NCBI GenBank assembly: GCA_963803185.1
Contig: CAWDMF010000023.1
Location: 14,034 to 78,033, forward strand
Source: an uncultured Gammaproteobacteria bacterium
GTDB taxonomy: Bacteria; Pseudomonadota; Gammaproteobacteria; SZUA-229
Length of the DNA: 64,000 bases
Direction: 5' to 3'
A program made the position numbers and the translations under genes. Below are positions 1 through 64,000 of the stretch, one piece after another. The number at the start of each line of letters is the position of its first letter. Position 1 is the first letter of the stretch. The notes beneath the pieces were generated by a model. The model worked only from the letters and a program-made list of their open reading frames with translations, searched no databases and had not been told where the DNA came from.

Positions 1-1305
1 CTGGTCAATATTAATGGCTCGGGATTTCTAACGGCCAGTGACGCGGATAATGGAACCTTGAGCTATAGCATTGTTAGTCAGCCCAGCAACGGTTTCGTGG
101 GCGTCGATCCTGCAACCGGAGAGTATCTATACAGACCGAATCCGTATGTTAGCGGTGCAGACAGTTTCACTTTTAAGGCGAATGACGGTATTGCTGATTC
201 CAACATTGCAACGATTAGCGTCAACATCGCACTGAGCAATGATGCGCCGGTGGCTAATGATTCTAGCCTTAATACCAACGAAGATGTGGCCGCAAATGGT
301 GTACTCAGTGCCAGTGATGTGGATTCTGATCCCTTAACTTACAGCCTGGTAAATAATGCCAGCCAGGGGATGGTCACCATTACGGATCAAACTAGCGGCA
401 GCTATATTTATACGCCCAATGTCAACGCCGCCGGCGCAGACAGTTTTAGCTTTAAAGTCAATGATGGCATGGTTGATTCAAACCCTGCGACCGTGAGTAT
501 CACGATAAACGTTGCGCCGGTGGCCGTCGATTCAACGCAGAGTGTCACGGAAGATATTGCTGCAAATGGCGTACTTAATGCCAGTGATGGTAATGGCGAT
601 ACTTTAAGTTACAGCATTGTCAGTAATGGCTTAAAAGGGTCGGCAGTAATCACTGACATAGTCACAGGTGCCTATACTTATACCCCGAACCCGAATGTCA
701 CCGGTGTCGACAGTTTTAGCTTTAAAGTCAATGACGGCCTGCTGGATTCTAATATTGCCACCGTGACGGTGAATATAACGGCGGTTAATGATGCACCGGT
801 TGCCGCTAACAATACCGTTATTACCAACGAAGATACGACGTATACGTTTACTGCAGCTGACTTTAATTACAGTGATATTGACCTGGACGTTATGGCGAGT
901 ATCCAGATCACTACTTTAGAGACTGTTGGTGCCTTACAGTTATCCGGCGTAGACGTTAGCTTAAACCAGGTTATCAGCAAAGCTGATATCGATACGGGTA
1001 ATCTGAAATTCATCTCGGTAGCGAGTACTAGTGGAACGGGTTATGACAGCTTTGGCTTTAGTGTCAATGATGGAAGTATCGATTCACTTGGCAGTTATAC
1101 TCTAACCGTAGATGTTACCGCTCAGAATGATGTACCGACCGTAGCCAACAACACCGTCACTACAAATGCAGTAACGGGTGATTCGACTGCTTCCGGTGGT
1201 AGCTTGAACTGGTTCTTCGTTGTGTTGTTATCTTTATTGTCCGGCCTGCGATTTATCCCTGTGACCTGTGGACAGTATAGTAGAACAGGTGCGGTATCTA
1301 TTTAA
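1..1305 (+). CDS. C-terminal part of a very large repeat adhesin (tandem ~95-aa cadherin/VCBS-like repeats) ending in a GlyGly-CTERM-like sorting tail; the 5' end lies outside the window
   Basis: Frame 1 is open from nt 1 (LVNINGSGFLTASDADNGTLSYSIV...), so the listed TTG at 58 is not the true start. Repeats follow the pattern NEDVAANGVL.ASD.D.D.LTYS.V...G...ITD..TG.Y.YTPN.N..G.DSFSFKVNDG..DSN.ATV.I. The tail is SGGSLNWFFVVLLSLLSGLR (GG, hydrophobic helix, basic residue). Confidence 0.75.
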   Translation: MVNINGSGFLTASDADNGTLSYSIVSQPSNGFVGVDPATGEYLYRPNPYVSGADSFTFKANDGIADSNIATISVNIALSNDAPVANDSSLNTNEDVAANGVLSASDVDSDPLTYSLVNNASQGMVTITDQTSGSYIYTPNVNAAGADSFSFKVNDGMVDSNPATVSITINVAPVAVDSTQSVTEDIAANGVLNASDGNGDTLSYSIVSNGLKGSAVITDIVTGAYTYTPNPNVTGVDSFSFKVNDGLLDSNIATVTVNITAVNDAPVAANNTVITNEDTTYTFTAADFNYSDIDLDVMASIQITTLETVGALQLSGVDVSLNQVISKADIDTGNLKFISVASTSGTGYDSFGFSVNDGSIDSLGSYTLTVDVTAQNDVPTVANNTVTTNAVTGDSTASGGSLNWFFVVLLSLLSGLRFIPVTCGQYSRTGAVSI

Positions 1306-1434
1306 AGACAGACCAGCGTTAAATTTTACCTGTAAAAATTTAAATGACGTCGACTCTTTCCTGTCTATAAAATAACATCCTATGCTCCCGCATCATTTTT
1401 CCCTCCATCGCGGTCTTATTCTCTACTGTCGTAG

Positions 1435-2250
1435 CTGTACGGATACAGAAGAGCAATCTCCGCCATAATTTTCATTTACATTCTCGCTAGTGCTACCGGC
1501 ATAGTCGGTAATCAGCCTGTTAATGCGCATCCGCAGTTAGTGCCATGGGCTGCAAATACACCAGCACAGGTGAACTCTAAATTTGCGGCAAGCTTTGCCG
1601 GTGTTGGTACGGGTTACTAGCGGTGCAGCAAATCTTGCGCCCGTTGCCACCGCAGGTCCGGATCAGTCAGTAACGGATGATAACGCCGACGGCGTTGCCA
1701 CTGTTACGCTTGATGGCAGCGCATCCACTGATGCTGATGGTTTAATAGTGAATTACATATGGCGCGAAGGTGCAGCCATACTGGGAACGGGAGCTATTAT
1801 CAATGTAGCGCTGGCTGTTACTGTACACAATATCCAGCTGCAGGTGAATGATAATAGCGGTTCTGGTGCGCAGGATGCCATAGTGCTAACGGTTAATCCT
1901 GGAAGTGCGCCACCGCCACCAGCTGCTGTACCACAGGGAGCGATTAGCATGACGGGTACTACCACGGTACAACGTGGTGATAATGAAAGCTTTACCGTGA
2001 TATTAACCAATACGGGTAGCACAGCAATAACGCAAACCCAGTTATCATTAACGGTGTCGCTAGATAATCTCATCAAGGGTATGCAGCCAGCTGGCATAAT
2101 TACGCTTGCTGATATTCCTGTGGGCGGCAGTGTAACTCATAGCTGGACTGGCAGTGCAGATAAAGAAGGCAGCGGTGCATTGCCATAGAAGGCTTGAGTG
2201 ATGGTGTCAGTATTGACACCATGTTGACCAGCATAAAAGTGACTAAGTAA
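1435..2250 (+). pseudogene. Frame-disrupted gene for a secreted PKD-like plus CARDB-like domain protein (longest intact piece 1583..2188)
   Basis: The PKD-type signature APVATAGPDQSV...TLDGSASTDADG.I.NY.W is followed by an Ig-like segment (QRGDNESFTVILTNTGSTAIT...). A TM-like N-terminus (RRAISAIIFIYILASATGIV) and a C-terminus (IEGLSDGVSIDTMLTSIKVTK*) sit in other frames. There is no convincing in-frame ATG. One shift maps to GGG at 1611..1613. Confidence 0.4.
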
Positions 2251-2422
2251 CGCTTGCTGGAATAAGTCTGGCAGGATTAACGCGACTACGCATTAACCCT
2301 GCCAGGCTGCATTGCATTATTCGCGGATTATTTTTATCTAAATAGTGGCTTTAGGCAATAGGCATTGCAGCAGGCTGAGGGAAGAAAATCGCCTGAAATT
2401 TGATGCCAGGCTGATGTTACGA

Positions 2423-2761
2423 TTATTTTTTCTGCCATGAGCCGCCTATCATAATATAACTACCAGGTTTAGATTTATCTATGGCCTTTTTACCCGCAAG
2501 CAGCTCTACGGTTTGCAATGATGTTTTATTACGTGCTGCAATCTCCTGATATTTCTGTTTGCGTTTTAAATTAACGCTTTCTATCAGTGCTTTTGTTTCT
2601 GCTGATGGAGACTTGACCGCACCGAGATAACCTTCCGGTGTTTCACCAACCAGTCCTTGAGACTTTGCTGTTTGCAGGTCAACCGAATAAGCGGGCTGTG
2701 CCATAAGCAGCAAACATGTTGCAAATATTAGCATTGCTTTATTTATTTTGGCTAGTTTCAT
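2423..2761 (-). CDS. ydbL: YdbL family (DUF1318) periplasmic protein
   Basis: A signal peptide is followed by a YdbL-like sequence (QGLVGE...GYLG...KPGSYIMIGGSWQKK). It lies directly downstream of ynbE, as in the E. coli ydbH-ynbE-ydbL operon. Confidence 0.85.
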   Translation of the reverse strand: MKLAKINKAMLIFATCLLLMAQPAYSVDLQTAKSQGLVGETPEGYLGAVKSPSAETKALIESVNLKRKQKYQEIAARNKTSLQTVELLAGKKAIDKSKPGSYIMIGGSWQKK

Positions 2762-2776
2762 TACTGGCAGTCTCCG

Positions 2777-2962
2777 TTAGAAAAGTCCACTGTCATCGCT
2801 GAACACATCGTCGAGTTCTTTATCGACTTTGACACGTATCTCATGTTCAATTTTGACATTAAGGTTTATGGTGATGGGTTTGTCTGGTGCCTCTACCTTG
2901 ACGGTAGGAGTGCAACTGATCAGAAAAGCGCCCATCGCTAAAATTAAAAGTTGTCTTCGCAT
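2777..2962 (-). CDS. ynbE: YnbE family lipoprotein
   Basis: 61 aa with lipobox LISC. The core PITINLNVKIEHEI is almost identical to E. coli YnbE as I recall it. Confidence 0.9.
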   Translation of the reverse strand: MRRQLLILAMGAFLISCTPTVKVEAPDKPITINLNVKIEHEIRVKVDKELDDVFSDDSGLF

Positions 2963-3218
2963 AATAGTTTAGTCAGCTCGAATATTGCATTTAGTATAAC
3001 AATTTGTATTGCATTTAGAATAATTTTTAATCTTTGTAGCTATTCAGCGTGTTTAAAAATAGTGGACACAGGTAAATGATTTATTAAGACGCATGAAAAC
3101 ATCTGACTATCCATAGATGGAATGCAATAGAATTGTAGCAACAATCCTTGCCATATAAGCGCTACTGCCATATCCTACTGTAGAAGCCTGATAAATCAAC
3201 AAGCTGCATCCTGGGTAA

Positions 3219-5417
3219 TTACTGTTTTTGTTTATATAAATGACGTACCTTTTTATCGATCTTTTCACTTACACCCTGTGCGTAACGTAAACTTTTGAGT
3301 AGTGAAAGCAGGTTTTGTTCAGTATTTATATTTAAATGCACGGGACGACTGGTATCAAGCTCAGGACTGCTACCTTTTAACTGAAGATTGATCGTTAGTC
3401 TGCCGTCAGGGGTGAAGTTTACACCAGCTGATAAATAGCTATAACGAAAATCCCTGAGCGCATCCAGTGCGATTCCAGTAATAGGGTTCTGCTTTAATTG
3501 CTCAGTCCCGGTAGCCGGGTTATAACGAATCGTACCGTTACGTACATCGTTAATAAAAATACCGTCCTGAATAAAGACACCACTTTCATTTATCTCTACA
3601 GGGATGATGCCATCAATTCTGCCGGTTGCTACGATATCATCAAGTTGCTGGGTTTTGATTATCTCCGCCAGATCAACGTTTGTCGCCTTGATCTTAAAAT
3701 GATTAGCACTGTTATTAAGATCATAGACTAAATCATTAGCTGAGAAAGTACCGCCAAATATTTCACCATACAGGTTCTGTATTATGAGCTGTGGTAGTGA
3801 GTCGCTATTTTCTGTCTTAAGCTTAACATCAGTACTGATATTATTCGCAATAACACCGGTATCAATATGTTTAACTGTCAATTTACCTGCGCTGACTGAC
3901 TGTAATTTCGGCAGGATCTGCAGTTTATGATCAAACGCCAGGCCGGAGAATAACAGTTCACCAACATTGCCACCAGCGTTATCAATATTTATTGTTGTGC
4001 TCAAGCTAAAAGCATCCTTTTCAGACCATGCTGCCTGTGAAGACAGATTTATTTTCCCGCTCAACAGATCAAACGGGTAGGGCCATGGCACTACTATTAA
4101 ACTTAATTTATTGTTCTCGGCATTTAGCTCAAGTGGTTTTAAAGGTCTGATAAAAAACCTGCCGGCACCCCGCGCCAGGTTATGATCAAGAGCAAATTCA
4201 AATTCCCCCGGGACTACGGCGTTAGAGAAATTACCAGAAACATTTAGTTTATTTGCACTGGCGGAAATCTGAGCAGCAACATCTTTAAGCTGGAACTCCC
4301 TGGATTGAAAATGTGCAGTTAACAAGCTGGAACGGAAACCGCCCTTGTAGGCCCAGCTGTTAAATGCATCTGTCAGTTCACCAACCATGTATATTCGGCT
4401 ATCAGCAAGCGAGAAACCCTGGTAACTGATATTACCCGCTTTTATATAAGAGCCGTTTTCTATCTGAAGGCGCTGTAGAAGGTCAATCTTTGAATTTTTT
4501 ATCTTTAATTTAATGACTGCATTATCTGCAGTATATGTTTCATATATCAATTTATTCGATTCGGCTGTTAGTATTGTTTTGAACTGAGTATCTGATTCAA
4601 AATTAAACGCTATTACTCCGTTAACTTTCGCTGTTTTATTTAGGCCATCAAGCTCTGCGAAAGCGCTGTTAGTAAATTTTTTCAGCCAATTTTGTAACGC
4701 TAGTGGCTTAATAAAGAATTCACCCGTTAATGATGTATCATTAATATTCAGTTCAATCTTTGCAGGTATCACATCAGCTGTAGTTTGCCTTAATTCTGCT
4801 GCCAGCTGATCAGCAGAAAGTCTTACAGCCACAGACTGTGTGATTAAAGACTGATCTAACAGGGAAAGCTCGTTATCTAGAGACCCATTTTCAGCTGTCG
4901 TTTTCAACTGGAATATTTTCCCTTGAAGGGCAGTAAAAGCTTCACCATGCACAGTTATATGTCGTACAAATAAAGTGTTAACCAGCAGGTATTTGCGTAA
5001 AGCAGACCTCAAAGCGACGATTAATTTTAGTGGCTGTAATGTGTCATGTGAGATTGCTGGTTCAGCGGCTGAGTCAGCCTGTATTTGATTCGTATTCTGG
5101 TAATGCAGTTCAAGATTGTTTATTACGATGCTGTTTACACGACCATCTGCAAGTTGAGCGAGGTTATAGTTGATACTTGTGTCTAAGACATTTACTTGTA
5201 ACAATCCTGTTGCCGTCGACAGAGAAAATTCGAAGTGGGGTAGCTGGCTTTGATTTAGATCCAGTTGATCGATATTAACCGTCACATCCTCCAGGCCGGA
5301 TGACCGTAAAAATGATGTGATTACTAATTCAGCAACAGTGGTGCGCATCAACCAGATGCCCAGTATAAGAGCAAATATAAGAAATAATAGTAAATATCGA
5401 AGCTTATAGGCAGGCAT
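3219..5417 (-). CDS. ydbH: YdbH family AsmA-like intermembrane phospholipid-transport protein
   Basis: N-terminal TM anchor, long beta-rich body, and a YdbH-type C-terminus (YLSAGVNFTPDGRLTINLQLKG...). Synteny with ynbE-ydbL. Confidence 0.8.
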   Translation of the reverse strand: MPAYKLRYLLLFLIFALILGIWLMRTTVAELVITSFLRSSGLEDVTVNIDQLDLNQSQLPHFEFSLSTATGLLQVNVLDTSINYNLAQLADGRVNSIVINNLELHYQNTNQIQADSAAEPAISHDTLQPLKLIVALRSALRKYLLVNTLFVRHITVHGEAFTALQGKIFQLKTTAENGSLDNELSLLDQSLITQSVAVRLSADQLAAELRQTTADVIPAKIELNINDTSLTGEFFIKPLALQNWLKKFTNSAFAELDGLNKTAKVNGVIAFNFESDTQFKTILTAESNKLIYETYTADNAVIKLKIKNSKIDLLQRLQIENGSYIKAGNISYQGFSLADSRIYMVGELTDAFNSWAYKGGFRSSLLTAHFQSREFQLKDVAAQISASANKLNVSGNFSNAVVPGEFEFALDHNLARGAGRFFIRPLKPLELNAENNKLSLIVVPWPYPFDLLSGKINLSSQAAWSEKDAFSLSTTINIDNAGGNVGELLFSGLAFDHKLQILPKLQSVSAGKLTVKHIDTGVIANNISTDVKLKTENSDSLPQLIIQNLYGEIFGGTFSANDLVYDLNNSANHFKIKATNVDLAEIIKTQQLDDIVATGRIDGIIPVEINESGVFIQDGIFINDVRNGTIRYNPATGTEQLKQNPITGIALDALRDFRYSYLSAGVNFTPDGRLTINLQLKGSSPELDTSRPVHLNINTEQNLLSLLKSLRYAQGVSEKIDKKVRHLYKQKQ

Positions 5418-5586
5418 GGTTTTGTCACATTAGCACAATATTTGCAAACACAAACATGATAGCAGATTACTATAAAACTAACCTGAATGTTGTTTACTCG
5501 ACAATCGGGTAGCAGGCAATAATTGATTGTCTCAATATTTATCATCTTGATGTAGGCAAAGGTTTCAGCAAAGAAAAAGAGGTACA

Positions 5587-6234
5587 ATGTGCGTTATGAA
5601 TACAGATGAGCTACGCGAAAAGTTAATGAAACAGGGATTAAACCAGAGTGAGCTGGATGCCAACCCTTTTAAGCAATTTGAAATTTGGTATCAACAGAGC
5701 ATTGAAACCGATATTTATGAACCAGGTGCAATGACATTGGCAACGGTTGATAAAAGTGGTCAACCCTGGCAACGTATAGTGTTATTGAAAATATTTGACG
5801 AAAAAGGCTTCGTCTTTTTTACTAATTATGAAAGTCGTAAAGCACAACAGATTGCAGTTAACCCAAAGGTTAGCCTGTTGTTTCCCTGGCATGCTCTCGG
5901 CCGCCAGGCAAAAATAACCGGTATAACAACAAAGGTATCAACAGCGGAATCGTTAAAATATTTTACTACGCGGCCACGTGGCAGTCAGATAGGTGCCTGG
6001 GCATCGAATCAGAGCCAGATGATTAATTCGCGTTCGATACTGGAATCGATGGTCGACAACATGAAGAAGAAATATGCAAATAAAGAAGTGCCTTTGCCAC
6101 CATTCTGGGGTGGTTACCGGGTAAAACCGCTAACTATTGAGTTTTGGCAGGCACGAGATAGCCGGTTGCATGACCGATTTATTTACCAGAAAAATGATGC
6201 CGCTGAGTGGTTTAGTCAACGGCTTGCGCCTTAG
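5587..6234 (+). CDS. pdxH: Pyridoxamine 5'-phosphate oxidase
   Basis: Full-length PdxH-like sequence ending ...IEFWQARDSRLHDRFIY...RLAP. An alternative ATG lies at 5596. Confidence 0.9.
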   Translation: MCVMNTDELREKLMKQGLNQSELDANPFKQFEIWYQQSIETDIYEPGAMTLATVDKSGQPWQRIVLLKIFDEKGFVFFTNYESRKAQQIAVNPKVSLLFPWHALGRQAKITGITTKVSTAESLKYFTTRPRGSQIGAWASNQSQMINSRSILESMVDNMKKKYANKEVPLPPFWGGYRVKPLTIEFWQARDSRLHDRFIYQKNDAAEWFSQRLAP

Positions 6235-6563
6235 CCGTCACCTACCTATTCACACGGCTCCGGCCCCCGATCTAAAGATGACATGTTTCTGCTAAAACTG
6301 ATTGACTGACCGGGTATTAATGGCCTGCTGTATGCTATCGATAAAAACTATTTTTTCCGCAAATAAATGCAAGCAAACGCGATTTGTTTGCGGAAGAATA
6401 TAAATGTTTAAGCGGCCCACAATAAGTCGACAATGATAATTCAACCAAAAATCTCGACGGCCAGATTATATTAAAATCTGTATTTATAACCGCCGATGGC
6501 GCTTAAGGCTAGCTACTTAATCTCTGTGGATTTGTCTCATTTTTATAAATTCCTTTTTTGTTT

Positions 6564-7355
6564 TTAAATGCCAAATCGCCTGGTAACTGCAATTAATATG
6601 GGTACTATTAACAACCACCAGCTCATGGAACCGCCGTGACCAGCAAATACAATTTCTGTTTCAACCGGGTAGACAACAACCGTATCGTAATCATCATGGT
6701 AACTGTCTTCTAATGGCAAAGCACTTAATGACATGTCATCGTATGGACCATAACTTAGCAGCCATTCATCGTAATCGGCATCATACACCTCGATTCTCAC
6801 ATCGTAATACCCTGGAGGAAAACCATCGCTTAACTCTGTTTCAATAATAAAGCTATCGAGTTCGCTATCACCATGAATATGGTAGTTGTCACTACTCGCA
6901 TAATAGTTCCATGGCCCACCTTCATAACTCAAATATAGTTTTGCATAAATGTAAGCTGTGTCAAAAACCGTATCAACATCGATGTCTATGTTAAATCGAT
7001 GATAAAATCCATCATTATCAAAATCACTGATCAGTTCAGTTAATGCATCATATAAAATAAAATCAGTACTATATGTCTCACTGATAGTAACGATTTGCAC
7101 AGCCTTTGCAGTTGATTCCATGCGAAAACCTTGCGTTTCCAGTGGCATCATGATGTTTACATCGACCTGTTTAAGCTGTGCATCTTTCGTTGTCTTATCA
7201 AGCTGCGTAATTTTACTAAAACTGATTGATTTAGATATGCGTGTATCATTAGCCTCTGACGCCAATAGAGGTTGCGATATTAAAAACAATATCACCCAAA
7301 AAGCTGTCCACAATATGATTTTGGTGATGACTTCTGTTGTTGGCTTGAATGACAT
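6564..7355 (-). CDS. Secreted acidic Asp/Tyr-rich protein with a GlyGly-CTERM-like sorting tail
   Basis: I prefer the ATG at 7355, preceded by GGAGA (MSFKPTTEV...LLASEA signal). The C-terminus is GHGGSMSWWLLIVPILIAVTRRFGI. The body is rich in D/Y/E (YDADYDEW, DSYHDDYD). Confidence 0.6.
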   Translation of the reverse strand: MSFKPTTEVITKIILWTAFWVILFLISQPLLASEANDTRISKSISFSKITQLDKTTKDAQLKQVDVNIMMPLETQGFRMESTAKAVQIVTISETYSTDFILYDALTELISDFDNDGFYHRFNIDIDVDTVFDTAYIYAKLYLSYEGGPWNYYASSDNYHIHGDSELDSFIIETELSDGFPPGYYDVRIEVYDADYDEWLLSYGPYDDMSLSALPLEDSYHDDYDTVVVYPVETEIVFAGHGGSMSWWLLIVPILIAVTRRFGI

Positions 7356-7515
7356 GATTGTCTCCTGTTTATGTAAAGTACAGGATAATTTCAACATTAA
7401 ACAGCTGAACAACTGCTGAACGAAATAGAGTAAATCGGCAATATTTTAATATGTTACAGCTCAGATAAAATTTCAGGCTGAAATCGGTCATTAACGCTAG
7501 TACAAAAATAGCGTC

Positions 7516-7725
7516 AAAAACCTTCACCGCAGAGACGCAGAGGCGCAGAGGCGCAGAGGAAAATATTATATAGCAGGCAAAGATAAACAATAGTCTTGCC
7601 AGTAGTATTGACGTATGACTGCCAGTAACCTAACTTATGAAGATTAGCCTGTTGCGTAGCAAATATTATTGCTTGTGATCTTCTCAGCGCCTCGGCGTCT
7701 CTGCGGTGAAATGTTTTAAACTTTT
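7516..7725. repeat. Intergenic palindromic element, copy A (arms built of CGCAGAGG words)
   Basis: The left arm ttcaccgcagagacgcagaggcgcagaggcgcagagg (7523..7559) pairs with the right arm ...cagcgcctcggcgtctctgcggtgaa (7681..7710). The right flank is atgttttaaactttt. ORF 7369..7590 runs through it and is spurious. Confidence 0.8.
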
Positions 7726-7754
7726 CCGCCGTCCACTATGTGTCGTTTGTTTAC

Positions 7755-9065
7755 TTACAGTATGACAGTGATTTCAGCACCGCCCAGCTGACTTTTAGTT
7801 ATTTTTAAGCTGCCGTGATATGCCTCAACAATGTTTTGCACAATTGAAAGGCCAATGCCGTGTCCTGCCGTGGTCTGATCAGCACGCTTACCACGTTGCA
7901 GTAATTCTTCAACTTTATGCTGATCAATACCAGGACCATCATCGCTTACTGTTATTCGTAGATGGTTATTAGTCTGCTCGGCTTTGATTTCGATATGTTG
8001 ATTTGCCCACTTGAAGGCATTGTCCAGAAGATTACCAAGCAGCTCCATTAAGTCACCTTCATCGCCTTTGAATATCACTGTTTCATTAACCTCGACATTA
8101 ATCCTTATATGTTTGTCGTGGTAAACCTTGTGCAGGGAATCAAGCATTCGATTAGTGATCGACTTAACATTAATGGACTTGCCGATGCTGGCTGAGCCTG
8201 CGGTTGCTGCTCGCTGCAGTTGATATTCGACTATCGAATTCATCCTGTTAATCTGTTCTAATTGGGTATTGTCCTGCTTATTACTGTTTAAGCTACTTTG
8301 CAAAACCGCAAGTGGCGTTTTTAAACTGTGCGCAAGATCACCCAGTGCATTACGGTATCGTGTTTTTTGATCACGTTCATGCTGTAATAGAACATTGATG
8401 TTGTTGCTGAGTCGTTCAATTTCCTGCGGATAGTGTTGTTCTATCTGTTGCTGCTCGCCGGTTTCGATACGATTAAGTTCTACGCCGACTTTGCGAAGTG
8501 GAGACAGTCCCCAGCGTAAAATTAATGCCTGACTGAAAAGTAATAATACCGCCATGGCGACCAGCCAGCTCCATAAGGTTTTGCGGTACAAACTTATTTG
8601 TTTGTTAAACGACTTCAGGTCAGTGGCGATATTAAACGTCAGCGCGATACTGCGGTTATTATCAGCCCAGTCCACACCATAGGCAAAGGTGTAATAATTG
8701 TCATTGTCTACATTTTTTTTAGCAAATTGTTTGTCACCACCTGTTAATGACACGGGTTGCGGTGGTTTTGCACCTAATGCAGAAGATGATTGCCACAATA
8801 TGTGACCAGTATTGTTAGTAACATAGGCATATATGCCCGAACTGGGCAGGCCCAGGAGTGCATCGAGTTCATTCGACGGCATGATTAATGTTTTGTTTTC
8901 TACTTCGGCGACCGCCATTAATGCATACAACTGGCTGGTTAAGGTATCGCGCAAAGCGCTTTCGCTGCTATCAACAAAGGCACGTTCGAGTGTTACCGCT
9001 GTTAAGCTTATAAATACCACCAGTACCAGTGTGGCACTGAGAATAATACGACGATTAAGTGACAT
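7755..9065 (-). CDS. Two-component sensor histidine kinase with periplasmic sensing domain
   Basis: H-box LGDLAHSLKTPLA; N/G boxes LLGNLLDNAFKW, DDGPGI and GHGIGLSIV; two TM segments. The ATG at 9065 (MSLNRRIIL) is preferred because the listed start at 9182 overlaps the regulator gene. Confidence 0.8.
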   Translation of the reverse strand: MSLNRRIILSATLVLVVFISLTAVTLERAFVDSSESALRDTLTSQLYALMAVAEVENKTLIMPSNELDALLGLPSSGIYAYVTNNTGHILWQSSSALGAKPPQPVSLTGGDKQFAKKNVDNDNYYTFAYGVDWADNNRSIALTFNIATDLKSFNKQISLYRKTLWSWLVAMAVLLLFSQALILRWGLSPLRKVGVELNRIETGEQQQIEQHYPQEIERLSNNINVLLQHERDQKTRYRNALGDLAHSLKTPLAVLQSSLNSNKQDNTQLEQINRMNSIVEYQLQRAATAGSASIGKSINVKSITNRMLDSLHKVYHDKHIRINVEVNETVIFKGDEGDLMELLGNLLDNAFKWANQHIEIKAEQTNNHLRITVSDDGPGIDQHKVEELLQRGKRADQTTAGHGIGLSIVQNIVEAYHGSLKITKSQLGGAEITVIL

Positions 9066-9078
9066 TAAAAACTGGTAT

Positions 9079-9792
9079 TCATTTGTTGTGTTCAGCCGTG
9101 TCTGAATTATCTGTTTTTGAATCGCAAAGGGTGAAACGGTAACCACGATTGCGTAGAGTTTCGATTGGTTTGAGCGAACCATCAGGGTCGAGTTTTTTGC
9201 GTAAACGTCCGATTAAAACTTCAATAACATTACTGTCACGGTCATCGTCATGCGGATAAAGGTAATCTGCCAGCCGGGATTTAGAGACTGCTTCACTTGA
9301 ATGTCGCATCAGGTATTCAATCAAGCGATACTCAAATGCGGTGACATCAAGCACTTTATTTTTTAGCAGCACCTGCTGTGAACCCAGGTTTAGTGTAATA
9401 CAACCGCATTTATGTTCGGTGGTAGGTGACCCGGTGGCACGGCGAAGCAGGGCCTTAATACGCGCCAGTAGTTCTTCCATCTGGAACGGTTTTACCAGGT
9501 AATCATCAGCGCCTGCTTCCAGACCCTCGACTTTTTCCTGCCAGCGACTGCGTGCAGTTAGAATTAGCACGGGCAGGGCACTACCCTGTTCCCGTAATTT
9601 TTTAATGATCTCAATACCACTCATACCAGGCAGACCGATGTCTATAATGGCCGCATCAAGAGGATATTCAGTGGCAAAAAAGAAACCCTCATTACCTTCA
9701 GCACTGGTATCGACAATGTGGTTTTCAGATTCAAGACCGGCCCTGATTTCCGCCTGTAAGTTCAACTCATCTTCAATAACTAAAATACGCAT
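9079..9792 (-). CDS. OmpR/PhoB-family response regulator
   Basis: REC domain (MRILVIEDE...IIDIGLPGMSG...LTAR...KPF) plus a winged-helix output domain (...IETLRNRGYRF). Confidence 0.9.
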   Translation of the reverse strand: MRILVIEDELNLQAEIRAGLESENHIVDTSAEGNEGFFFATEYPLDAAIIDIGLPGMSGIEIIKKLREQGSALPVLILTARSRWQEKVEGLEAGADDYLVKPFQMEELLARIKALLRRATGSPTTEHKCGCITLNLGSQQVLLKNKVLDVTAFEYRLIEYLMRHSSEAVSKSRLADYLYPHDDDRDSNVIEVLIGRLRKKLDPDGSLKPIETLRNRGYRFTLCDSKTDNSDTAEHNK

Positions 9793-9794
9793 AA

Positions 9795-10076
9795 CTATCG
9801 TTTAGGCTTAGCATCTGTCTGTGAACCAGATTCAGTACCGGGGTTGATTTTTCCACTTTTGGCATCAATCCGGATGACCTGAACCTTGCCGCTGTCGCTC
9901 AGCATTTTTACCTGGTAGGCATTGCCTTTGAGCTTAACAGCAAGTACGCGCCCAGCATGACTCTGCGTAGCAATGTTCATCGCTTGCTGTTTACTGATGC
10001 CTTCAGGTGCCGCCTGCAGCGGCATATAGAACAGCAGCATTGAAATAAAAATCAGGAGAAAAAATATCGTTTTCAT
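9795..10076 (-). CDS. PepSY-domain periplasmic protein
   Basis: A signal peptide is followed by ISKQQAMNIATQSHAGRVLAVKLKGNAYQVKMLSDSGKVQVIRIDAKSGK, a PepSY-like fold. The stop abuts the regulator start. Confidence 0.7.
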   Translation of the reverse strand: MKTIFFLLIFISMLLFYMPLQAAPEGISKQQAMNIATQSHAGRVLAVKLKGNAYQVKMLSDSGKVQVIRIDAKSGKINPGTESGSQTDAKPKR

Positions 10077-10155
10077 GAGATAGACCACAATTATTTGATA
10101 ATTGAAGCTTACACCGAAGTCATGAGCTTAACCAATCGTCTTTAATCAGAGCTTC

Positions 10156-10225
10156 GGGGCAGGAGTCAAAAAAATATAGAATGTTGTTTATTTGCGACTA
10201 GATATTTTTTGTGACTCCTGCCCCT
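10156..10225. repeat. Intergenic inverted repeat
   Basis: ggggcaggagtcaaaaaaatat pairs with atattttttgtgactcctgcccc across a ~25-30 nt spacer. Confidence 0.7.
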
Positions 10226-10251
10226 GGCCCGATCTGGCAACCACGATTTAA

Positions 10252-10687
10252 CTAATCCCGGAAAATTATATCAACGTTGTTAGTGTGTAGGCCAATCATA
10301 AATCTCAGAGGATCCAGGCCATAATAATAATCATCATAATGGTGGTCATTCACAATGTAGGTTGTATGATGCTGGTCTCTGTGATGGTCATGTCGATAAT
10401 TATGATGACCACGTTTATAACCATTGTAATGGCCAGGACCTTTACTATAGTGTCGTTTTGAGCTGATCCTATGATTACCTTTATGACTTTTAGCATGAGA
10501 TTTATCATGTTTTTTATAATTGTATTTGTGCCCCTTACTATGTGACTGGCGATCATTTTGAGAATATTTCCCTTTAGAATGACTGTTATCACCATGGCCG
10601 GCCATCACCATCGTTGGCGATATAACCAGGCCTGTTGTAAGCAAGGCTAACAATGGTAAATTTCTAAGTGTTTTTATTGTTGATCAT
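10252..10687 (-). CDS. Secreted histidine/lysine/tyrosine-rich protein (possible metal binder); the start region needs a 1-nt frame correction
   Basis: A signal-like N-terminus (LLALLTTGLVISPTMVMA) is followed by GHGDNSHSKGKYSQNDRQSHSKGHKYNYKKHDKSHAKSHKGNHR...HHNYRHDHHRDQHH. A well-placed ATG (10685..10687) with GGAGAA upstream is out of frame by one nt across the homopolymer at 10671..10675. The in-frame alternative start is TTG at 10653. Confidence 0.5.
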
Positions 10688-10898
10688 CTTTGTTCTCCAG
10701 GTAGTGTTAACAAAAACGGGTTAAACCCGATGTCTGTAATTTATCGCTAAATGGATGAACGAAAGCTGAACAGAAAGCATAGCAGTCAGATGTGTGCTAC
10801 TTTAAATATACGACTGAATAATACAAAGTGATATTTTTCAAATATTTAGCCCTGTTTAAGACTAAACTCGTTGTATATCTACAAAAAGAGAGATCATA

Positions 10899-12266
10899 AT
10901 GGACGCTAGGGATGTTAAAAACACAGAGCAGGCTCGTCAAATTGTAGAGAGCAGTGGCCATAGCCATGTCAAAGTCGGTGTGTTTGATATCGATGGAGTT
11001 TTACGTGGAAAATATATGTCTAAGGATAAATTCTTATCTGCATTAGACGAGGGAATTGGTTTTTGTGATGTGGTTTTAGGTTGGGATGTGAAAGACCAGC
11101 TATATGATAATGCCCGTTATACCGGCTGGCATACCGGTTACCCCGACGCACTGGTTCGTATTCTACTATCAAGTTGTCGACAACTGCCCGATGAAAATAA
11201 TATGCTTTTTTTTCTTGGTGAGTTTGCAGCAGAAGCCGAGTCAGTTTGTCCCCGTGCGACTTTACGCCGAGTGATTGATAAAGCAAAAACAATGGGACTG
11301 GAGGTTCTCTCAGGTTTTGAATATGAGTTTTTTGTTTTTAATGAAACCCCATTGAGTGTTCGAGAGAAAAACTACCAGAACATGGAACCACTTTCAGCAG
11401 GGGAGTTTGGTTATTCGGTAATACGCACTAGTGTCGAATCTGAAACGTATCATAATATTTTAAAACTTGCGGAAGATATGGATTTCAGTATCGAGGGTTT
11501 ACATGAAGAAACGGGACCGGGGGTATTAGAAGCAGCAATTGCTTATAGCGAGGCTCTGGAATCTGCAGATAAAGCCGCATTGTTTAAAACCTTCGTAAAA
11601 ATTTTACTGCAAAAACAAAACAAAATGGCAACATTTATGGCCAGGTGGTCTGCTGACTGCCCAGGTCAAAGCGGTCATATTCACTTGTCGTTAAAGGATA
11701 AAAGTGGTCAACCCGTATTTTATGATGCGAGTAAAGCAGATAATATCAGTGATACCATGCGGCATTTTATTGCTGGTCAGCAAAAACTTATGCCGGAATT
11801 TCTTGCCATGATTGCGCCCACAATAAATTCTTACCGGCGTTTAATTCCAGGCCTTTGGGCGCCGACTGATGCCAGTGTGGGCATAGATAATAGAACCTGT
11901 GCGATTCGGATTATTCCAGGCAGTGAAAAATCACAACGACTTGAATTCAGGATCGGCGCTGCCGATGCCAATCCTTATGTGATTTTATCTGCGGTAATTG
12001 CGTCAGGCTTATGGGGTATTGAAAACAAGGCAGAGATTGAAGCTATGGTGGAGGGAAATGCATATGAGCAGGCATTTCCTGAACATTTAAAACTACCTGA
12101 AACCTTATGGGATGCGGCGCAACGTTTCAAACAATCCACAGTAGCCAGGGAATATTTTGGTAAAGCTTTTGTCGAACATTTTGCGGCGAGTCGTGAATGG
12201 GAAGAGCGTGAATTCCGTAAACATATTTCTCAATGGGAACTGGAACGCTATTTTGAAATTATTTAG
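10899..12266 (+). CDS. Glutamine synthetase-family gamma-glutamyl-amine ligase (PuuA/GlnA-like)
   Basis: GS catalytic-domain motifs are present: FMARW...GQSGHIHLSL, NSYRRLIPG and RIGAADANPY. A GAGAGA-type SD lies upstream. Confidence 0.8.
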   Translation: MDARDVKNTEQARQIVESSGHSHVKVGVFDIDGVLRGKYMSKDKFLSALDEGIGFCDVVLGWDVKDQLYDNARYTGWHTGYPDALVRILLSSCRQLPDENNMLFFLGEFAAEAESVCPRATLRRVIDKAKTMGLEVLSGFEYEFFVFNETPLSVREKNYQNMEPLSAGEFGYSVIRTSVESETYHNILKLAEDMDFSIEGLHEETGPGVLEAAIAYSEALESADKAALFKTFVKILLQKQNKMATFMARWSADCPGQSGHIHLSLKDKSGQPVFYDASKADNISDTMRHFIAGQQKLMPEFLAMIAPTINSYRRLIPGLWAPTDASVGIDNRTCAIRIIPGSEKSQRLEFRIGAADANPYVILSAVIASGLWGIENKAEIEAMVEGNAYEQAFPEHLKLPETLWDAAQRFKQSTVAREYFGKAFVEHFAASREWEEREFRKHISQWELERYFEII

Positions 12267-12291
12267 ACACCCTTTATTGATCTAAGCAAAA

Positions 12292-13698
12292 ATGAAAAAA
12301 AAAGTAATAAAAATAGTCTCTCCAGTTGATGGTGCTGTGATTGCAGAAAGAAACCTTGCGACGGAAGATGAAGTTAATTCTACGCTGCTATTGGCTGTAG
12401 AAGCGCAAGTCCAGTGGCAGGCAGCAGCAATATCCGAACGTGCAAAACTTTGTCATAAGGCAATTGATTGTATAGTGGCGAAGTCTGATGAGATTGCCAT
12501 GGAAATTACGCTGCAAATGGGTCGACCTATAAAGTACGCTGCAGGTGAGGTGTCTGGCCTGGAAGAACGTGCGCGTTACATGATTGACATAGCCGAGCAG
12601 GAGCTTGCTGATGTGCCAGTTGAAAATAAAGCTGGTTTTACGCGTTTTATCCGCAGGGTACCGCTAGGTGTGGTACTAACGTTGGCACCCTGGAATTATC
12701 CTTACCTTACTGCTGTGAATTCAATTATACCTGCTCTGATGGCAGGCAATAGCGTTCTACTTAAACATTCAGCACAAACCTTGTTGTGTGCTGAACGTTT
12801 TTATCAGGCATTTGAAGAAGCGGGTTTGCCTGATGGTGTGTTTCAATATTTACACCTTAATCATGCTGAAACTGCCAATCTTGTTGAACATAAAAGTATC
12901 AACTATGTCTCATTTACGGGATCTGTTGAGGGTGGTAAAGCCGTTGAACAGGCTGCGACAGGTTTATTTAAATCCGTTGCTTTAGAACTTGGCGGTAAAG
13001 ACCCCGCTTATGTGATGGCTGATGCAGATATTAATTACAGCGTTGAAAACCTGGTTGACGGTGCCTATTTTAATTCAGGTCAATCATGCTGTGGTATAGA
13101 ACGTATATATGTTCATGAACAACATTATGAACAATTTGTCGAAAAATATGTCACTCTTGTGAAGCAATATCGTTTAGGAAATCCACTGGATCAGGCAACC
13201 ACATTAGGGCCAATGGTGAATAGTAAAGCGGCAGATTTTGTCTGTGAACAAATCAATCAGGCGGTATCGATGGGTGCAAAAAAATGCCTTGATGAAACGA
13301 GTTTCACTGCAGCTGGCTTTTCGAATAAACCGGGAACTGCTTATCTAGCACCACAGGTGTTGATTGATGTAGATCATTCTATGTCGGTAATGAAAGATGA
13401 AACTTTTGGGCCTGTGGTTGGTATTATGAAAGTTAGCTGTGATAGTCAGGCCATAGAATTAATGAATGATAGTATTTATGGATTAACGGCATCATTATGG
13501 ACAAATAATGTCGATAACGCTATTGAGATAGGCGATTTGTTACAAACTGGAACAGTTTATATGAATCGATGTGATTATCTAGATCCGGCTTTGCCATGGG
13601 TAGGCATTAAACAGTCTGGTAGAGGCATCTCATTATCGAGATTAGCCTACCAACAATTAACACGGCCAAAGTCATTTCATTTAAAAACCGACTTGTAA
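12292..13698 (+). CDS. NAD(P)-dependent aldehyde dehydrogenase
   Basis: ALDH motifs are present: ELGGKDP, catalytic Cys in GQSCCGIERIYV, and ETFGPV. Confidence 0.85.
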   Translation: MKKKVIKIVSPVDGAVIAERNLATEDEVNSTLLLAVEAQVQWQAAAISERAKLCHKAIDCIVAKSDEIAMEITLQMGRPIKYAAGEVSGLEERARYMIDIAEQELADVPVENKAGFTRFIRRVPLGVVLTLAPWNYPYLTAVNSIIPALMAGNSVLLKHSAQTLLCAERFYQAFEEAGLPDGVFQYLHLNHAETANLVEHKSINYVSFTGSVEGGKAVEQAATGLFKSVALELGGKDPAYVMADADINYSVENLVDGAYFNSGQSCCGIERIYVHEQHYEQFVEKYVTLVKQYRLGNPLDQATTLGPMVNSKAADFVCEQINQAVSMGAKKCLDETSFTAAGFSNKPGTAYLAPQVLIDVDHSMSVMKDETFGPVVGIMKVSCDSQAIELMNDSIYGLTASLWTNNVDNAIEIGDLLQTGTVYMNRCDYLDPALPWVGIKQSGRGISLSRLAYQQLTRPKSFHLKTDL

Positions 13699-13705
13699 TG
13701 CCAAA

Positions 13706-14917
13706 ATGAGTAATGAGATGGAAAACAGGATTGATATCACAACTCTGGATGTGCTACAGGCAAACTGGAATTTTCCAACCTCAATTCACTTTGGTGCGGG
13801 AAAAATTTCACAGCTAGCCGATATTTGTAAAACCTTAAAAATAAATAATCCATTACTGGTTACGGATGTCGGGCTTGGGAAGCAGCTTTTTGTCAAAAAT
13901 ATTGTTCAGGCTAATGAAGCGGCTGGGATTAAAACAGCCGTATTCAGCTCTGTCAAACCTAATCCTACCGGCAGCAATATTGATCAGGGTGTCACAGCTT
14001 ATAAGAATGGACAACATGATGCTGTGATTGCAATAGGTGGTGGCAGTGGCCTGGATGCGGGTAAGGCAATAGCCTTAATGGTTGGTCAAAAATATTCCTT
14101 GTGGGATTTTGAAGATATGGGTGATAACTGGACACGTATTAACCCGGATGGCATTGCGCCGGTAATTGCGATACCCACCACGGCAGGCACGGGTTCAGAA
14201 GTAGGGCGTGCATCAGTCATTGTTGATGAAAACACTTCAAGCAAAAAAATAATATTTCACCCGAAGATGATGCCCGCTGCAGTGATTGCCGATCCGGTGT
14301 TAACACAGGGCTTGCCTGCACACATAACAGCAGCGACAGGCATCGATGCGTTTGTACATAATTTAGAAGCCTTTTGTACACCTGCTTATCATCCTATGGC
14401 CGACGGTATCGCCTTAGAAGGTATGCGCCTTATCAAACAATGGTTGCCTGTAGCATTTGAAAACGGTGACAACCTGGTTGCACGAAGCCATATGTTAGTT
14501 GCCTCATCAATGGGCGCGACAGCATTTCAAAAAGGTTTGGGTGGTATCCATGCATTGGCACATCCCTTAGGTGCGGTATTTGATAAACACCACGGTTTAT
14601 TAAATGCTATTTTATTGCCCTATGTTTTACTTAGAAATAAACCGGCGATTGAAGAAAAAATAATACATCTTGCCCGTTACCTGGATTTAGATGATGTATC
14701 ATTTAGTGGTTTCATGCACTGGATAATAAAATTTAGGCAGGATTTGAACATTCCAGATGATCTTGCTGCGATTGATATTACATCAGCGAAAAAAACCTTA
14801 ATTGGCAGCATGGCCGTGCATGACTCCTGTGCAGCCGGTAACCCAATAAAATTCAGTGAAGTTCAATATTCAGAAATATTTCAATCTGCGGTAGATGGTG
14901 ATTTAAAGTGCGCATAG
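13706..14917 (+). CDS. Iron-containing (group III) alcohol dehydrogenase
   Basis: GGGSGLDAGKA, a metal-ligand His cluster (...FVHNLEA..., HALAHPLG), and full-length Fe-ADH architecture. Confidence 0.85.
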   Translation: MSNEMENRIDITTLDVLQANWNFPTSIHFGAGKISQLADICKTLKINNPLLVTDVGLGKQLFVKNIVQANEAAGIKTAVFSSVKPNPTGSNIDQGVTAYKNGQHDAVIAIGGGSGLDAGKAIALMVGQKYSLWDFEDMGDNWTRINPDGIAPVIAIPTTAGTGSEVGRASVIVDENTSSKKIIFHPKMMPAAVIADPVLTQGLPAHITAATGIDAFVHNLEAFCTPAYHPMADGIALEGMRLIKQWLPVAFENGDNLVARSHMLVASSMGATAFQKGLGGIHALAHPLGAVFDKHHGLLNAILLPYVLLRNKPAIEEKIIHLARYLDLDDVSFSGFMHWIIKFRQDLNIPDDLAAIDITSAKKTLIGSMAVHDSCAAGNPIKFSEVQYSEIFQSAVDGDLKCA

Positions 14918-15609
14918 GTATTCTTGAGACAGATACCCTGGAGCCCAAAATTCAGGAAAAATATGGCAGTTACGCTGAAATGTTTCAGTGTTTATTTTTA
15001 TCGGTTAACGATCAGCTGGAATTCAAGGTTTTTCCGGTTATTACGGGTAGCTATCCTGTTAATATGGATGACTGTGACGCCTTTTTAATTACTGGAAGTA
15101 AATCTAGTGCTTATGCTAGTGAACCATGGATCAAACAACTTTGTGACTTTATTGTTGCTCTGCATAAACACCGCAGGAAATTAATCGGCATTTGTTTTGG
15201 CCATCAGGTTATTGCCCATGCACTGGGTGGCTTGACTCAAAAAAGTAATAAAGGCTGGGCGGTAGGTAATAGCATTAGCAATATTGTGAAAACAAAACCC
15301 TGGATGGCTAATAAAAAAAAGCAGTTTGCTCTGTTAGTTAGTCACCAGGATCAGGTGACTCGTTTGCCTGTTCAGGCAGAACTTGTTGCAACTAATGCTT
15401 TTTGTCCAAATGCCTGTTTTCAAATTGAAAATCATATTCTCACCTTTCAGGGACATCCCGAATTTTCAGTAGACTATCTTAATTACCTGTTAAATAAACG
15501 CCGAGATATAATAGGTGAAGAAAAATATAAAAAAGCGATAGATTCATTACAATACCATCAGGATAATCAACTAGTCGTACGCTGGATTATTAATTTTATC
15601 CATCAATAA
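14908..15609 (+). CDS. Class I glutamine amidotransferase-like hydrolase (PuuD-like role plausible)
   Basis: GATase1 nucleophile elbow LIGICFGHQVIAHALGG and His-Glu region FQGHPEF. The GTG start overlaps the ADH stop. Confidence 0.75.
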   Translation: MRIGILETDTLEPKIQEKYGSYAEMFQCLFLSVNDQLEFKVFPVITGSYPVNMDDCDAFLITGSKSSAYASEPWIKQLCDFIVALHKHRRKLIGICFGHQVIAHALGGLTQKSNKGWAVGNSISNIVKTKPWMANKKKQFALLVSHQDQVTRLPVQAELVATNAFCPNACFQIENHILTFQGHPEFSVDYLNYLLNKRRDIIGEEKYKKAIDSLQYHQDNQLVVRWIINFIHQ

Positions 15610-15617
15610 CTCAATGA

Positions 15618-15647
15618 CTATGGACTGAAAGTCCATAGGTTGTTTTT
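15618..15647 (+). terminator. Rho-independent terminator after the amidotransferase gene
   Basis: ctatggact-gaa-agtccatag forms a 9-bp stem and is followed by gttgttttt. Confidence 0.6.
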
Positions 15648-15774
15648 AGAGCGATTGAAAATCACTTCTTGTGCCTGTCATCTCGACGGAGGGATAGCTA
15701 CAAGGCATGGATGTAGGTAAGGGGCGATAGCAGGATGCGGTAGCTTTTACTAGCGTACTGGGGCAATAAATTTT

Positions 15775-16248
15775 TTATAGTAGTAAATTTTTCTCTATTC
15801 GATGATAGATACTGGCTGCATCTATAAGTGAGCTGGCTGTAAGGGCCGGCACACCATATACTTCGGTTTCCACGGCATAGTCCGTACTGATTTTTTTCAA
15901 TAGCAGATCAAAGTCACCATCACCTGAAAGTAAAATTACGGTATCAATGTCTTTTGCGACTTGCATAACATCAATGGTGATGCCTACGTCCCAGTCGCCT
16001 TTGGCGGAACCATCGCTGCGCTGAATGTAAGGTTTTAGTTTTACATTAAAACCAATGTGTTTCAGGGCATCCTGAAATTTTTTCTGTTTGTCATCATCAC
16101 GATGAATGGCATAGGCATTGGCGACAACAATATCACCCTGTTTACTCACACGTTGCCAAAATTTGCGGTAATTAAACTGACAACCGTAGCTATCACGTGT
16201 TGTGTAATAAATATTTTGTACATCGACAAAAATTGCTATTTTTTTCAT
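15775..16248 (-). CDS. NYN/LabA-like (PIN-fold) nuclease-domain protein
   Basis: KIAIFVDVQNIYY...VILLSGDGDF are typical LabA/NYN signatures. Confidence 0.75.
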   Translation of the reverse strand: MKKIAIFVDVQNIYYTTRDSYGCQFNYRKFWQRVSKQGDIVVANAYAIHRDDDKQKKFQDALKHIGFNVKLKPYIQRSDGSAKGDWDVGITIDVMQVAKDIDTVILLSGDGDFDLLLKKISTDYAVETEVYGVPALTASSLIDAASIYHRIEKNLLL

Positions 16249-16303
16249 AATAAAGAAGGAGCATGATTAGCTACAGGGGATCGTGTTTTTGCAATACCAG
16301 GTA

Positions 16304-17065
16304 TTATCCAGCTGCAACTTTAATCTTATTTATCATTTCCTGCATCTTTAAATAATGGCTGCCTTGCCAGTATATTTTATCGCAGCTTTCGCATTGATAG
16401 AATTTATCGAAATATTTTTTAGTTTTAGGTAATAGACGGGATTCTATTTGCTGTTTATTCACTGGCCGTGTTTTACCGTTACAAAACATACAACGGGTGA
16501 ATGGTTTCTGCTTATCATATAAATCAAAGCGTTGCAGAATTTCCAGTATCTGCTGTTGTGGCTGTCGTGCACGTACAAAATAACCATAGCTAACCTGTTT
16601 ACGCATTAGCAGTCTTCGATCACATGTAAGCAGTATACGATTTTCACCGGCTGAAATATTTGCCAGCTCAGCATCATCGTAGTCATTACGATAAAGCGTA
16701 TCAAAACCCAGCATACGTAAATAGGCAGCAAGCCGACCCAGGTGAACATCAAGAATAAAAACAGGCTGGTCTAAGGGTTTAGGCTGGCAGTGCCTGAGTG
16801 ATGACCTAAGTGGTGAAATATCCAGCGACTCAACTGTCGGATAAACACTGATGTGGTCACCAGCCTGTACCTGGTAATTAAAATCAACTGATTTGCCATT
16901 AACTAAAATCAGGTCAACTTCTGTATGAGGTACGCCGATCGATTCGATAAGATCTTTGACTGATCTTGCCTTTTTAAGTTCTACAGTGAAACCGGTCTTG
17001 CGTTGAACAGGTTTCAAAAACACATTTAGTTCCTGGTGAAAGTGAATGTTTATTTGAGCCGACAT
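16304..17065 (-). CDS. Mut7-C RNase-domain (DUF82) protein with N-terminal ubiquitin-like domain and C-terminal zinc ribbon
   Basis: A beta-grasp-like N-terminus, a PIN-like FILDVHLGRLAAYLRMLGFDT segment, and CMFCNG...CESCDKIYW. Confidence 0.7.
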   Translation of the reverse strand: MSAQINIHFHQELNVFLKPVQRKTGFTVELKKARSVKDLIESIGVPHTEVDLILVNGKSVDFNYQVQAGDHISVYPTVESLDISPLRSSLRHCQPKPLDQPVFILDVHLGRLAAYLRMLGFDTLYRNDYDDAELANISAGENRILLTCDRRLLMRKQVSYGYFVRARQPQQQILEILQRFDLYDKQKPFTRCMFCNGKTRPVNKQQIESRLLPKTKKYFDKFYQCESCDKIYWQGSHYLKMQEMINKIKVAAG

Positions 17066-17114
17066 TTGAGTATGATAATGGATAATTGTTATTTATATTT
17101 GTTAGTTTGTTGCT

Positions 17115-17174
17115 AGGGTACCTCTGATCAAGTCTATGTTGTTTCTGGCTTACAGGCTTGATCAGAGGTGCCCT
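17115..17174. repeat. Intergenic inverted repeat
   Basis: agggtacctctgatcaag pairs with cttgatcagaggtgccct across a ~24-nt spacer. Confidence 0.7.
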
Positions 17175-17333
17175 GGATAAAATTGCTTTAAATTAATGAT
17201 AATAATCAATTAGTTTTTTCCCCTGTATTGTTACACTGAGAGCAAGTAAAAAGAAGGGTGATTGTTTGTAATAGCGGTTGCTGTTACTCTTTGCCGTTTA
17301 TTATTAAATATATTATATGAGGAGTTCCAAGCG

Positions 17334-17848
17334 ATGAGTTTAAAAATCAGAAATGCCATTGGTTGTATGTTAATAACGGTTGCTGTATCGGCTTCATCCA
17401 CCGCATTCGCAAAAGGCGGCGGTGGCGGCGGTCAGGGCGGTAGCTATAATAGAGGCGGTGGTCAGGGTGGTCAGGGTTATAGTCGTGGACAGAATGATAA
17501 TTACGGTCAAAGCAGTCAAGCTGGCCGTGGCGGACAGGCTTATCGCCAGGGTGGTCAGAGTAGAGGACAAGGAGGACAGGATTACGGCTCAGGGTGGCCA
17601 GAGTAGAGGACAAGGCGGTCAGGGTTACGGCTCAGGGTGGCCAGAGTAGAGGGCAAGGCGGCCAGGGTTATGCTCAGGGCAGAGGACAAGGTCAGGGTGG
17701 TGGTGCCAATCAAGGCAACCCTAACCAGTATCGCTACCAGAATCAGTATCGTTATGGCAATGGTGGTGGCCAGGGACGAGGCGATCAGTCTCGGTATATG
17801 CAGCAATATCCTCAACTGGCTCCTGCGCCAGCCCCATTACCACAATAG
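17334..17848 (+). pseudogene. Gene for a secreted Gly/Gln-rich low-complexity protein, split over three frames by two 43-nt tandem repeat units
   Basis: GAGGAG SD plus ATG at 17334 and signal MSLKIRNAIGCMLITVAVSASSTAFA, followed by GGGGGGQGGSYNRGGGQGGQGY.... TAG stops at 17604..17606 and 17647..17649 are exactly 43 nt apart. The reading continues in frames +1 and then +2 to 17848. Confidence 0.55.
17547..17674 (+). repeat. Tandem repeat of three units (43, 43 and 42 nt) inside the Gly/Gln-rich gene
   Basis: The units run 17547..17589, 17590..17632 and 17633..17674. All start cagggtgg(t/c)cagagtagagg and differ at a few positions. Confidence 0.85.
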
Positions 17849-17893
17849 TTCCTCAGGGTATGGCCCGTCTTTAAATCAAAAGACAGAAACTAA

Positions 17894-17922
17894 AACGGCA
17901 ACCTTAAGGTTGCCGTTTTTTT
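17894..17922. terminator. Bidirectional rho-independent terminator between convergent genes
   Basis: aacggcaacc-ttaa-ggttgccgtt forms a 10-bp stem. It is followed by ttttt on the + strand and preceded by an A-run that serves the - strand. Confidence 0.8.
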
Positions 17923-17936
17923 GGGATTGAAGCAGT

Positions 17937-19550
17937 TCACGAAGCTTTTCGTTTACCTTGCTCCAGGTTCTGACTGCTCAGGTACTCTTCATAAGTACCA
18001 CGGAAATCAACAAGTCCTCTTGGCGTCATTTCAATAATACGTGTTGCTAGTGAAGACACGAATTCACGGTCATGGCTGACGAAAAACAGCGTACCGGGAA
18101 AATTGTCCAGTGCCAGGTTAAGTGATTCGATAGATTCCATATCAAGGTGATTGGTAGGCTCATCCATTAACAGTATATTATTGCGTTGCAGCATTAATTT
18201 ACCAAACAGCATACGACCTTGTTCTCCACCAGAGATGACGCTGACTTTTTTATTGATGTCATCGGATGAAAACAATAAACGACCCAGGGTTCCACGTATA
18301 GATTGCTCGTCGTCGTTTTCTTTACCCCAGTAACTCATCCAGTCATAAAGCGTTTTATCCTGTTCGAAGTCAGAGGCGTGATCCTGTGCATAATAACCCA
18401 ACTGTGCATTTTCAGACCATTTTACGGTGCCGGCAGATGCTTCCAGATCACCGTACAGGCATCTAAGCAATGATGTTTTACCAATACCGTTAGGACCGAT
18501 GATGGCAATACGTTCACCGACTTCCACCATGAGGTCGAGATTAGCAAACAGGTAATTATCATCAAAACTTTTTGCCAAACCTTCTACTTCGAGTGCCAGA
18601 CGGTGCAGTTTTTTATCTTCCTCAAAATAAATATAAGGATTTTTGCGACTGGAAGGTTTTACTTCTGCCAGTTGTATTTTGTCTATCTGTTTTGCACGTG
18701 ATGTTGCCTGTTTGGATTTTGAGGCATTTGCAGAGAAGCGGCTAACGAAGGATTTAAGCTCTGCAATCTGGGCTTTTTTCTTTGCATTTTCTGACTGCAA
18801 ACGTTCGGTCACCTGCGTTGATGCAATCATGTAATCGTCATAAGAGCCCGGATACATACGGATTTCACCGTAGTCTAAATCGGCCATGTGAGTGCAGACA
18901 CTGTTTAAGAAGTGTCGGTCATGCGAGATGATTATCATGGTGCAGTTACGCGCATTTAATATATCTTCTAACCAGCGTATGGTATTGATGTCGAGGTTAT
19001 TGGTCGGCTCGTCGAGCAGCATAATGTCAGGCTCGGAAAATAAAACCTGTGCCAGTAATACACGTAATTTCCAGCCGGGTGCAACTTCGCTCATCGGGCC
19101 ATAGTGTTGCTCAATAGGTATGCCTACACCTAATAACAATTCACCCGCGCGTGCTTCGGCAGAGTAACCATCCATTTCGGCAAATTCTGCTTCCAGGTCG
19201 CCAGCACGTATCCCATCGGCTTCAGTCATTTCCGGATTAGCGTAAATCGCATCTTTTTCTGACTTAATGGCCCATAGCTCTTCATGACCCATAAGAACGG
19301 TATCAATAACATTAAATTTTTCGTAGGCAAACTGATCCTGTTTCAATTTTCCGATACGTTCGTCAGGGTCTTTTGAGATATTGCCAGCTGTAGGCTCAAG
19401 ATCATTGCCCAGAATTTTCATAAAGGTTGACTTGCCACAGCCATTGGCACCGATTAAACCATAACGATTGCCATCGCCAAATTTAACAGAGACGTTTTCA
19501 AAGAGTGGCTTTGCGCCAAATTGCATAGTGATGTTTGCGGTTGCTAGCAT
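17937..19550 (-). CDS. ybiT: ABC-F family ATPase (YbiT-like)
   Basis: Two ABC cassettes (Walker [10 protein letters not shown] and GPNGIGKTS, plus an ISGGEQGR signature in the second cassette) with no TM domain. The N-terminus is collinear with E. coli YbiT as recalled. Confidence 0.85.
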
Positions 19551-19587
19551 TGTTTTATTCCGGGTAAAAAGGTTTGTTCATTAGTTC

Positions 19588-19666
19588 GTCATTGTGCGCC
19601 TGGCGTGACAATCTCATGCAGATAACGCTGTCGTTAAGGGTGATGGCACGCCTGGCTCACAATGAC
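19588..19666. repeat. Intergenic inverted repeat (gtcattgtg type)
   Basis: gtcattgtgcgcctggcgtg pairs with cacgcctggctcacaatgac across a ~40-nt spacer. Confidence 0.7.
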
Positions 19667-19678
19667 ATAGTTTTTTAT

Positions 19679-21052
19679 TTAAGCTGCATCTCGTGTGCGG
19701 TTCTGGTTGTTTGTACGCTTTTTCCAGACTGATGATTTTTTGTTACCACCCGTATTACCATTTGCATTCGTTTCAGCAGATTTTCTTCTGGCATTTTTTC
19801 CAGGTCGGGGTGATTTATTATTAGCCGGAGGTGCTGAATTTCTCCTGGAAGAGTTTCGTTGCTGACCATGGGCATTATTCCTGCCATTAGTTATTGGCTG
19901 CGCTTTGATAGAAGGATCAGGTTGATAACCTTCGATCACATCTTTCGGGATCTCACGTTTAATGAGTTTTTCGATGTCTTTGAGTAACTTCAGTTCATCA
20001 ATGCACACTAGTGACATAGCCTCACCTTCTTTACCCGCGCGACCGGTGCGACCAATACGGTGAACGTAATCTTCAGGCACATTAGGCAATTCAAAATTAA
20101 CCACATGTGGCAACTGGTCGATATCAATTCCGCGTGCCGCAATATCAGTTGCAACCAGGACACGTGTTAGACCGGCTTTAAAGTCGGCAAGTGCCCGTGT
20201 ACGGGCGCCCTGACTTTTGTTACCATGAATTGCAGCGGCGGTTATGCCATCTTTATTTAATTGCTCAGCAAGTCGGTTGGCACCGTGTTTGGTACGGTTG
20301 AAAACCAGCACCTGTTGCCAGTTATTAGATCCAATAAGGAAAGAGAGCAGTTCACGTTTACGTGTTTTATCGACCGGATGCACTACCTGTGTAACCGTTT
20401 CTGTTGCTGCATTTTGTCTTGACACTTCAATCAGTACTGGTGACTGCATCAGACCATTGGCAAGTTTTTTAATGTCATTAGAGAACGTTGCTGAGAATAA
20501 TAATGTCTGTTTCTTTTTTGGAACTAACGCCAGGACCTTTTTAATGTCGTGAATAAACCCCATGTCAAGCATACGGTCGGCTTCGTCGAGCACCAGGATA
20601 TCAACATTTGAAAGATCAACAGATCGCTGATTAACATGATCCAGCAAACGACCTGGTGTTGCGACCAGCACATCCACACCCTTGATGAGTTTCTGTTTTT
20701 GCGGATTGATGCTGACACCACCAAAAACCACGGTAGAGCGAAGCGGTAGATAACGCCCATAATCGCGTATGCTTTCTGCAACCTGTGCAGCAAGTTCCCG
20801 GGTTGGGGTTAACACCAGTGCGCGAACAGGTCGACGGCCTTTTCGTGGTTTATCGGTCTCTATCAAACGCTGTAATAAGGGCAGAGTAAAACCGGCAGTT
20901 TTACCGGTACCTGTCTGTGCACCACCCATAAGGTCGCGACCTTCCAGCACAACAGGAATTGCCTGTATTTGTATTGGTGTAGGGGTGTCGTAGCCTTTTT
21001 CAGATACAGCACGTTGTAATTCGGCCATCAGGCCGAGGGAATCAAATGACAT
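19679..21052 (-). CDS. rhlE: DEAD-box ATP-dependent RNA helicase RhlE
   Basis: [15 protein letters not shown] and [10 protein letters not shown] motifs, plus a basic Arg/Asn/Lys-rich C-terminal tail. Confidence 0.85.
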
Positions 21053-21346
21053 TTAAATGTTCTCCAGGGATCGGCCTACTCACATAAATATGTGGATCGG
21101 TCCAGGCGGAAACATATTGGTGTTTCGAGGTAAATCTTGAAGGATTACCGCTTTGAAAAGGTACAGACCGAGGTGCACCAAAAGTGAAGACATATTATAT
21201 ACGAAAAATATATAAAATGTAGGAGATTACAGAGAAATTTAGTGGTAGTGCAGTATTTTGTATAAATCCAGATATTATATATCAATACTATAACTGATTA
21301 ACTGCCTGGGCATTAACGGTCATTTATGGGAGTTCAAAATAAAGTC

Positions 21347-21476
21347 AAAAACGATTCACCATAGAGAACACAGAGAATAATATTTAAGATTTATAGTTAG
21401 CGTCGCAGCAGGCGCGGCTAACTATAAAATTCTTTCTCTGTGTCTTCTGTGATGATAAATGTTTTTTAACTTTTTT
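21347..21476. repeat. Intergenic palindromic element, copy D (arms built of CACAGAGA words)
   Basis: ttcaccatagagaacacagagaat pairs with attctttctctgtgtcttctgtgatga. The central hairpin is tatagttagc...gctaactata, and the right flank is aaatgttttttaactttttt. Confidence 0.8.
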
Positions 21477-21531
21477 GACCGGATAAAATGGCGAGTACAG
21501 TCAGTTAAGCTATTACATAACGAAGAATTGC

Positions 21532-21597
21532 CGTAGGGTGTGCCGTGCGCACCATGAAACATCCATTTATTTTTCGGTGCGCACGGCGCACCCTACG
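21532..21597. repeat. Intergenic inverted repeat (gtagggtg type)
   Basis: cgtagggtgtgccgtgcgcacc pairs with ggtgcgcacggcgcaccctacg, a 22-bp arm with one mismatch. Confidence 0.8.
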
Positions 21598-21658
21598 AAC
21601 TCTGTAACCACTGTGGTGATTTTTGCCTGAGCCCTTGACTGCAACTAATATGTCACAG

Positions 21659-22405
21659 CTAATCCAGATATTCTTTTTGCCATTCTAAATATTTTGCATG
21701 CACCTGATTTGCAAAACTTTCTTTATCCGTATATGTTTCTGGTGAAATGGCATCGTGAACGTAATAATTAACACGATTATTATTGGATTTAAATATTTGC
21801 CAAAGTTTTTGCACTAAGGACTGACCTTTCCACTCAAAAGTTTTCTGATCTATATAGTGTAGAAAAACTGGAAGAATGGGGATGCCGGTTTGCAGAGATA
21901 TATCAAACGCACCGGTATGAAATTTCTTATAGATGCGCGATCCCTTACATCCGCCCTCAGGAAAGATCACAATATTTTTGCCGGCTTTAACCGCATCAAG
22001 CAAAGATTGTAATGCGGCATGTCTGGAACTCGCGCTTTCTCGCTCGACATAAATTGTTCCAGCATAATCACTGATACGTCCTAATACAAACCAGTCACGG
22101 ACACCGGCTTTTGCCAGTGGATATATATCAAACAGGGCAGGTATTCCAAAATCTTCCAGGGCAGAAGGGTGGTTTGCAACAAGAATGTATTGCTTTGGTA
22201 ACGGTTGTCTATTTTTGTGAACGAGGTTTAAGTCAACATCTAATGCGCGCACGAATATTCTGCACCAGAAACGCGACAGAAAGTGATAATAACGGCCAGA
22301 GAAAACGCGCGGTAAATGTGCCAGTAGATACAGCACCAGGCTCAACATTATAAGAATAAGCCATATAATAGGTAAAACAACAATGTTTTTTATGAATTTA
22401 AGCAA
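21659..22405 (-). CDS. PlsC/LPLAT-family acyltransferase, membrane anchored
   Basis: Motifs NHPSALED (H-x4-D/E) and FPEGG, an N-terminal TM helix, and a TTG start. Confidence 0.75.
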   Translation of the reverse strand: MLKFIKNIVVLPIIWLILIMLSLVLYLLAHLPRVFSGRYYHFLSRFWCRIFVRALDVDLNLVHKNRQPLPKQYILVANHPSALEDFGIPALFDIYPLAKAGVRDWFVLGRISDYAGTIYVERESASSRHAALQSLLDAVKAGKNIVIFPEGGCKGSRIYKKFHTGAFDISLQTGIPILPVFLHYIDQKTFEWKGQSLVQKLWQIFKSNNNRVNYYVHDAISPETYTDKESFANQVHAKYLEWQKEYLD

Positions 22406-22535
22406 ATAACCGGTCCTAACATCAGGAATACTCTAAATATAGCAGGGTCGTACATCAGAGGCTGCTTAAATTTTTGTTTAATACAAAACTACAATTATTC
22501 ATTAACAGTCTTTTGACTGCGTATAATGTCAACTG

Positions 22536-23591
22536 TTAGGAGAATTGTTCAACTGTTCTTTTACTCACTCTACGTCCTTCATTTTTTCTTCTATTGCGTG
22601 ATACGCTTTCGCCGAGATGATTGATTAAAGGAAAAGCTACATCCGTTATTTTTCGCCAGTCACCACCACGTGGTGTTAATTTGGTGTTTTTTTTCTGGAT
22701 GGACTTAGTGTCTTTCATTTCTTTTTGCAGGTGCAATAGACGTTCCATTTTTGCCAGATCTTTTTGACTTAGATCCATTGCGGCTTCTAACCAGATATCA
22801 ACAATATCGTACATTTTCTGTTTTTCTACAGGGTGTACAATTTGCCGAATCTTTTTCATTGCTCGAATGGTATTGTGTGACTGATTATGGCTATTGAGGT
22901 AATTCACTGTCGCCTCTACACCTTTGCCATCTTCAGCAAGTACATCAATTACACCCATATCATAAAGCTCTTCTGCCTTGAATGTTCTGCCGCTTAAAAT
23001 TATACGTTCAGCAAGTGCTGAACCGATTCGACGCTCTAGCAGGTTATATGCCCCCATACCTGGGAACAGGTTAAACAAAATTTCAGGAAAACCCATTTGA
23101 GAGCTACGTTCTGCAATAATAACATCACAGGAAAGGGCGGTTTCAAAACCACCACCTAGCGCCTGTCCCTGCACAAGAGAAACCATGGTAATCGGCAGGT
23201 CCAGGTTGTCGATATTACGGTGCAGAAGATTGATGCACTTGTAGGCGTAATCTCTAAGATTTTCTTCTTCCTTGTTGATTATGCAATGTTTAAAGAAGCC
23301 TAAATCGCCACCAAGATTAAAAATGCCCGGTGTTTTTGACGCCAGCACAAGATGACGAAATGGCCATATACTATATGGATGCTGATTTTTATAAGTGTTC
23401 GTTAGTTGCTGCTGTAGTAATACCAGCTCATCAATTAAAGTGGCATTCATGCAGGGACGTGGTTTCGGTTCCATACAGACCCAGATGGCACTGGTCTCGG
23501 AATCATAGCGGGTACTGAATTGTGTATAACCCTGTACGAATTGATGTCTTTTTATCTGATAAATGGTATTGGGTTTATGCTCAATCTTCAT
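22536..23591 (-). CDS. RpfF-like crotonase (DSF-family signal synthase-like) with a ~60-aa basic C-terminal extension
   Basis: The match to Xanthomonas RpfF (recalled sequence) runs along the whole core: IFNLGGDLGFF and LVQGQALGGGFETALSCDVIIAERSSQMGFPEILFNLFPGMGAYNL. Both catalytic Glu positions are conserved. The extra tail is ...KKNTKLTPRGGDWRK...RNRRKNEGRRVSKRTVEQFS. Confidence 0.75.
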   Translation of the reverse strand: MKIEHKPNTIYQIKRHQFVQGYTQFSTRYDSETSAIWVCMEPKPRPCMNATLIDELVLLQQQLTNTYKNQHPYSIWPFRHLVLASKTPGIFNLGGDLGFFKHCIINKEEENLRDYAYKCINLLHRNIDNLDLPITMVSLVQGQALGGGFETALSCDVIIAERSSQMGFPEILFNLFPGMGAYNLLERRIGSALAERIILSGRTFKAEELYDMGVIDVLAEDGKGVEATVNYLNSHNQSHNTIRAMKKIRQIVHPVEKQKMYDIVDIWLEAAMDLSQKDLAKMERLLHLQKEMKDTKSIQKKNTKLTPRGGDWRKITDVAFPLINHLGESVSRNRRKNEGRRVSKRTVEQFS

Positions 23592-23906
23592 CCATATGAC
23601 CTTATTATTATTTTTTTAACATACATGATTCCGGTTACAAGTATAACCTCACTTAAAGTAACAGGTAGTTACTTTTACAAAAGTATACATATTAGTACTG
23701 GATTTAATAAAAAAAATGATAGACTAACTGATAGCAAATTAGTACGATGAAGTCTTTCTAATTATAATTTATTTATTGCTGCGTATTAAAAAGGAGGTAT
23801 ACGAATACTAATGGAATAGTCCGGATATGTTTTATCTGGTTTTACTCGGCAGGCAAATAAATCATTATTTGCCATTATATTTGATGGCCATTACCTAATA
23901 ATAATT

Positions 23907-24134
23907 ATGGTCCTGGATAAAGTAGCTGAAGTTATTGCCAATACTGCACATTGCAAGATAGAGGATGTCACACCTGGAGCCGAACTTAAGGCATTAGGCG
24001 TTGATTCATTAAAAGCAATTACCGTGTTATTCGAGCTTGAAGAAGCTTTTGATATAGAAATTCCTAACGAGATAATTCCGTCTATCGTTACTGTTAATGA
24101 TATTCTGGAAAAAATTCACGACATTCAACATTAA
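23907..24134 (+). CDS. Stand-alone acyl carrier protein
   Basis: 75-aa acidic helical protein with the phosphopantetheine-attachment motif LGVDSL. Confidence 0.8.
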   Translation: MVLDKVAEVIANTAHCKIEDVTPGAELKALGVDSLKAITVLFELEEAFDIEIPNEIIPSIVTVNDILEKIHDIQH

Positions 24135-24694
24135 CAACTCAATATTATCAAGCGCACTATGCAGCTCATTTTCCAGTTCAAGTCTGTCACCTGGCTGATT
24201 TGACATGCCTGGATCATAAAATTGCAGCTGATTTCCACCTGCCTGTTTAGCTCGTTACATTGCAGTGCCTGCATTACGCAATAATATTAATGGTGTAACA
24301 CCATCTGTGGGATATACACGTATTCCTATGCTCGCACCTATGTGTATTTTATGTGAGTGAATGTCAAAAGAATCCGTTAAGCTGTGAATGATTTTATTTG
24401 TTACATAAACTGCTTCGCTATAACTTTTAAGTTTTTCTAGAACAATAACAAATTCATCTCCCCCATTACGAAAGACCGTATCATGGTTACGTAATGTTGT
24501 GTGTAATCGTGAAGCTACTTCCTGTAACAGCTTGTCACCGAAAATATGGCCCAAACTATCATAATGATTTTGAATCGGTCGAGATCAAGAAACAGAATAG
24601 CCATCTGCTATTCATCTCGTGCTGATATTTTAATAGATTGATTGATGCGATCAACAAGCAGGTTCTTATTTGGGAGACCGGTCAGTTCATCATG
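24135..24694 (-). pseudogene. Remnant of a GGDEF(-EAL) diguanylate cyclase gene
   Basis: The reading is [43 protein letters not shown], then a 1-nt gap, then DSLGHIFGDKLL...RNGGDEFVIVL...GASIGIRVYP...LLRNAGTAM*RAKQAGGNQLQFYDPGM...LELENELHSALDNIEL. It contains two nonsense codons and one frameshift. No sensor domain is present and the EAL domain is missing. Confidence 0.75.
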
Positions 24695-24718
24695 GACTTT
24701 CAGTCCATAGTCGTTGAG

Positions 24719-25420
24719 TTAATTGTCTACATCCATATCTTTAATCTGTTCAGGAAGATCCTTTACATTATCCTGCACCTGATCACCCATATCTATTGGA
24801 TTAGGAACCGTCACTTCCGGTGCAGTCCAGCCGCCTGGCATTTCACCCATGCGGCCTGGTGCGTTTATCATGTCATCCCAGCTGTTTTCCCAGTTACGCT
24901 TGCCTGGATTCATCCATGTGCTCGGACCGCTTCTTCCCCAGAACTTATTATTGTTCCAGCGTTTATTACGGCGATAATTGCGATTCGGATTATACCCCGG
25001 CATGCTATACGCTGAGGCGCCATTATCAGGGCCGTAATACGGTCTGCGTGGAGGTGGTGGAAAGCTTCTATTGGGTGGTGCCATGTTTGCATTAGGCCGA
25101 TCCATATTAGGTCGATTTACACCAGTATTTGCAGGACAGGGTGGCCTAAATGCGGGTCGCAGGTGGTGGTGTAAAATTTCTTGGCGGACGGGAATCAAGA
25201 GGTGCTCGATAAGCGTTATTACTTACTGGCCGCTCTGGTCGTGGTGGTGAATAAACAGGTGGTGCGGATCTGTCAGGCGATCGAAAATTAAAGTCAGGTG
25301 CCTGCCAGTAGCTATCACCGGGCTGTTCTGGCATCGCCTGTGATGATGCAAATACGCAAGTGCCGCTTAAAGCAACTACTGCACGGCTGCAACTGTAGAG
25401 GTAAAATATTTAGCTTGCAT
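24719..25420 (-). pseudogene. Gene for a secreted Pro/Asn/Arg-rich low-complexity protein, frame-disrupted twice
   Basis: ATG at 25420 (MQAKYF...). The signal-peptide continuation (..AVVALSGTCVFASSQA) lies in another frame across the homopolymer at 25403..25406. A second shift near 25148..25150 joins ...FTPPPATR to ..RPPCPANTGVNRPN.... The C-terminus is acidic (DLPEQIKDMDVDN). Confidence 0.55.
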
Positions 25421-25522
25421 TATCTATGTGCTCCAAATTGGTCGTTGTATCGCGCAATATATTAGCGCCGTATCAAACGCCACTGCCAGTCATTTTTTCT
25501 GATGCAGGTATGATCCTGTAAA

Positions 25523-26449
25523 TTATGGTTTCTTTGTATTTGATGATGAACCAAACCAGTCTGAAAATTTAAAATCACGTTTATATTCAATTTCTACCGG
25601 TGTTTCCAGCTTGGATTGAAGATGGTTTATATAGGTGGTCATGAAATGATTGCGTAAATTCTGCTCACTGGGAATGTCATTCAAAAAATCGACTGCACGC
25701 ATCATGCTATCCACACCCGTTAGTACCGCGTATTGATTATTCTCAAACAGCACAATTTCCGTTCCCTGATGCCAGAAAATGCTCAGCTTCATTAAATCTA
25801 AGGGATCAACTGGTGGTACCAGTGGCACCATATCTTTGGGTGTTACCAGTCGTTTAATATCCAGATGATTGAATTTTCGACTACCACTGACATTCGTCAC
25901 TTTTGGCTGACCAAATGTAATTACTTCGCCTACATCATATCCCTGTGCATCCAGCATCATGGCTAAAATGAGAGCCGCAGCGCCGCCCAGGCTGTGTCCA
26001 ATGGTATTTATTTTATATTGTGGCTTAATTTTGTCCTGGATCTGCTGGTAAATATCTCTTGCTGACAGCAAAAAACCCTGATGAATGTCGATACCTGAAA
26101 GTTTATCCGGTACTAATACAAAAGCAGCATCAACGACTGCGTTTTCAACATTGGATGTACCGCGTACAGCCAGGATATGTTGTTTGATACTGTCGTTTGT
26201 TGCCAGCACAAAGCCAACTGAATAACCTTCAATTTGTTGCTGCAGGGTTATCTTATACCCTTGTTTATGCAAAACATCAGTAAGCTCTGCTGTTGATTGA
26301 TATGTAGCCTCTGCAATAAAAGCTGCATTTAACCAGTGCGAGAAGTCTTTGGCTGAAAAGGTTTGCTGATTAGCCTGCGCGAAAGATAGCTGAGTAAAAA
26401 CCAGCAAGCTGAATAATAAAGATACAGAATGGTATTTTTTAAATCGCAT
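25523..26449 (-). CDS. Secreted class-3 (triacylglycerol-type) lipase family protein
   Basis: Signal MRFKKYHSVSLLFSLLVFTQLSFA from the ATG at 26449; nucleophile elbow GHSLGGAAA. Confidence 0.8.
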   Translation of the reverse strand: MRFKKYHSVSLLFSLLVFTQLSFAQANQQTFSAKDFSHWLNAAFIAEATYQSTAELTDVLHKQGYKITLQQQIEGYSVGFVLATNDSIKQHILAVRGTSNVENAVVDAAFVLVPDKLSGIDIHQGFLLSARDIYQQIQDKIKPQYKINTIGHSLGGAAALILAMMLDAQGYDVGEVITFGQPKVTNVSGSRKFNHLDIKRLVTPKDMVPLVPPVDPLDLMKLSIFWHQGTEIVLFENNQYAVLTGVDSMMRAVDFLNDIPSEQNLRNHFMTTYINHLQSKLETPVEIEYKRDFKFSDWFGSSSNTKKP

Positions 26450-26496
26450 AGTTTTGTTTTTTAACAGTAGGTTATTGTACATTTGAGTAGGTAATA

Positions 26497-26886
26497 TCAT
26501 GGTTGAATTGCTGGCTTAGCGGTCGCTTTTCGTAACAATGGGTTACAGTTTTTAATAGTTACCTGACCCTGTAATAAGTTGCCGCGTGAATATTCTCTGA
26601 AGTGGCAGGTATTGCTTAGCGGATTGTAATTTTCAATCCATAAATTATCATCTTTCCATGTGGCTGCCAGATGTAATTCATCATCAGGAATCTTGATTGT
26701 CATTACACCGCCATAACGTTTGACAAATACCTGCTGAAAGTGGAAATGGTAAGCCGCAAATCCAATCAGCATGATACTCACAGCAGCAATGGCCGCAATT
26801 TTCCACTGTTCTACTTTGTAACCGATGAAATAAAACAGGCCAAAAGCCAGTGCAATTATCGTGATCCAGTATAAATAGGTAACCAT
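26497..26886 (-). CDS. Small membrane protein with two TM helices, unknown function
   Basis: MVTYLYWITIIALAFGLFYFIGY...IAAIAAVSIMLIGFAAY. The listed longer ORF (to 26979) would read through a terminator hairpin, so I prefer the ATG at 26886. Confidence 0.5.
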   Translation of the reverse strand: MVTYLYWITIIALAFGLFYFIGYKVEQWKIAAIAAVSIMLIGFAAYHFHFQQVFVKRYGGVMTIKIPDDELHLAATWKDDNLWIENYNPLSNTCHFREYSRGNLLQGQVTIKNCNPLLRKATAKPAIQP

Positions 26887-26960
26887 GCGTGTGATCTTTA
26901 TTGGTAGAAATAGTTCGTAATAATATAGGTTTTTATCGCTGATAGAAAATTTATCTACTG

Positions 26961-26999
26961 AAAAACAAAAACCCGGCACGTTAAAAACGCACCGGGTTT
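26961..26999 (-). terminator. Rho-independent terminator after the lipoprotein gene
   Basis: On the minus strand, cccggugcg-uuuuuaa-cgugccggg forms a 9-bp stem including two G-U pairs, followed by tttttgttttt. Confidence 0.55.
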
Positions 27000-27019
27000 C
27001 AACAGTAGAAGCTTTGGTC

Positions 27020-28450
27020 TTAAGGTGTCACGGTAGGTGTAAAGACATGATCAAATGCCCCGGTCCAGTCAATACCGTTCGGATATACCGTGGTCAGGTA
27101 ATCGGCATTATTTAACTCAGCTGAGCGCCAGTCGAGCGGATCCGTACCCTGGTTTTCTTCCTGGCCGGCAAAACCGCCGATGAAATTATATACGGCATTT
27201 AACAGGTCGTTACAGTCATCACCGATAGCTGCGCATTTTGCTCCGGTAAAATAATCACTATCAAGGTTTAGCTCGGTAATGATTAGATCAAGCGAAGGAT
27301 TAAAAGGTAACAGCCAGCTGCCACCTGTTGCAGGTGTTGTACGATTACCTCGGTACTCGGATGTCAGCACCGATTTATTTATATATTCCCAGTCCATATC
27401 GTGCTCAAAGAAATAGACATCTTTTTTACTGAATAAATAATCGCCCAGGTGATTATTCAAGAAAACATTCAACACCAGTGGTAATGATATATTCTGAAAT
27501 TCAGCGATAGAGGCACCGTTACCCAGCGCATCAGAAACAGTGAATAAATGCAGATCAGGAATTTCAGTAATATTTGTCACCGGTAAAAATTGAGCTTTCA
27601 TATCAATCAAGCCACGGGCCTGGAAAACTTTTAACAGTGGATTGCCTGTCAGGTCTTTCACCAGCTGAATCCTAAAGCCATCTGCCCACAGGTTATTTTC
27701 GTCAAATTGCAGGAACATGTCTACCGTCTTCTGTTCGCTGGTAAAATTGAAATCCATGCGCATCATCGATGGATCTTCGCTATCATGGTTATCCCAGTTG
27801 ACACCAGTACCATCTATTATCATGCGGCCTTCGATATCACCATTCGCCAGTTCATTCCAGGAGATGTAAAACTGTGATTGCTCACCAGCAACGGGTGGCA
27901 GTGAACGGCTGTAATTATAATAAAGGCGAACGGTTACCTGGGTATCTGATTCGTCAGTGACACTGTAGTGGGTTGGTTCATCCGCTTCAAAATCTGCCGA
28001 ATTATTATCATTATCAGTTTCAATAATTTCGCCGTCATGCGGTACAAAACCGGAAACGTCAATTAATAAATCAGCAATACAGGTCCAGGTTGCCATGGTT
28101 GAAATCATAAATTTACTGGTTTCATATCCATTGCGGAAAGGATCGTCTTCATCTTCATTACCCAGATATGCACAGGGCTCACCCGTACCTGCCTTCGCCA
28201 TTTGTATTGACTGGCTTACCGTGGTCATGGCATTACTGGTTTGAGCCGCTTGTGTAACCGAAGCTGTTTGTCCGCCCGTCAGACTTGCAGGAATATCCAG
28301 AGCAAGTGTCGGATTACTGGCAGCAGAAGTGCCGCTGCTATCGCCATCGCAGGCTACAAGTAAACTGCTCAATAGCACTGCTGTAACAGCCAGTTTCGAT
28401 TTGAAATCCAGCCGGTTAAATATGTTCAATCGGATATTGTGGTTATTCAT
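27020..28450 (-). CDS. Lipoprotein of unknown function (476 aa)
   Basis: Lipobox LLVAC, SD GGAGAA, and no family that I can recognise. A copy of the locus-specific bipartite motif lies upstream. Confidence 0.6.
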   Translation of the reverse strand: MNNHNIRLNIFNRLDFKSKLAVTAVLLSSLLVACDGDSSGTSAASNPTLALDIPASLTGGQTASVTQAAQTSNAMTTVSQSIQMAKAGTGEPCAYLGNEDEDDPFRNGYETSKFMISTMATWTCIADLLIDVSGFVPHDGEIIETDNDNNSADFEADEPTHYSVTDESDTQVTVRLYYNYSRSLPPVAGEQSQFYISWNELANGDIEGRMIIDGTGVNWDNHDSEDPSMMRMDFNFTSEQKTVDMFLQFDENNLWADGFRIQLVKDLTGNPLLKVFQARGLIDMKAQFLPVTNITEIPDLHLFTVSDALGNGASIAEFQNISLPLVLNVFLNNHLGDYLFSKKDVYFFEHDMDWEYINKSVLTSEYRGNRTTPATGGSWLLPFNPSLDLIITELNLDSDYFTGAKCAAIGDDCNDLLNAVYNFIGGFAGQEENQGTDPLDWRSAELNNADYLTTVYPNGIDWTGAFDHVFTPTVTP

Positions 28451-28531
28451 CTTGTTTCTCCATTAATCTGGCTTATGCTTAAAGTATGATGCCAGCGAGT
28501 TTATGTTCGAGCTGTGTCGTTTTGTTCGATT

Positions 28532-28567
28532 ATTAAGAGACGGGTAATACAGCAGCATTTGAAAATT
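28532..28567 (-). promoter_or_regulatory. Bipartite motif copy 1 (AATTTTCAAAT-N15-GTCTCTTAAT), upstream of the lipoprotein gene
   Basis: The minus-strand reading is aattttcaaat gctgctgtattaccc gtctcttaat, about 80 nt upstream of the ATG at 28450. Confidence 0.55.
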
Positions 28568-28593
28568 ATTATGCATAAAAATAAGATAAATTT

Positions 28594-28630
28594 AATTTTC
28601 AAATAAAACAGTTCTGTGTGTCTCTTTAAT
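28594..28630 (+). promoter_or_regulatory. Bipartite motif copy 2, immediately upstream of the M48/TPR gene
   Basis: aattttcaaat aaaacagttctgtgt gtctctttaat, ending 2 nt before the ATG at 28633. Confidence 0.55.
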
Positions 28631-28632
28631 AT

Positions 28633-30624
28633 ATGAGACTTACAACGGCTTTATTTAATGATATGAAAAACCATATGAAACAGTTGTTTACAATCGGCGG
28701 CAGGCTTTTTCTCATGTTACTGTGCTTTAGCGCTGCAAGTCATAAGGTTGTTTATGCTGATCAGGTTTCCCTGATTCCGCCTGCCGATCCGAAACAGTCG
28801 ATTACTTACTGGAAAAAATATACCCTGGCGGACAGCAGCCCGTTAGTTCAGCACTCACAACAGGTTTTTTCGGTATTGCTGCGCGCATGGGACCAGTCAC
28901 GTATCGAACCGGGTCTGTTTGTTGTTGAATCAGAAGCCGGAGCATGGGCAGCTTCGCTGGCTGATGGAAATATTTTATTAAGTAAGCAGGCTATAGAAAC
29001 CAGCTTTTCCTTTGGTCGCCAGCGCGGTGAACATTTGCTGGCATTTATACTGGCACATGAACTGGCGCATCAGCGAGCTGATGATTTATGGCATCAGCGT
29101 TTCTTCCGGATGATTGGTAAACATTCTGCCGAATCCCGTAAGAAAATGATGGCAGGACTGGAACTGGATGCAGACATGTTAAACCAGATGGAGCAGAAAG
29201 AAGCTCAGGCTGACCATGACGGGCTTGTCTTAATGGCCAGCGTTGGCTTTGACCCGCACCAGGTAGTTGGCGACCAGCTTGCAGAGCAGAATGATGGCGA
29301 TAGAGACTTTTTCACCTTATGGGTTGAAAATATCTGGCATCAGGGCTGTGTAGAAAGCAATACAGACAACAGTAATTATGATGCCTGCGAACAGGCAATG
29401 GCACGGGCATTAAGAACCCAGGCACAACTTAAAACAGTCGCAACACAGTCCATGCTTTACGAACTGGGTATCCAGTCATTTGTAGCCGGAAACTATCAAC
29501 AGGCAAGAGAATACTTCACTATCTATGGGCGAGATTATCCCGGCAGGGCAATCATCTCAGCTATAGGTTTAAGCTATTTTGCTCAGGCGCAGGGTATCCA
29601 GAAACAAATCAATGAACTTGCCGCCAGCACCGGTGAAAATCAGCAGGCAAAATCACAGCTGTTTGATTTTTACTACCCGATGATTCTTGATGCACAAGTT
29701 AACGGTAGTAATTCAGCATCATCAGACAATAAACGCGCCAGTGCAACAGCGCTGATTGCCGAGTTAAAGAAACAAAAAGCTAAATTACTAGACCAGGGTA
29801 TCAGTCAGTTTGAAAAGGCCATTCGGCTGGCGCCGGATTATCAGCAAACCTACCTGTTGCTGGCTTCAGCACACCTGCTGGCCAATAATTCGTATCGAGT
29901 TCGCGGTGTACTGCAGGGTCAGTATTTACCAAAATTCGGTGATGACAGCGGGGCAAACATGCTGCTGGCGTTGACAGCGGCAATTGAAGGCAAGACAACT
30001 CAGGCAATTGCACAGCTAAGCGAGCTGACGGAAAAAATCAAAAATAGCAAAGCAGTTTCATCATTACCGGATAATGTGCTGGCTTACAGCGCTTTTTATA
30101 ACCTTGCTGAATTATATAGGGCAACGGGTAAAACACAGCAGGCGAAAAAAGTCTGGAGGGATCTTGCTCAATATTCCGGAAAAAACGGCGATACACTATT
30201 ATTCCGCCTGGCAATAAACCGTATCAACAAAAATGCTACGCTATCGACAAAACAGTTAACACAGGCACCATTAATCAATGGCAAAAGGCTGGGTGACAAA
30301 ATCCAGTTTGAAAAACAGCCGTCCGACTTATGGATAGACGGCGAGCGCTATCATATAAGCACAGTTAAAAACACACGTTATATCACACAGGATGACGGTA
30401 CACTCATCAGTGCCTGGCAAAACGATACCATATCTTCGGCCAGCCAGATAAGCGGTAAGCTAAGCATTGGTGATTTTGCAGACCGTCCATTCAAAACGCT
30501 GGGCATTCCTGATCGTCGCTTAAACATGACATCAGGCGAGTACCTGGCTTATGACAATTACGGCCTGGCCGTTCGAATCAGTAATAATCAGGTAAAAGGG
30601 TGGTTTTTATATGATGCTCAGTAA
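28633..30624 (+). CDS. BepA-like periplasmic M48 zinc metalloprotease with TPR repeats
   Basis: A signal peptide, HELAH (HExxH) followed by ...EAQADHDGLVLMASVGFDP, and then TPR-like helical repeats. The start may be an internal ATG at 28663 or 28675. Confidence 0.7.
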   Translation: MRLTTALFNDMKNHMKQLFTIGGRLFLMLLCFSAASHKVVYADQVSLIPPADPKQSITYWKKYTLADSSPLVQHSQQVFSVLLRAWDQSRIEPGLFVVESEAGAWAASLADGNILLSKQAIETSFSFGRQRGEHLLAFILAHELAHQRADDLWHQRFFRMIGKHSAESRKKMMAGLELDADMLNQMEQKEAQADHDGLVLMASVGFDPHQVVGDQLAEQNDGDRDFFTLWVENIWHQGCVESNTDNSNYDACEQAMARALRTQAQLKTVATQSMLYELGIQSFVAGNYQQAREYFTIYGRDYPGRAIISAIGLSYFAQAQGIQKQINELAASTGENQQAKSQLFDFYYPMILDAQVNGSNSASSDNKRASATALIAELKKQKAKLLDQGISQFEKAIRLAPDYQQTYLLLASAHLLANNSYRVRGVLQGQYLPKFGDDSGANMLLALTAAIEGKTTQAIAQLSELTEKIKNSKAVSSLPDNVLAYSAFYNLAELYRATGKTQQAKKVWRDLAQYSGKNGDTLLFRLAINRINKNATLSTKQLTQAPLINGKRLGDKIQFEKQPSDLWIDGERYHISTVKNTRYITQDDGTLISAWQNDTISSASQISGKLSIGDFADRPFKTLGIPDRRLNMTSGEYLAYDNYGLAVRISNNQVKGWFLYDAQ

Positions 30625-30687
30625 GGTATCTCAACAAATATTCACTACACTCAGTGATAATGATAATAACTGCTTACAGGACTTATT

Positions 30688-31629
30688 TTGCCCTTATCAG
30701 CCAATCCGCCGGTCAGTACTTCACAGCGCAACAGTGAAAATATCGAGCTCGCAAAAAAAGCGGCAAATAATGACGCGCAAGCACGAATAGAGGTTAATGA
30801 TTTAATTGCCCCCATAATCCAGTACCAGACAAACCGGTTCTGTAAACGGTTTTGCAAAGAAAACAGCGCCCATTATAAATGCACATTAAAACCGCCGCTT
30901 GGCTCGCCGCCTGCCGATGCCAGTTTATGCGAATGGGGTAACGGCTGTTACACATGGATGCTGGAAGATTTAAGCAGCAGCAAACGGCTGTTGAAATATC
31001 AGGCAAAAAACAATGCAACATTATTTGATTACTGTTATGTCATCGCCAATTCACTGCCATTTTATGAACGCTGGAAAGACTGGCGTTTTGCTCGAAAAAA
31101 TTATGTTCCAAGTTATATTCAGTCGCTGGGTAAAGCAGCTGTCTCTGTTTTTTATGGCCTGCAATCGCAGCACAGCATTGAACAAATCAGTCAGGCTTCA
31201 GCGCAAACTGTCCTGGAAAGTACCGAACTTAGCCGAAACATCATTCGTTTACTAAGCTCAAGGAGCAAGTTGCATCTCCTGAACCGGCCACACAGTGTTT
31301 CGTTCACACAGGATAATGATGTTGCCGAAGATGTATGGCAAGGGCCGTCAAATATCGAGTCAGAAACAGCAAGCCATGATGAAGCAATAGAGTTACGGGA
31401 AGATAAACAGAAACTGAAGAAAGCGTGGCACGAATTATCGGCTGTTGAACAATTTGTAATTGAAGCCCTTGTTATTGAAGAACAGGAGGCACAAATTGTT
31501 TTAGCGGCACTAAGAACATTAAACCTGAGCATTAAACAGGGGGTTCCTGCAGGTGAGACTGATCGACAGCAATTATATTATTTCCGCAGAAAAACGCTGG
31601 CAAAACTGAATGCCTTGATGAAGAAATGA
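30688..31629 (+). CDS. Atypical ECF-like sigma-70 family factor with a Cys-rich insertion
   Basis: The region-4-like C-terminus is LSAVEQFVIEALVIEEQEAQIVLAAL...QLYYFRRKTLAKLNAL. The region-2-like N-terminus is split by CKRFCKENSAHYKCTLKPPLGSPPADASLCEWGNGC. A zf-HC2 anti-sigma gene follows. The only in-frame start candidates are TTG at 30688 and CTG at 30670. Confidence 0.55.
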   Translation: MPLSANPPVSTSQRNSENIELAKKAANNDAQARIEVNDLIAPIIQYQTNRFCKRFCKENSAHYKCTLKPPLGSPPADASLCEWGNGCYTWMLEDLSSSKRLLKYQAKNNATLFDYCYVIANSLPFYERWKDWRFARKNYVPSYIQSLGKAAVSVFYGLQSQHSIEQISQASAQTVLESTELSRNIIRLLSSRSKLHLLNRPHSVSFTQDNDVAEDVWQGPSNIESETASHDEAIELREDKQKLKKAWHELSAVEQFVIEALVIEEQEAQIVLAALRTLNLSIKQGVPAGETDRQQLYYFRRKTLAKLNALMKK

Positions 31630-31646
31630 ATATAAGACTGTTAAAT

Positions 31647-31682
31647 AATTTTCAAATATTTTTACAGTTGTTGTCTCTTAAT
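31647..31682 (+). promoter_or_regulatory. Bipartite motif copy 3, immediately upstream of the anti-sigma gene
   Basis: aattttcaaat atttttacagttgtt gtctcttaat, ending 4 nt before the ATG at 31687. Confidence 0.55.
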
Positions 31683-31686
31683 CAAC

Positions 31687-32685
31687 ATGAACAGCAAAGG
31701 TAATACTATGACGTCTCAGCATATCGATAATGACACTTTAAGTCTGTTTGTAAAAATGACCTTATATCCGCACGATCACAGCATGAACAGTTCGCAATAT
31801 CATGCGGTACTCGATCACCTTGCCCATTGCGAAGAATGCCGGGACCAGGTAAGCATAATCACCACCCTGCATAAAGAATGGCAGCAGATGGATATCCATG
31901 CCGATCTCAGTGATGAAAAGCAACAGCTAATCTGTGATTACCTGGATGGAAATTTAACTGCAGAAGAGGCCAGCAAAACTAAAAAGCTGATTAACAGTCA
32001 CCCTGATGCAATGAAAGCGGCATTACATTACAGCAGCCATGCTCAGTCCATGAAAGCACAATTAACTGACAACCAGCAATCAGTTTCAAGCGCACAATCT
32101 GCGAACAAAACCAGTGATCAAAGCTTTGTTCCCCACCTGACATCATTCGTAAAACGTTTATTCAGCTTTCAATCACCACTGGTTTACACCATGACTGCGA
32201 CCGCGGCTGTTTTTGTTGCGGTACTGTTATTTGTGCAATCGACTGAAATTAATCAAACCATGATTGCAAGTTACCAGGATAACCCAACGATTCAGTTTAC
32301 AGACAAAAACAAATTGCCGGGCATTGGTTTTTTCGCTAAATCGATGGATTCTTCAAAGTCTTTTGAGAATGTTAATATTGAACTGATTTCAGAAAACAGG
32401 ATAAAAATATCATGGCCGGCAGTTGCTGGCGCTGAACTTTATAAAATGCGAATCCAGGTTTTTAATCAGGGCAAGAAAACTGTTTTAAAAGAGAAAACAA
32501 CCCATACCAATCACACCACCTTTGAATTAAGTCAAGAGCTTCCTGTAGTAAAACAGGACAAGCATAATAAACGTTACGAATGGGTGTTATATGGCAATAC
32601 AGAAGATGACCGTATGTTTTATGCTTCTGGAGGTTTTGTTGTAGACCAGGTTCATGCTAATTCTGACTGGGAAGCCGGCTGGTAA
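31687..32685 (+). CDS. Zinc-finger (zf-HC2/ZAS-type) transmembrane anti-sigma factor with an extracytoplasmic beta-rich domain
   Basis: H-x3-C-x2-C in DHLAHCEEC; a single TM (LVYTMTATAAVFVAVLLFV); a C-terminal FN3-like segment (ISWPAVAGAELYKMRIQVF...). Confidence 0.7.
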   Translation: MNSKGNTMTSQHIDNDTLSLFVKMTLYPHDHSMNSSQYHAVLDHLAHCEECRDQVSIITTLHKEWQQMDIHADLSDEKQQLICDYLDGNLTAEEASKTKKLINSHPDAMKAALHYSSHAQSMKAQLTDNQQSVSSAQSANKTSDQSFVPHLTSFVKRLFSFQSPLVYTMTATAAVFVAVLLFVQSTEINQTMIASYQDNPTIQFTDKNKLPGIGFFAKSMDSSKSFENVNIELISENRIKISWPAVAGAELYKMRIQVFNQGKKTVLKEKTTHTNHTTFELSQELPVVKQDKHNKRYEWVLYGNTEDDRMFYASGGFVVDQVHANSDWEAGW

Positions 32686-32705
32686 TAATTTTATGGTGAA
32701 AAAAG

Positions 32706-33758
32706 ATGCTTAATACAGATATTACATACCTTGCCGGAATAAAAAGATATTGCAGAATCGCAATGCTGGTCTCACTTGGCATTTTCTGCATGTTCTCGAG
32801 TAATGCTTATGCTGCTGATAGTCGGGGCATTGCTATACAGCCAATAGACAAGTCGGCAAAGCCGGCAGCCACAAACGGCATTTATCGTGCGCTTGTTATC
32901 GGAAATAATGACTACATGGATGAGAAAGGTAAATGGAAGTCACTAAGTACTGCGGTTGCTGATGCAAGGGCGGTTGCTGACCTGCTTAAGAAGCAGTACG
33001 GCTTTACTGATATTAAGCTGCTTGAAAATGCTACTCGGCGCGATGTGCTGATCGCACTGGAAGATCTGGGCAGAAAATCCTTAAAAAATGATAATGTTTT
33101 AATCTATTATGCCGGTCATGGTTTTCTTGACGATGAGACCAATAAAGGCTTCTGGGTTCCGGTTGATGCCAGCGGCAGTGACCATACAACGTTTTTACGT
33201 AATTCTACTATTCGAGACGAAGTTTCAGGCATCGCTGCTCGTGTGAAACACACCTTACTTATTTCTGATTCATGTTTTAGCGGTTCTTTATTAAGAACTG
33301 CATCACGTGGAATATCAGAATCTGAATACACCGAAAAATATTTCAAGAAAGTATCAAGCAAGAAAAGTGTGCAAATAATGGCAGCCGGCGGATTTGAGTT
33401 TGTTGACGATGATTACCGCGATTCAGGTCATTCGCCTTTTACTTATTTCCTGCTGAATGAATTGAAAACTAATGACAGCCCGATGTTTACCGTTAGCCAG
33501 CTTTCCGGAAATGTTGAACGTGCAGTTGCAAATAATGTTGAACAGGTCCCAGAAAGCGGCGTATTGCAAGGCGCCGGCGATGAATTAGGTGAATTCATTT
33601 TTATTAAACTGGATGTTGCCGTCGAAGGCATCGATCCTGAAAAAGTAAAAGTTGAGGTCAATGTCGTGCCCGCAGATAAGACGCAAACAGACAATGCAAT
33701 AAAAGTTAGAAAACAATCAGACAAACAAATCAAAGTTGTGCCGATACCAACCTTGTAG
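32706..33758 (+). CDS. Secreted caspase-family (peptidase C14) protease
   Basis: Signal ...SSNAYA; YRALVIGNNDY; catalytic His in IYYAGHG and Cys in LISDSCFSG; a ~90-aa C-terminal tail. Confidence 0.85.
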   Translation: MLNTDITYLAGIKRYCRIAMLVSLGIFCMFSSNAYAADSRGIAIQPIDKSAKPAATNGIYRALVIGNNDYMDEKGKWKSLSTAVADARAVADLLKKQYGFTDIKLLENATRRDVLIALEDLGRKSLKNDNVLIYYAGHGFLDDETNKGFWVPVDASGSDHTTFLRNSTIRDEVSGIAARVKHTLLISDSCFSGSLLRTASRGISESEYTEKYFKKVSSKKSVQIMAAGGFEFVDDDYRDSGHSPFTYFLLNELKTNDSPMFTVSQLSGNVERAVANNVEQVPESGVLQGAGDELGEFIFIKLDVAVEGIDPEKVKVEVNVVPADKTQTDNAIKVRKQSDKQIKVVPIPTL

Positions 33759-33770
33759 AAGGATAGCATT

Positions 33771-34502
33771 ATGTTAGCAAGAAATATTTCACTCGTAATA
33801 TTAGCTTTATCACTCAGCATAAGTCATCTACATGCCGAGCAAAGCCTGACTTTAGGTGCAAAATTACTGGGCGCAGGCTGGAATGGAGACAATGGTACCG
33901 GCGGCAGCGAGTTTGGAAGTGACAAGGGTGGCCAGTTCGGTGTAAATATATCTTACAAAATCGGCCGTTTCTACACTGGCTTAAATCTACAACGCGGCAA
34001 ATATGAATTTACCGGCAATGCGCCAGACAAGTTTATACAACCCAATCTCTTTGTGCCTGACGGGCGCCTGTCCAGCTCAAATGTTACCATCCAGCAATCT
34101 GATTTTGATTTACTGGCGGGTTATTATTTCTGGGATCAGGTGTCATTGTTTATTGATGTTAAAGCGGTAACTAACGACTGGCTCGATCAATCTTACAGCC
34201 AGACTTTTGTTGGACTCGGTCTGGGCATATCAGGTTACATACCACTGAATAACCGCTGGACACTTTTTGGCTCTTTCGGTTTTATCGGCGGTGGTGATAT
34301 AAAAGATAATAATGATAACAAAGTAGGGGAAGGTAAAAGCTGGGCACTGGAAGCAGGTACGGTTTATACAATTAACGAACGGCACTTTATCAATGGCGGA
34401 CTAAAAACAAGAGAGTATGATTTTGAAGACCTGAACTCTATAAAGCAGAGTTATAACATTAATGCGTTGTTTATCGGCTATAACTACAGCTTCAGTTTAT
34501 AA
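33771..34502 (+). CDS. Putative outer-membrane beta-barrel protein
   Basis: A signal peptide (..SISHLHA), alternating amphipathic strands rich in G/Y/N, and an aromatic-rich C-terminus ...LFIGYNYSFSL. Confidence 0.5.
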   Translation: MLARNISLVILALSLSISHLHAEQSLTLGAKLLGAGWNGDNGTGGSEFGSDKGGQFGVNISYKIGRFYTGLNLQRGKYEFTGNAPDKFIQPNLFVPDGRLSSSNVTIQQSDFDLLAGYYFWDQVSLFIDVKAVTNDWLDQSYSQTFVGLGLGISGYIPLNNRWTLFGSFGFIGGGDIKDNNDNKVGEGKSWALEAGTVYTINERHFINGGLKTREYDFEDLNSIKQSYNINALFIGYNYSFSL

Positions 34503-34530
34503 CCGTTTTGTTTATCAAGTTGCAATAATC

Positions 34531-35022
34531 ATGCTGCATAAAGCTTTTTATTTTATCGTACTTTTGTTGTTAGCTACGGCATGTTCCTTATCCACTGAAA
34601 CCCATTCATCTCTCGCGTTGCAAACTATTCCAGTTGAGTTAACAACACATTTAGGTGACCAGCAGCAGTTTATCGACGGTGATGAAATTCAGTTTTTATT
34701 AAGCCTTGGCAGTGATGCATACATCTATATGTATTACATCGATGCCGCTAATAAGATTACAAAAATACTGCCAAATGAAAACCAGCACAGTCATTTTTAT
34801 TCGGCCGGCTATTTTCTGACCGTACCAAATTACGAAAATCATTACCGGTTTATAATCAGCAGGCCATACGGCGAAGAAACCATTTGGATATTTGCAAGCG
34901 ACCAGTCGATTAATATCAACGAGACGAACATTGGAATAGACGAGATAAGAAATAATATAAAAAACGCATCAAGACTTGCATATGGTGAATATGCGATGAA
35001 AATAGTGACGCGTGATAGATAG
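34531..35022 (+). CDS. DUF4384-like lipoprotein
   Basis: ATG at 34531 with lipobox LLATAC. The core GDEIQFLLSLGSDAYIYMYYIDAANKITKILPN...ETIWIFASDQ resembles DUF4384. Confidence 0.6.
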   Translation: MLHKAFYFIVLLLLATACSLSTETHSSLALQTIPVELTTHLGDQQQFIDGDEIQFLLSLGSDAYIYMYYIDAANKITKILPNENQHSHFYSAGYFLTVPNYENHYRFIISRPYGEETIWIFASDQSININETNIGIDEIRNNIKNASRLAYGEYAMKIVTRDR

Positions 35023-35037
35023 TTATTAACAGTACTC

Positions 35038-35143
35038 ATGAACAGGATACCCTTTATTCAAGACCGTCAGCTGCAGGGATGCAGCTGTCGAGCCTATATG
35101 GACATATTCACGGCACGTCTTGAATAAAGGGTATCCTGTTCAT
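35038..35143. repeat. Perfect 27-bp inverted repeat enclosing smaller hairpins
   Basis: atgaacaggataccctttattcaagac (35038..35064) is the exact reverse complement of 35117..35143. The inner hairpin is cagctgca-ggga-tgcagctg. Confidence 0.9.
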
Positions 35144-35271
35144 CTGACTCAGTAATAATAACTGGCCAGCATAAAAACAGATTCATCAAAACATTTTTCA
35201 CTGACTTCAAATATGTAAACTTCTTTTTTCACTATGATATCTAACCTGGTTAATTTGTTAATTAATTATAT

Positions 35272-36144
35272 TCACGGGGCCAGTCGGGCAGTACCCAGTT
35301 GTACACCTAACGGACCGCGCGGTACGGTAAAGCTATAAATTTCACCATTTCGATATATGTTGATAGGAACAAATTCGCCCAGCTGACCTTCGGTGGTCGC
35401 ATCTTTAAGTTCCTGCCAGCTAAACATGCGTTTATTATCATAACTTAAAACAACATCACCTTTTTGTAAACCAGATTGTTCCGCTGCAGAACCCAACATA
35501 ACGGATGCAATTTTAATGCGATTATTTTGCTTAGTCGCGTACAGATATTCATCATATCTTTCATCACCTAACTCTTCTCTTAAGTTGACATCCTGCTGGT
35601 TGATATTCTCCAGCTCATCATAATACCGTTGTGTGTTTAAGTAGTTATCTCTTTTAGCCCGATCCTGCAATTCAAGCCTTTTTAATTCAATACTGTTTTT
35701 TCTACGGACAATATCTTCAGCTACAGGTGTGGCGATACCTCCTTTTATTAAACTCTCAAGGTTATACTGCCGCTGAGGGAGATATGAAAGTGAGGGCTTC
35801 CCGGTTATTTTTACTGGATTTATTGAACTGGGTGCCGTCTCTGGCATGGTCGCTAATACCTGCTTAATTTCTTTTAGTTGCAGTTTAATTTGAGATAATT
35901 CATCATCAAAATAATCAAGACGATTACGATCTACATTATTGTTAATAGCAGGATTGCTATGATCAGGATTATCCTTTTTTTCTACAAAAGGGTTGGCCCT
36001 GGAAAGGCTATCAGTTACTTTTTTTTCATTATTGTTTTTTGAAACGAAATTATTCTTATTTGTATTTTCACCAAAAATAATATAAGCAGAAATAAAACCA
36101 ATCAATAGAAATACGACGGGGATTATTATGCTATTTTTCTGCAT
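35272..36144 (-). CDS. Membrane-anchored PDZ-domain protein
   Basis: N-terminal TM, a coiled-coil-like middle, and a C-terminal PDZ (GSAAEQSGLQKGDVVLSYDNKRM...). Confidence 0.65.
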   Translation of the reverse strand: MQKNSIIIPVVFLLIGFISAYIIFGENTNKNNFVSKNNNEKKVTDSLSRANPFVEKKDNPDHSNPAINNNVDRNRLDYFDDELSQIKLQLKEIKQVLATMPETAPSSINPVKITGKPSLSYLPQRQYNLESLIKGGIATPVAEDIVRRKNSIELKRLELQDRAKRDNYLNTQRYYDELENINQQDVNLREELGDERYDEYLYATKQNNRIKIASVMLGSAAEQSGLQKGDVVLSYDNKRMFSWQELKDATTEGQLGEFVPINIYRNGEIYSFTVPRGPLGVQLGTARLAP

Positions 36145-36186
36145 GATGGGCCTGGGTATTTATTTCGTATGAATCATTACCGATAA

Positions 36187-37497
36187 TCAGGTATTATTTT
36201 TTGAACGGTCTTTTTCAGACGGTTTTCTTCGTTTGCCAATATTTTTTTTATCTCGTAATCTCTTTTTTATTTTGCTTTTTTCTTTTTTTGCCGGTTTCAA
36301 TTTTTTTCTTTTTGCACCATAAGCTTTACCTGAAGTCTTTTTATTTTCTGGCCCTTTAAATTTTGCAGCAAGTGATTTGATTTTAAGCTCAGTACATTCA
36401 ACCTGTAAAAAATTTTCAATACCAATCATTTTGTTCCATTCCTGAGAATTAACAAGTGTAATCGATGTCCCGGTATCAAACATCCTTCCCGTGCGGCCAA
36501 TACGGTGCATATAATCTTCAGCATTACGGGGCACATTAAAATTAACAATCAAATCGAGGTCATTTATATCCAGGCCGCGTGATGCAACATCTGTTGCAAC
36601 GATAATATTAATGTCGTTATTTCTAAATTTTCGCAACATATCGTTGCGCCTATCCTGTTCGACATCACTATGTAGAACCGCCGATTTTATGTTTTTTGAC
36701 TGTAACCAGCCACTTATTCTGTTCACCGTTTCTTTTTTATTGGCAAAGACGATAGCTTTTGTATAGTTAATATGCTGTTCTTCTATACTAAGAAGATGTT
36801 GACAGATATCAAGCTTATGTTCATCATTATCTGCAAGCATTTTATGCTGCTTGATGTTCTGATTATTTTCCCTGGCACTATGAATCAGGATTTTTTCTGC
36901 TTCGAATAAAATAATATCCGTCAGGTCTTTAAATTTATTTTCATTAAAACTGGCGGAGAAAAGCAGTGTTTGGCACTCTTCATTGCACTGACCTGCAATG
37001 CTTATCACTTCATCACTAAAGCCCATATCAAGCATTCGGTCTGCTTCATCTATTACTAATATACTGATTGCATCAAGGTCGATAACTTCACGTTTAACAT
37101 GTTCTAATAAACGTCCAGGTGTCGCAACGATGATGTCCGGGTAGCGTTGCAATGCTTTTAACTGGTGTTTAGGGTCTTCACCTCCGATAATAATAGCGGT
37201 TTTAATTTCTGTATATTGCGAGAGTAAACTACATTGTTTATTGATCTGGCGGCATAATTCTCGCGTTGGAGCCAAAATTAAAGCCTGCGTCACACTTTGC
37301 GGGTTATCCAGTATTTGTTGCAGTATGGGTAAAACATAAGCCAGCGTTTTACCGCTACCTGTTTTTGCATTAACAATCAGGTCTTTTCCTGCAAGCGCCT
37401 GGGGAATTGCAGTGGCCTGAACCTCTGTCATTTTCTCAAAGCCGAGAAATGCAAGTGCATTCAGCAGTGGTTCATCAAGTGATAGTTTAGAAAACAA
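36187..37497 (-). CDS. DEAD-box ATP-dependent RNA helicase (SrmB-like) with a Lys-rich tail
   Basis: AKTGSGKT, DEAD, SAS and HRIGRTGR motifs; TTG start. Confidence 0.85.
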   Translation of the reverse strand: MFSKLSLDEPLLNALAFLGFEKMTEVQATAIPQALAGKDLIVNAKTGSGKTLAYVLPILQQILDNPQSVTQALILAPTRELCRQINKQCSLLSQYTEIKTAIIIGGEDPKHQLKALQRYPDIIVATPGRLLEHVKREVIDLDAISILVIDEADRMLDMGFSDEVISIAGQCNEECQTLLFSASFNENKFKDLTDIILFEAEKILIHSARENNQNIKQHKMLADNDEHKLDICQHLLSIEEQHINYTKAIVFANKKETVNRISGWLQSKNIKSAVLHSDVEQDRRNDMLRKFRNNDINIIVATDVASRGLDINDLDLIVNFNVPRNAEDYMHRIGRTGRMFDTGTSITLVNSQEWNKMIGIENFLQVECTELKIKSLAAKFKGPENKKTSGKAYGAKRKKLKPAKKEKSKIKKRLRDKKNIGKRRKPSEKDRSKNNT

Positions 37498-37908
37498 AGC
37501 GATACCTATGTTACAGTCGGGTAAGTAAATAACTTAAAAAAGCCACCGATTAATTATATAACATCTCTGGCTCGCCGAGAGATTATAAATATCATGAGGA
37601 TCATTAATTATTATCTGATAGGGGTCACTAAAAACACCTGGTGATTGATAAACAGTATTCATTTTGCGAAACACCCAAAACGCCATATCTCACCTCTGCA
37701 GCAACAACGAGTTAAATCACTTGCTACCTATGTGTTCGCTTTCAGGCATGCGGTAATACAATGAGTAGCATGCATTGGACTGAAATAGATTTAATTGAAG
37801 CAGCCGTAGTGGTACCGATAGGCGTTGACGGCATTATGCAGTTGCAGGAGCAGGGGTTCAGTTATATCAGTTTGTAGTCAGGAGTAGTAGTTAAAAGCAA
37901 TATAAGCT

Positions 37909-38081
37909 CTTCACCGCCGAGACGCAGAGAAATCTTTTTTGTTTTTTTGGTTCAACTGATTTAGTCAAGTTTAACTACAGTCAATTTCCGCAGAGTACAA
38001 AAAAATAGTACCAGCACTACCGAATAAGAAACATGTTAATTATTTCTCTCTGCGACTCGGCGGTAAAATGTTTTAACTTTT
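37909..38081. repeat. Intergenic palindromic element, copy B (CCGAGACGCAGAG words)
   Basis: cttcaccgccgagacgcagagaaat pairs with atttctctctgcgactcggcggtaaa. The right flank is atgttttaactttt. Confidence 0.8.
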
Positions 38082-38090
38082 ATACGGCCT

Positions 38091-40985
38091 CTATGTTGCA
38101 ACAATAACGCGTACCGCATCCAGCCTCAAATTTGCTGCATCGATAACGTCTGTTAGCATCGATAATTGCTTCTCAAAATGGTTGATTTCATCTGCACGAA
38201 TATTAGGATTTACATTAGATAGTGCTTTCAACCTGTTGATTTCAGTGCTTAATGTTTCTGTAGCATACTGCTGTGCCTGCTGTAAAATCTTTGCTGATTT
38301 CAACTCTGCAAATTTTTCACTGCGCTGCAACATGGCTTTGAGAATTTTTTTCTTTGCTTTGACGATCTTATTGCCGACACCGCTATCAACCAGCTGACGG
38401 CTGGTATTAATCATTTCATGTGACAATTTGATATTATGATCAGCGCCGCGTTCATCACACACCACGCGGATCATCGTTGGTGGCAAATAACGGTTACTTT
38501 GCAGTTCTTCAATGGGAGCACTCTCTACAGAGAACAGGCACTCAAGCAAAACACTGCCGGCCGGAACCGCTTTATAGTCAGTTGCGGTCACCGAGGTATT
38601 GCCCATTTCATTGCTAAGTACCATGTCGATGGCATTGTTTGTTAATGGGTGCTCCCAGGTGATGTAATGCGCATCTTCAAAACTCAGCGCGATGTTTCGG
38701 TCATAGGTGATGGTCAATCCATCTTCTGCCAGCCCCGGGAATTTTGTAATCATATGCTCGGTAGGGGTGATAATGAAACAGCCTTCGCTGTGCAATTCAT
38801 TATCAATGCCAAAACAGTCATAAACCTTATCCATATAATCGGCAAGCTGCGATGTATTATCTTCATCCACAGCGCGTTGTTTTATGTTCTCTGCCATAAC
38901 CGGGCGGCATGAATTGTATTCAAGCAAACGGTCGCGGCCACGCTGCAATGACTGGCTTAATTCCTGATAATGTGTTGTTGACTGCTTTATTAATGACTCG
39001 AGCAATTTGTTTTCCTTAGCTTCTGGATACGAGCTATTGAGTGCTTTATATAATTCATGCTGAACACGTTTATAAACTGAGTGTCCCGCAGGGCAGGTGT
39101 GCTCAAAGGCCTGCAGTGCTTCGTGATACCAGCGATAGCAGGTCTCCTGTGCGGTATTTTTTAAATAAGGGACATGGATACTGATGGTTTTTGTCTGGCC
39201 AATCCTGTCCAGCCGGCCAATTCGTTGTTCTAATAGATCGGGATTTACCGGCAGGTCGAACAAAACCAGGTGATGCGCAAACTGAAAATTACGTCCTTCG
39301 CTACCGATCTCTGAGCAAACCAGTATCTGGCTACCGGTTTCAAAGTCAGCAAAAAAAGCGGCCGCGCGGTCTCGCTCGATAATACTCAGCCCTTCATGGA
39401 AAGCAGTGGCATGTAAACCGGTTTGTGTTTTAAAAAATTGTGTTATTTCCAGTGCCGTGTTTGCATTTGCAGCAATAACTAAAATCTTTTGCGGATTTAA
39501 TTCGGCACATTTTTTACTTAACCAGTTAATACGTGGGTCAATTTGTGTCCAGTGCTTAGCTTGCTCTTGCTGCTGGTACACAACCTCCGGCTGTAATAAA
39601 GGGCATGTTAATTCATCTGTTTCATTTTTATTTAATTGTTGATACTGTTCTGGTGGGTCCAATGGGTATGCATAAAGCTCTCTATCGGGAAAACCTTTTA
39701 CAGCTGATCGCGTATTCCTGAATAAAACACGGCCGGTACCATGTCGATCGAGCAGGTGCTCAACCAGTTCGATACGCGCCTGATGTGTTACCTCAGCATC
39801 CTGATTATCATCATCAAGCAGATGCAGTAGAGATAAATTATCACCCTCAGCAATCGTTGTTTCGATTAAAGTAATATCATCAGGGCTAAGTGATTTATTG
39901 TTTAATAAATCTTCTATAACCTGCGCATAAGGTTCGTAGTTTTCTTCTTCATCAATAAATTGTTGAAAATCAGGAAAACGATTTGGGTCAAGCAATCGTA
40001 GTCGGGCAAAATGACTTTCTTTGCCCAGCTGTTCAGGTGTTGCTGTCAGCAGCAACACGCCCTTAGTATGGTAACTAAGCTGCTCCACAACCATATATTC
40101 AATACTGGGCTCTTCGGCAGACCATTGTAAATGGTGGGCTTCATCCACCACCATCAGGTCCCATTCAGCCATCACACATTGTTCAAAAACATTTGCTTGA
40201 CTGACTAAAAAATCAATGCTGCACAAAACAAACTGTTCTGCAAAAAAAATGTTTTCAAAGTTATTTTCAGCGAATAGATCATCACAACGATTTTGATCAA
40301 AAATTTTAAAGTGCAGGTTAAAACGGCGTAACATCTCCACCAGCCATTGATGGATTAATGTCTCAGGCACAACAATTAAAATACGCTGGGCACGTTCCGT
40401 TAAAATTTGATGATGTAAAATTAAACCCGCTTCAATGGTTTTTCCCAGACCCACTTCATCTGCCAGCAGCACACGTGGCGCATAGCGGTTGGCCACTTCA
40501 TGAGCAATATATAACTGGTGCGCTATTAAACTGGTGCGGCTACCAATCAATCCATATAAATCTGATTTTGCCAGACGATTTTTGTGATACAGCGTCTGAT
40601 AGCGCAATTCAAACCAGTTGTCTTTATCAATCTGACCATTAAATAAACGCTCGGAAGGACGATTTAACTGAATAAAATTATCCAGTTCAGCCTCTTCAAT
40701 TTGATGATAGTTACCGCTACTGTCTGTACCCGAGTATCGAATAAGACCGTGATTTTCTGTAATTTCTTTGATACTTATTGTTATACCTTCATGGCTGCTG
40801 ATATTATCGCCAATAGAGAACAAAACACGTGTTAGCGGGGCGCTTTGTTTAGCATAAGTGCGGGTTTCACCCGTTGCCATAAACAGCACAGTTAAGGTAC
40901 GTTCCTCTACTGAGAGAATAGTGCCGAGGCCCAATTGTAGTTCAGCATCGCTAATGCAGCGTTGACCGGAGATAAAGTCAGCCAT
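38091..40985 (-). CDS. rapA: RNA polymerase-associated SWI2/SNF2 ATPase RapA (HepA)
   Basis: The N-terminus GQRCISDAELQLGLGTILSVEERTLTVLF is collinear with E. coli RapA. It also has DEVGLGKTIEAG, DEAHHL and helicase C motifs. Confidence 0.9.
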   Translation of the reverse strand: MADFISGQRCISDAELQLGLGTILSVEERTLTVLFMATGETRTYAKQSAPLTRVLFSIGDNISSHEGITISIKEITENHGLIRYSGTDSSGNYHQIEEAELDNFIQLNRPSERLFNGQIDKDNWFELRYQTLYHKNRLAKSDLYGLIGSRTSLIAHQLYIAHEVANRYAPRVLLADEVGLGKTIEAGLILHHQILTERAQRILIVVPETLIHQWLVEMLRRFNLHFKIFDQNRCDDLFAENNFENIFFAEQFVLCSIDFLVSQANVFEQCVMAEWDLMVVDEAHHLQWSAEEPSIEYMVVEQLSYHTKGVLLLTATPEQLGKESHFARLRLLDPNRFPDFQQFIDEEENYEPYAQVIEDLLNNKSLSPDDITLIETTIAEGDNLSLLHLLDDDNQDAEVTHQARIELVEHLLDRHGTGRVLFRNTRSAVKGFPDRELYAYPLDPPEQYQQLNKNETDELTCPLLQPEVVYQQQEQAKHWTQIDPRINWLSKKCAELNPQKILVIAANANTALEITQFFKTQTGLHATAFHEGLSIIERDRAAAFFADFETGSQILVCSEIGSEGRNFQFAHHLVLFDLPVNPDLLEQRIGRLDRIGQTKTISIHVPYLKNTAQETCYRWYHEALQAFEHTCPAGHSVYKRVQHELYKALNSSYPEAKENKLLESLIKQSTTHYQELSQSLQRGRDRLLEYNSCRPVMAENIKQRAVDEDNTSQLADYMDKVYDCFGIDNELHSEGCFIITPTEHMITKFPGLAEDGLTITYDRNIALSFEDAHYITWEHPLTNNAIDMVLSNEMGNTSVTATDYKAVPAGSVLLECLFSVESAPIEELQSNRYLPPTMIRVVCDERGADHNIKLSHEMINTSRQLVDSGVGNKIVKAKKKILKAMLQRSEKFAELKSAKILQQAQQYATETLSTEINRLKALSNVNPNIRADEINHFEKQLSMLTDVIDAANLRLDAVRVIVAT

Positions 40986-41137
40986 GATTGTTGTTTTTAA
41001 TTTAGATATTATTGGCGATATTTTATGTCAGATTGGAGTGGTTTCGTATAGTTGTTATTGGGTATGGTAGCTTAATATTTGCTACTAGTTATGTTATTGC
41101 TTTGTCTCGTAGTTTTACATTTACGACTGCATTTTAG

Positions 41138-41697
41138 TTAGGCTTGCGGGTCTCGCCCCGCTGGCGAGTTACTCTTTGTCTACAGCCACAAAGAGTAACC
41201 AGAAAAGGCCGCCACAATTCGTTCGCCCCGAGAAAAGCGCTCGGAGTTCCTGATTTCTCTAGTATTGCCTACGAGCACGTCCTGATGCGCCATCCAGGCG
41301 CACAGGACATATTCGCCATCCATGGCGAATACCCATGACTAACAATACTGGACGAATTCAGCAACTGAAAGAGGGACTAAAACAAGAGTAAACAAAAGCA
41401 AAAAATTAAAAAAAGCTGGGTTTTAAACACAAGCTTTAGATTTGTTCTTCTGTTGTTGACTTTGACTTGCCCACCTCAGCAAGCCATTGAATCCGGGTTG
41501 TTATCAGGGCCTTCTGTGCCAGCGATGTCTGAGCGTTTGTTCTGCGAGTTCTGGCGCGCATGATGACGAGCTCGTAGGCAAACTGAGAACTCAGTGAACC
41601 TCTGCAGGGCGTAGCTGTGTGGCGGCCTTTTCTGGTTACTCTTTTGGGCTGTAGCAAAAGAGTAACTCGCCAGCGGGGCGAGACCCGCAATGCCTAA
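41138..41697. repeat. Two REP-like structured repeat copies in inverted orientation
   Basis: The ~80-nt shared module ttgcgggtctcgccccgctggcgagttactcttt..ctacagcc..aaagagtaaccagaaaaggccgccaca occurs at 41144.. (+) and 41690.. (-). Each copy contains several hairpins. ORFs 41144..41338 and 41436..41690 (MRVSPRWRVTL...) are artefacts of the repeat. Confidence 0.8.
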
Positions 41698-41748
41698 TTA
41701 AAGGCACACTGTAAATACCAAACAACTCACAATGTAACAACAAAAACA

Positions 41749-42486
41749 TCAATACAAATTCCACAATGCCAACCCACTAACAACCGCCAGCATTGCGCCA
41801 ATAACCCGCTTAAACACAACATCATTCCGTAAAATCATCTCATGCGTTCGTAAACCAATATAATGCCCAACAGCCGCAACCGGTAATAATACAATCGCTG
41901 TAACAACATTTAAATCAACGCCAAGCGCCGCAAACGTCGTCATTTTTATGGTGACTAAAATAAACCAGAGTACAAAGAGTGTATTGCGTAGTTGCGACTG
42001 AATAACATTACGGATATATACCGCCACCATTATTGGTGCACCTGTTAATGAAGTGCCTGCAACATAACCACCAAAGATCAGTAATAATTTATCAAGCCAT
42101 TTGCTTTCACTATGGATAGTTTTATTAAGCAGCCACATCAGGGCATAAAACAGGGTAATGCTATATATAAAAGTCACTATCCACAGATTAGGCAAATTTA
42201 CCAATCCAAGAACCCCGATTAAAGCAGGGGGAATAATGTAAAACAAGGATGATTTTAAATATTCCCAATTAACATTGTTTAACCGGGTACGTAATGTTAA
42301 AGCTGAAAAAAATAGTAAATGTGTACCAATAATCGGTAACCAGTAAATCGGCTTATCATAAACAAACAGCATGAAAGGCAGGCCCAGAGCAGCACCGCCA
42401 AATCCAAGTCCGCTGCGAACAAAACCGGCCCACATAAACAGCAGGCCGGTAAAAACTATTTCAAGTGTGGAGAAGTCGGGGAACAC
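41749..42486 (-). CDS. TauE/SafE-family anion (sulfite) exporter
   Basis: A multi-TM protein with duplicated GxGGG-type segments (GLGFGGAALGLPFM); GTG start. Confidence 0.7.
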   Translation of the reverse strand: MFPDFSTLEIVFTGLLFMWAGFVRSGLGFGGAALGLPFMLFVYDKPIYWLPIIGTHLLFFSALTLRTRLNNVNWEYLKSSLFYIIPPALIGVLGLVNLPNLWIVTFIYSITLFYALMWLLNKTIHSESKWLDKLLLIFGGYVAGTSLTGAPIMVAVYIRNVIQSQLRNTLFVLWFILVTIKMTTFAALGVDLNVVTAIVLLPVAAVGHYIGLRTHEMILRNDVVFKRVIGAMLAVVSGLALWNLY

Positions 42487-42509
42487 TTAAGCAACAACTC
42501 ATTCAATTA

Positions 42510-43841
42510 TTAACTAAAATGCTCTTTGGTTAATTTAAATACTACAGGGCTTAATAATATCAATGCAATCAAGTTAGGTATTGCCATCAGCGCATTTAAA
42601 GTGTCTGCAATTAACCAGATAAAATCCAGGCTTGCAGTGGCACCAACAGGTACCGCCATAATCCATAAAACCCTGAACGGCTTAATGCCACGTTCACCAA
42701 TTAAATACTCAACACATTTCTCGCTATAAAAACTCCAGCCAAGAATCGTGGTAAAAGCAAAAACACACAGGCCGATGGTCACTATATAACCACCAATACC
42801 CGGTAATGCCGATTCAAAGGCCGCAGAGGACAAACTTGCCCCGGTTTCCCCTTGTTTCCAGACACCGCTAGAAATAATAACCAGGCCGGTAATAGAACAA
42901 ATTATGATGGTATCTATAAAGGTACCCAGCATGGCAATGTTTCCCTGTTGCACCGGGCTATTCGTACTGGCTGCTGCATGTGCAATGGGAGCGCTGCCTA
43001 AACCTGCTTCGTTTGAAAAAATGCCACGTGCTACGCCAAAGCGTATTGCCGCCCATACTGCGGCACCGGCAAAACCACCGGTAGCAGCCACGGGGGTAAA
43101 GGCATGGGTAAAAATTAGCGAAAAGGCGTGCGGCAATGTTTCTATATTAATAAGCAAAATAAACAAACCGGCAGAAACATATGTTATTGCCATCAAGGGA
43201 ACGAGTTTACCCGCGACACAGGCAATTCGTTCAATGCCACCAATTAATACCATTGCTGCCAATACAGCTATGATTAAACCTGTAACTATGTGCGGCACTG
43301 CAAAGGTATTATTAATCACATCGGCAACAGAATTTGCCTGAATGGTATTGCCAATACCAAAACCGGCAACGGCACCAAATACAGCAAAGCAGGTACCTAA
43401 CCAGGCCCAGTGTGATTTCAGGCCATTTTTGATATAAAACATGGGGCCGCCAATATGGTGGCCAGCGTTATCGACTTCTCGATATTTAACCGCCAGAACG
43501 GCTTCAGAATATTTGGTGGCCATACCGACCAGTGCGGTACACCACATCCAGAATAATGCGCCGGGGCCGCCAAGGAATATTGCTGTCGCCACCCCGGCAA
43601 TATTACCAGTCCCTATTGTTGCTGATAATGAAGTCATCAGGGCGTTAAATGGCGCGATATCACCTTCACCTTTTTTCTGCCTGCTTTGCCAGAGCAATTT
43701 GAAACTGTAGCCGATACGTTTTAATGGCATGAAGGACAGACCAACCATCAAATACAGCCCGGCACCCAGTATAAGTAGTAGCATCAGTGGTCCCCAAACG
43801 AGACCATTAATGGTGGAAATTAGCTCATTCAAAAATTGCAT
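42510..43841 (-). CDS. Alanine/glycine:sodium symporter (AGCS family)
   Basis: Full-length AGCS-like polytopic protein (…FNALMTSLSATIGTGNIAGVATAI…). Confidence 0.85.
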   Translation of the reverse strand: MQFLNELISTINGLVWGPLMLLLILGAGLYLMVGLSFMPLKRIGYSFKLLWQSRQKKGEGDIAPFNALMTSLSATIGTGNIAGVATAIFLGGPGALFWMWCTALVGMATKYSEAVLAVKYREVDNAGHHIGGPMFYIKNGLKSHWAWLGTCFAVFGAVAGFGIGNTIQANSVADVINNTFAVPHIVTGLIIAVLAAMVLIGGIERIACVAGKLVPLMAITYVSAGLFILLINIETLPHAFSLIFTHAFTPVAATGGFAGAAVWAAIRFGVARGIFSNEAGLGSAPIAHAAASTNSPVQQGNIAMLGTFIDTIIICSITGLVIISSGVWKQGETGASLSSAAFESALPGIGGYIVTIGLCVFAFTTILGWSFYSEKCVEYLIGERGIKPFRVLWIMAVPVGATASLDFIWLIADTLNALMAIPNLIALILLSPVVFKLTKEHFS

Positions 43842-43975
43842 GTCATTTTTATTATTATGTGGCTTCGAAAACGTCTGAATGATAACAGTTTACTGAACAT
43901 TTTTTTATCTGCGCATAATCAGGTAAAATTCTGTATATTTGATGGCTTTCCGGCCAAATAAACAGGAACACTACT

Positions 43976-44983
43976 ATGTCACCCGCTGCACTGCCGCAAA
44001 TTGTAGTCTCTGCGCTATATCATTTTGTCAGACTCGATGATTATCAGTCACTACGCCAACCACTGTATGATTTCATGATAGAACATGAAATCAGAGGTAC
44101 CTTATTGCTGGCAGGCGAAGGTATCAATGGTACCGTTGCCGGTTCTAAACACGCTATCGATAAGCTTCATCACTGGTTACGTTCTGATAAACGTCTTAAA
44201 GACCTGAGAACAAAAGAGTCTTTTGATAACACCATGCCATTTTACCGGACCCGGGTAAAATTAAAAAAAGAAATTGTTACCATGGGAATACAGGGCATTG
44301 ATCCCAACCAGGTGGTCGGCACTTACGTCAAAGCCGAGGACTGGAATCAGTTGATTTCTGACCCGGATATGGTGCTTGTTGATACCCGTAATGACTATGA
44401 AGTTGCCATTGGCACTTTCAAAAATGCAATAAATCCTGAAACTGAAACATTCCGCCAGTTTCCGGACTATGTAAAAAACAATTTGAACCCGGGAAAACAC
44501 AAAAAGGTGGCAATGTTTTGCACCGGCGGCATACGCTGTGAAAAATCAACAGCGTATCTGAAAGAGCAGGGCTTTGAACAGGTATATCATTTACAGGGCG
44601 GTATTTTAAAATACCTGGAAACCGTATCGGCAGAAGAGTCTCTTTGGGATGGTGAGTGTTTTGTTTTTGATAATCGAGTCAGCGTTAACCATCAACTGGA
44701 AAAAGGCAGCTATGATCAATGCCATGCCTGCCGTTTACCGATTACTGAAGATGATAAAAATAGTAATAAATATGAACCCGGTGTCAGCTGTCCTGGCTGT
44801 TATGATAAAAAATCAGAACAGCAGCGTAAACGCTTTGCCGAACGAGAGCGGCAGGTACAACTGGCTAAATCACGCGGTGAACAGCATCTTGGCTCTGACG
44901 TTAACTTAATCAGCCAACGTCGTAAACACGTAAAAGATGCTTTGCGCGAAGCGAACCGGCGATCACACGTTAAACACAGGTAA
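43976..44983 (+). CDS. trhO: Rhodanese-domain tRNA U34 hydroxylase TrhO (YceA/UPF0176)
   Basis: LYHFV...[17 protein letters not shown] and the active-site [11 protein letters not shown]. Confidence 0.85.
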
Positions 44984-44991
44984 GGTTTTAA

Positions 44992-45252
44992 ATGTCATTA
45001 GAAGTATTATTTGGCTGGATGGCCTCCTTACTGTGTACGCTGATCCTGGTGCCACAAATTTTTAAAGCATTGAAAACACGTCATACCGATGATATTTCCA
45101 TGCTTATGCTTTTATTATCGGTGTCAGGTAATGCTTTTTGGGTCGCGCATGCTTCGATTACACAAAACATCCCCTTGTTCGTTGGCGCAAGTTTTATCAG
45201 CTTAATGAGTATCATGCTGATTATTTTTAAATTTAAATACGATACAAAATAA
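44992..45252 (+). CDS. SemiSWEET / PQ-loop small transporter
   Basis: 86 aa, three TM helices, PQ motif LVPQIFKALKTR. Confidence 0.65.
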   Translation: MSLEVLFGWMASLLCTLILVPQIFKALKTRHTDDISMLMLLLSVSGNAFWVAHASITQNIPLFVGASFISLMSIMLIIFKFKYDTK

Positions 45253-45256
45253 TACT

Positions 45257-45898
45257 GTGGATACTCCTGTATTATATAGCTTCAGACGCTGTCCTTATTG
45301 CATGCGCGCGCATATGGCGTTGAAATACTCAGGCCTGAAAGTGGAACTGCGCGAAGTTGATTTAAAAAACATGCCGGATGAAGCGCTGCTAAAATCAGCA
45401 AAAGCCACCGTTCCTATTTTAGTTTTAGCTGACGGCTCTATCATTGATGAAAGCTGGGACATTATGAAATGGGCGCTCGCACAGAATGATCCTGACAACT
45501 GGCTGGATGAGGCAAACGACAATTTACTCGCTGCTGAAATTCTAACCGAAACAAATGACTTTTCATTCAAGGCTGACCTGGATCATTATAAATACGCAAA
45601 CCGCTATCCTGAACATACCGAAGAGTACTATCGCGTAGCGTGTGAAGAATTCATCGAAGAACTCGAAGACATGCTTACAGAAAACAAATTTCTGCTGACC
45701 AATAAACTAACTTTAGCAGATATCAGTGTTTTTCCTTTTGTAAGACAATTTTCACTGGTTAATAAGGCGTGGTTTAACCAGGCGCCATATCCAAAAGTGC
45801 AGAGATGGTTAGACACTTTAATAAATTCAGATTTATTTCAGCATATATTCCAGAAACATGATGTATGGAAGGCTGGCAGCTCTGCAATTTATATATAA
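45257..45898 (+). CDS. Glutathione S-transferase / glutaredoxin-2-like protein
   Basis: N-terminal thioredoxin-like YSFRRCPYCMRAHMAL...TVPILVL and a helical GST C-domain; GTG start. Confidence 0.7.
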   Translation: MDTPVLYSFRRCPYCMRAHMALKYSGLKVELREVDLKNMPDEALLKSAKATVPILVLADGSIIDESWDIMKWALAQNDPDNWLDEANDNLLAAEILTETNDFSFKADLDHYKYANRYPEHTEEYYRVACEEFIEELEDMLTENKFLLTNKLTLADISVFPFVRQFSLVNKAWFNQAPYPKVQRWLDTLINSDLFQHIFQKHDVWKAGSSAIYI

Positions 45899-45918
45899 CC
45901 AAACTATTTTTTTATCTA

Positions 45919-46332
45919 ATGGTTTTTAAAATAAGCGCCCCCTTTGAAAGTGAACGAAAAATATCGCAATCGGTTATTCAGGTAATCGAATTGCTTGGCA
46001 TGTACCATGCTGAACTTGCTCGTGTACTAGGACAGCAATGTGGTGATATAGGTGAATTAACATCAGGGAAAAGCTGCATAAAGAAAGATAGCGAAGCCTG
46101 GACTCAGGCAGTACTGTTTATCAATATGTACCACCAATTATTTGATTATTTTGCAGGTGACGGTGTTGCCATGTATCACTGGATGCGGGCACACAACAAA
46201 CAGTTAAACGGCACACCGCATTTCCTCATTGTTGATGACAATAAGTTACAGGCCATTCATGACTACCTTTCCCTGGCAAATAAACCAGATCTTACTACCA
46301 TAACCGCAACTACCCCTTTATCCAGCCGCTGA
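45919..46332 (+). CDS. Xre/MbcA/ParS-type antitoxin-like protein (DUF2384 toxin-binding domain)
   Basis: W..AVLFINMYHQLFDYFAGDGVAMYHWMRAHNKQLNGTPHFLI matches the DUF2384 pattern. The ATG at 45919 avoids overlap with the GST gene. Confidence 0.6.
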   Translation: MVFKISAPFESERKISQSVIQVIELLGMYHAELARVLGQQCGDIGELTSGKSCIKKDSEAWTQAVLFINMYHQLFDYFAGDGVAMYHWMRAHNKQLNGTPHFLIVDDNKLQAIHDYLSLANKPDLTTITATTPLSSR

Positions 46333-46714
46333 CAAATAATCAGGCTAGATCGGAACGTTCCTGAAAGACCAAAGTGCATATCGGTTTTTTTTACACTGTT
46401 ATACCGCTTGTCGGAAAACTCGCGAATAAGTGTCACTTTATGACAAATTTGTGTTGAAAAAATGTCATAACTGACTATAGTTACATCTAGCATTTAGCCA
46501 ATAACAGCCAAAAACTCTATAATTCATTTAAAATCAATTAGTTATTAAATGCAGGAGGACATGGTATAGCAACGGACTGATTGGATTTTCAGTTTAATAA
46601 TTGCACCCGTTGCAGAAAATGCATTCAAATAAATAAATAAAATGAGATATTTCGTGCTTAGTACGCACTGAATAATTGACTTTTTTTTAACCACTTAAGT
46701 TTATTTGGATCATT

Positions 46715-48913
46715 ATGATGACTTTAAATCAACAAGTTACTTCAGAGCGCAACCAATCATCAAAATATTCCAGAATCGCTGATCAGGCATTCTCCTGTGT
46801 TAATGAGCATTTGAAGATATTAATCAATCAAATGGTAAACAGTGCAGATAAAAAATTGTTTGATCTTGCTGAACAAGCCAGATCCGATGAAGAACAAATG
46901 AAATTCATGGACTGTACCCGTATATTTCAAACTGAAAGAAATGATATTAGTTATCACTTCTTTGAAAATTTAAATAACTCACTATCCCTAACCCAATCGA
47001 ATACAAATTCGACTTCCAGTGAAAATAATGAAGAGTTACGCCTGGTTGACCAGGATGAAATGGAAGAGATGGTTGCAATTACCACCATGCATGCAAAAGC
47101 AATGAATTTATTTGGCCTGGAGGTTAGTCATCTTGAGGCACGTCTTGAATACCTTGAACTGATGTGTGAAAAAAGTATAGATAAAGAATCGCTTGATCCA
47201 AAACACATATGTGAAATCTTTCAGAGAACAATTGAAAATGTAGAAATAGCCATTGATGTTAAATTAGTTTTCTACAAATTATTTGACCAGGAAGTCATCT
47301 CTAAACTTGGTGTGATGTATAAAACAATTAATCAGATTTTTATTGATAATGATGTTTTACCAGAAATTATACTGAATACAACGAAACAGGAAGAAATTGA
47401 AGAAGATGAAGATAAAGTTTCAACGCAGGTGGCAAGTTATTACGATCCAGCTAACAAGGTAGCAACTGATTTTATTCCCAGGTCAAATAAAGACTTCAGC
47501 CACATTGTCAATGAGTTTATGAGTGGAGAGATGACAATTTCAGGTGAAGAGCTGCAACTTCCAGAATCTTTTCTACGCACGCCAACACAACAGGATATAG
47601 AGGGCAAAAACTGTTATGAACGTAAGGAAGTAATAAAAGCACTGTCTACACTGCAACGTAAAATTACTTCATCACAAAAAGCACCTGAAAGTCTTACTGC
47701 AGAGCAAATTAAACAGGAATTAATTGCTGATATTAGTAAAGATCATGGTGGCATTATAGATAAAAAAGTTAATCTTCTTGATGAAAGAAGTATGGATTTT
47801 GTTGGTATGATGTTTAGCGCTATAGCTACTGATGATACAGTCTCAGAAATAATGACTAACCTTATATATCAGTTGCAAATACCGGTGATGAAAGTTGCCA
47901 TGATAGATAGATCATTATTCGAATCAGAAACTCATCCAGCAAGGGCAACAGTAGATTTACTGACGACTGCCGGAATGGGAATCAATTTGAAAGAAGACCG
48001 TATTTATTTTGAACTGGAAGAAATAGTTGATCATATTTTAGAAAAATTTGATATAGATATTGTGACCTTTGAGAAAGCCGTTGATGATCTGGAAAACATT
48101 ATCAAAAAGGAAGAACAGCTAACAACAGAAACAGAAAGACAACAACAAAAACAAATTTTGCAGGAGCATGCACGTAACATCGTTATTAGCCAGTTAAAGA
48201 TGGTCTCTTGTGAAAAACAAATACCAAATGATGTCAGACCTCTTGTTTTAAAACATTGGTCAACATTAATGCTAAATCGTTACATCCGTCATGGCCGCAA
48301 TAGCGAACAATGGGTACAGTCAGTTCTGCTACTTAAATTGTTGCTTAAATGCATACAACCAATAAAGTACCATTCACAATACAAGATACTGAAAAAAAAC
48401 CACATGGCGCTATTACAGGCCGTCAATGATGAGTTATATACTACAAAACAGGATAAAAACGATATAGCTAAGCAAATGGCTGAGCTTAAGTCATATTTTT
48501 TACAGCTGATTGATGATTATGGTTTTAAGGTTGTTGATGGCAACAAAAATAACATAGCCGAAGAGCCAGTAGATGAAACATCAGCGGATACCACTGAAGA
48601 CGAATTAGAACATGTTAAACAGCAAACAAACATTGCCAGAGAAAAACTCGCAAAACTGACAAGCAGCACTAAACCGGGTGTCTGGTATGAAATATATAAT
48701 GGTGAAGATAAAGCAGTAAGACGCCTTAAACTTTCAGTTATATTAACGGATGCTGCAAAATTAATTTTTGTTGACAGGAAGGGCGTTAAAATTATTGAAA
48801 AAGACGCAGAAGAATTTGCTAAAGAACTTGAAGAAAATCGCTCCCGTATATTAGCTGATCATTCGACTTTTGATCATGCATTAGCTAATGTAATCAGCGT
48901 ACTTGCGGCTTAA
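46715..48913 (+). CDS. DUF1631-like large cytoplasmic protein
   Basis: Size and N-terminal pattern (…NSADKKLFDLAEQARSDEEQMKFMDCTRIFQTERNDI…) resemble DUF1631. The function is unknown. Confidence 0.5.
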   Translation: MMTLNQQVTSERNQSSKYSRIADQAFSCVNEHLKILINQMVNSADKKLFDLAEQARSDEEQMKFMDCTRIFQTERNDISYHFFENLNNSLSLTQSNTNSTSSENNEELRLVDQDEMEEMVAITTMHAKAMNLFGLEVSHLEARLEYLELMCEKSIDKESLDPKHICEIFQRTIENVEIAIDVKLVFYKLFDQEVISKLGVMYKTINQIFIDNDVLPEIILNTTKQEEIEEDEDKVSTQVASYYDPANKVATDFIPRSNKDFSHIVNEFMSGEMTISGEELQLPESFLRTPTQQDIEGKNCYERKEVIKALSTLQRKITSSQKAPESLTAEQIKQELIADISKDHGGIIDKKVNLLDERSMDFVGMMFSAIATDDTVSEIMTNLIYQLQIPVMKVAMIDRSLFESETHPARATVDLLTTAGMGINLKEDRIYFELEEIVDHILEKFDIDIVTFEKAVDDLENIIKKEEQLTTETERQQQKQILQEHARNIVISQLKMVSCEKQIPNDVRPLVLKHWSTLMLNRYIRHGRNSEQWVQSVLLLKLLLKCIQPIKYHSQYKILKKNHMALLQAVNDELYTTKQDKNDIAKQMAELKSYFLQLIDDYGFKVVDGNKNNIAEEPVDETSADTTEDELEHVKQQTNIAREKLAKLTSSTKPGVWYEIYNGEDKAVRRLKLSVILTDAAKLIFVDRKGVKIIEKDAEEFAKELEENRSRILADHSTFDHALANVISVLAA

Positions 48914-48973
48914 AACAGTTATTGGCAATGGTTTTTAATCTAATTATATCTGCTGTTTAAATTTTTATCTTAA

Positions 48974-49002
48974 AGTTAAACCTGTAGCAGGTTTAACTTT
49001 TT
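48974..49002 (+). terminator. Terminator hairpin after the DUF1631 gene
   Basis: agttaaacctg-tag-caggtttaact forms an 11-bp stem followed by tttt. It overlaps the last codons of the convergent DsbA-like gene. Confidence 0.5.
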
Positions 49003-49618
49003 AAATATTTGTTTAATAATATTATCACTATTATTGTAATCAATATGTAATGCAGTATCAGCAGTGGCCCGGGATAAAACCAGGGCAGGGAAACTGCTCA
49101 CATGCAACTTTCTAGCCAGTAACAGTTCTTTTTCTAACGCATTACGGCATCTACTGCTTTTATAATCACGCAAAAAGGTATCAGTGTTAAGCCCTGTATC
49201 ACCAGCAAGCTTTAGTAACACATCGTCATCAGATGGATTTTTTGCATCAAGGTAATAAGCCTGTTGAATTGCCAATATCATACTCTTTTTCTAACAGTGG
49301 CTGCTGCATTTTACCGGCGATAACTGCTCGACAGGAAGGGTAGGTAGAGCGGCGTGGTTGGCAAATTGTCCAGAAATCATAGTTGAATTCGGTACCAGGT
49401 ATTTCTCGCTGAATTCGTTGCCAGTTACTCCTGATACTGATCTGCATGTTAGCAGGCATTGGCTGATCAGTATCAGGAGCCAATCCACCTAAAACATACT
49501 GAATATGTACTTTATCCTGTAACTCATCCTGCACCTGATCCCATACCGGACGAAACCCCCAGCACCAGCTGCACATTGGGTCATGAATATAATAAAGCGT
49601 TGCTAACGACTGCTTCAT
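48976..49618 (-). pseudogene. DsbA-family thiol:disulfide oxidoreductase-like gene split by a single frameshift
   Basis: The N-terminal ORF has DPMCSWCWGF (CxxC) and the C-terminal ORF has AIQQAYYLDAKNPSD.... The two halves join if one nt of the homopolymer at 49286..49290 is removed. Confidence 0.65.
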
Positions 49619-49631
49619 TTTTTAATGATTC

Positions 49632-49913
49632 TTAACCGTACTCACATAAATATGCACAGTCTGCCGCTAGCTTTACATTAAATTCACTGTTTTCCGCGAT
49701 CTCAAAAGACTGGCCCGCTGTGTATGTTTTTACTTCAGTTTCAGCCTTAAGTTGAATGCCAAGCTCACCACTTATGACGGTCATCTTTTCTTTGTCACTG
49801 GTATTAAACACATATTCACCCGCTGCCATCACGCCAACGGTGGCCGGTTTATCTTTGCCCTGAAAAGCAATTGATTTAACCCTGCCAGCAAAATAATCAT
49901 TGGTTTTAAACAT
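49632..49913 (-). CDS. ppnP: Pyrimidine/purine nucleoside phosphorylase PpnP (YaiE)
   Basis: 93-aa cupin protein, collinear with E. coli YaiE (NDYFAGRVKSI...GEY.F.T...E.MTVISG...YLCEY). Confidence 0.85.
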   Translation of the reverse strand: MFKTNDYFAGRVKSIAFQGKDKPATVGVMAAGEYVFNTSDKEKMTVISGELGIQLKAETEVKTYTAGQSFEIAENSEFNVKLAADCAYLCEYG

Positions 49914-50086
49914 AAAAATACCTCTTAAAATTTTTACGGATACAGATGCATATAAGCCTGATGTTTCATAATAGCGTTTATATAGATGATTTTTTCAACC
50001 TGGCTCATTATAGAGTTTTAGAAAATTCTGCATTTCCATGAAATAAACAGGTTAATGCCTGCAAATTAGCATCTATTCATAACGTA

Positions 50087-50115
50087 TTGATATTGCAATA
50101 TTTTTCATGTATTAT
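50087..50115 (+). promoter_or_regulatory. Candidate sigma-70 promoter for the rhodanese/HMA pair
   Basis: TTGATA, a 17-nt spacer, then TATTAT, 32 nt upstream of the ATG at 50148. Confidence 0.35.
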
Positions 50116-50147
50116 AGTGGGTCAATATTCCTAACGCTATTAGTTTT

Positions 50148-50438
50148 ATGATATTCGAAAAATACTGTTGTAATGTTGTTCAGAAAATTTTAAGCGAAGG
50201 CGGGCAGCTTATAGATGTACGCTCAGCTATAGAATTCAGCCAGGGTGCTTTAAATGGCGCCGTGAATATGCCGATTGCTGACTTTCAATACCTGAAAGAC
50301 GATATTGATAGCTCAAAACCTGTGTTACTGTATTGCCGCACAGGCGCTCGATCTGGTGTCGTTAAGAACTATCTGGAACAGCTCGGCTTTGATCAGGTCC
50401 ATAACATAGGCGGCATTCGGCAATTTCTGGATTGCTAA
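50148..50438 (+). CDS. Single-domain rhodanese sulfurtransferase
   Basis: IDVRS..EF..G...GAVNMP and the active-site loop YCRTGARS. Confidence 0.8.
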   Translation: MIFEKYCCNVVQKILSEGGQLIDVRSAIEFSQGALNGAVNMPIADFQYLKDDIDSSKPVLLYCRTGARSGVVKNYLEQLGFDQVHNIGGIRQFLDC

Positions 50439-50458
50439 AGCACTACACGAGTGAAACA

Positions 50459-50734
50459 ATGACTTACGAAATTGCAGTAGAAAATATTAAATGTGGTGGC
50501 TGTGCCAGCACCATTACCAGGCGATTGAATGCACTGGATGCAGTCAGTGACTGTCAGGTTGATGTTGAAACTGGCGTGGTTAGCATAACAGGTGATGAAT
50601 CCAGCAAAACGGAAGTCACTCAATTATTGTTAAACTTGGGTTACCCTGAATCTGGCACAGCAGAAGGCCTGAAAGCGGCTAAAGCCAAGGCAAAATCATT
50701 TGTCAGTTGCGCTGTTGGTAAAATGAGCTCTTAA
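50459..50734 (+). CDS. Heavy-metal-associated (HMA) domain protein
   Basis: MTYEIAVENIKCGGCASTITRRL has a CxxC metal-binding motif in a ferredoxin-like fold. Confidence 0.75.
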   Translation: MTYEIAVENIKCGGCASTITRRLNALDAVSDCQVDVETGVVSITGDESSKTEVTQLLLNLGYPESGTAEGLKAAKAKAKSFVSCAVGKMSS

Positions 50735-50750
50735 CCAGGCCTCCTTAATT

Positions 50751-50867
50751 AAAAGAAAGTTGGCAGTTAGCAGTTGTCAGTAGTTTAAAAAACTACTACA
50801 GCTTTAAAAGACAGTATTTTTGCTTTTAACTAATAACTGCCTACTGCACAACTAATAACTTTCTTTT
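50751..50867. repeat. Intergenic palindromic element (arms built of CAGTTAG/CAGTTGT words)
   Basis: The terminal 11-bp aaaagaaagtt pairs perfectly with aactttctttt. The inner arms are ggcagttagcagttgtcagtag and ctaataactgcctactgcacaactaat. The element ends 1 nt before the queA ATG. Confidence 0.75.
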
Positions 50868-50868
50868 C

Positions 50869-51918
50869 ATGAAAACGCGCGAATTCCATTACAAACTTCC
50901 TCAGCAGCTAATCGCACAAAAACCCAGTGAAGTGCGTTCACAGAGTCGTTTATTACATTACTCACGTACCGATCAAGCAATCAAACACCTTCAATTTAGC
51001 AATATTGTTGATCTGCTAAAACCAGGTGATTTACTGGTGTTTAACAATACCCGCGTCATTCCAGCACGAATTTATGGTTACAAAGACACCGGCGGCAAAG
51101 TTGAAATATTGATCGAACGGTTAATTTCCGAGTTCCGCTGTCTCGCCCATGTAAAAGCCAGCAAAACACCTAAACCCGGCAGCAAACTGATACTAAGCAA
51201 TCCTGAGAAAGAGCATCAGCTTAAGCAGCAGCAATTTTCCGTTTCAGTTGCAGGTCGTGAAGGTGATTTATTTGTACTTAACTCAGAAACAGGCAGTACC
51301 ATGGCTGAGATTATGGAAAGCATCGGTCATATGCCTTTACCACCCTATATTAGCCGTGAAGATACCATGGATGATTTTTCTCGCTATCAGACCGTTTATG
51401 CCGACAATCCCGGTGCTGTCGCGGCACCTACTGCGGGTTTGCATTTTGATCTAGCATTACTCGATAAGCTTAAAGACAAAGGGGTGGATTCTGCATTTGT
51501 CACACTTCACGTCGGCGCCGGTACGTTTCAACCGGTACGAAGTGAGCAGATTGAAGACCATGAAATGCATTTTGAATATCTCGAGGTAGCACAGGAAACG
51601 GTCGATAAATGCCTGTATACACGACAAAATGGTGGCCGCATAATTGCTGTCGGCACCACGACCGTGCGCTCACTGGAAACCGCTGCTCAAAACGGGCAGT
51701 TGCAAGCATACACTGGTGAAACCGATATATTTATCTATCCCGGTTATCAGTTCAAAAGCATTGATGCTTTAATCACTAATTTTCATTTACCGGAATCAAC
51801 ATTATTGATGTTAATTAGTGCATTTGCAGGTAAAGATGAGATGATGCGCTGTTATAAAGAAGCTGTAGCTGAGGAGTACCGTTTTTTCAGTTATGGCGAT
51901 GCCATGTTTATAAGCTAG
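50869..51918 (+). CDS. queA: S-adenosylmethionine:tRNA ribosyltransferase-isomerase
   Basis: Full-length QueA (…PPYI.RE…VAAPTAGLHF…GTTTVRSLE…FFSYGDAMFI). Confidence 0.9.
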   Translation: MKTREFHYKLPQQLIAQKPSEVRSQSRLLHYSRTDQAIKHLQFSNIVDLLKPGDLLVFNNTRVIPARIYGYKDTGGKVEILIERLISEFRCLAHVKASKTPKPGSKLILSNPEKEHQLKQQQFSVSVAGREGDLFVLNSETGSTMAEIMESIGHMPLPPYISREDTMDDFSRYQTVYADNPGAVAAPTAGLHFDLALLDKLKDKGVDSAFVTLHVGAGTFQPVRSEQIEDHEMHFEYLEVAQETVDKCLYTRQNGGRIIAVGTTTVRSLETAAQNGQLQAYTGETDIFIYPGYQFKSIDALITNFHLPESTLLMLISAFAGKDEMMRCYKEAVAEEYRFFSYGDAMFIS

Positions 51919-53099
<1,181 letters not shown>

Positions 53100-53111
53100 G
53101 TAAATTTGTCC

Positions 53112-53385
53112 ATTAGCGCGAAGCAGGCAGTTAACGCAAAGTTGGCAAAAAAGCTTAGAAAACTTAAGAACTTAGTCCGCGAAGAACGCAAAAGACGCAA
53201 AGGAAAAACAAAACACCTATTGTGTTATCTTGAACCATAGTGAAAGATCTTAACGCTTATAGGCTCCACAAAGGACGCAAGATCCTTCACTATCGTTCAG
53301 ATGACATTACTTCATTGTTGTTTTTCTTCGCGCTTATTTCGCGCTTTTGCGTTCTTCGCGGACAAAATTCTTTTAAGGTTCTTCA
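53112..53385. repeat. Intergenic palindromic element, copy E (arms built of CGCGAAGAACGCAAAAG words)
   Basis: gtccgcgaagaacgcaaaagacgcaaagg pairs with ..cgcgcttttgcgttcttcgcggac. The central hairpin is gtgaaagatctt...aagatccttcac. ORF 53240..53515 lies inside it and is spurious. Confidence 0.8.
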
Positions 53386-53574
53386 TCGTCTGGGTCGAAT
53401 TCAGCCTTTGAGAACAGCATATGCTGGCTATCTGTCTATCGTTGTCGCCTTATTTATTATTACCAATAAAAACCACAGTAACACCCCCGTTTGTGGCATA
53501 ATACCGCGCCATTAAAAGGCATAATTAAACGCCTTATTTTTTAAGAAGACTAGTTTCAATAACCGAGGTTAAAC

Positions 53575-53913
53575 ATGAGTTTTTTCATTTCTGACGCAAT
53601 GGCTGATGCCGGCGCAGCCGCTAGCCAAACAGCTGATCCACTGACTTCATTAATATTACCGATTGGTCTGGTGGTATTGTTTTATTTTTTCCTGATTCGT
53701 CCTCAAAGCAAACGCCAGAAAGAACATAAAAAAATGGTTAATGAACTGCAAAAAGGCGAAGAAATATTAACTTCCGGCGGCATCCTGGGAAAAGTCACCA
53801 ACATTAATGATGACTTTGTCACACTGGAAATCGCCAAGGATGTTTCATTAAAAATACAAAAAAGTGCGGTACAAACTATAATGCCTAAAGGCACTATTAA
53901 AGAGCAAAGTTAA
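53575..53913 (+). CDS. yajC: Preprotein translocase subunit YajC
   Basis: LILPIGLVVLFYFFLIRPQSKRQKEHKKM... is typical of YajC. Synteny tgt-yajC-secDF. Confidence 0.9.
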   Translation: MSFFISDAMADAGAAASQTADPLTSLILPIGLVVLFYFFLIRPQSKRQKEHKKMVNELQKGEEILTSGGILGKVTNINDDFVTLEIAKDVSLKIQKSAVQTIMPKGTIKEQS

Positions 53914-54002
53914 CGTTACAGAAAAGACCGTTAAATCTTTTGCAAACGAAAACGCCAACCATTAATCATTCACTATAAAAAAATAATCAGGAACACTCAG
54001 CC

Positions 54003-55853
54003 ATGCTGAATCAATATCCACTGTGGAAATATATCTTACTTGTTGTGGTACTGTTTTTCGCCAGTATCTATGCCTTACCTAACGTGTACGGTGAAGACCC
54101 TGCGGTTCAAATTAGCCATCGTACAAAATCTTTAACTGAAGAGGATAAACTGGCTGTAACACAGGCTCTCAGTGAAAGGCAAATAACCATTAAATCAACT
54201 GAGATTGAACAGGGGAGCATCCTGGTTCGTTTCAATGATACAGAAACACAGCTGGTTGCTGCCGAAGCATTGAAACAGGCGCTGGGTAAACAACATTTAA
54301 TCGCACTTAACCTGGCACCGGCAACACCGGATTGGTTACGCGCCCTAAACGCTGTCCCCATGTATTTAGGTCTGGATTTACGCGGTGGCGTACATTTTCT
54401 TATGGAGGTGGACATGGTGGCCGCCATTAAACGCCTGGAAGAAAGCATGTTATCGGATATTCGCAGCTATTTACGCGAAGAGAAAATTCGCTACCGTGGC
54501 GTACGTCGGGATGATAAGGGTTTACACATTACCTTTCGTGAACTGGCTAACCTTCAGCAGGCCGCTGAGAAATTACCACGACAGTTCCGTGATCTTGAAT
54601 TTACTGAAAATGAAGAAACCTTAACCATTAATGCAACGCTAATTGAGCTGGCGATAAGAAATGAAAAAAAATCTGCCCTGCAGCAAAATATTATTACCCT
54701 GCGCAATCGTGTCAACGAACTGGGTGTTGCAGAACCTCAAATCCAGCAACAGGGCAGTTCGCGCATCGTTGTACAACTGCCAGGCATACAGGATACTGCC
54801 GGTGCGAAAAAGATTCTTGGTGCAACCGCAACGCTTGAATTCAGGCTGGCTGAAGGCACACGTGCCGACTGGCTTGAAGCCGAACAAAGTGGGCGTACAC
54901 CACTCAACGCTATTCTCTACCATGAACGTGATGGCAGCCCGGTATTGTTAAATCGCCGAGTCATCGTTACCGGTGACCAGATTATCGATGCTGCTTCTAC
55001 CTTTGACAGTCAAAAGGGCACACCAGCAGTGTCGGTCAGGCTAAACAACAAAGGCGCCAGTAAGATGGGCGATACCACACGTGACAACATCGGTAATCCT
55101 ATGGGTGTGGTGTTTATCGAAAATAAAATCGAAACCAAAAAAGTTGGCGACACCATCACAAAACATCGCACAACAACAAAAGAAGTGATCAACGTTGCAA
55201 CCATCCAGGGGCAGTTCAGCAACCGCTTCCAGATTACCGGACTGGAATCAATGGAAGCCCGCGACCTGGCATTATTACTTCGCGCTGGTTCCTTACGTGC
55301 CCCGGTTGAAATCATCGAGGAACGCACTGTCGGTCCAAGCCTGGGTAAAGACAACATTAATAAAGGTTTCATGTCTGTTGTTATCGGCTTCTGCCTGGTA
55401 CTGGTATTTATGATGGTTTATTACAAGGGTTTTGGTCTCATCGCCAATCTGGCATTAACCGCAAACCTGGTCATCATCATTGCAGTACTTTCTTTCCTGC
55501 AGGCGACATTAACCCTGCCGGGTATTGCCGGCATCGTCTTAACCGTCGGTATGGCGGTGGATGCTAACGTGCTTATATTTGAGCGTATAAAAGAAGAAAT
55601 TAAAAACGGAAACTCACCGCAGGCAAGTATTCATGCCGGTTATGAAAAAGCCTTCAGCACCATTATCGATGCCAATGTCACCACCTTTATTGCCGCCATT
55701 GTATTATTTACCCTGGGTGCAGGGCCGGTAAAAGGTTTTGCCATCACCTTGTGCATCGGCATTTTAACATCGATGTTTACCGCTATTGTTGGCACACGTT
55801 CAGTGGTTAACCTGGTATACGGTAATCACGACATTAAAAAACTATCTATATAA
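54003..55853 (+). CDS. secD: Protein translocase subunit SecD
   Basis: Full-length SecD with a large periplasmic domain and a C-terminal six-TM bundle. Confidence 0.9.
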   Translation: MLNQYPLWKYILLVVVLFFASIYALPNVYGEDPAVQISHRTKSLTEEDKLAVTQALSERQITIKSTEIEQGSILVRFNDTETQLVAAEALKQALGKQHLIALNLAPATPDWLRALNAVPMYLGLDLRGGVHFLMEVDMVAAIKRLEESMLSDIRSYLREEKIRYRGVRRDDKGLHITFRELANLQQAAEKLPRQFRDLEFTENEETLTINATLIELAIRNEKKSALQQNIITLRNRVNELGVAEPQIQQQGSSRIVVQLPGIQDTAGAKKILGATATLEFRLAEGTRADWLEAEQSGRTPLNAILYHERDGSPVLLNRRVIVTGDQIIDAASTFDSQKGTPAVSVRLNNKGASKMGDTTRDNIGNPMGVVFIENKIETKKVGDTITKHRTTTKEVINVATIQGQFSNRFQITGLESMEARDLALLLRAGSLRAPVEIIEERTVGPSLGKDNINKGFMSVVIGFCLVLVFMMVYYKGFGLIANLALTANLVIIIAVLSFLQATLTLPGIAGIVLTVGMAVDANVLIFERIKEEIKNGNSPQASIHAGYEKAFSTIIDANVTTFIAAIVLFTLGAGPVKGFAITLCIGILTSMFTAIVGTRSVVNLVYGNHDIKKLSI

Positions 55854-55949
55854 TGGCATCTGGATTAATTCATTAATCAATATCCTGAATTAATCCAGAC
55901 AGCCATAAAACGATCAATAAAAAATAATTCACAGGTTCAGGTAAGTAAC

Positions 55950-56891
55950 ATGTCACAAACACAAACAGGCAATAAAGTTTTGATTAACTTCATGAGCAAA
56001 AGAAAACAGGCAATGGTTTTTTCATTATTATTAATGATTGCTTCCCTGGGAAGTATCATCGTAAACGGGTTAAACCTGGGCATCGATTTTACCGGCGGTT
56101 ATTTAATTGAAGCCGGTTACCAGAATGATGTAAACCTTGATGAAGTAAGATCCGCTTTAGCCAATGCAAGATTTAAAGATGCCCAGGTGCAACACTTTGG
56201 CTCATCAAAAGATATTATTGTCCGCATTGCACCACGCGCAGATATCAATAAAGCCGAAATTGGCGATAGCATTTTAACTGTGCTAAAAACAACATCGCAG
56301 CAGGAAGTAATCATGCGCCGTGTTGAGTTCGTTGGCCCGCAGGTAGGCGATGAATTACGCGATGATGGTGGCATTGCATTATTAGTCGCTCTCGGTTTCA
56401 TTCTTATTTATATCAGCCTGCGTTTTCAGTTTAAATCGGCTGTAGGTGCCATCCTGGCATTGGTTCATGATGTCGTTATAACCGTTGGGATTTTCTCAAT
56501 ATTACAAATAGAATTTGACCTTACTGTACTGGCATCCATCCTGGCAGTGATTGGTTATTCGTTAAATGACACCGTTGTGGTTCTTGACCGTATCCGTGAA
56601 ACATTCCGAAGTATCCGCAAAACGTCACCTGAAGATATCTTAAATATTTCGATCAACCAGACAATGGCACGAACATTAGTCACATCGCTAACCACTTTAT
56701 TAGTGTTATTCGCCCTGTTCTTTTTCGGCGGTGAGATTATTCATGGTTTTGCACTGGCATTAATAATAGGTGTTATTGTCGGTACTTACTCTTCTATTTA
56801 TATTGCAAGCAGCACATTGATGATAATGAAAATTCATAAACAGGATTTTCTGGTTGAAGCCAAGGAAGTGCTGGTAGACGATGCGCCTTAG
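55950..56891 (+). CDS. secF: Protein translocase subunit SecF
   Basis: Full-length SecF (…GIDFTGG…, …SLNDTVVVLDRIRE…). Confidence 0.9.
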   Translation: MSQTQTGNKVLINFMSKRKQAMVFSLLLMIASLGSIIVNGLNLGIDFTGGYLIEAGYQNDVNLDEVRSALANARFKDAQVQHFGSSKDIIVRIAPRADINKAEIGDSILTVLKTTSQQEVIMRRVEFVGPQVGDELRDDGGIALLVALGFILIYISLRFQFKSAVGAILALVHDVVITVGIFSILQIEFDLTVLASILAVIGYSLNDTVVVLDRIRETFRSIRKTSPEDILNISINQTMARTLVTSLTTLLVLFALFFFGGEIIHGFALALIIGVIVGTYSSIYIASSTLMIMKIHKQDFLVEAKEVLVDDAP

Positions 56892-56927
56892 GGGTTGGCG
56901 GAGATAACAAAAAGTTAGTTGCCCCTT

Positions 56928-57074
56928 AAAAAAAATTCAAAAACAATACACCACAGAGGCACAGAGTACACAGAGTAAGCTTGTATTGTTATCAGCACCT
57001 CTGCTGAAGGCGCTGATAACAACTTAAAACTCTGTGCTCTCTGTGCCTCTGTGGTGAAAGTCTTTTTAAATTTT
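56928..57074. repeat. Intergenic palindromic element, copy C (arms built of CACAGAGG words)
   Basis: caccacagaggcacagagtacacagag pairs with ctctgtgctctctgtgcctctgtggtg. The central hairpin is ttgttatcag...ctgataacaa, and the right flank is aaagtctttttaaatttt. Confidence 0.8.
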
Positions 57075-57084
57075 ATCTTTGTAA

Positions 57085-57789
57085 TTACTCTAGGTTTACC
57101 ACCGTCTGGAAATCCTTAACAATAGTTTTCGGATCATGCGGTGGATTAAAAAAAGCAACGAGTTTGCCTTCAGGGTTAAGCAATAAAAGTGCAGCACTGT
57201 GGTCTATAAGATAACCGCCGTCAGCCGAAGCGGTTGCTGAATTATTATCCACTGGCATTTTCATATACACTACACTCATTTGCAGGGTTAAGGCTTTTAT
57301 TAGTTTTTCATCCCCAGTAACAGCAATAAAATCGTTGTCAAAATACTGAACATACTCAGACAGCATATCCACCTTATCACGCTCAGGATCAACAGAGATA
57401 AAAATAACTTGAGGAAACAGGTGATTATTCTCAGTAGCTATTTTCTTAGCCTGTGCAACCACACCCATCGTTGTCGGGCAAATATCAGGACAATGTGTAT
57501 AACCAAAAAACAGCAAACTCCAGTGCCCGGTTAAATCATCGAGTGTGAAAACACTGCCATCATCTTTAACTAGCGCAGGAACTGCAATCTTACGTGCAGG
57601 TGAGAGAATCGTGCCCTGAATTGGTGAAAAGTTTTTTCGAGCTTCAGCCAGTGCTCTTTCATTGGCCTGCTGTTTAATATTTTCAAGAACTTCTTCGTTA
57701 TCGCCTTGCAGCAGCAAAGATAACCCGAAGCCTGCTGACATGGCGATCACCGCAGTGATAACAATAAGGCTTTTATTTTTTATTGACAT
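57085..57789 (-). CDS. SCO1/SenC copper chaperone
   Basis: TM anchor; FFGYTHCPDICPTTM (CxxxC); ...DHSAALLLLNPEG. Confidence 0.85.
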   Translation of the reverse strand: MSIKNKSLIVITAVIAMSAGFGLSLLLQGDNEEVLENIKQQANERALAEARKNFSPIQGTILSPARKIAVPALVKDDGSVFTLDDLTGHWSLLFFGYTHCPDICPTTMGVVAQAKKIATENNHLFPQVIFISVDPERDKVDMLSEYVQYFDNDFIAVTGDEKLIKALTLQMSVVYMKMPVDNNSATASADGGYLIDHSAALLLLNPEGKLVAFFNPPHDPKTIVKDFQTVVNLE

Positions 57790-57813
57790 ATTGACTGTAG
57801 TACCATGATTAAA

Positions 57814-58776
57814 TTAAAAACATTTATACTGAAAGCTCTGACACAGGTACTGACTTACAGAATCTGCAAAGTAGTGATCAACCACCATCGCAATAAACAG
57901 CAACATCAAATAATTAATTGAATACACAAAAGTGGAAATGGCAGCGTTCTTTCTATCGCTAAACATCAGCATAAAAACTTTATAAAAGAAATACAGACCC
58001 AGTAAAACAGCTGAAATTAAATATATTTCACCGCGCATATAAGCAAGGTAGGGCAGCAGGGTAACCATAAACATCAGGATGGTGTAACCTAAAATTGAAT
58101 ATTTGGTAAATTTAATGCCGTGCGTTACCGGCAGCATTGGAAGATTTACTTTGGCATAGTCATCACGGCGGTGTATCGCCAGCGCCCAGAAATGCGGCGG
58201 GGTCCAGGTATATATAATTAACACAAGTAATAAGCCGTGGGCATCAACTGATCCTGTCACCGAAGTCCAGCCCAGCAATGGCGGCGTCGCACCAGCCAGA
58301 CCACCAATAACAATATTCTGCGGTGTGGCTTTTTTAAGATACATAGTATAAATAACGGCATAACCAATCATGCTGGCAAAAGTTAACACTGCCGTTAAGG
58401 TATTGATCCACGCAGTTAAAACAAAAACCGAAGCCGTCGCCATTAATACCGCAAAGATGAAAGCATTTTGCTGGCTTACACGCCCCTGGGGCATAGGGCG
58501 GTTTTCTGTTCTTGCCATTCGTGCATCGCTTTCTCTTTCCACGATTTGATTAATCGCAGCGCCTGCGGCAGAACCTAATCCAATCCCCAGCGTAGACATC
58601 AATAAAATGAAGATTGATATCTCACCCGGAGGACTGGCCAGGACAACACCAACAACTGAAGTCAGCAATAATAAAGCGACAACTTTTGGTTTACATAAAG
58701 CAAAATAATCACGCCAGCTCGCGCTTTCGAGTACAGCATTATCATTGTTTGAATTGCGGGAAGATGAATTATCCAA
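57814..58776 (-). CDS. cyoE: Protoheme IX farnesyltransferase (heme O synthase)
   Basis: UbiA-type polytopic protein (…NQIVERESDARM.RT..RP…) in a cox assembly context. Confidence 0.85.
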   Translation of the reverse strand: MDNSSSRNSNNDNAVLESASWRDYFALCKPKVVALLLLTSVVGVVLASPPGEISIFILLMSTLGIGLGSAAGAAINQIVERESDARMARTENRPMPQGRVSQQNAFIFAVLMATASVFVLTAWINTLTAVLTFASMIGYAVIYTMYLKKATPQNIVIGGLAGATPPLLGWTSVTGSVDAHGLLLVLIIYTWTPPHFWALAIHRRDDYAKVNLPMLPVTHGIKFTKYSILGYTILMFMVTLLPYLAYMRGEIYLISAVLLGLYFFYKVFMLMFSDRKNAAISTFVYSINYLMLLFIAMVVDHYFADSVSQYLCQSFQYKCF

Positions 58777-59413
58777 TTTGCGAAGCCTTTAGTAATTTTT
58801 TCAAATCGTATAAAAATTCTTTGTTTGGCTGTTCCTGTGTGAAACGCATCATTACATTTCCCATCGGATCCATAATATAGGTTTCGTTGTTTGTGATGCT
58901 GACATCACTACGCACATTATCGCCCAGCGCATTAATAATGACTTTCATCTCACCGTTAACATGAATAACATTCGGGTGCGTTTCAGCCATTAATTTTGAT
59001 AATGAATCAGCGGCCGGCTCAAGATGCACAAACATACGGCTAAGGCGGTGTTGATCTTTTCCTAAAGAAGTATGAATCTGCTTGGTATCATAAAGACGTT
59101 TTTCACATTGTTGATCACAGTTTTTCCCAAGAAAAGAAATTAACCGCCATTTATAAGTCAGTTCTTTTTCCGGAATAATTTTACCGCTATCGTTTGTTAA
59201 TTTAAAACTGCTTATATGAACGATAGGATTTAAAATTTCACCATGATTCACAAATGATTTAACATCAACAAAAAAGAACATGATATAGGCTAATGCCACG
59301 GGCGCTATAAAAGCTAAAACCACAAACCAGACAGTGTATGGATTGCGTTTACTGGTAGCTATGGGGTTATTTACCCGAGGCGTATTATCTTTGGCTGTAT
59401 CAACTTCATTCAT
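58769..59413 (-). CDS. Membrane-anchored SCO-like thioredoxin-fold protein with a divergent CxxxC
   Basis: WRLISFLGKNCDQQCEKRLYDTKQIHTSLGKDQHRLSRMFVHLEP parallels the SCO pattern (W.l.yFGft.Cp.vCp...l......lg......vfv..dP). Its stop overlaps the cyoE start by 8 nt. Confidence 0.5.
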   Translation of the reverse strand: MNEVDTAKDNTPRVNNPIATSKRNPYTVWFVVLAFIAPVALAYIMFFFVDVKSFVNHGEILNPIVHISSFKLTNDSGKIIPEKELTYKWRLISFLGKNCDQQCEKRLYDTKQIHTSLGKDQHRLSRMFVHLEPAADSLSKLMAETHPNVIHVNGEMKVIINALGDNVRSDVSITNNETYIMDPMGNVMMRFTQEQPNKEFLYDLKKLLKASQIG

Positions 59414-59489
59414 TTTCTAATTCGCTTTTTACTTCTTTGATTTTATCTGCCATCCTGCACGTAGCCAGGGAAAACAGTCTTTCAAATAA

Positions 59490-60251
59490 TTATTTAATTA
59501 TTCGTTTTGTATTCACAACAATATATATAATAACTAACGCCAGTGACATCGCAAACCATTGAAATGCGTAGCCATTATTTTTAGCTGCATTCAAATTTAG
59601 TACCGGCAGGTCATATTCAAAACTACCGGCTTCACCCGGGTTAAGCCATAACACCATATCATACAGCTCATAACCTAATAGCTGGTTGATTTCAGTCAAA
59701 TCAATATATTGCAAAACAACCGGCCAGCGAGTCGTTTCCTGCACATTTTCTGCCAGCAGCAGCGTTCGCGAAGGTGAGAAATCCAACAGGCCGGAGATTT
59801 CTATTTTACCACCGGGTACATCAACTTCAGGTAATTGATCACGTGTTTTTCCCTGTGGGACAAACCCTCTATTGACCAGAATTGTTATTGCATCGTTAAC
59901 TTTTACTGGTGTGAACACATGGTAACCTACATGTCTATTAAAGGTTATGTTATCCAGTAAAAAGCTGTGTTGATTGTCAAATTCACCGATAAACTTAACG
60001 GGATGATAACGACGACTTTCTCTCGAGGCGGGCAATTCTGCAATAGTTACAGGTGATAAATTTTTACGTTCAATAATTATTTGTTGTAAAGTATCTTTAA
60101 ATTCTGCGCGACCCATCTGCCAGAAGGCAAGTGACGTCATGGTGTATAACAAAGCAACGGTAATAAGCGTACTGAATACACCCGGATTAAAATGATAAGA
60201 CGAAATACGCAGTGAAATTAAACGGTACTCTGTTATGGCTTTAATGTTCAT
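59490..60251 (-). CDS. SURF1-family cytochrome oxidase assembly protein
   Basis: N- and C-terminal TM helices, WQ..R motif region (LAFWQMGRAEFK), and cox cluster context. Confidence 0.8.
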   Translation of the reverse strand: MNIKAITEYRLISLRISSYHFNPGVFSTLITVALLYTMTSLAFWQMGRAEFKDTLQQIIIERKNLSPVTIAELPASRESRRYHPVKFIGEFDNQHSFLLDNITFNRHVGYHVFTPVKVNDAITILVNRGFVPQGKTRDQLPEVDVPGGKIEISGLLDFSPSRTLLLAENVQETTRWPVVLQYIDLTEINQLLGYELYDMVLWLNPGEAGSFEYDLPVLNLNAAKNNGYAFQWFAMSLALVIIYIVVNTKRIIK

Positions 60252-60314
60252 AAACTCTAACGATACATGCCCAGACAGAAAAAATTCTGCAACAAAAATA
60301 AATCAGGAAAATAC

Positions 60315-60515
60315 ATGATATTTAAAATTGTTATTCTCAGCTTATTACTTATCGTTCTGATAAGCCTTGGTTCTGCGCTAGTCGCAATGGCCAGGGGCGA
60401 TAAGTCAGACAAGATGCTGAAGGCTTTAACCTGGCGTATTGGCTTATCTGTGTGTATTTTTATACTGCTCTTAATAGGACAGGCCATGGGGTTTATTACA
60501 CCCCATGGCCTGTAA
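60315..60515 (+). CDS. Twin-TM small protein (DUF2909)
   Basis: MIFKIVILSLLLIVLISLGSALVAMARGDKSDKMLKALTWRIGLSVCIFILLLIG... is the usual DUF2909 pattern, located between coxC and SURF1. Confidence 0.75.
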   Translation: MIFKIVILSLLLIVLISLGSALVAMARGDKSDKMLKALTWRIGLSVCIFILLLIGQAMGFITPHGL

Positions 60516-60527
60516 TAGTACGTATAC

Positions 60528-60609
60528 CGTCATTGCGAGGCACGAAGCAATCTCTATATGGATGGCATGTACTCAGCTAAAGAAGATTGCTTCGTGTCTC
60601 GCAATGACG
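60528..60609. repeat. Intergenic inverted repeat (gtcattgcgag type)
   Basis: cgtcattgcgaggcacgaagcaatct pairs with agattgcttcgtgtctcgcaatgacg in 26-bp arms with one mismatch. Confidence 0.85.
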
Positions 60610-60636
60610 CTAGGAACTTAATTTCCTACCTGGCTC

Positions 60637-61515
60637 TTATAACCAATATACAAATATAAACAGACCCAACCAGACAACATCGACAAAGTGCCAGTACCAG
60701 GCTACTGCCTCGAAAGCAAAATGTTTCTCTGGACTAAAGTGACCTTTAATTGCACGGATCAGCATAATCAGCAACATGATGGTTCCCATGGTTACGTGGA
60801 ATCCGTGGAAACCCGTTAACATGAAGAAGGTACTACCATAAATACCTGATTCCATGGTCAGACCCAGTTCGGTATAAGCATGGATATACTCTTCAGCCTG
60901 TAACACAAGGAAGATACAACCTAATAATACCGTAGCGGCTAACCATAAGATTAATGGTTTTCTGTGGTTTGCACGTAAAGCGTGGTGGGCAATCGTTACC
61001 GTTACAGACGACGCCAGCAGTATCGCTGTGTTCCATGCCGGCAAACCGGTAGCCGGGATAATATCTTTAGGTCCTGGTATGGCCGCATTGTCAGGATTAA
61101 CCATTACCGGCCAGACCGCATCAAACGCAGGCCATAACAGCTCATGTGTCATTGCGTTATTGCTTGCGCCACCCAACCATTCAACGGCAATAGTGCGTGC
61201 ATAAAAGAGGGCGCCGAAGAAAGCCGCAAAGAACATAACCTCTGAGAAGATAAACCATAACATGCCAATGCGGAAAGATTTATCCACCTGTGCATTGTAA
61301 CTATCAGCCATTGATTCTTTTATGACAGCACCAAACCATCCAAAGAACAGATAAGCAATCATTAATAAGCCGACTGGAAGTATCAGGTTAATTGAACCTG
61401 CATGTATTGATGTAACCGCACCAATAACAGAAGTTGTTAAAGCAATGGTACCTACGACAGGCCACTTGCTGGGTTCTGGTATGAAATATACATCATGATT
61501 TGTGCTTGATGACAT
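60637..61515 (-). CDS. coxC: Cytochrome c oxidase subunit III
   Basis: Seven-TM subunit III sequence ending ...AWYWHFVDVVWLGLFIFVYWL. Confidence 0.9.
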   Translation of the reverse strand: MSSSTNHDVYFIPEPSKWPVVGTIALTTSVIGAVTSIHAGSINLILPVGLLMIAYLFFGWFGAVIKESMADSYNAQVDKSFRIGMLWFIFSEVMFFAAFFGALFYARTIAVEWLGGASNNAMTHELLWPAFDAVWPVMVNPDNAAIPGPKDIIPATGLPAWNTAILLASSVTVTIAHHALRANHRKPLILWLAATVLLGCIFLVLQAEEYIHAYTELGLTMESGIYGSTFFMLTGFHGFHVTMGTIMLLIMLIRAIKGHFSPEKHFAFEAVAWYWHFVDVVWLGLFIFVYWL

Positions 61516-61535
61516 AGTTTAATTTCCTGGTTTTT

Positions 61536-62180
61536 TTAATATTGTGTCAAGGGTATGCTGTGAGCAGCAGAAATATCAGCTGTTGATGCTTTTGCTTCTG
61601 ATAATACACTCGCGTCCTCTGATCCTGGTTTTATAAAAAATGTATATGATAGTGTTACCTCATGAATATCTTCATCAACTGAAGGGTCAATCATAAATAC
61701 CACTGGCATTATTTTCTCTTCGCCGGCTTTCAACAGCTGTTCAGTAAAACAGAAACATTCTGTCTTCTGAAAATGGGCTGCAGCGAGTCCCGGTGAAACG
61801 CTGGGAATAGCCTGGCCGATTATATCTTTATCTGTTTTATTTCTAGCCACGTATTCAATACGTGATGCTTCACCCGGGTGCACTCTAACTGAACGTGTTA
61901 AAGGTTCAAACTCCCATGGCATATCAGCATTTAAATTTGCCAGAAATTCAACTTTTATTTCTCTACTGGTATCAATCTGTATCGGTGTATCTGATACATA
62001 TTGTTCACCTGTTTTACCGTTAAGCCCGGTGAGGTCACAAAAGACATCATACAAAGGGACTAAAGCAAAGCCGAAACCAAACATGCCAACAACGGCAAAC
62101 AATAAATTACGTATAACTTTTTTATTGTCTGTGTTTTTGTTGTTCACATTCTTCTGTTCGTTTTTTGGATTTTCAGTCAT
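61536..62180 (-). CDS. ctaG: Cytochrome c oxidase assembly protein CtaG/Cox11
   Basis: TM anchor and a Cox11 domain with the CFCF copper motif (TECFCFTEQ). Confidence 0.85.
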   Translation of the reverse strand: MTENPKNEQKNVNNKNTDNKKVIRNLLFAVVGMFGFGFALVPLYDVFCDLTGLNGKTGEQYVSDTPIQIDTSREIKVEFLANLNADMPWEFEPLTRSVRVHPGEASRIEYVARNKTDKDIIGQAIPSVSPGLAAAHFQKTECFCFTEQLLKAGEEKIMPVVFMIDPSVDEDIHEVTLSYTFFIKPGSEDASVLSEAKASTADISAAHSIPLTQY

Positions 62181-62200
62181 TTTGCTAACGACACTATGCC

Positions 62201-63802
62201 TTACTTAACAGTCGGCGGTGTTGTAAAACTATGGAATGGAGCAGGTGATGGTAATGTCCACTCAAGACCTTCTGCGCCTTCCCAAACCTGGTCAGTCGCT
62301 TTCTCTGTACTCTTACCACGGATAGTCTTAATGATGTTATACAGTAAGATTAACTGTGCGAAACCAAAGACAAACGCGCCGATCGATGCAATAGCATTAA
62401 ATTCAGCAAACTGCATATGGTAGTCAGGAATACGACGAGGCATACCAGCCAGGCCAACAAAGTGCATAGGGAAGAACAATACGTTTACTGAGACTGTTGA
62501 AACCCAGAAATGCCACTTACCTAAACTTTCGTCATACATATTACCGGTCCATTTAGGCAACCAGAAATAAACCCCTGCAAAAATACCGTATAGCGCACCT
62601 GTCACCAATACATAATGGAAGTGAGCAACTACAAAGTAGGTATCATGGTACTGGAAGTCAGCTGGCACAATACTCAGCATCAGACCGGTGAAACCACCGA
62701 TGGTGAACAGGAAGATGAAAGCAATGGCAAACAACATCGGTGTTTCAAAGGTTAAAGAACCTTTCCACATGGTGCTTACCCAGTTGAATACTTTCACGCC
62801 TGTTGGTACTGCAATCAACATGGTGGCATACATAAAGAACAGTTCAGCCGCTACCGGCATGCCTGTGGTAAACATGTGGTGAGCCCACACAATGAATGAC
62901 AGGAATGCGATTGAAGAAGTCGCGTATACCATTGAAGAGTAACCGAATATTTTCTTACGAGAAAAAGTTGGAACGACCTGAGAGATAATGCCGAATGAAG
63001 GCAGGATCATAATATACACTTCAGGATGACCAAAGAACCAGAATACGTGCTGGAACAATACCGGGTCACCGCCACCTGCAGCACTAAAGAAGCTGGTGCC
63101 GAAGTTACGGTCAGTCAACATCATGGTTACTGCGCCAGCTAATACAGGCATAACGGCAATCAGCAGGTAGGCAGTAATAAACCATGTCCATACGAAAATA
63201 GGCATTTTCATATAGGTCATGCCCGGTGCACGCATATTGATGATTGTCGCGATAATGTTTATCGCACCCATGATTGATGAGATGCCCATCATGTGTACTG
63301 AAAAGATGAAGTAATCAGTGCTGTCCGGACCATAAGTTGTAGAAAGTGGTGCATAGAATGTCCAGCCGAAGTTTGGTGCAGAACCCATGCCCATAATGCT
63401 CATGATCAAACTTGAAATCAACAGACCAAATGCGCCAGGCAGCAACCAGAAACTCCAGTTATTCATTCGTGGCAGCGCCATGTCTGGAGCACCGATCATT
63501 AACGGTACCATCCAGTTAGCCAGGCCAACAAATGCCGGCATAATTACCCCGAACACCATAATAAGGCCGTGCAGGGTAGTCATTTGATTGAAAAACTCAG
63601 GCTCTACAAATTGCAGGCCAGGCTGAAATAGTTCAGCACGGATAACCAGTGCCAGTGTGCCACCAACAAATAACATGGTAAAGCTGAACCATAGGTACAT
63701 AGTTCCAATGTCTTTATGGTTAGTACTAAATAACCAGCGGCCTATACCGGTTGGTTTGTGGTCATGATGATCATCATGATGTTCTTCGATAACAGCGCTC
63801 AT
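62201..63802 (-). CDS. coxA: Cytochrome c oxidase subunit I (aa3 type)
   Basis: Canonical heme-copper oxidase subunit I (…WFFGHPEVYI…, …HHMFT…, …HFHYV…). Confidence 0.95.
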   Translation of the reverse strand: MSAVIEEHHDDHHDHKPTGIGRWLFSTNHKDIGTMYLWFSFTMLFVGGTLALVIRAELFQPGLQFVEPEFFNQMTTLHGLIMVFGVIMPAFVGLANWMVPLMIGAPDMALPRMNNWSFWLLPGAFGLLISSLIMSIMGMGSAPNFGWTFYAPLSTTYGPDSTDYFIFSVHMMGISSIMGAINIIATIINMRAPGMTYMKMPIFVWTWFITAYLLIAVMPVLAGAVTMMLTDRNFGTSFFSAAGGGDPVLFQHVFWFFGHPEVYIMILPSFGIISQVVPTFSRKKIFGYSSMVYATSSIAFLSFIVWAHHMFTTGMPVAAELFFMYATMLIAVPTGVKVFNWVSTMWKGSLTFETPMLFAIAFIFLFTIGGFTGLMLSIVPADFQYHDTYFVVAHFHYVLVTGALYGIFAGVYFWLPKWTGNMYDESLGKWHFWVSTVSVNVLFFPMHFVGLAGMPRRIPDYHMQFAEFNAIASIGAFVFGFAQLILLYNIIKTIRGKSTEKATDQVWEGAEGLEWTLPSPAPFHSFTTPPTVK

Positions 63803-63848
63803 AAATGCCTCGTTTATCTTTTATTATTCAATAAGTTAAATTATGTAA

Positions 63849-64000
63849 TTAACGTGCTGCTTTAATGTCAGCAGGTTGTACAAGGTCACCGGTATCATTA
63901 CCCCAGGCATTACGCTCGTAGGTAATCAGTGCAGCAAGGTCAGCATCGTTCAGCTGTGGACCAAATGCCTGCATCGCCGTGCCTGGTGTACCGTTTACTA
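63849..64000 (-). CDS. coxB: Cytochrome c oxidase subunit II, C-terminal end only (gene continues beyond the window)
   Basis: The minus-strand reading ...VNGTPGTAMQAFGPQLNDADLAALITYERNAWGNDTGDLVQPADIKAAR* matches the C-terminal tail of a fused cytochrome c domain. It lies upstream of coxA. Confidence 0.75.
   Translation of the reverse strand, partial: VNGTPGTAMQAFGPQLNDADLAALITYERNAWGNDTGDLVQPADIKAAR

Follow-up and report, generated by a model that had tools for sequence, protein, structure and literature searches.

A conserved sigma/anti-sigma-linked gene cluster encoding a putatively exported caspase-like protease in uncultured sediment bacteria

The window, i.e., the whole 64-kb stretch of DNA analyzed here, contains a cluster of seven open reading frames (ORFs). 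A 476-aa lipoprotein is encoded on the minus strand (27020..28450). Six genes on the plus strand encode an M48 metalloprotease with TPR repeats (M48-TPR; 28633..30624), a putative sigma-70-family protein of 313 aa (30688..31629), a zf-HC2 anti-sigma factor (31687..32685), a C14 caspase-like protease (32706..33758), an outer-membrane beta-barrel protein (33771..34502), and a DUF4384 protein (34531..35022), with gaps of 63, 57, 20, 12, and 28 nt between them. The ORF check thus agrees in coordinates and gaps with an earlier note on this DNA, which had described a same-strand module and a divergent lipoprotein gene. Directly 3′ of the lipoprotein gene lies an intrinsic-terminator-like hairpin with a 15-bp stem and a following T run (26968..27000, minus strand), and the gene is therefore regarded as a monocistronic unit. 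A survey of gene neighborhoods, as proposed in the earlier note, revealed a gene set whose synteny exceeds chance: all seven genes are colinear in 26 of the 31 evaluable loci, which belong to diverse MAGs from different orders. The motifs HELAH, YYAGHG, and SDSCFSG are kept in at least 95% of 49–58 orthologs, and N-terminal hydrophobic signal segments were found in at least 85% of orthologs for each of the five exported proteins. The hosts are mostly sulfur-cycling Gammaproteobacteria from sediments and vents. Housekeeping genes flank the cluster without a surrounding defence island; no association with defence, phages, or plasmids was found, nor were copies present on viral contigs or plasmids. 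Variant clusters exist as well: L043, L060, and L062 retain the sigma factor, the anti-sigma factor, and the DUF4384 protein and lack the lipoprotein, and L060 additionally contains an FGE-sulfatase. Neither the profile and system libraries nor the surveyed literature yielded a characterised operon of such a composition, in line with the earlier note, which knew of none. The cluster is hence a widely conserved, uncharacterised seven-gene set in uncultured sediment bacteria, and we are highly confident that it represents a real envelope module linked to a sigma/anti-sigma pair.

Profile searches directly identified the C14, DUF4384, and zf-HC2 domains, while the M48 and barrel families were matched through orthologs. 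The M48-TPR protein (663 aa) carries the zinc-site motifs H142ExxH146 and E190xxAD194; TPR repeats come next, and ~110 aa at the C-terminus form another conserved domain. For the window protein, the Pfam match to Peptidase_M48 (E = 0.034, 14.4 bits) stays below the gathering score of 20.3; however, 35 of the 38 orthologs match this family, the best with 2.9e-5. By its motifs and signal segment, the product is best described as an exported M48-like zinc metalloprotease. The previous designation as BepA-like holds for the M48 motifs and the TPRs, and the likeness ends there.

The caspase matches Peptidase_C14 (Pfam, 2.4e-22) and is of the orthocaspase type, with a C-terminal tail, an intact catalytic dyad (His138 and Cys190), and an Asp at position −2 of the Cys. 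Both features claimed for it, the export signal and the His/Cys dyad, were recovered. Conservation among orthologs reaches a median of 61%. The NCBIfam model of the EACC1-type caspase scored 75 bits, below its cutoff of 140, whereas the generic caspase model of PADLOC was matched with 3.3e-13; PADLOC models gave no match for the other six proteins. The enzyme probably cleaves after Arg/Lys. In three loci (L036, L040, and L058), the caspase is fused with the barrel, whose own signal peptide is dropped in each case. This links the protease to the outer membrane; its exposure would be periplasmic rather than on the surface. The barrel protein of the window has no Pfam match, but 21 of the 32 orthologs match OMP_b-brl (best 2.6e-10), so that the proposed assignment as a beta-barrel, i.e., a predicted OMP_b-brl-type outer-membrane protein with a signal peptide, is supported at the ortholog level. 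DUF4384 was detected in the last protein of the cluster with 1.1e-16 (Pfam). It had been described as a DUF4384 lipoprotein, and while the domain is confirmed, the lipobox is restricted to close relatives (13 of 42 orthologs). In this cluster and in close relatives, the product is thus predicted to be lipid-anchored, whereas the more distant orthologs would be secreted without a lipid anchor.

The 476-aa lipoprotein, the most conserved component of the cluster, has 338 homologs that are 55–80% identical and lack any annotation; its median conservation is 55%. Its lipobox Cys33 is followed by a long disordered tether bearing the conserved motif IPxSLTGG, and the lipobox is kept in 30 of 37 orthologs. 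A structural model (pTM 0.71) displays one long helix, approximately 12 long antiparallel strands, and C-terminal helices; four Cys residues are conserved. Searches in Pfam and NCBIfam retrieved no match, and neither did a fold search of the model against PDB and BFVD, which bears out the initial impression that this protein belongs to no recognisable family. The tether showed no conserved Arg/Lys site.

The sigma-like protein starts with TTG; its sigma-2-like domain is followed by a helical middle domain and, after a disordered linker, by a sigma-4-like domain. An insert in the sigma-2-like domain bears four invariant Cys residues (C52, C56, C65, and C81). Sequence searches against Pfam, NCBIfam, and PDB sequences returned no match, and hhalign comparison to FliA and RpoE was not significant. 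In contrast, the top 50 Foldseek matches in PDB are all sigma factors, cover the full length, and include SigD, SigB, sigma-32, sigma-S, FliA, and WhiG, at a modest best E-value of 7.9e-4 and with low global TM-scores. The sigma-4 domain alone aligned to 3hug_E with a TM-score of 0.77 and an rmsd of 2.1 Å. Remote homologs pass the Pfam models Sigma70_r4 or r4_2, and their middle domain matches GerE or sigma-4-type HTH models; they share the N-terminal motif GDxxAxxxF, and Cys patterns related to the four-Cys site (Cys4) occur in remote relatives, too. The sigma-70 test suggested in the earlier note was therefore failed by sequence profiles and passed by structure and remote homologs, and the protein appears, on the basis of its model, to be a highly divergent sigma-70-family factor. 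A classical two-domain ECF sigma factor was rejected, as three domains and the Cys4 insert are present. The description as ECF-like consequently applies to the anti-sigma partner and the promoter, but not to the architecture of the sigma factor itself. As for this partner, the zf-HC2 match lies above the gathering score (Pfam, 9.9e-6) and HxxxCxxC (ZAS-type) is invariant, in agreement with the proposed transmembrane anti-sigma factor. It is a predicted single-pass transmembrane protein with a conserved, beta-rich periplasmic domain (motifs PGIGFF, RYEW, and SGGF), and its family and position mark it as the cognate-type anti-sigma factor of the 313-aa sigma factor.

A two-part motif, TTCAAAT-N15-GTCT, is located upstream of the lipoprotein gene (P_lipo; 28538..28562, minus strand), upstream of the M48-TPR and sigma genes (P_M48; 28599..28623, plus strand), and between the sigma gene and the anti-sigma gene (P_antiS; 31652..31676, plus strand). 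Its identical 25-nt geometry recurs at 146 sites in these three syntenic positions (36, 53, and 60 loci, respectively), whereas background matches are spread evenly over spacings of 24, 25, and 26. With the cluster spacing, the motif occurs only at these three sites in the window; a fourth match, one base shorter and inside the M48-TPR coding region, looks like chance. The motif has a bipartite −35/−10 layout; its spacing is fixed, its −10 element (GTCT) is ECF-like, and coding starts follow after a few bases. Since the −10 elements of P_M48 and P_antiS are only 6–9 nt away from the longest-ORF ATGs, the true starts would lie downstream, probably at M11 (28663) or M15 for M48-TPR, and at M8 (31708) as the probable start of the anti-sigma factor. 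One ECF-like promoter type is thus predicted to head all three transcription units. Moreover, the motif accompanies the sigma/anti-sigma pair into variant clusters with other target genes (L043, L060, L062, and L065), which strengthens the claim of a private pair. That the cluster's own sigma factor drives all three promoters is reasonably probable; the motif could also be read by another host sigma factor.

Gene families, export signals, synteny, the shared promoter motif, and the caspase–barrel linkage are directly supported. Beyond these, we favor, by a modest degree of confidence, a self-contained and autoregulated module for cell-envelope signaling and proteolysis. The sigma factor would be kept inactive by its cognate single-pass ZAS-type anti-sigma factor and, once freed, would bring RNA polymerase to the cluster-specific promoters. 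These would yield the lipoprotein from the first unit, M48-TPR and sigma factor from the second (positive feedback), and anti-sigma factor, caspase, barrel, and DUF4384 protein from the third (negative feedback and effectors). All non-regulatory products would be exported. The caspase would act in the periplasm, tethered via the barrel on the inner side of the outer membrane, non-covalently here and covalently in the three fusion orthologs, with the DUF4384 protein as its partner, adaptor, or substrate. One of the two co-encoded proteases may inactivate the anti-sigma factor from the periplasm, with intramembrane proteolysis as the next step, although we regard such a trigger by a co-encoded protease as doubtful; alternatively, the ZAS and Cys4 sites might bring about the release through thiol or metal chemistry. 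The output could be a proteolytic remodeling of envelope proteins. The module matters as a possible new bacterial route coupling envelope proteolysis to gene control.

Other explanations were considered. The 313-aa protein could be a different helical DNA-binding regulator, with the motif being its operator or read by a host sigma factor. The failed sigma-70 profiles are compatible with this, as is the fact that GerE/sigma-4-type HTH matches also occur in ordinary regulators; nevertheless, the exclusive full-length fold matches to sigma factors, the class-I anti-sigma domain of the partner, and the −35/−10 geometry of a motif adjoining coding starts make it very improbable. Hardly more credible is a role in anti-phage defence or abortive infection, where infection would trigger the sigma factor and the caspase would then break down the envelope or switch on a toxin, by analogy with other bacterial immunity based on caspase or CHAT proteins. 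Caspase-like proteases do recur in defence systems, as reflected by the generic PADLOC match; Craspase, Csx30, and RpoE offer a parallel, and ECF sigma/anti-sigma pairs are reported to control defence islands, e.g., DdvS/DdvA (PMC11506125). However, the PADLOC result for the other six proteins, the housekeeping flanks, and the lack of copies on viral contigs or plasmids speak against it; every effector is predicted to be periplasmic, and the high conservation of caspase and lipoprotein and the rigid gene order across orders are unlike fast-turnover defence loci. The envelope dismantling and the phage trigger raised in the earlier note are thus unsupported.

Two further explanations are somewhat less remote, yet each seems unlikely to us. 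The cluster might be dedicated to maturing or anchoring the lipoprotein or some other surface protein, with the sigma pair only setting expression. In that case, the outer-membrane-tethered clan-CD protease would have a processing or sortase-like role, cf. PorU in type IX secretion, M48-TPR would be a chaperone-protease, and DUF4384 an adaptor. The lipoprotein is indeed the most conserved cargo-like component, shares the promoter, and carries a conserved linear motif on its tether, the caspase is physically linked to the barrel, and substrates of outer-membrane biogenesis are known targets of TPR-M48 proteases such as BepA. Against this stand the tether without a conserved Arg/Lys site and the three variants that keep sigma, anti-sigma, and DUF4384 without any lipoprotein. 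The other explanation is a redox or metal stress regulon modeled on RsrA/SigR and CorE2, in which the ZAS site or the Cys4 insert acts as a cytoplasmic sensor of thiol oxidation, sulfide, or metals and the exported proteases are repair and quality-control outputs. Most zf-HC2 anti-sigma factors are not redox sensors, though, and the conserved periplasmic domain argues for an extracytoplasmic input. What recommends it are the invariant HxxxCxxC and sigma Cys residues, the related patterns in remote relatives, the sulfur-cycling hosts, and the existence of Cys-rich ECF extensions that sense metals (PMC7826278).

Returning to the autoregulated signaling and proteolysis module, several known systems invite comparison. 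As in RpoE-RseA-DegS/RseP and SigW-RsiW-PrsW, the sigma gene adjoins that of a single-pass HxxxCxxC anti-sigma factor, the regulon is local, and the promoter, whose −10 element GTCT is ECF-like, is apparently autoregulated; in the cluster, periplasmic proteases are encoded alongside. In contrast to these systems, the sigma factor (313 aa, three domains, Cys4 insert) is invisible to Sigma70_r2/r4 profiles, the −35 element is TTCAAAT instead of GGAAC, and the anti-sigma gene has its own promoter copy. The proteases are a C14 caspase and M48-TPR rather than DegS or PrsW types. ECF54 and other ECF groups with neighboring genes for CHAT or other proteases likewise combine a sigma factor with conserved caspase-superfamily protease genes nearby, and regulation by proteolysis was proposed for them (PMC8999054); however, ECF54 lacks an anti-sigma factor and is partnered by CHAT, carboxypeptidase, and subtilase proteins, whereas the cluster has an anti-sigma factor and a sigma factor outside the ECF profiles. 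A precedent comes from type III-E CRISPR, where Csx30 holds the sigma factor RpoE and is cut by Csx29, a caspase-like protease, and some C-terminal domains of Csx30 are DUF4384 (bioRxiv 10.1101/2022.08.17.504292). Craspase (Cas7-11, TPR-CHAT Csx29, Csx30, Csx31, and RpoE) and the cluster thus both unite a clan-CD protease, TPRs, an inhibited sigma factor, and DUF4384, and might share the logic of protease-gated sigma release. The cluster differs in having neither CRISPR or cas genes nor homology to Csx30 or Csx31, in an exported, outer-membrane-tied caspase, in TPRs on the M48 protease instead of the caspase, in a ZAS transmembrane anti-sigma factor, and in not being a defence locus. An M48 protease domain and TPRs also occur together in the periplasmic BepA (YfgC). 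M48-TPR (663 aa) differs from it by an additional conserved domain at the C-terminus, by its weak similarity to M48 profiles, and by co-transcription with a sigma factor. The caspase itself resembles the orthocaspases MaOC1 (Microcystis) and GSU0716 (Geobacter, PDB 3bij) in its C14 domain and His/Cys dyad, and shares the Asp at position −2 of the Cys with Arg/Lys-specific metacaspases; its links to DUF4384 and, in variant L060, to FGE-sulfatase are typical of the orthocaspase family. The enzyme is set apart from known orthocaspases by its signal peptide, its dedicated barrel partner or fusion, and its private sigma/anti-sigma pair.

The cluster at 27020-35022 is very probably a real, conserved envelope module linked to a sigma/anti-sigma pair. 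A six-frame ORF list reproduced the earlier gene map exactly, with an ORF for a 476-aa lipoprotein on the minus strand (27020-28450) and six plus-strand ORFs encoding an M48-TPR protein (663 aa; 28633-30624), a sigma-like protein (313 aa; 30688-31629), an anti-sigma factor (31687-32685), a caspase (32706-33758), a barrel protein (243 aa; 33771-34502), and a DUF4384 protein (34531-35022), the gaps between them measuring 63, 57, 20, 12, and 28 nt. The base composition of the region showed nothing unusual. No Pfam matches were obtained for the 313-aa, 476-aa, and 243-aa proteins, and NCBIfam returned nothing for the window proteins beyond a sub-threshold match of the caspase to an EACC1-type model (NF047832; 75 bits, cutoff 140).

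To survey related loci, the family alignment of the 313-aa protein was scanned against one genome per species. This recovered 68 loci, all in metagenome-assembled genomes (MAGs); a search of these genomes for a cultured host returned none. The bulk belongs to Gammaproteobacteria (bins labelled Thioalkalispiraceae, Chromatiales, Acidiferrobacteraceae, Thiohalomonadales, Ectothiorhodospiraceae, and Pseudomonadales, plus the Olavius Gamma 3 symbiont), and a minority derives from bins labelled Desulfobacteraceae, Desulfosarcinaceae, Nitrospira, or Manganitrophaceae. By tblastn of the window proteins, all seven genes were found in identical order and orientation in 26 of the 31 loci with enough flanking sequence, so that the synteny in relatives on which the earlier note had made its proposal depend is present. 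Because this order is kept widely, whereas four neighbouring genes (lipase, small membrane protein, PDZ protein, and DEAD-box helicase) are kept in the six closest relatives only, the seven genes form a unit that is moved or retained as a whole. Median identities across loci are 61% for the caspase, 55% for the lipoprotein, 49% for the sigma-like protein, 45% for M48-TPR, 40% for the barrel, 39% for the DUF4384 protein, and 30% for the anti-sigma factor. Export of every non-regulatory product, as previously proposed, is borne out by hydrophobic N-terminal signal segments in at least 85% of the orthologs of all five proteins. On a 7.4-kb contig from an assembly labelled cyanobacterium Kaarinaea lacus (GCA_975955295.1, CDLSDW010000237.1), anti-sigma, caspase, barrel, and DUF4384 genes occur that are about 60% identical to those of Gammaproteobacteria; the contig probably stems from an associated bacterium and contaminates the assembly. 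On the Olavius algarvensis Gamma 3 endosymbiont scaffold (L068, 10001-10435), the sigma homolog matches residues 5-149 only. Downstream module genes were looked for at this locus and at a second one (L057) and were detected at neither; both genomes may carry a disrupted or decaying cluster.

For the 313-aa protein, a large protein collection contains 493 homologs, none of them annotated and none with a Pfam domain. Neither the protein nor its family profile matched Pfam, NCBIfam, or PDB entries (phmmer and family-profile searches), and aligning the family to E. coli FliA and RpoE by hhalign gave no significant score; the FliA alignment does fall on regions 2.2-2.4. An AlphaFold model built with 32 sequences (mean pLDDT 79.7) comprises three helical domains and a disordered linker. 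When this model was compared to the PDB by Foldseek, the top 50 matches were all sigma factors (SigD, SigB, sigma-32, sigma-S, FliA, WhiG, and primary sigmas), with E-values starting at 7.9e-4 and a probability of 1.0 for the best matches. The C-terminal domain superposes on the sigma-4 domain of M. tuberculosis SigL (3hug_E; TM 0.77, rmsd 2.1 A), and both the sigma-2 and the sigma-4 helical folds are present. The sigma-70 assignment that had been put up for testing is therefore supported by structure, but not by the sequence profiles. An exhaustive profile search of 1.84 billion proteins (representatives at 50% identity) yielded only 135 members at E<=1e-3; the family is thus small and, by sequence, stays separate from mainstream sigma factors. 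In its remote tier (about 320 aa), Sigma70_r4 or r4_2 matches appear, two of them above threshold (P0330, 34.5 bits; P0348, 29.3 bits), as does an N-terminal GDxxAxxxF motif, the classic N-terminal motif of sigma-2. We conclude that the 313-aa protein likely belongs to the sigma-70 family, as part of a subfamily that is divergent and unannotated.

ECF (group 4) sigma factors consist of two domains only, sigma-2 and sigma-4, and span about 170-220 aa. According to model and alignment, the 313-aa protein departs from this architecture by its length, an extra helical domain (142-191), and a 22-residue insert with four cysteines; having three domains, it is not a classical group-4 member. However, a zf-HC2 anti-sigma gene lies directly downstream, and a GTCT -10-like element is found at the promoter-like site ahead of the M48-TPR/sigma unit (P_M48). 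The description as an atypical ECF-like sigma factor thus fits the partner and the promoter, but not the architecture. Within the insert of the sigma-2-like domain (30841-30933; residues 52-81), C52, C56, C65, and C81 are invariant (CxxxC...C...C), and part of the remote tier shows a related C...C...CxxC pattern; the four cysteines may form a metal or Fe-S site. In a Nitrospirota MAG (L061, 2153-3892), one 580-aa ORF covers both the sigma-like and the anti-sigma homologs, which could be a real fusion or an assembly or frameshift artefact.

The neighbouring protein was confirmed as a zf-HC2 transmembrane anti-sigma factor of the HxxxCxxC (ZAS) type. It matches Pfam zf-HC2 with 26.0 bits (gathering score 22.2), and the N-terminal motif H37-x3-C41-x2-C44 (numbered from M8) is invariant in 39 sequences. 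After the zinc motif come a conserved second helix (ALKAALHYASH) and a hydrophobic span; in the periplasmic domain beyond them, which is beta-rich, GFF, W, and GG are invariant.

Comparison of intergenic regions revealed a shared promoter motif. In k-mer counts over 43 orthologous divergent intergenic regions, TTTGAA occurred in 41 and its reverse complement TTCAAA in 40 (null maximum about 20), and AAGAGAC in 21 (null maximum 12). A reading of ATTTGAAAA as a -35-like element directed across the intergenic region, giving face-to-face promoters, was dropped when the sigma/anti-sigma gap revealed TTCAAAT-N15-GTCT on the sense strand. There, TTTTCAAAT is followed 15 nt on by GTCTCTT, a few bases ahead of the coding start; TTCAAA is present in this gap in 47 of 56 loci. 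A relaxed pattern scanned over all loci gave 152 matches at three syntenic positions, located upstream of the lipoprotein gene (36 loci), of M48-TPR (53 loci), and of the anti-sigma gene (60 loci). One identical 25-nt geometry accounts for 146 of these 152 matches, whereas 143 matches at other places are spread evenly over spacings of 24, 25, and 26. The consensus, tttTTCAAAT-N15-tGTCTnTT, has a layout of the -35/-10 type, and GTC-type -10 elements are common for ECF sigmas.

Within the window, TTCAAAT-N15-GTCT lies upstream of the lipoprotein gene (P_lipo; 28538-28562, minus strand), upstream of M48-TPR/sigma (P_M48; 28599-28623, plus strand), and in the sigma/anti-sigma gap (P_antiS; 31652-31676, plus strand). 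These are the sole matches with the cluster spacing in the 64 kb; a fourth match inside the M48-TPR coding region is one base shorter and looks like chance. As the start codons of the longest M48-TPR and anti-sigma ORFs lie only 6-9 nt past the -10 element, the true starts are placed downstream, at M11 or M15 for M48-TPR and at M8 for the anti-sigma factor. The M8 start is preceded by an AAAGG ribosome-binding site, and a 325-aa gene call on a 98%-identical contig agrees with the downstream start. A strong terminator is found 3' of the lipoprotein gene, and a sigma-70 promoter scan gave a count not above chance. It follows from the motif positions that the module comprises three transcription units with one promoter type.

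In variant clusters, too, the motif occurs together with the sigma/anti-sigma pair; the other genes there are an MltC-like lytic transglycosylase and a 757-aa DUF4384 protein (L043), a caspase-FGE-sulfatase fusion, a 719-aa DUF4384 protein, and M48-TPR (L060), DUF4384 and a caspase (L062), or a beta-helix/Lcl_C protein (L065). This co-travel is the best available, if indirect, evidence that the cluster's own sigma factor reads the motif, and on balance we favor the view that it drives all three promoters. Regarding the gene content of the variants, the caspase and barrel of L043 (12108-16139) are replaced by a 220-aa protein, the transglycosylase (SLT type), and the 757-aa protein ending in DUF4384, downstream of sigma, anti-sigma, and motif, which hints at a link to peptidoglycan. 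The L060 genes (1943-7832), including the 589-aa fusion, are located on the strand opposite to sigma/anti-sigma, with the motif at their head (7812-7836, minus strand).

The caspase matches Pfam Peptidase_C14 (2.4e-22; 80.2 bits, gathering score 21.4) and aligns to the Geobacter GSU0716 structure and metacaspase-4 over YxGHG and SDSCxSG. His138 and Cys190 are kept in at least 95% of 49 orthologs, so the catalytic dyad noted earlier is indeed intact. Asp188 is located two residues ahead of the catalytic Cys, as in Arg/Lys-specific metacaspases, and by analogy the enzyme may cleave after Arg or Lys (P1). Just past the predicted signal-peptidase site, a near-invariant SRGI (residues 39-42; 32820-32831) could serve as an autoprocessing or docking site.

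For the barrel, 21 of 32 orthologs match OMP_b-brl (PF13505; best 2.6e-10), the window protein being without a match, and 46 of 48 orthologs have a signal segment. Three loci (L036:12017-13678, L040:12050-13687, and L058:11896-13587, from bins labelled Desulfobacteraceae, Desulfosarcinaceae, and Pseudomonadales) encode caspase and barrel in one ORF of 545-563 aa, in which the barrel signal peptide is gone and a linker of about 20-25 residues connects the two parts. The canonical C-terminal Phe ends two of the three fusions (L036 and L040), and the window barrel ends in FSL. The gene fusions say that caspase and barrel function together. Since even-stranded barrels keep both termini in the periplasm, the simplest reading is a periplasmic caspase tethered via the barrel to the inner face of the outer membrane, with exposure at the cell surface as the less simple alternative.

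In M48-TPR, the HExxH and ExxAD residues H142, E143, H146, E190, A193, and D194 are invariant in 38 orthologs, 35 of which match Peptidase_M48 at E<=0.1 (best 2.9e-5). Several TPR models match the window protein (TPR_14, 23.9 bits against 23.5), the family profile matches consensus-TPR and OGT TPR structures, and a conserved C-terminal domain of about 110 aa without an assignment follows. The BepA-like assignment therefore stands for the motifs and the repeats, but the Peptidase_M48 score of the window protein is below the gathering threshold (E=0.034; 14.4 bits, gathering score 20.3). In the case of the DUF4384 protein, the domain is secure (PF14326; 1.1e-16, 61 bits, gathering score 27), but its description as a lipoprotein applies to the closest relatives only, with a lipobox in 13 of 42 orthologs.

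The 476-aa lipoprotein has 338 homologs, none of them annotated, and its lipobox is kept in 30 of 37 orthologs. Its model (pTM 0.71) shows a disordered tether, a 26-residue helix, about 12 long antiparallel strands, and C-terminal helices. In Foldseek comparisons, PDB and BFVD returned nothing beyond weak matches to porin-like or tail proteins, taken as noise (best E 0.15 and 0.02, respectively; TM <0.25). In agreement with the first reading of the sequence, the protein thus lacks a recognizable family, with no Pfam or NCBIfam match and no fold match in PDB or BFVD. The tether that links the lipid-anchor Cys to the folded part is of low confidence and is variable apart from a conserved IPxSLTGG (28274-28300, minus strand; residues ~51-59). 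The window protein has Asp at +2 from the lipobox Cys, where Gly, Ser, Asn, or Ala is found in most orthologs.

The earlier note had listed a phage-triggered role among the possible functions of the module. PADLOC gave a match of the caspase to a generic caspase model, left the other six proteins unmatched, and returned no cas or csx match. The module is flanked by housekeeping genes encoding two DEAD-box helicases, RapA, an acyltransferase, an enoyl-CoA hydratase, a class-3 lipase, and a PDZ protein, and homologs were found neither on the viral contigs nor on the plasmids searched. For these reasons a phage-defence island is unlikely, and we rejected the defence reading. The helicase genes and that of RapA, an RNA polymerase recycling ATPase, lie around the module at 19679-21052, 36187-37497, and 38091-40985, and the flanks look neither mobile- nor defence-like. 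The window contains no tRNAs, and Rfam had no match over 26000-36500. A 159-aa low-complexity ORF rich in Pro, Asn, and Arg (24719-25198, minus strand) adjoins a truncated GGDEF-like ORF (24255-24554).

The observed set comprises a sigma-fold protein, a ZAS transmembrane anti-sigma factor, three promoters with a common motif, five exported products, and a caspase tied to a barrel. If the sigma factor reads the motif, the M48-TPR/sigma unit would provide positive feedback, and the anti-sigma unit negative feedback. Inactivation of the anti-sigma factor could proceed from the periplasm, with a site-1 cut by one of the two co-encoded proteases and subsequent housekeeping intramembrane proteolysis; alternatively, thiol or metal chemistry at the ZAS and Cys4 sites might inactivate it. 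We regard it as rather doubtful that a co-encoded protease triggers destruction of the anti-sigma factor. As output, the outer-membrane-tethered caspase would remodel envelope proteins by proteolysis, with the DUF4384 protein as a possible partner or substrate. A more elaborate version, which we consider improbable, is a trans-envelope, protease-gated sigma switch. Here, the tethered caspase and DUF4384 as its recognition partner would constitute the site-1 protease, which would cut the periplasmic domain of the anti-sigma factor upon a specific envelope cue and release a new three-domain class of sigma factor, with the metal or Fe-S Cys4 site as a second, cytoplasmic checkpoint.

Curated profiles seem to have missed a sigma-70-type family entirely, which implies that sigma factor censuses based on Sigma70_r2/r4 are incomplete. 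The cognate promoter motif came directly from comparative genomics, making the sigma/anti-sigma/promoter set testable, or reusable as an orthogonal genetic switch. To our knowledge, almost no physiological roles have been assigned to bacterial orthocaspases. The exported caspase now gains defined partners (a barrel anchor with fusions, DUF4384, M48-TPR, and the ZAS anti-sigma factor), from which candidate substrates and regulators can be shortlisted. Should the caspase control sigma release, envelope signalling would be tied to the caspase/DUF4384/sigma logic of type III-E CRISPR; the trans-envelope switch, if true, would parallel Craspase-Csx30-RpoE signalling on the periplasmic side and give an exported bacterial caspase its first physiological role. 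The module may be relevant to the envelope biology of its hosts, which are abundant, uncultured sulfur cyclers living in sediments, at vents, and in symbioses.

The nearest known kinds are ECF sigma/anti-sigma envelope modules with regulated proteolysis, orthocaspases, BepA-type M48-TPR proteases, and, as logic, Craspase-Csx30-RpoE; none of them matches. Cleavage of Csx30 by the caspase-like Csx29 of type III-E CRISPR systems releases an RpoE-containing complex, and DUF4384 forms some Csx30 C-terminal domains (bioRxiv 10.1101/2022.08.17.504292). CHAT proteases occur in the gene neighbourhood of ECF54 sigmas (PMC8999054). In contrast to ECF modules, the sigma factor of the cluster deviates from the ECF architecture and escapes the sequence profiles; unlike orthocaspases, its caspase is exported and barrel-linked; and unlike Craspase, the cluster has no CRISPR or defence genes, its neighbours being housekeeping genes without cas/csx PADLOC matches or RNA family matches. 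No account of this cluster was found in the literature searched (DUF4384, caspase, sigma factor, ECF with Peptidase_C14, and orthocaspase with periplasm), in line with the earlier note, which was aware of no characterized system of this composition. What is new here is an unrecognized sigma subfamily and a highly conserved lipoprotein of no assigned family, together with the shared promoter and the caspase-barrel linkage.

What the first reader, a model, noticed from the sequence alone, without database searches (positions are those of the whole stretch)
28532..28630. Locus-specific bipartite motif AATTTTCAAAT-N15-GTCTCTTAAT present three times, candidate promoter of the local sigma factor
An 11-mer, an exactly 15-nt spacer and a 10-mer occur at three places.
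- 28532..28567 on the minus strand, upstream of the divergent lipoprotein gene.
- 28594..28630 on the plus strand, upstream of the M48/TPR gene and therefore of the sigma gene. This copy has one extra T in the second box.
- 31647..31682 on the plus strand, upstream of the anti-sigma/caspase/barrel/DUF4384 genes.
By eye I found neither box anywhere else in the 64 kb. Copies 1 and 2 are back to back, 26 nt apart, as expected for divergent promoters.
The spacing is about 16 nt between TTCAAA and GTCTCT. In copy 1 the second box is preceded by C, giving CGTCT. Both features resemble ECF-type -35/-10 geometry more than sigma-70 geometry.
In copies 2 and 3 the motif ends only 2 to 4 nt before the annotated ATG. 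Transcripts from these sites would therefore be leaderless or nearly so. Alternatively, the true start of the M48 gene is one of the downstream ATGs (28663 or 28675).
Basis: seen in the sequence. Interest (0 to 1): 0.72.

Follow-up and report, generated by a model that had tools for sequence, protein, structure and literature searches.

The report
Conserved promoter trio of hidden sigma factor
A two-box DNA motif (TTCAAAT, 15 bases, GTCT) sits in front of three transcription units of one envelope gene cluster and is kept at the same places in about 70 uncultured bacteria, so it is very probably the promoter read by an unannotated, highly divergent sigma-factor-like protein encoded in that cluster.

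Summary
AATTTTCAAAT-N15-GTCTCTT(T)AAT occurs three times in the window and nowhere else in 64 kb (0.01 expected by chance).

Comparative evidence supports the promoter reading. In 68 orthologous loci (35-71 % G+C, regulator identity down to about 40 %), TTCAAA-N16-GTCT lies at the same three positions in 88-98 % of loci. The spacing is fixed, the spacer is not conserved, and every site points at the gene downstream. In rearranged loci the motif follows the genes. Distant relatives of the regulator keep AAAT-N15-GTCT.

The local "sigma" has no Pfam or NCBIfam hit. Its AlphaFold model matches only sigma-70-family factors along its full length. Distant relatives reach Pfam Sigma70_r4, and a zf-HC2 anti-sigma gene follows it. 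It fails the operational definition of an ECF sigma because it has an extra middle domain and a Cys4 insert.

The "leaderless" idea is not supported. The ATGs next to the motif are not conserved, and the real starts are probably 28663 and 31708.

No transcription start has been mapped, and the regulon outside the locus is only partly tested.

Verdict: a well-supported, self-contained autoregulated sigma/anti-sigma promoter set for an undescribed sigma-like family. It is a new variant of a known kind.

The parts
28532..28567 (-). Promoter copy 1 (P_lipo). The -35-like box AATTTTCAAAT is at 28567-28557, the spacer at 28556-28542, and the -10-like box GTCTCTTAAT at 28541-28532. It drives the divergent lipoprotein gene through a leader of about 80 nt carrying a GGAG ribosome-binding site.
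   Evidence: The orthologous site is present in 43 of 44 loci that hold this region.
28594..28630 (+). Promoter copy 2 (P_m48). Box 1 is at 28594-28604, the spacer at 28605-28619, and GTCTCTTTAAT at 28620-28630. It drives the HExxH/TPR gene and the sigma-like gene behind it, giving inferred positive autoregulation.
   Evidence: The orthologous site is present in 53 of 54 loci.
31647..31682 (+). Promoter copy 3 (P_anti). Box 1 is at 31647-31657, the spacer at 31658-31672, and GTCTCTTAAT at 31673-31682. It lies in the 57-nt gap after the sigma-like gene and drives the anti-sigma, caspase, barrel and DUF4384 genes.
   Evidence: The orthologous site is present in 58 of 66 loci.
30688..31629 (+). 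Sigma-like regulator of 313 aa, with a TTG start preceded by AGGA. It has a sigma2-like N-terminal domain with an invariant Cys4 insert (C52, C56, C65, C81), a three-helix middle domain (about residues 149-191), a disordered linker, and a sigma4-like C-terminal HTH domain.
31708..32685 (+). Membrane anti-sigma factor with a zf-HC2 domain (Hx3Cx2C motif) and one transmembrane helix. The probable start is 31708, with a conserved AAAGG 7 nt upstream. The longest ORF starts at 31687.
   Evidence: (PF13490, 26 bits against a cut-off of 22.2).
28663..30624 (+). Secreted HExxH/TPR protein. The probable start is 28663 (homology to relatives begins at residue 11 of the long ORF). The longest ORF starts at 28633.
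27020..28450 (-). Lipoprotein of 476 aa (lipobox LLVAC) with no known domain. It is the single gene transcribed from copy 1.
26968..27000 (-). Intrinsic terminator-like hairpin (15-bp stem plus a T run) directly after the lipoprotein gene.
32706..33758 (+). Caspase-family (Peptidase_C14) protein with an N-terminal signal sequence.
   Evidence: (E = 2.4e-22).
33771..34502 (+). Putative outer-membrane beta-barrel protein of 243 aa with a signal peptide. It has no significant family hit.
   Evidence: Conserved in 47 loci.
34462..35022 (+). DUF4384 protein. The probable lipoprotein start is at 34534 (MLHKAF...LLATAC).
   Evidence: (E = 1.1e-16).

Best explanation
The three copies are most likely the core promoters (-35-like TTTTCAAAT, 15-nt spacer, -10-like GTCTCTT) recognised by RNA polymerase carrying the 313-aa sigma-like protein encoded in the same cluster.

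Inferred circuit. At rest, the membrane zf-HC2 anti-sigma factor holds the sigma-like protein. An envelope signal releases it, possibly through the co-encoded secreted HExxH/TPR protein or the caspase-family protease. The holoenzyme then fires three promoters:
- Copy 2 transcribes the HExxH/TPR gene and the sigma gene (positive feedback).
- Copy 3 transcribes the anti-sigma, caspase, barrel and DUF4384 genes (negative feedback plus output).
- Copy 1 transcribes the divergent lipoprotein gene, which ends at a strong terminator.

Transcripts are predicted to start about 10-14 nt after the G of GTCT. They would carry short leaders (about 20-30 nt for copies 2 and 3, about 80 nt for copy 1) and are not leaderless.

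Shown here: the motif, its conservation, geometry and orientation, the locus synteny, the sigma-like fold, and the anti-sigma domain.

Inferred: that this protein binds core polymerase and reads the motif, the start sites, the signal, and the role of the proteases.
For: (1) Three copies in the window against 0.01 expected. They are the only high-scoring sites in 64 kb with a matrix built from other genomes.

(2) Across 68 loci found through the sigma-like protein, the gene order lipoprotein(-) <> HExxH/TPR, sigma-like, anti-sigma, caspase, barrel, DUF4384 is conserved. TTCAAA-N16-GTCT with at most 1 mismatch is present before the anti-sigma gene in 58 of 66 loci, before the HExxH/TPR gene in 53 of 54, and before the lipoprotein gene in 43 of 44. 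Nearly all of these have a spacing of exactly 16. Background hits spread evenly over spacings of 15, 16 and 17.

(3) The spacer carries almost no information. The extra conserved positions are T-rich bases upstream, TTCAAAT, a T 5 nt before GTCT, and GTCTnnT.

(4) The A+T-rich box survives in loci with up to 71 % G+C. The gap between the divergent copies varies from 6 to 219 nt, so each copy is an independent unit.

(5) In rearranged loci (L060, L043, L025) the motif sits before the relocated genes.

(6) In a complete scan of 596 Gb with an 18-base version, the only stretches with more than one match are loci of this family. The roughly 75 other hits are single matches in unrelated taxa.

(7) Distant relatives of the regulator also have TTTTTCAAAT-N16-CGTCTAAAT, TATAAAT-N15-GTCTAAG or TCTAAAT-N15-GTCTAAG right after the regulator gene.

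(8) The regulator's model (pLDDT 77) matches only sigma-70-family proteins in the top 50 PDB hits, including SigB, sigma-S, sigma-32, sigma-28 and WhiG. Probability is about 1, E is down to 2.5e-4, and the alignments are full length.

(9) Distant family members reach Pfam Sigma70_r4 above the gathering score at the equivalent C-terminal domain.

(10) A zf-HC2 anti-sigma gene follows the regulator gene.

(11) Sigma factors of this type usually autoregulate and are co-encoded with their regulators and targets (PMC7826278).

(12) Sites lie as little as 26-35 nt before the conserved start codons. That leaves no room for a separate promoter downstream of the motif.
Against: - No transcription start, expression or binding data exist.
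- The window protein itself gets no Pfam, NCBIfam or PDB-sequence hit to sigma factors.
- The isolated N-terminal domain matches sigma region 2 only weakly. E is above 1, although 9 of the top 12 hits are sigma2 domains and the TM-score is up to 0.57 when normalised to sigmaE region 2.
- The middle domain of relatives hits HTH families (Sigma70_r4_2, GerE). A two-HTH DNA-binding activator is therefore not excluded.
- The -35-like box lacks the AAC core typical of ECF promoters (own knowledge).
Confidence: 0.8

Rival explanations
1. The motif is the operator of a conventional transcription factor. The 313-aa protein may itself act as a two-HTH activator or repressor rather than a sigma subunit, with one HTH domain binding each box. 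Transcription would then be carried out by the housekeeping sigma factor.
For: - In distant relatives the middle domain hits Sigma70_r4_2 or GerE-type HTH models, and the C-terminal domain is also an HTH.
- The sigma2 assignment of the N-terminal domain is formally inconclusive.
- No sequence model calls the protein a sigma factor.
Against: - The full-length fold matches are exclusively sigma factors.
- The partner is a zf-HC2 anti-sigma factor.
- The motif is asymmetric and always co-directional with the gene. It lies only 26-57 nt before many start codons, so there is no room for a separate -35/-10 promoter plus leader.
- No sigma-70-type promoter excess is seen in the region. TTCAAA and the TAAT after GTCT would be 20 nt apart, and the TAAT is not conserved.
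Confidence: 0.12
2. The sites are promoters, but they are read by a different alternative sigma factor encoded elsewhere in the genome, for example a general envelope-stress sigma. The local sigma-like protein would have another role.
For: - GTCT resembles the -10 element of RpoE/AlgU-type promoters (own knowledge).
- The whole-genome regulon could not be defined. One possible extra site lies on another contig of a related genome (L217).
Against: - The motif travels with the locus through very different lineages and G+C contents, and with rearranged gene orders.
- Distant relatives of the local regulator keep the motif core.
- In 596 Gb, multiple matches occur only at these loci.
- The -35-like box TTCAAAT does not fit GGAACTT of sigmaE (own knowledge).
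Confidence: 0.06
3. The copies are a short dispersed repeat, a remnant of a mobile element, or a chance similarity with no regulatory role.
For: The boxes are A+T-rich. Single exact matches to an 18-base version occur in many unrelated genomes at about chance frequency.
Against: - 0.01 copies are expected by chance in the window.
- Similarity is limited to two boxes with a free spacer.
- There are no other copies in 64 kb.
- The motif is conserved at three syntenic positions in 88-98 % of 68 loci.
- There is no Rfam match in the window.
Confidence: 0.02

Closest known systems
Autoregulated ECF (group 4) sigma / anti-sigma modules and their bipartite promoters, such as RpoE-RseA, SigW-RsiW and PvdS-type promoters
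   Same: - There are two short boxes separated by a fixed, non-conserved spacer, and the -10-like box contains GTC.
- The motif lies upstream of the operon that holds the sigma gene, and upstream of neighbouring envelope genes.
- A membrane anti-sigma factor with a zf-HC2 domain is encoded next to the regulator.
- The promoter can be predicted from upstream regions of orthologues, as described for ECFs (PMC7826278).
   Different: - The regulator fails the operational ECF definition. It has no Pfam sigma2 or sigma4 hit, and about 100 residues including a folded three-helix domain lie between the sigma2-like and sigma4-like parts.
- It carries an invariant Cys4 insert in the sigma2-like domain.
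- The -35-like box is TTCAAAT rather than an AAC-type box.
- The anti-sigma gene has its own copy of the promoter directly after the sigma gene.
Group 3 sigma factors (SigB, FliA/sigma-28, sigma-32, sigma-S, WhiG)
   Same: These are the best full-length structural matches. They share the three-part arrangement of sigma2, middle domain, linker and sigma4, and a similar length.
   Different: - No detectable sequence similarity.
- Their anti-sigma factors (FlgM, RsbW, RsiG) are unrelated to zf-HC2 proteins.
- Their promoter consensus sequences differ (own knowledge).
- In relatives, the middle domain looks like a second sigma4/GerE-type HTH rather than a Pfam sigma3.
Protease-controlled sigma modules, such as the type III-E CRISPR Craspase-Csx30-RpoE system
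   Same: A caspase-family protease is encoded together with a sigma factor and its inhibitor. This offers a precedent for proteolytic release of a sigma factor (bioRxiv 10.1101/2022.08.17.504292, listed).
   Different: - Here there is no CRISPR system or known defence gene besides a generic caspase hit.
- The caspase carries a signal sequence and is probably periplasmic.
- Nothing shows that it cleaves the anti-sigma factor.

Membership tests
Sigma-70 family (for the regulator inferred to read the motif) | C-terminal sigma4 helix-turn-helix domain | tested here: met
   Full-length Foldseek matches to sigma factors. Distant family members found with the family profile hit Pfam Sigma70_r4 above the gathering score at the equivalent position: P0229 29.3 bits and P0241 25.0 bits against a cut-off of 24.1. 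The window protein itself gets no Pfam hit.
Sigma-70 family (for the regulator inferred to read the motif) | N-terminal sigma2 domain fold | tested here: inconclusive
   The isolated domain model (pLDDT 80, pTM 0.72) gives 9 sigma region-2 structures among the top 12 PDB hits. The TM-score is up to 0.57 when normalised to sigmaE region 2, but every E-value is above 1. The full-length search gives probability of about 1.
Sigma-70 family (for the regulator inferred to read the motif) | Binds core RNA polymerase and directs promoter-specific initiation | not testable with these tools
   Needs biochemistry or genetics.
ECF (group 4) sigma factor, operational definition of PMC7826278 | Pfam sigma2 (PF04542) and sigma4 (PF04545/PF08281) hits present | tested here: not met
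   No such hits for the window protein at E <= 10. Only 1 of 25 family members has Sigma70_r4_2, at E = 0.093. Criteria are quoted.
ECF (group 4) sigma factor, operational definition of PMC7826278 | No sigma3 domain, and at most 50 residues between sigma2 and sigma4 | tested here: not met
   About 100 residues (about 135-234) separate the two domains. They include a confidently folded helical domain at 149-191 and a disordered linker at 202-230.
ECF (group 4) sigma factor, operational definition of PMC7826278 | Co-encoded anti-sigma factor with an anti-sigma domain | tested here: met
   The next gene has zf-HC2 (PF13490, 26 bits against a cut-off of 22.2) and one transmembrane helix. It is present in 61 of 68 loci.
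Alternative-sigma (ECF-like) bipartite promoter | Two conserved boxes with a spacer of fixed length and free sequence | tested here: met
   The spacing is 16 between TTCAAA and GTCT in nearly all syntenic sites. Spacer information is about 0.05-0.2 bits per position.
Alternative-sigma (ECF-like) bipartite promoter | Located upstream of, and co-directional with, the regulated genes, including the sigma gene's own operon | tested here: met
   All three window copies and the orthologous sites point at the downstream gene. Copy 2 precedes the HExxH/TPR-sigma operon.
Alternative-sigma (ECF-like) bipartite promoter | Transcription starts a few bases downstream of the -10 box and depends on the sigma factor | not testable with these tools
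   No transcript data are available.
Leaderless mRNA | Start codon at the transcription start, conserved at a fixed distance from the -10 box | tested here: not met
   The ATG next to the motif is absent in L002, L005 and L007, and is followed by TAA in L006. Downstream starts are conserved instead: an SD-like AAAGG plus ATG for the anti-sigma gene, and homology from residue 11 for the HExxH/TPR gene.
Dispersed repeat (REP/MITE-like) | Many copies in unrelated contexts, with similarity extending over the whole element | tested here: not met
   Only 3 sites in 64 kb. Identity is confined to the two boxes. The collection-wide scan shows multiple matches only at this locus.
Housekeeping sigma-70 promoter | TTGACA-like and TATAAT-like hexamers 16-18 nt apart | tested here: not met
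   The consensus scan finds no excess in the region: 23 sites against 19.9 expected. None coincides with the motif's geometry.

The most novel reading that the evidence does not exclude
The motif is the cognate promoter of a previously unrecognised clade of the sigma-70 superfamily. The clade has 136 representatives at 50 % identity among 1.84 billion proteins, and every member for which a source gives a name is annotated as hypothetical. Its members have an invariant Cys4 (metal or redox) insert in the sigma2-like domain and an extra HTH-like middle domain. The clade would run a self-contained envelope signalling module in which a periplasmic caspase-family protease, the HExxH/TPR protein, or both, release the sigma factor by cleaving the zf-HC2 anti-sigma factor. 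That would be a new route of regulated anti-sigma proteolysis.
Probability: 0.3. Interest if true: 0.8.

Novelty: new variant of a known kind. Interest (0 to 1): 0.58.

Why it matters
The result gives a ready-made, testable promoter-regulator pair for a protein family that no annotation pipeline recognises as a sigma factor. It shows that conserved promoter motifs, synteny and predicted structure together can reveal sigma-like regulators that profile models miss. The regulon appears compact: three promoters, seven genes and a conserved output of envelope proteins that includes a secreted caspase-family protease. That makes it an attractive system for studying bacterial caspase function and anti-sigma release. 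It could also serve as a source of orthogonal sigma/promoter parts. It corrects two probable start-codon calls in the window.

Tried and rejected
- Pfam, NCBIfam and PADLOC scans, and a PDB sequence-profile search of the sigma-like protein, gave no sigma hit. The only weak PDB hits were to cytochrome oxidase subunit VIb, through the Cys motif.
The FliA alignment was colinear with regions 2.2-3 but had E = 0.03 and probability below 2 %.
- L123, a match on another contig of a family genome, lies inside the alanine racemase coding sequence and was set aside as chance.
- Contigs of distant relatives were too short (1.5-2.9 kb) to see their whole loci.
- PDB sequence searches of the HExxH/TPR and anti-sigma proteins found nothing, so the 'M48' label could not be confirmed.
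- Rfam and tRNA scans of the window were empty.
- Literature searches for DUF4384, caspase, metacaspase or orthocaspase together with sigma or anti-sigma found no description of this locus or family.
- The leaderless-mRNA idea was rejected on comparative grounds.

Full report
**1. Observation**

The window contains AATTTTCAAAT-N15-GTCTCTTAAT at 28532-28567 (-) and 31647-31682 (+), both exact. A third copy at 28594-28630 (+) has one extra T in the second box. Shuffles give 0.01 matches. Each box on its own occurs nowhere else in the 64 kb.

An alignment of the three copies shows identity only in TAATTTTCAAAT and GTCTCTT(T)AAT. The spacer and the flanks differ. This is therefore a two-box motif and not a repeated element.

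- The gap between copies 1 and 2 is 26 nt.
- Copy 1 reads CGTCT.
- Copies 2 and 3 end 2 and 4 nt before the first ATG.

**2. Gene context**

The genes around the motif are as follows:
- 27020-28450 (-): a 476-aa lipoprotein with no known domain, followed by a strong terminator-like hairpin at 27000-26968.
- 28633-30624 (+): a secreted TPR protein with an HExxH motif. It gets no Pfam M48 hit.
- 31687-32685 (+): a zf-HC2 membrane anti-sigma factor.
- Then a Peptidase_C14 caspase-family protein with a signal sequence, a barrel-like protein and a DUF4384 protein.

**3. Comparative test of the motif**

The 313-aa protein has 493 homologues, nearly all from uncultured Gammaproteobacteria. Every one for which a source gives a name is called hypothetical, and none has a Pfam domain. 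A scan of one genome per species found 68 loci, with regulator identity of 36-66 %. A tblastn search shows the same gene order in most of them.

A search for TTCAAA-N15-17-GTCT with at most one mismatch gave these results:

| Position | Loci with a site / loci holding the region |
|---|---|
| Between the sigma-like and anti-sigma genes | 58 / 66 |
| Before the HExxH/TPR gene | 53 / 54 |
| Before the lipoprotein gene | 43 / 44 |

Nearly all syntenic sites have a spacing of exactly 16. Non-syntenic one-mismatch hits are spread over spacings of 15, 16 and 17 (51, 49 and 29 hits), as chance predicts.

Other features point the same way:
- Outside the anchored bases, the conserved positions are T-rich bases just upstream, the T of TTCAAAT, a T 5 nt before GTCT, and the T of GTCTnnT. 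The spacer is essentially free.
- The loci range from 35 to 71 % G+C, and the A+T-rich box persists in all of them.
- The distance between the two divergent copies varies from 6 to 219 nt, so the copies are independent units.
- In rearranged loci (L060, L043, L025) perfect sites precede the relocated genes.

**4. Specificity**

A weight matrix built from 153 sites of other genomes scores the window's three sites 29-33. The next best score is 6.3, and shuffles reach at most 15.5.

A complete scan of 596 Gb with TTTTTCAAATA-N14-GTCTCTT returned 86 stretches. All four stretches with more than one match are loci of this family. Five further family loci have one match each. The rest are single matches in unrelated taxa, which is about the chance level.

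Two matches in family genomes lie outside the locus:
- One is inside the alr coding sequence and is probably chance.
- The other (L217) is intergenic, about 95 nt before a gene that is cut by the contig end. It may be a fourth target.

The regulon therefore looks largely confined to the locus. It could not be defined genome-wide.

**5. Is the regulator a sigma factor?**

Sequence models fail on the window protein. This holds for Pfam, NCBIfam, the PDB profile search, and hhalign against FliA and RpoE.

An AlphaFold model built from 25 family members has pLDDT 77. It shows:
- an N-terminal helical domain interrupted by a low-confidence insert that carries four invariant cysteines (C52, C56, C65, C81);
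- a three-helix middle domain;
- a disordered linker;
- a four-helix C-terminal domain.

All top 50 Foldseek hits in the PDB are sigma-70-family proteins, aligned over the full length. They include SigB, sigma-S, sigma-32, sigma-28 and WhiG, with probability of about 1 and E down to 2.5e-4.

The N-terminal domain modelled alone (pTM 0.72) gives sigma region-2 structures as 9 of its top 12 hits. The TM-score is up to 0.57 relative to sigmaE region 2, but every E-value is above 1, so this test is formally inconclusive.

An exhaustive profile search found only 136 representatives among 1.84 billion proteins. The distant tier supplies a transitive sequence link. Several of these proteins hit Pfam Sigma70_r4 above the gathering score at the equivalent C-terminal position. 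Their middle domain hits Sigma70_r4_2 or GerE.

Together with the adjacent zf-HC2 anti-sigma gene, these results support a very divergent sigma-70-family protein. It is not an ECF sigma by the operational definition, which requires Pfam sigma2 and sigma4 hits, no sigma3, and at most 50 residues between the two domains (PMC7826278).

**6. Distant clade**

Short contigs of three distant relatives show the following motifs directly after the regulator gene:
- TTTTTCAAAT-N16-CGTCTAAAT
- TATAAAT-N15-GTCTAAG
- TCTAAAT-N15-GTCTAAG

The core AAAT-N15-GTCT therefore accompanies the protein family well beyond the orthologous loci.

**7. Leaders and start codons**

The ATGs that abut copies 2 and 3 are not conserved. 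L002, L005 and L007 lack the ATG after the anti-sigma promoter. In L006 the ATG after the HExxH/TPR promoter is followed by TAA.

The conserved features lie further downstream:
- For the anti-sigma gene, an AAAGG followed 7 nt later by ATG (window 31708).
- For the HExxH/TPR gene, homology that begins at residue 11 of the long ORF (window 28663).

Distances from GTCT to the extrapolated starts vary between loci, from 26-93 nt for the anti-sigma gene and more widely for the others. Variable leaders behind a fixed promoter are the expected pattern. Leaderless transcripts are therefore not supported.

**8. Mechanism**

The best reading is an autoregulated sigma/anti-sigma circuit with three cognate promoters:
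- one for the HExxH/TPR-sigma operon (positive feedback);
- one for the anti-sigma, caspase, barrel and DUF4384 operon (negative feedback and output);
- one for the divergent lipoprotein gene.

This matches the general behaviour of such sigma factors, which usually autoregulate and are co-encoded with their regulators and targets (PMC7826278). Every encoded output protein has a signal sequence or lipobox, so the module acts in the cell envelope. The identity of the signal and any role of the two putative proteases in releasing the sigma factor are speculation.

**9. Rivals**

- A conventional operator for a two-HTH transcription factor is the main rival (0.12). Against it stand the exclusive sigma fold matches, the anti-sigma partner, the asymmetric and co-directional geometry, and the lack of room for a separate promoter.
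- Recognition by a sigma factor encoded elsewhere (0.06) does not explain why the motif travels with the locus and with the protein family.
- A dispersed repeat or chance similarity (0.02) is excluded by the comparative data.

**10. Novelty**

Full-text searches found no description of this locus, protein family or motif. The ECF reclassification paper mentions no group with caspase, M48 or DUF4384 context in its main text. Its retrieval criteria would also have excluded this protein.

The principle of an autoregulated alternative sigma factor with a bipartite promoter is well known. What is new is a sigma-like family invisible to standard models, with an unusual architecture and a conserved caspase-containing envelope regulon. 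I rate it as a new variant of a known kind, with interest 0.58.

Noticed in passing
window 30841-30930 (residues 52-81 of the 313-aa protein): Four invariant cysteines (C52-x3-C56, C65, C81, within RFCKRFCxEN...C...CEWGN) lie in a low-confidence insert of the sigma2-like domain. They may form a metal- or redox-sensing site. The only weak PDB sequence hits of the family profile were to cytochrome oxidase subunit VIb, through this motif.
   Followed up: partly
L217 2807-2838 (+) (CBDULX010000288.1, same MAG as L018): A perfect TTTTTCAAATA-N14-GTCTCTT site lies in an intergenic region on a different contig of a family genome. It is about 95 nt upstream of an ATG with a good ribosome-binding site at the contig end, so it may be a fourth regulon target. 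A tandem array of about 10-nt units (CCGACCTCCGACTT...) lies directly upstream.
   Followed up: partly
window 28633/28663, 31687/31708, 34462/34534: The longest-ORF start codons of three genes are probably wrong. Comparative data favour 28663 for the HExxH/TPR gene and 31708 for the anti-sigma gene. The DUF4384 ORF overlaps the barrel gene by 41 nt and more likely starts at the lipoprotein signal MLHKAF (34534).
   Followed up: partly
window 26968-27000 (-): A very strong terminator-like hairpin (15-bp stem with 7 G-C pairs, then a T run) lies directly after the lipoprotein gene. It isolates that gene from the DoxX-like and lipase genes downstream.
   Followed up: no
P0210 residues 123-174; P0229 and P0241 residues about 131-182: In distant relatives the middle domain, between the sigma2-like and sigma4-like parts, hits Sigma70_r4_2 (34.5 bits, full length) or GerE. 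This suggests a duplicated sigma4/LuxR-type HTH in place of a canonical sigma3 domain.
   Followed up: no
L036, L039, L040, L047, L061: Complete or partial copies of the locus, with the motif, occur on contigs binned as Desulfobacteraceae/Desulfosarcinaceae, Nitrospira/Nitrospirota and Manganitrophaceae. This is either horizontal transfer of the whole module or binning error.
   Followed up: no
L068 (Olavius algarvensis Gamma 3 endosymbiont) and L024: In these two loci about 2.3-2.4 kb is inserted between the divergent lipoprotein and HExxH/TPR promoters. In L068 the sigma-like match stops at residue 149, which may indicate a truncated or disrupted gene.
   Followed up: no
L255 about 835-870: In a distant relative the sigma-like gene itself is preceded by a good sigma-70-type promoter (TTGACT-N17-TATCAT), while the family motif precedes only the next gene. 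Autoregulation may therefore not be universal in the wider family.
   Followed up: no
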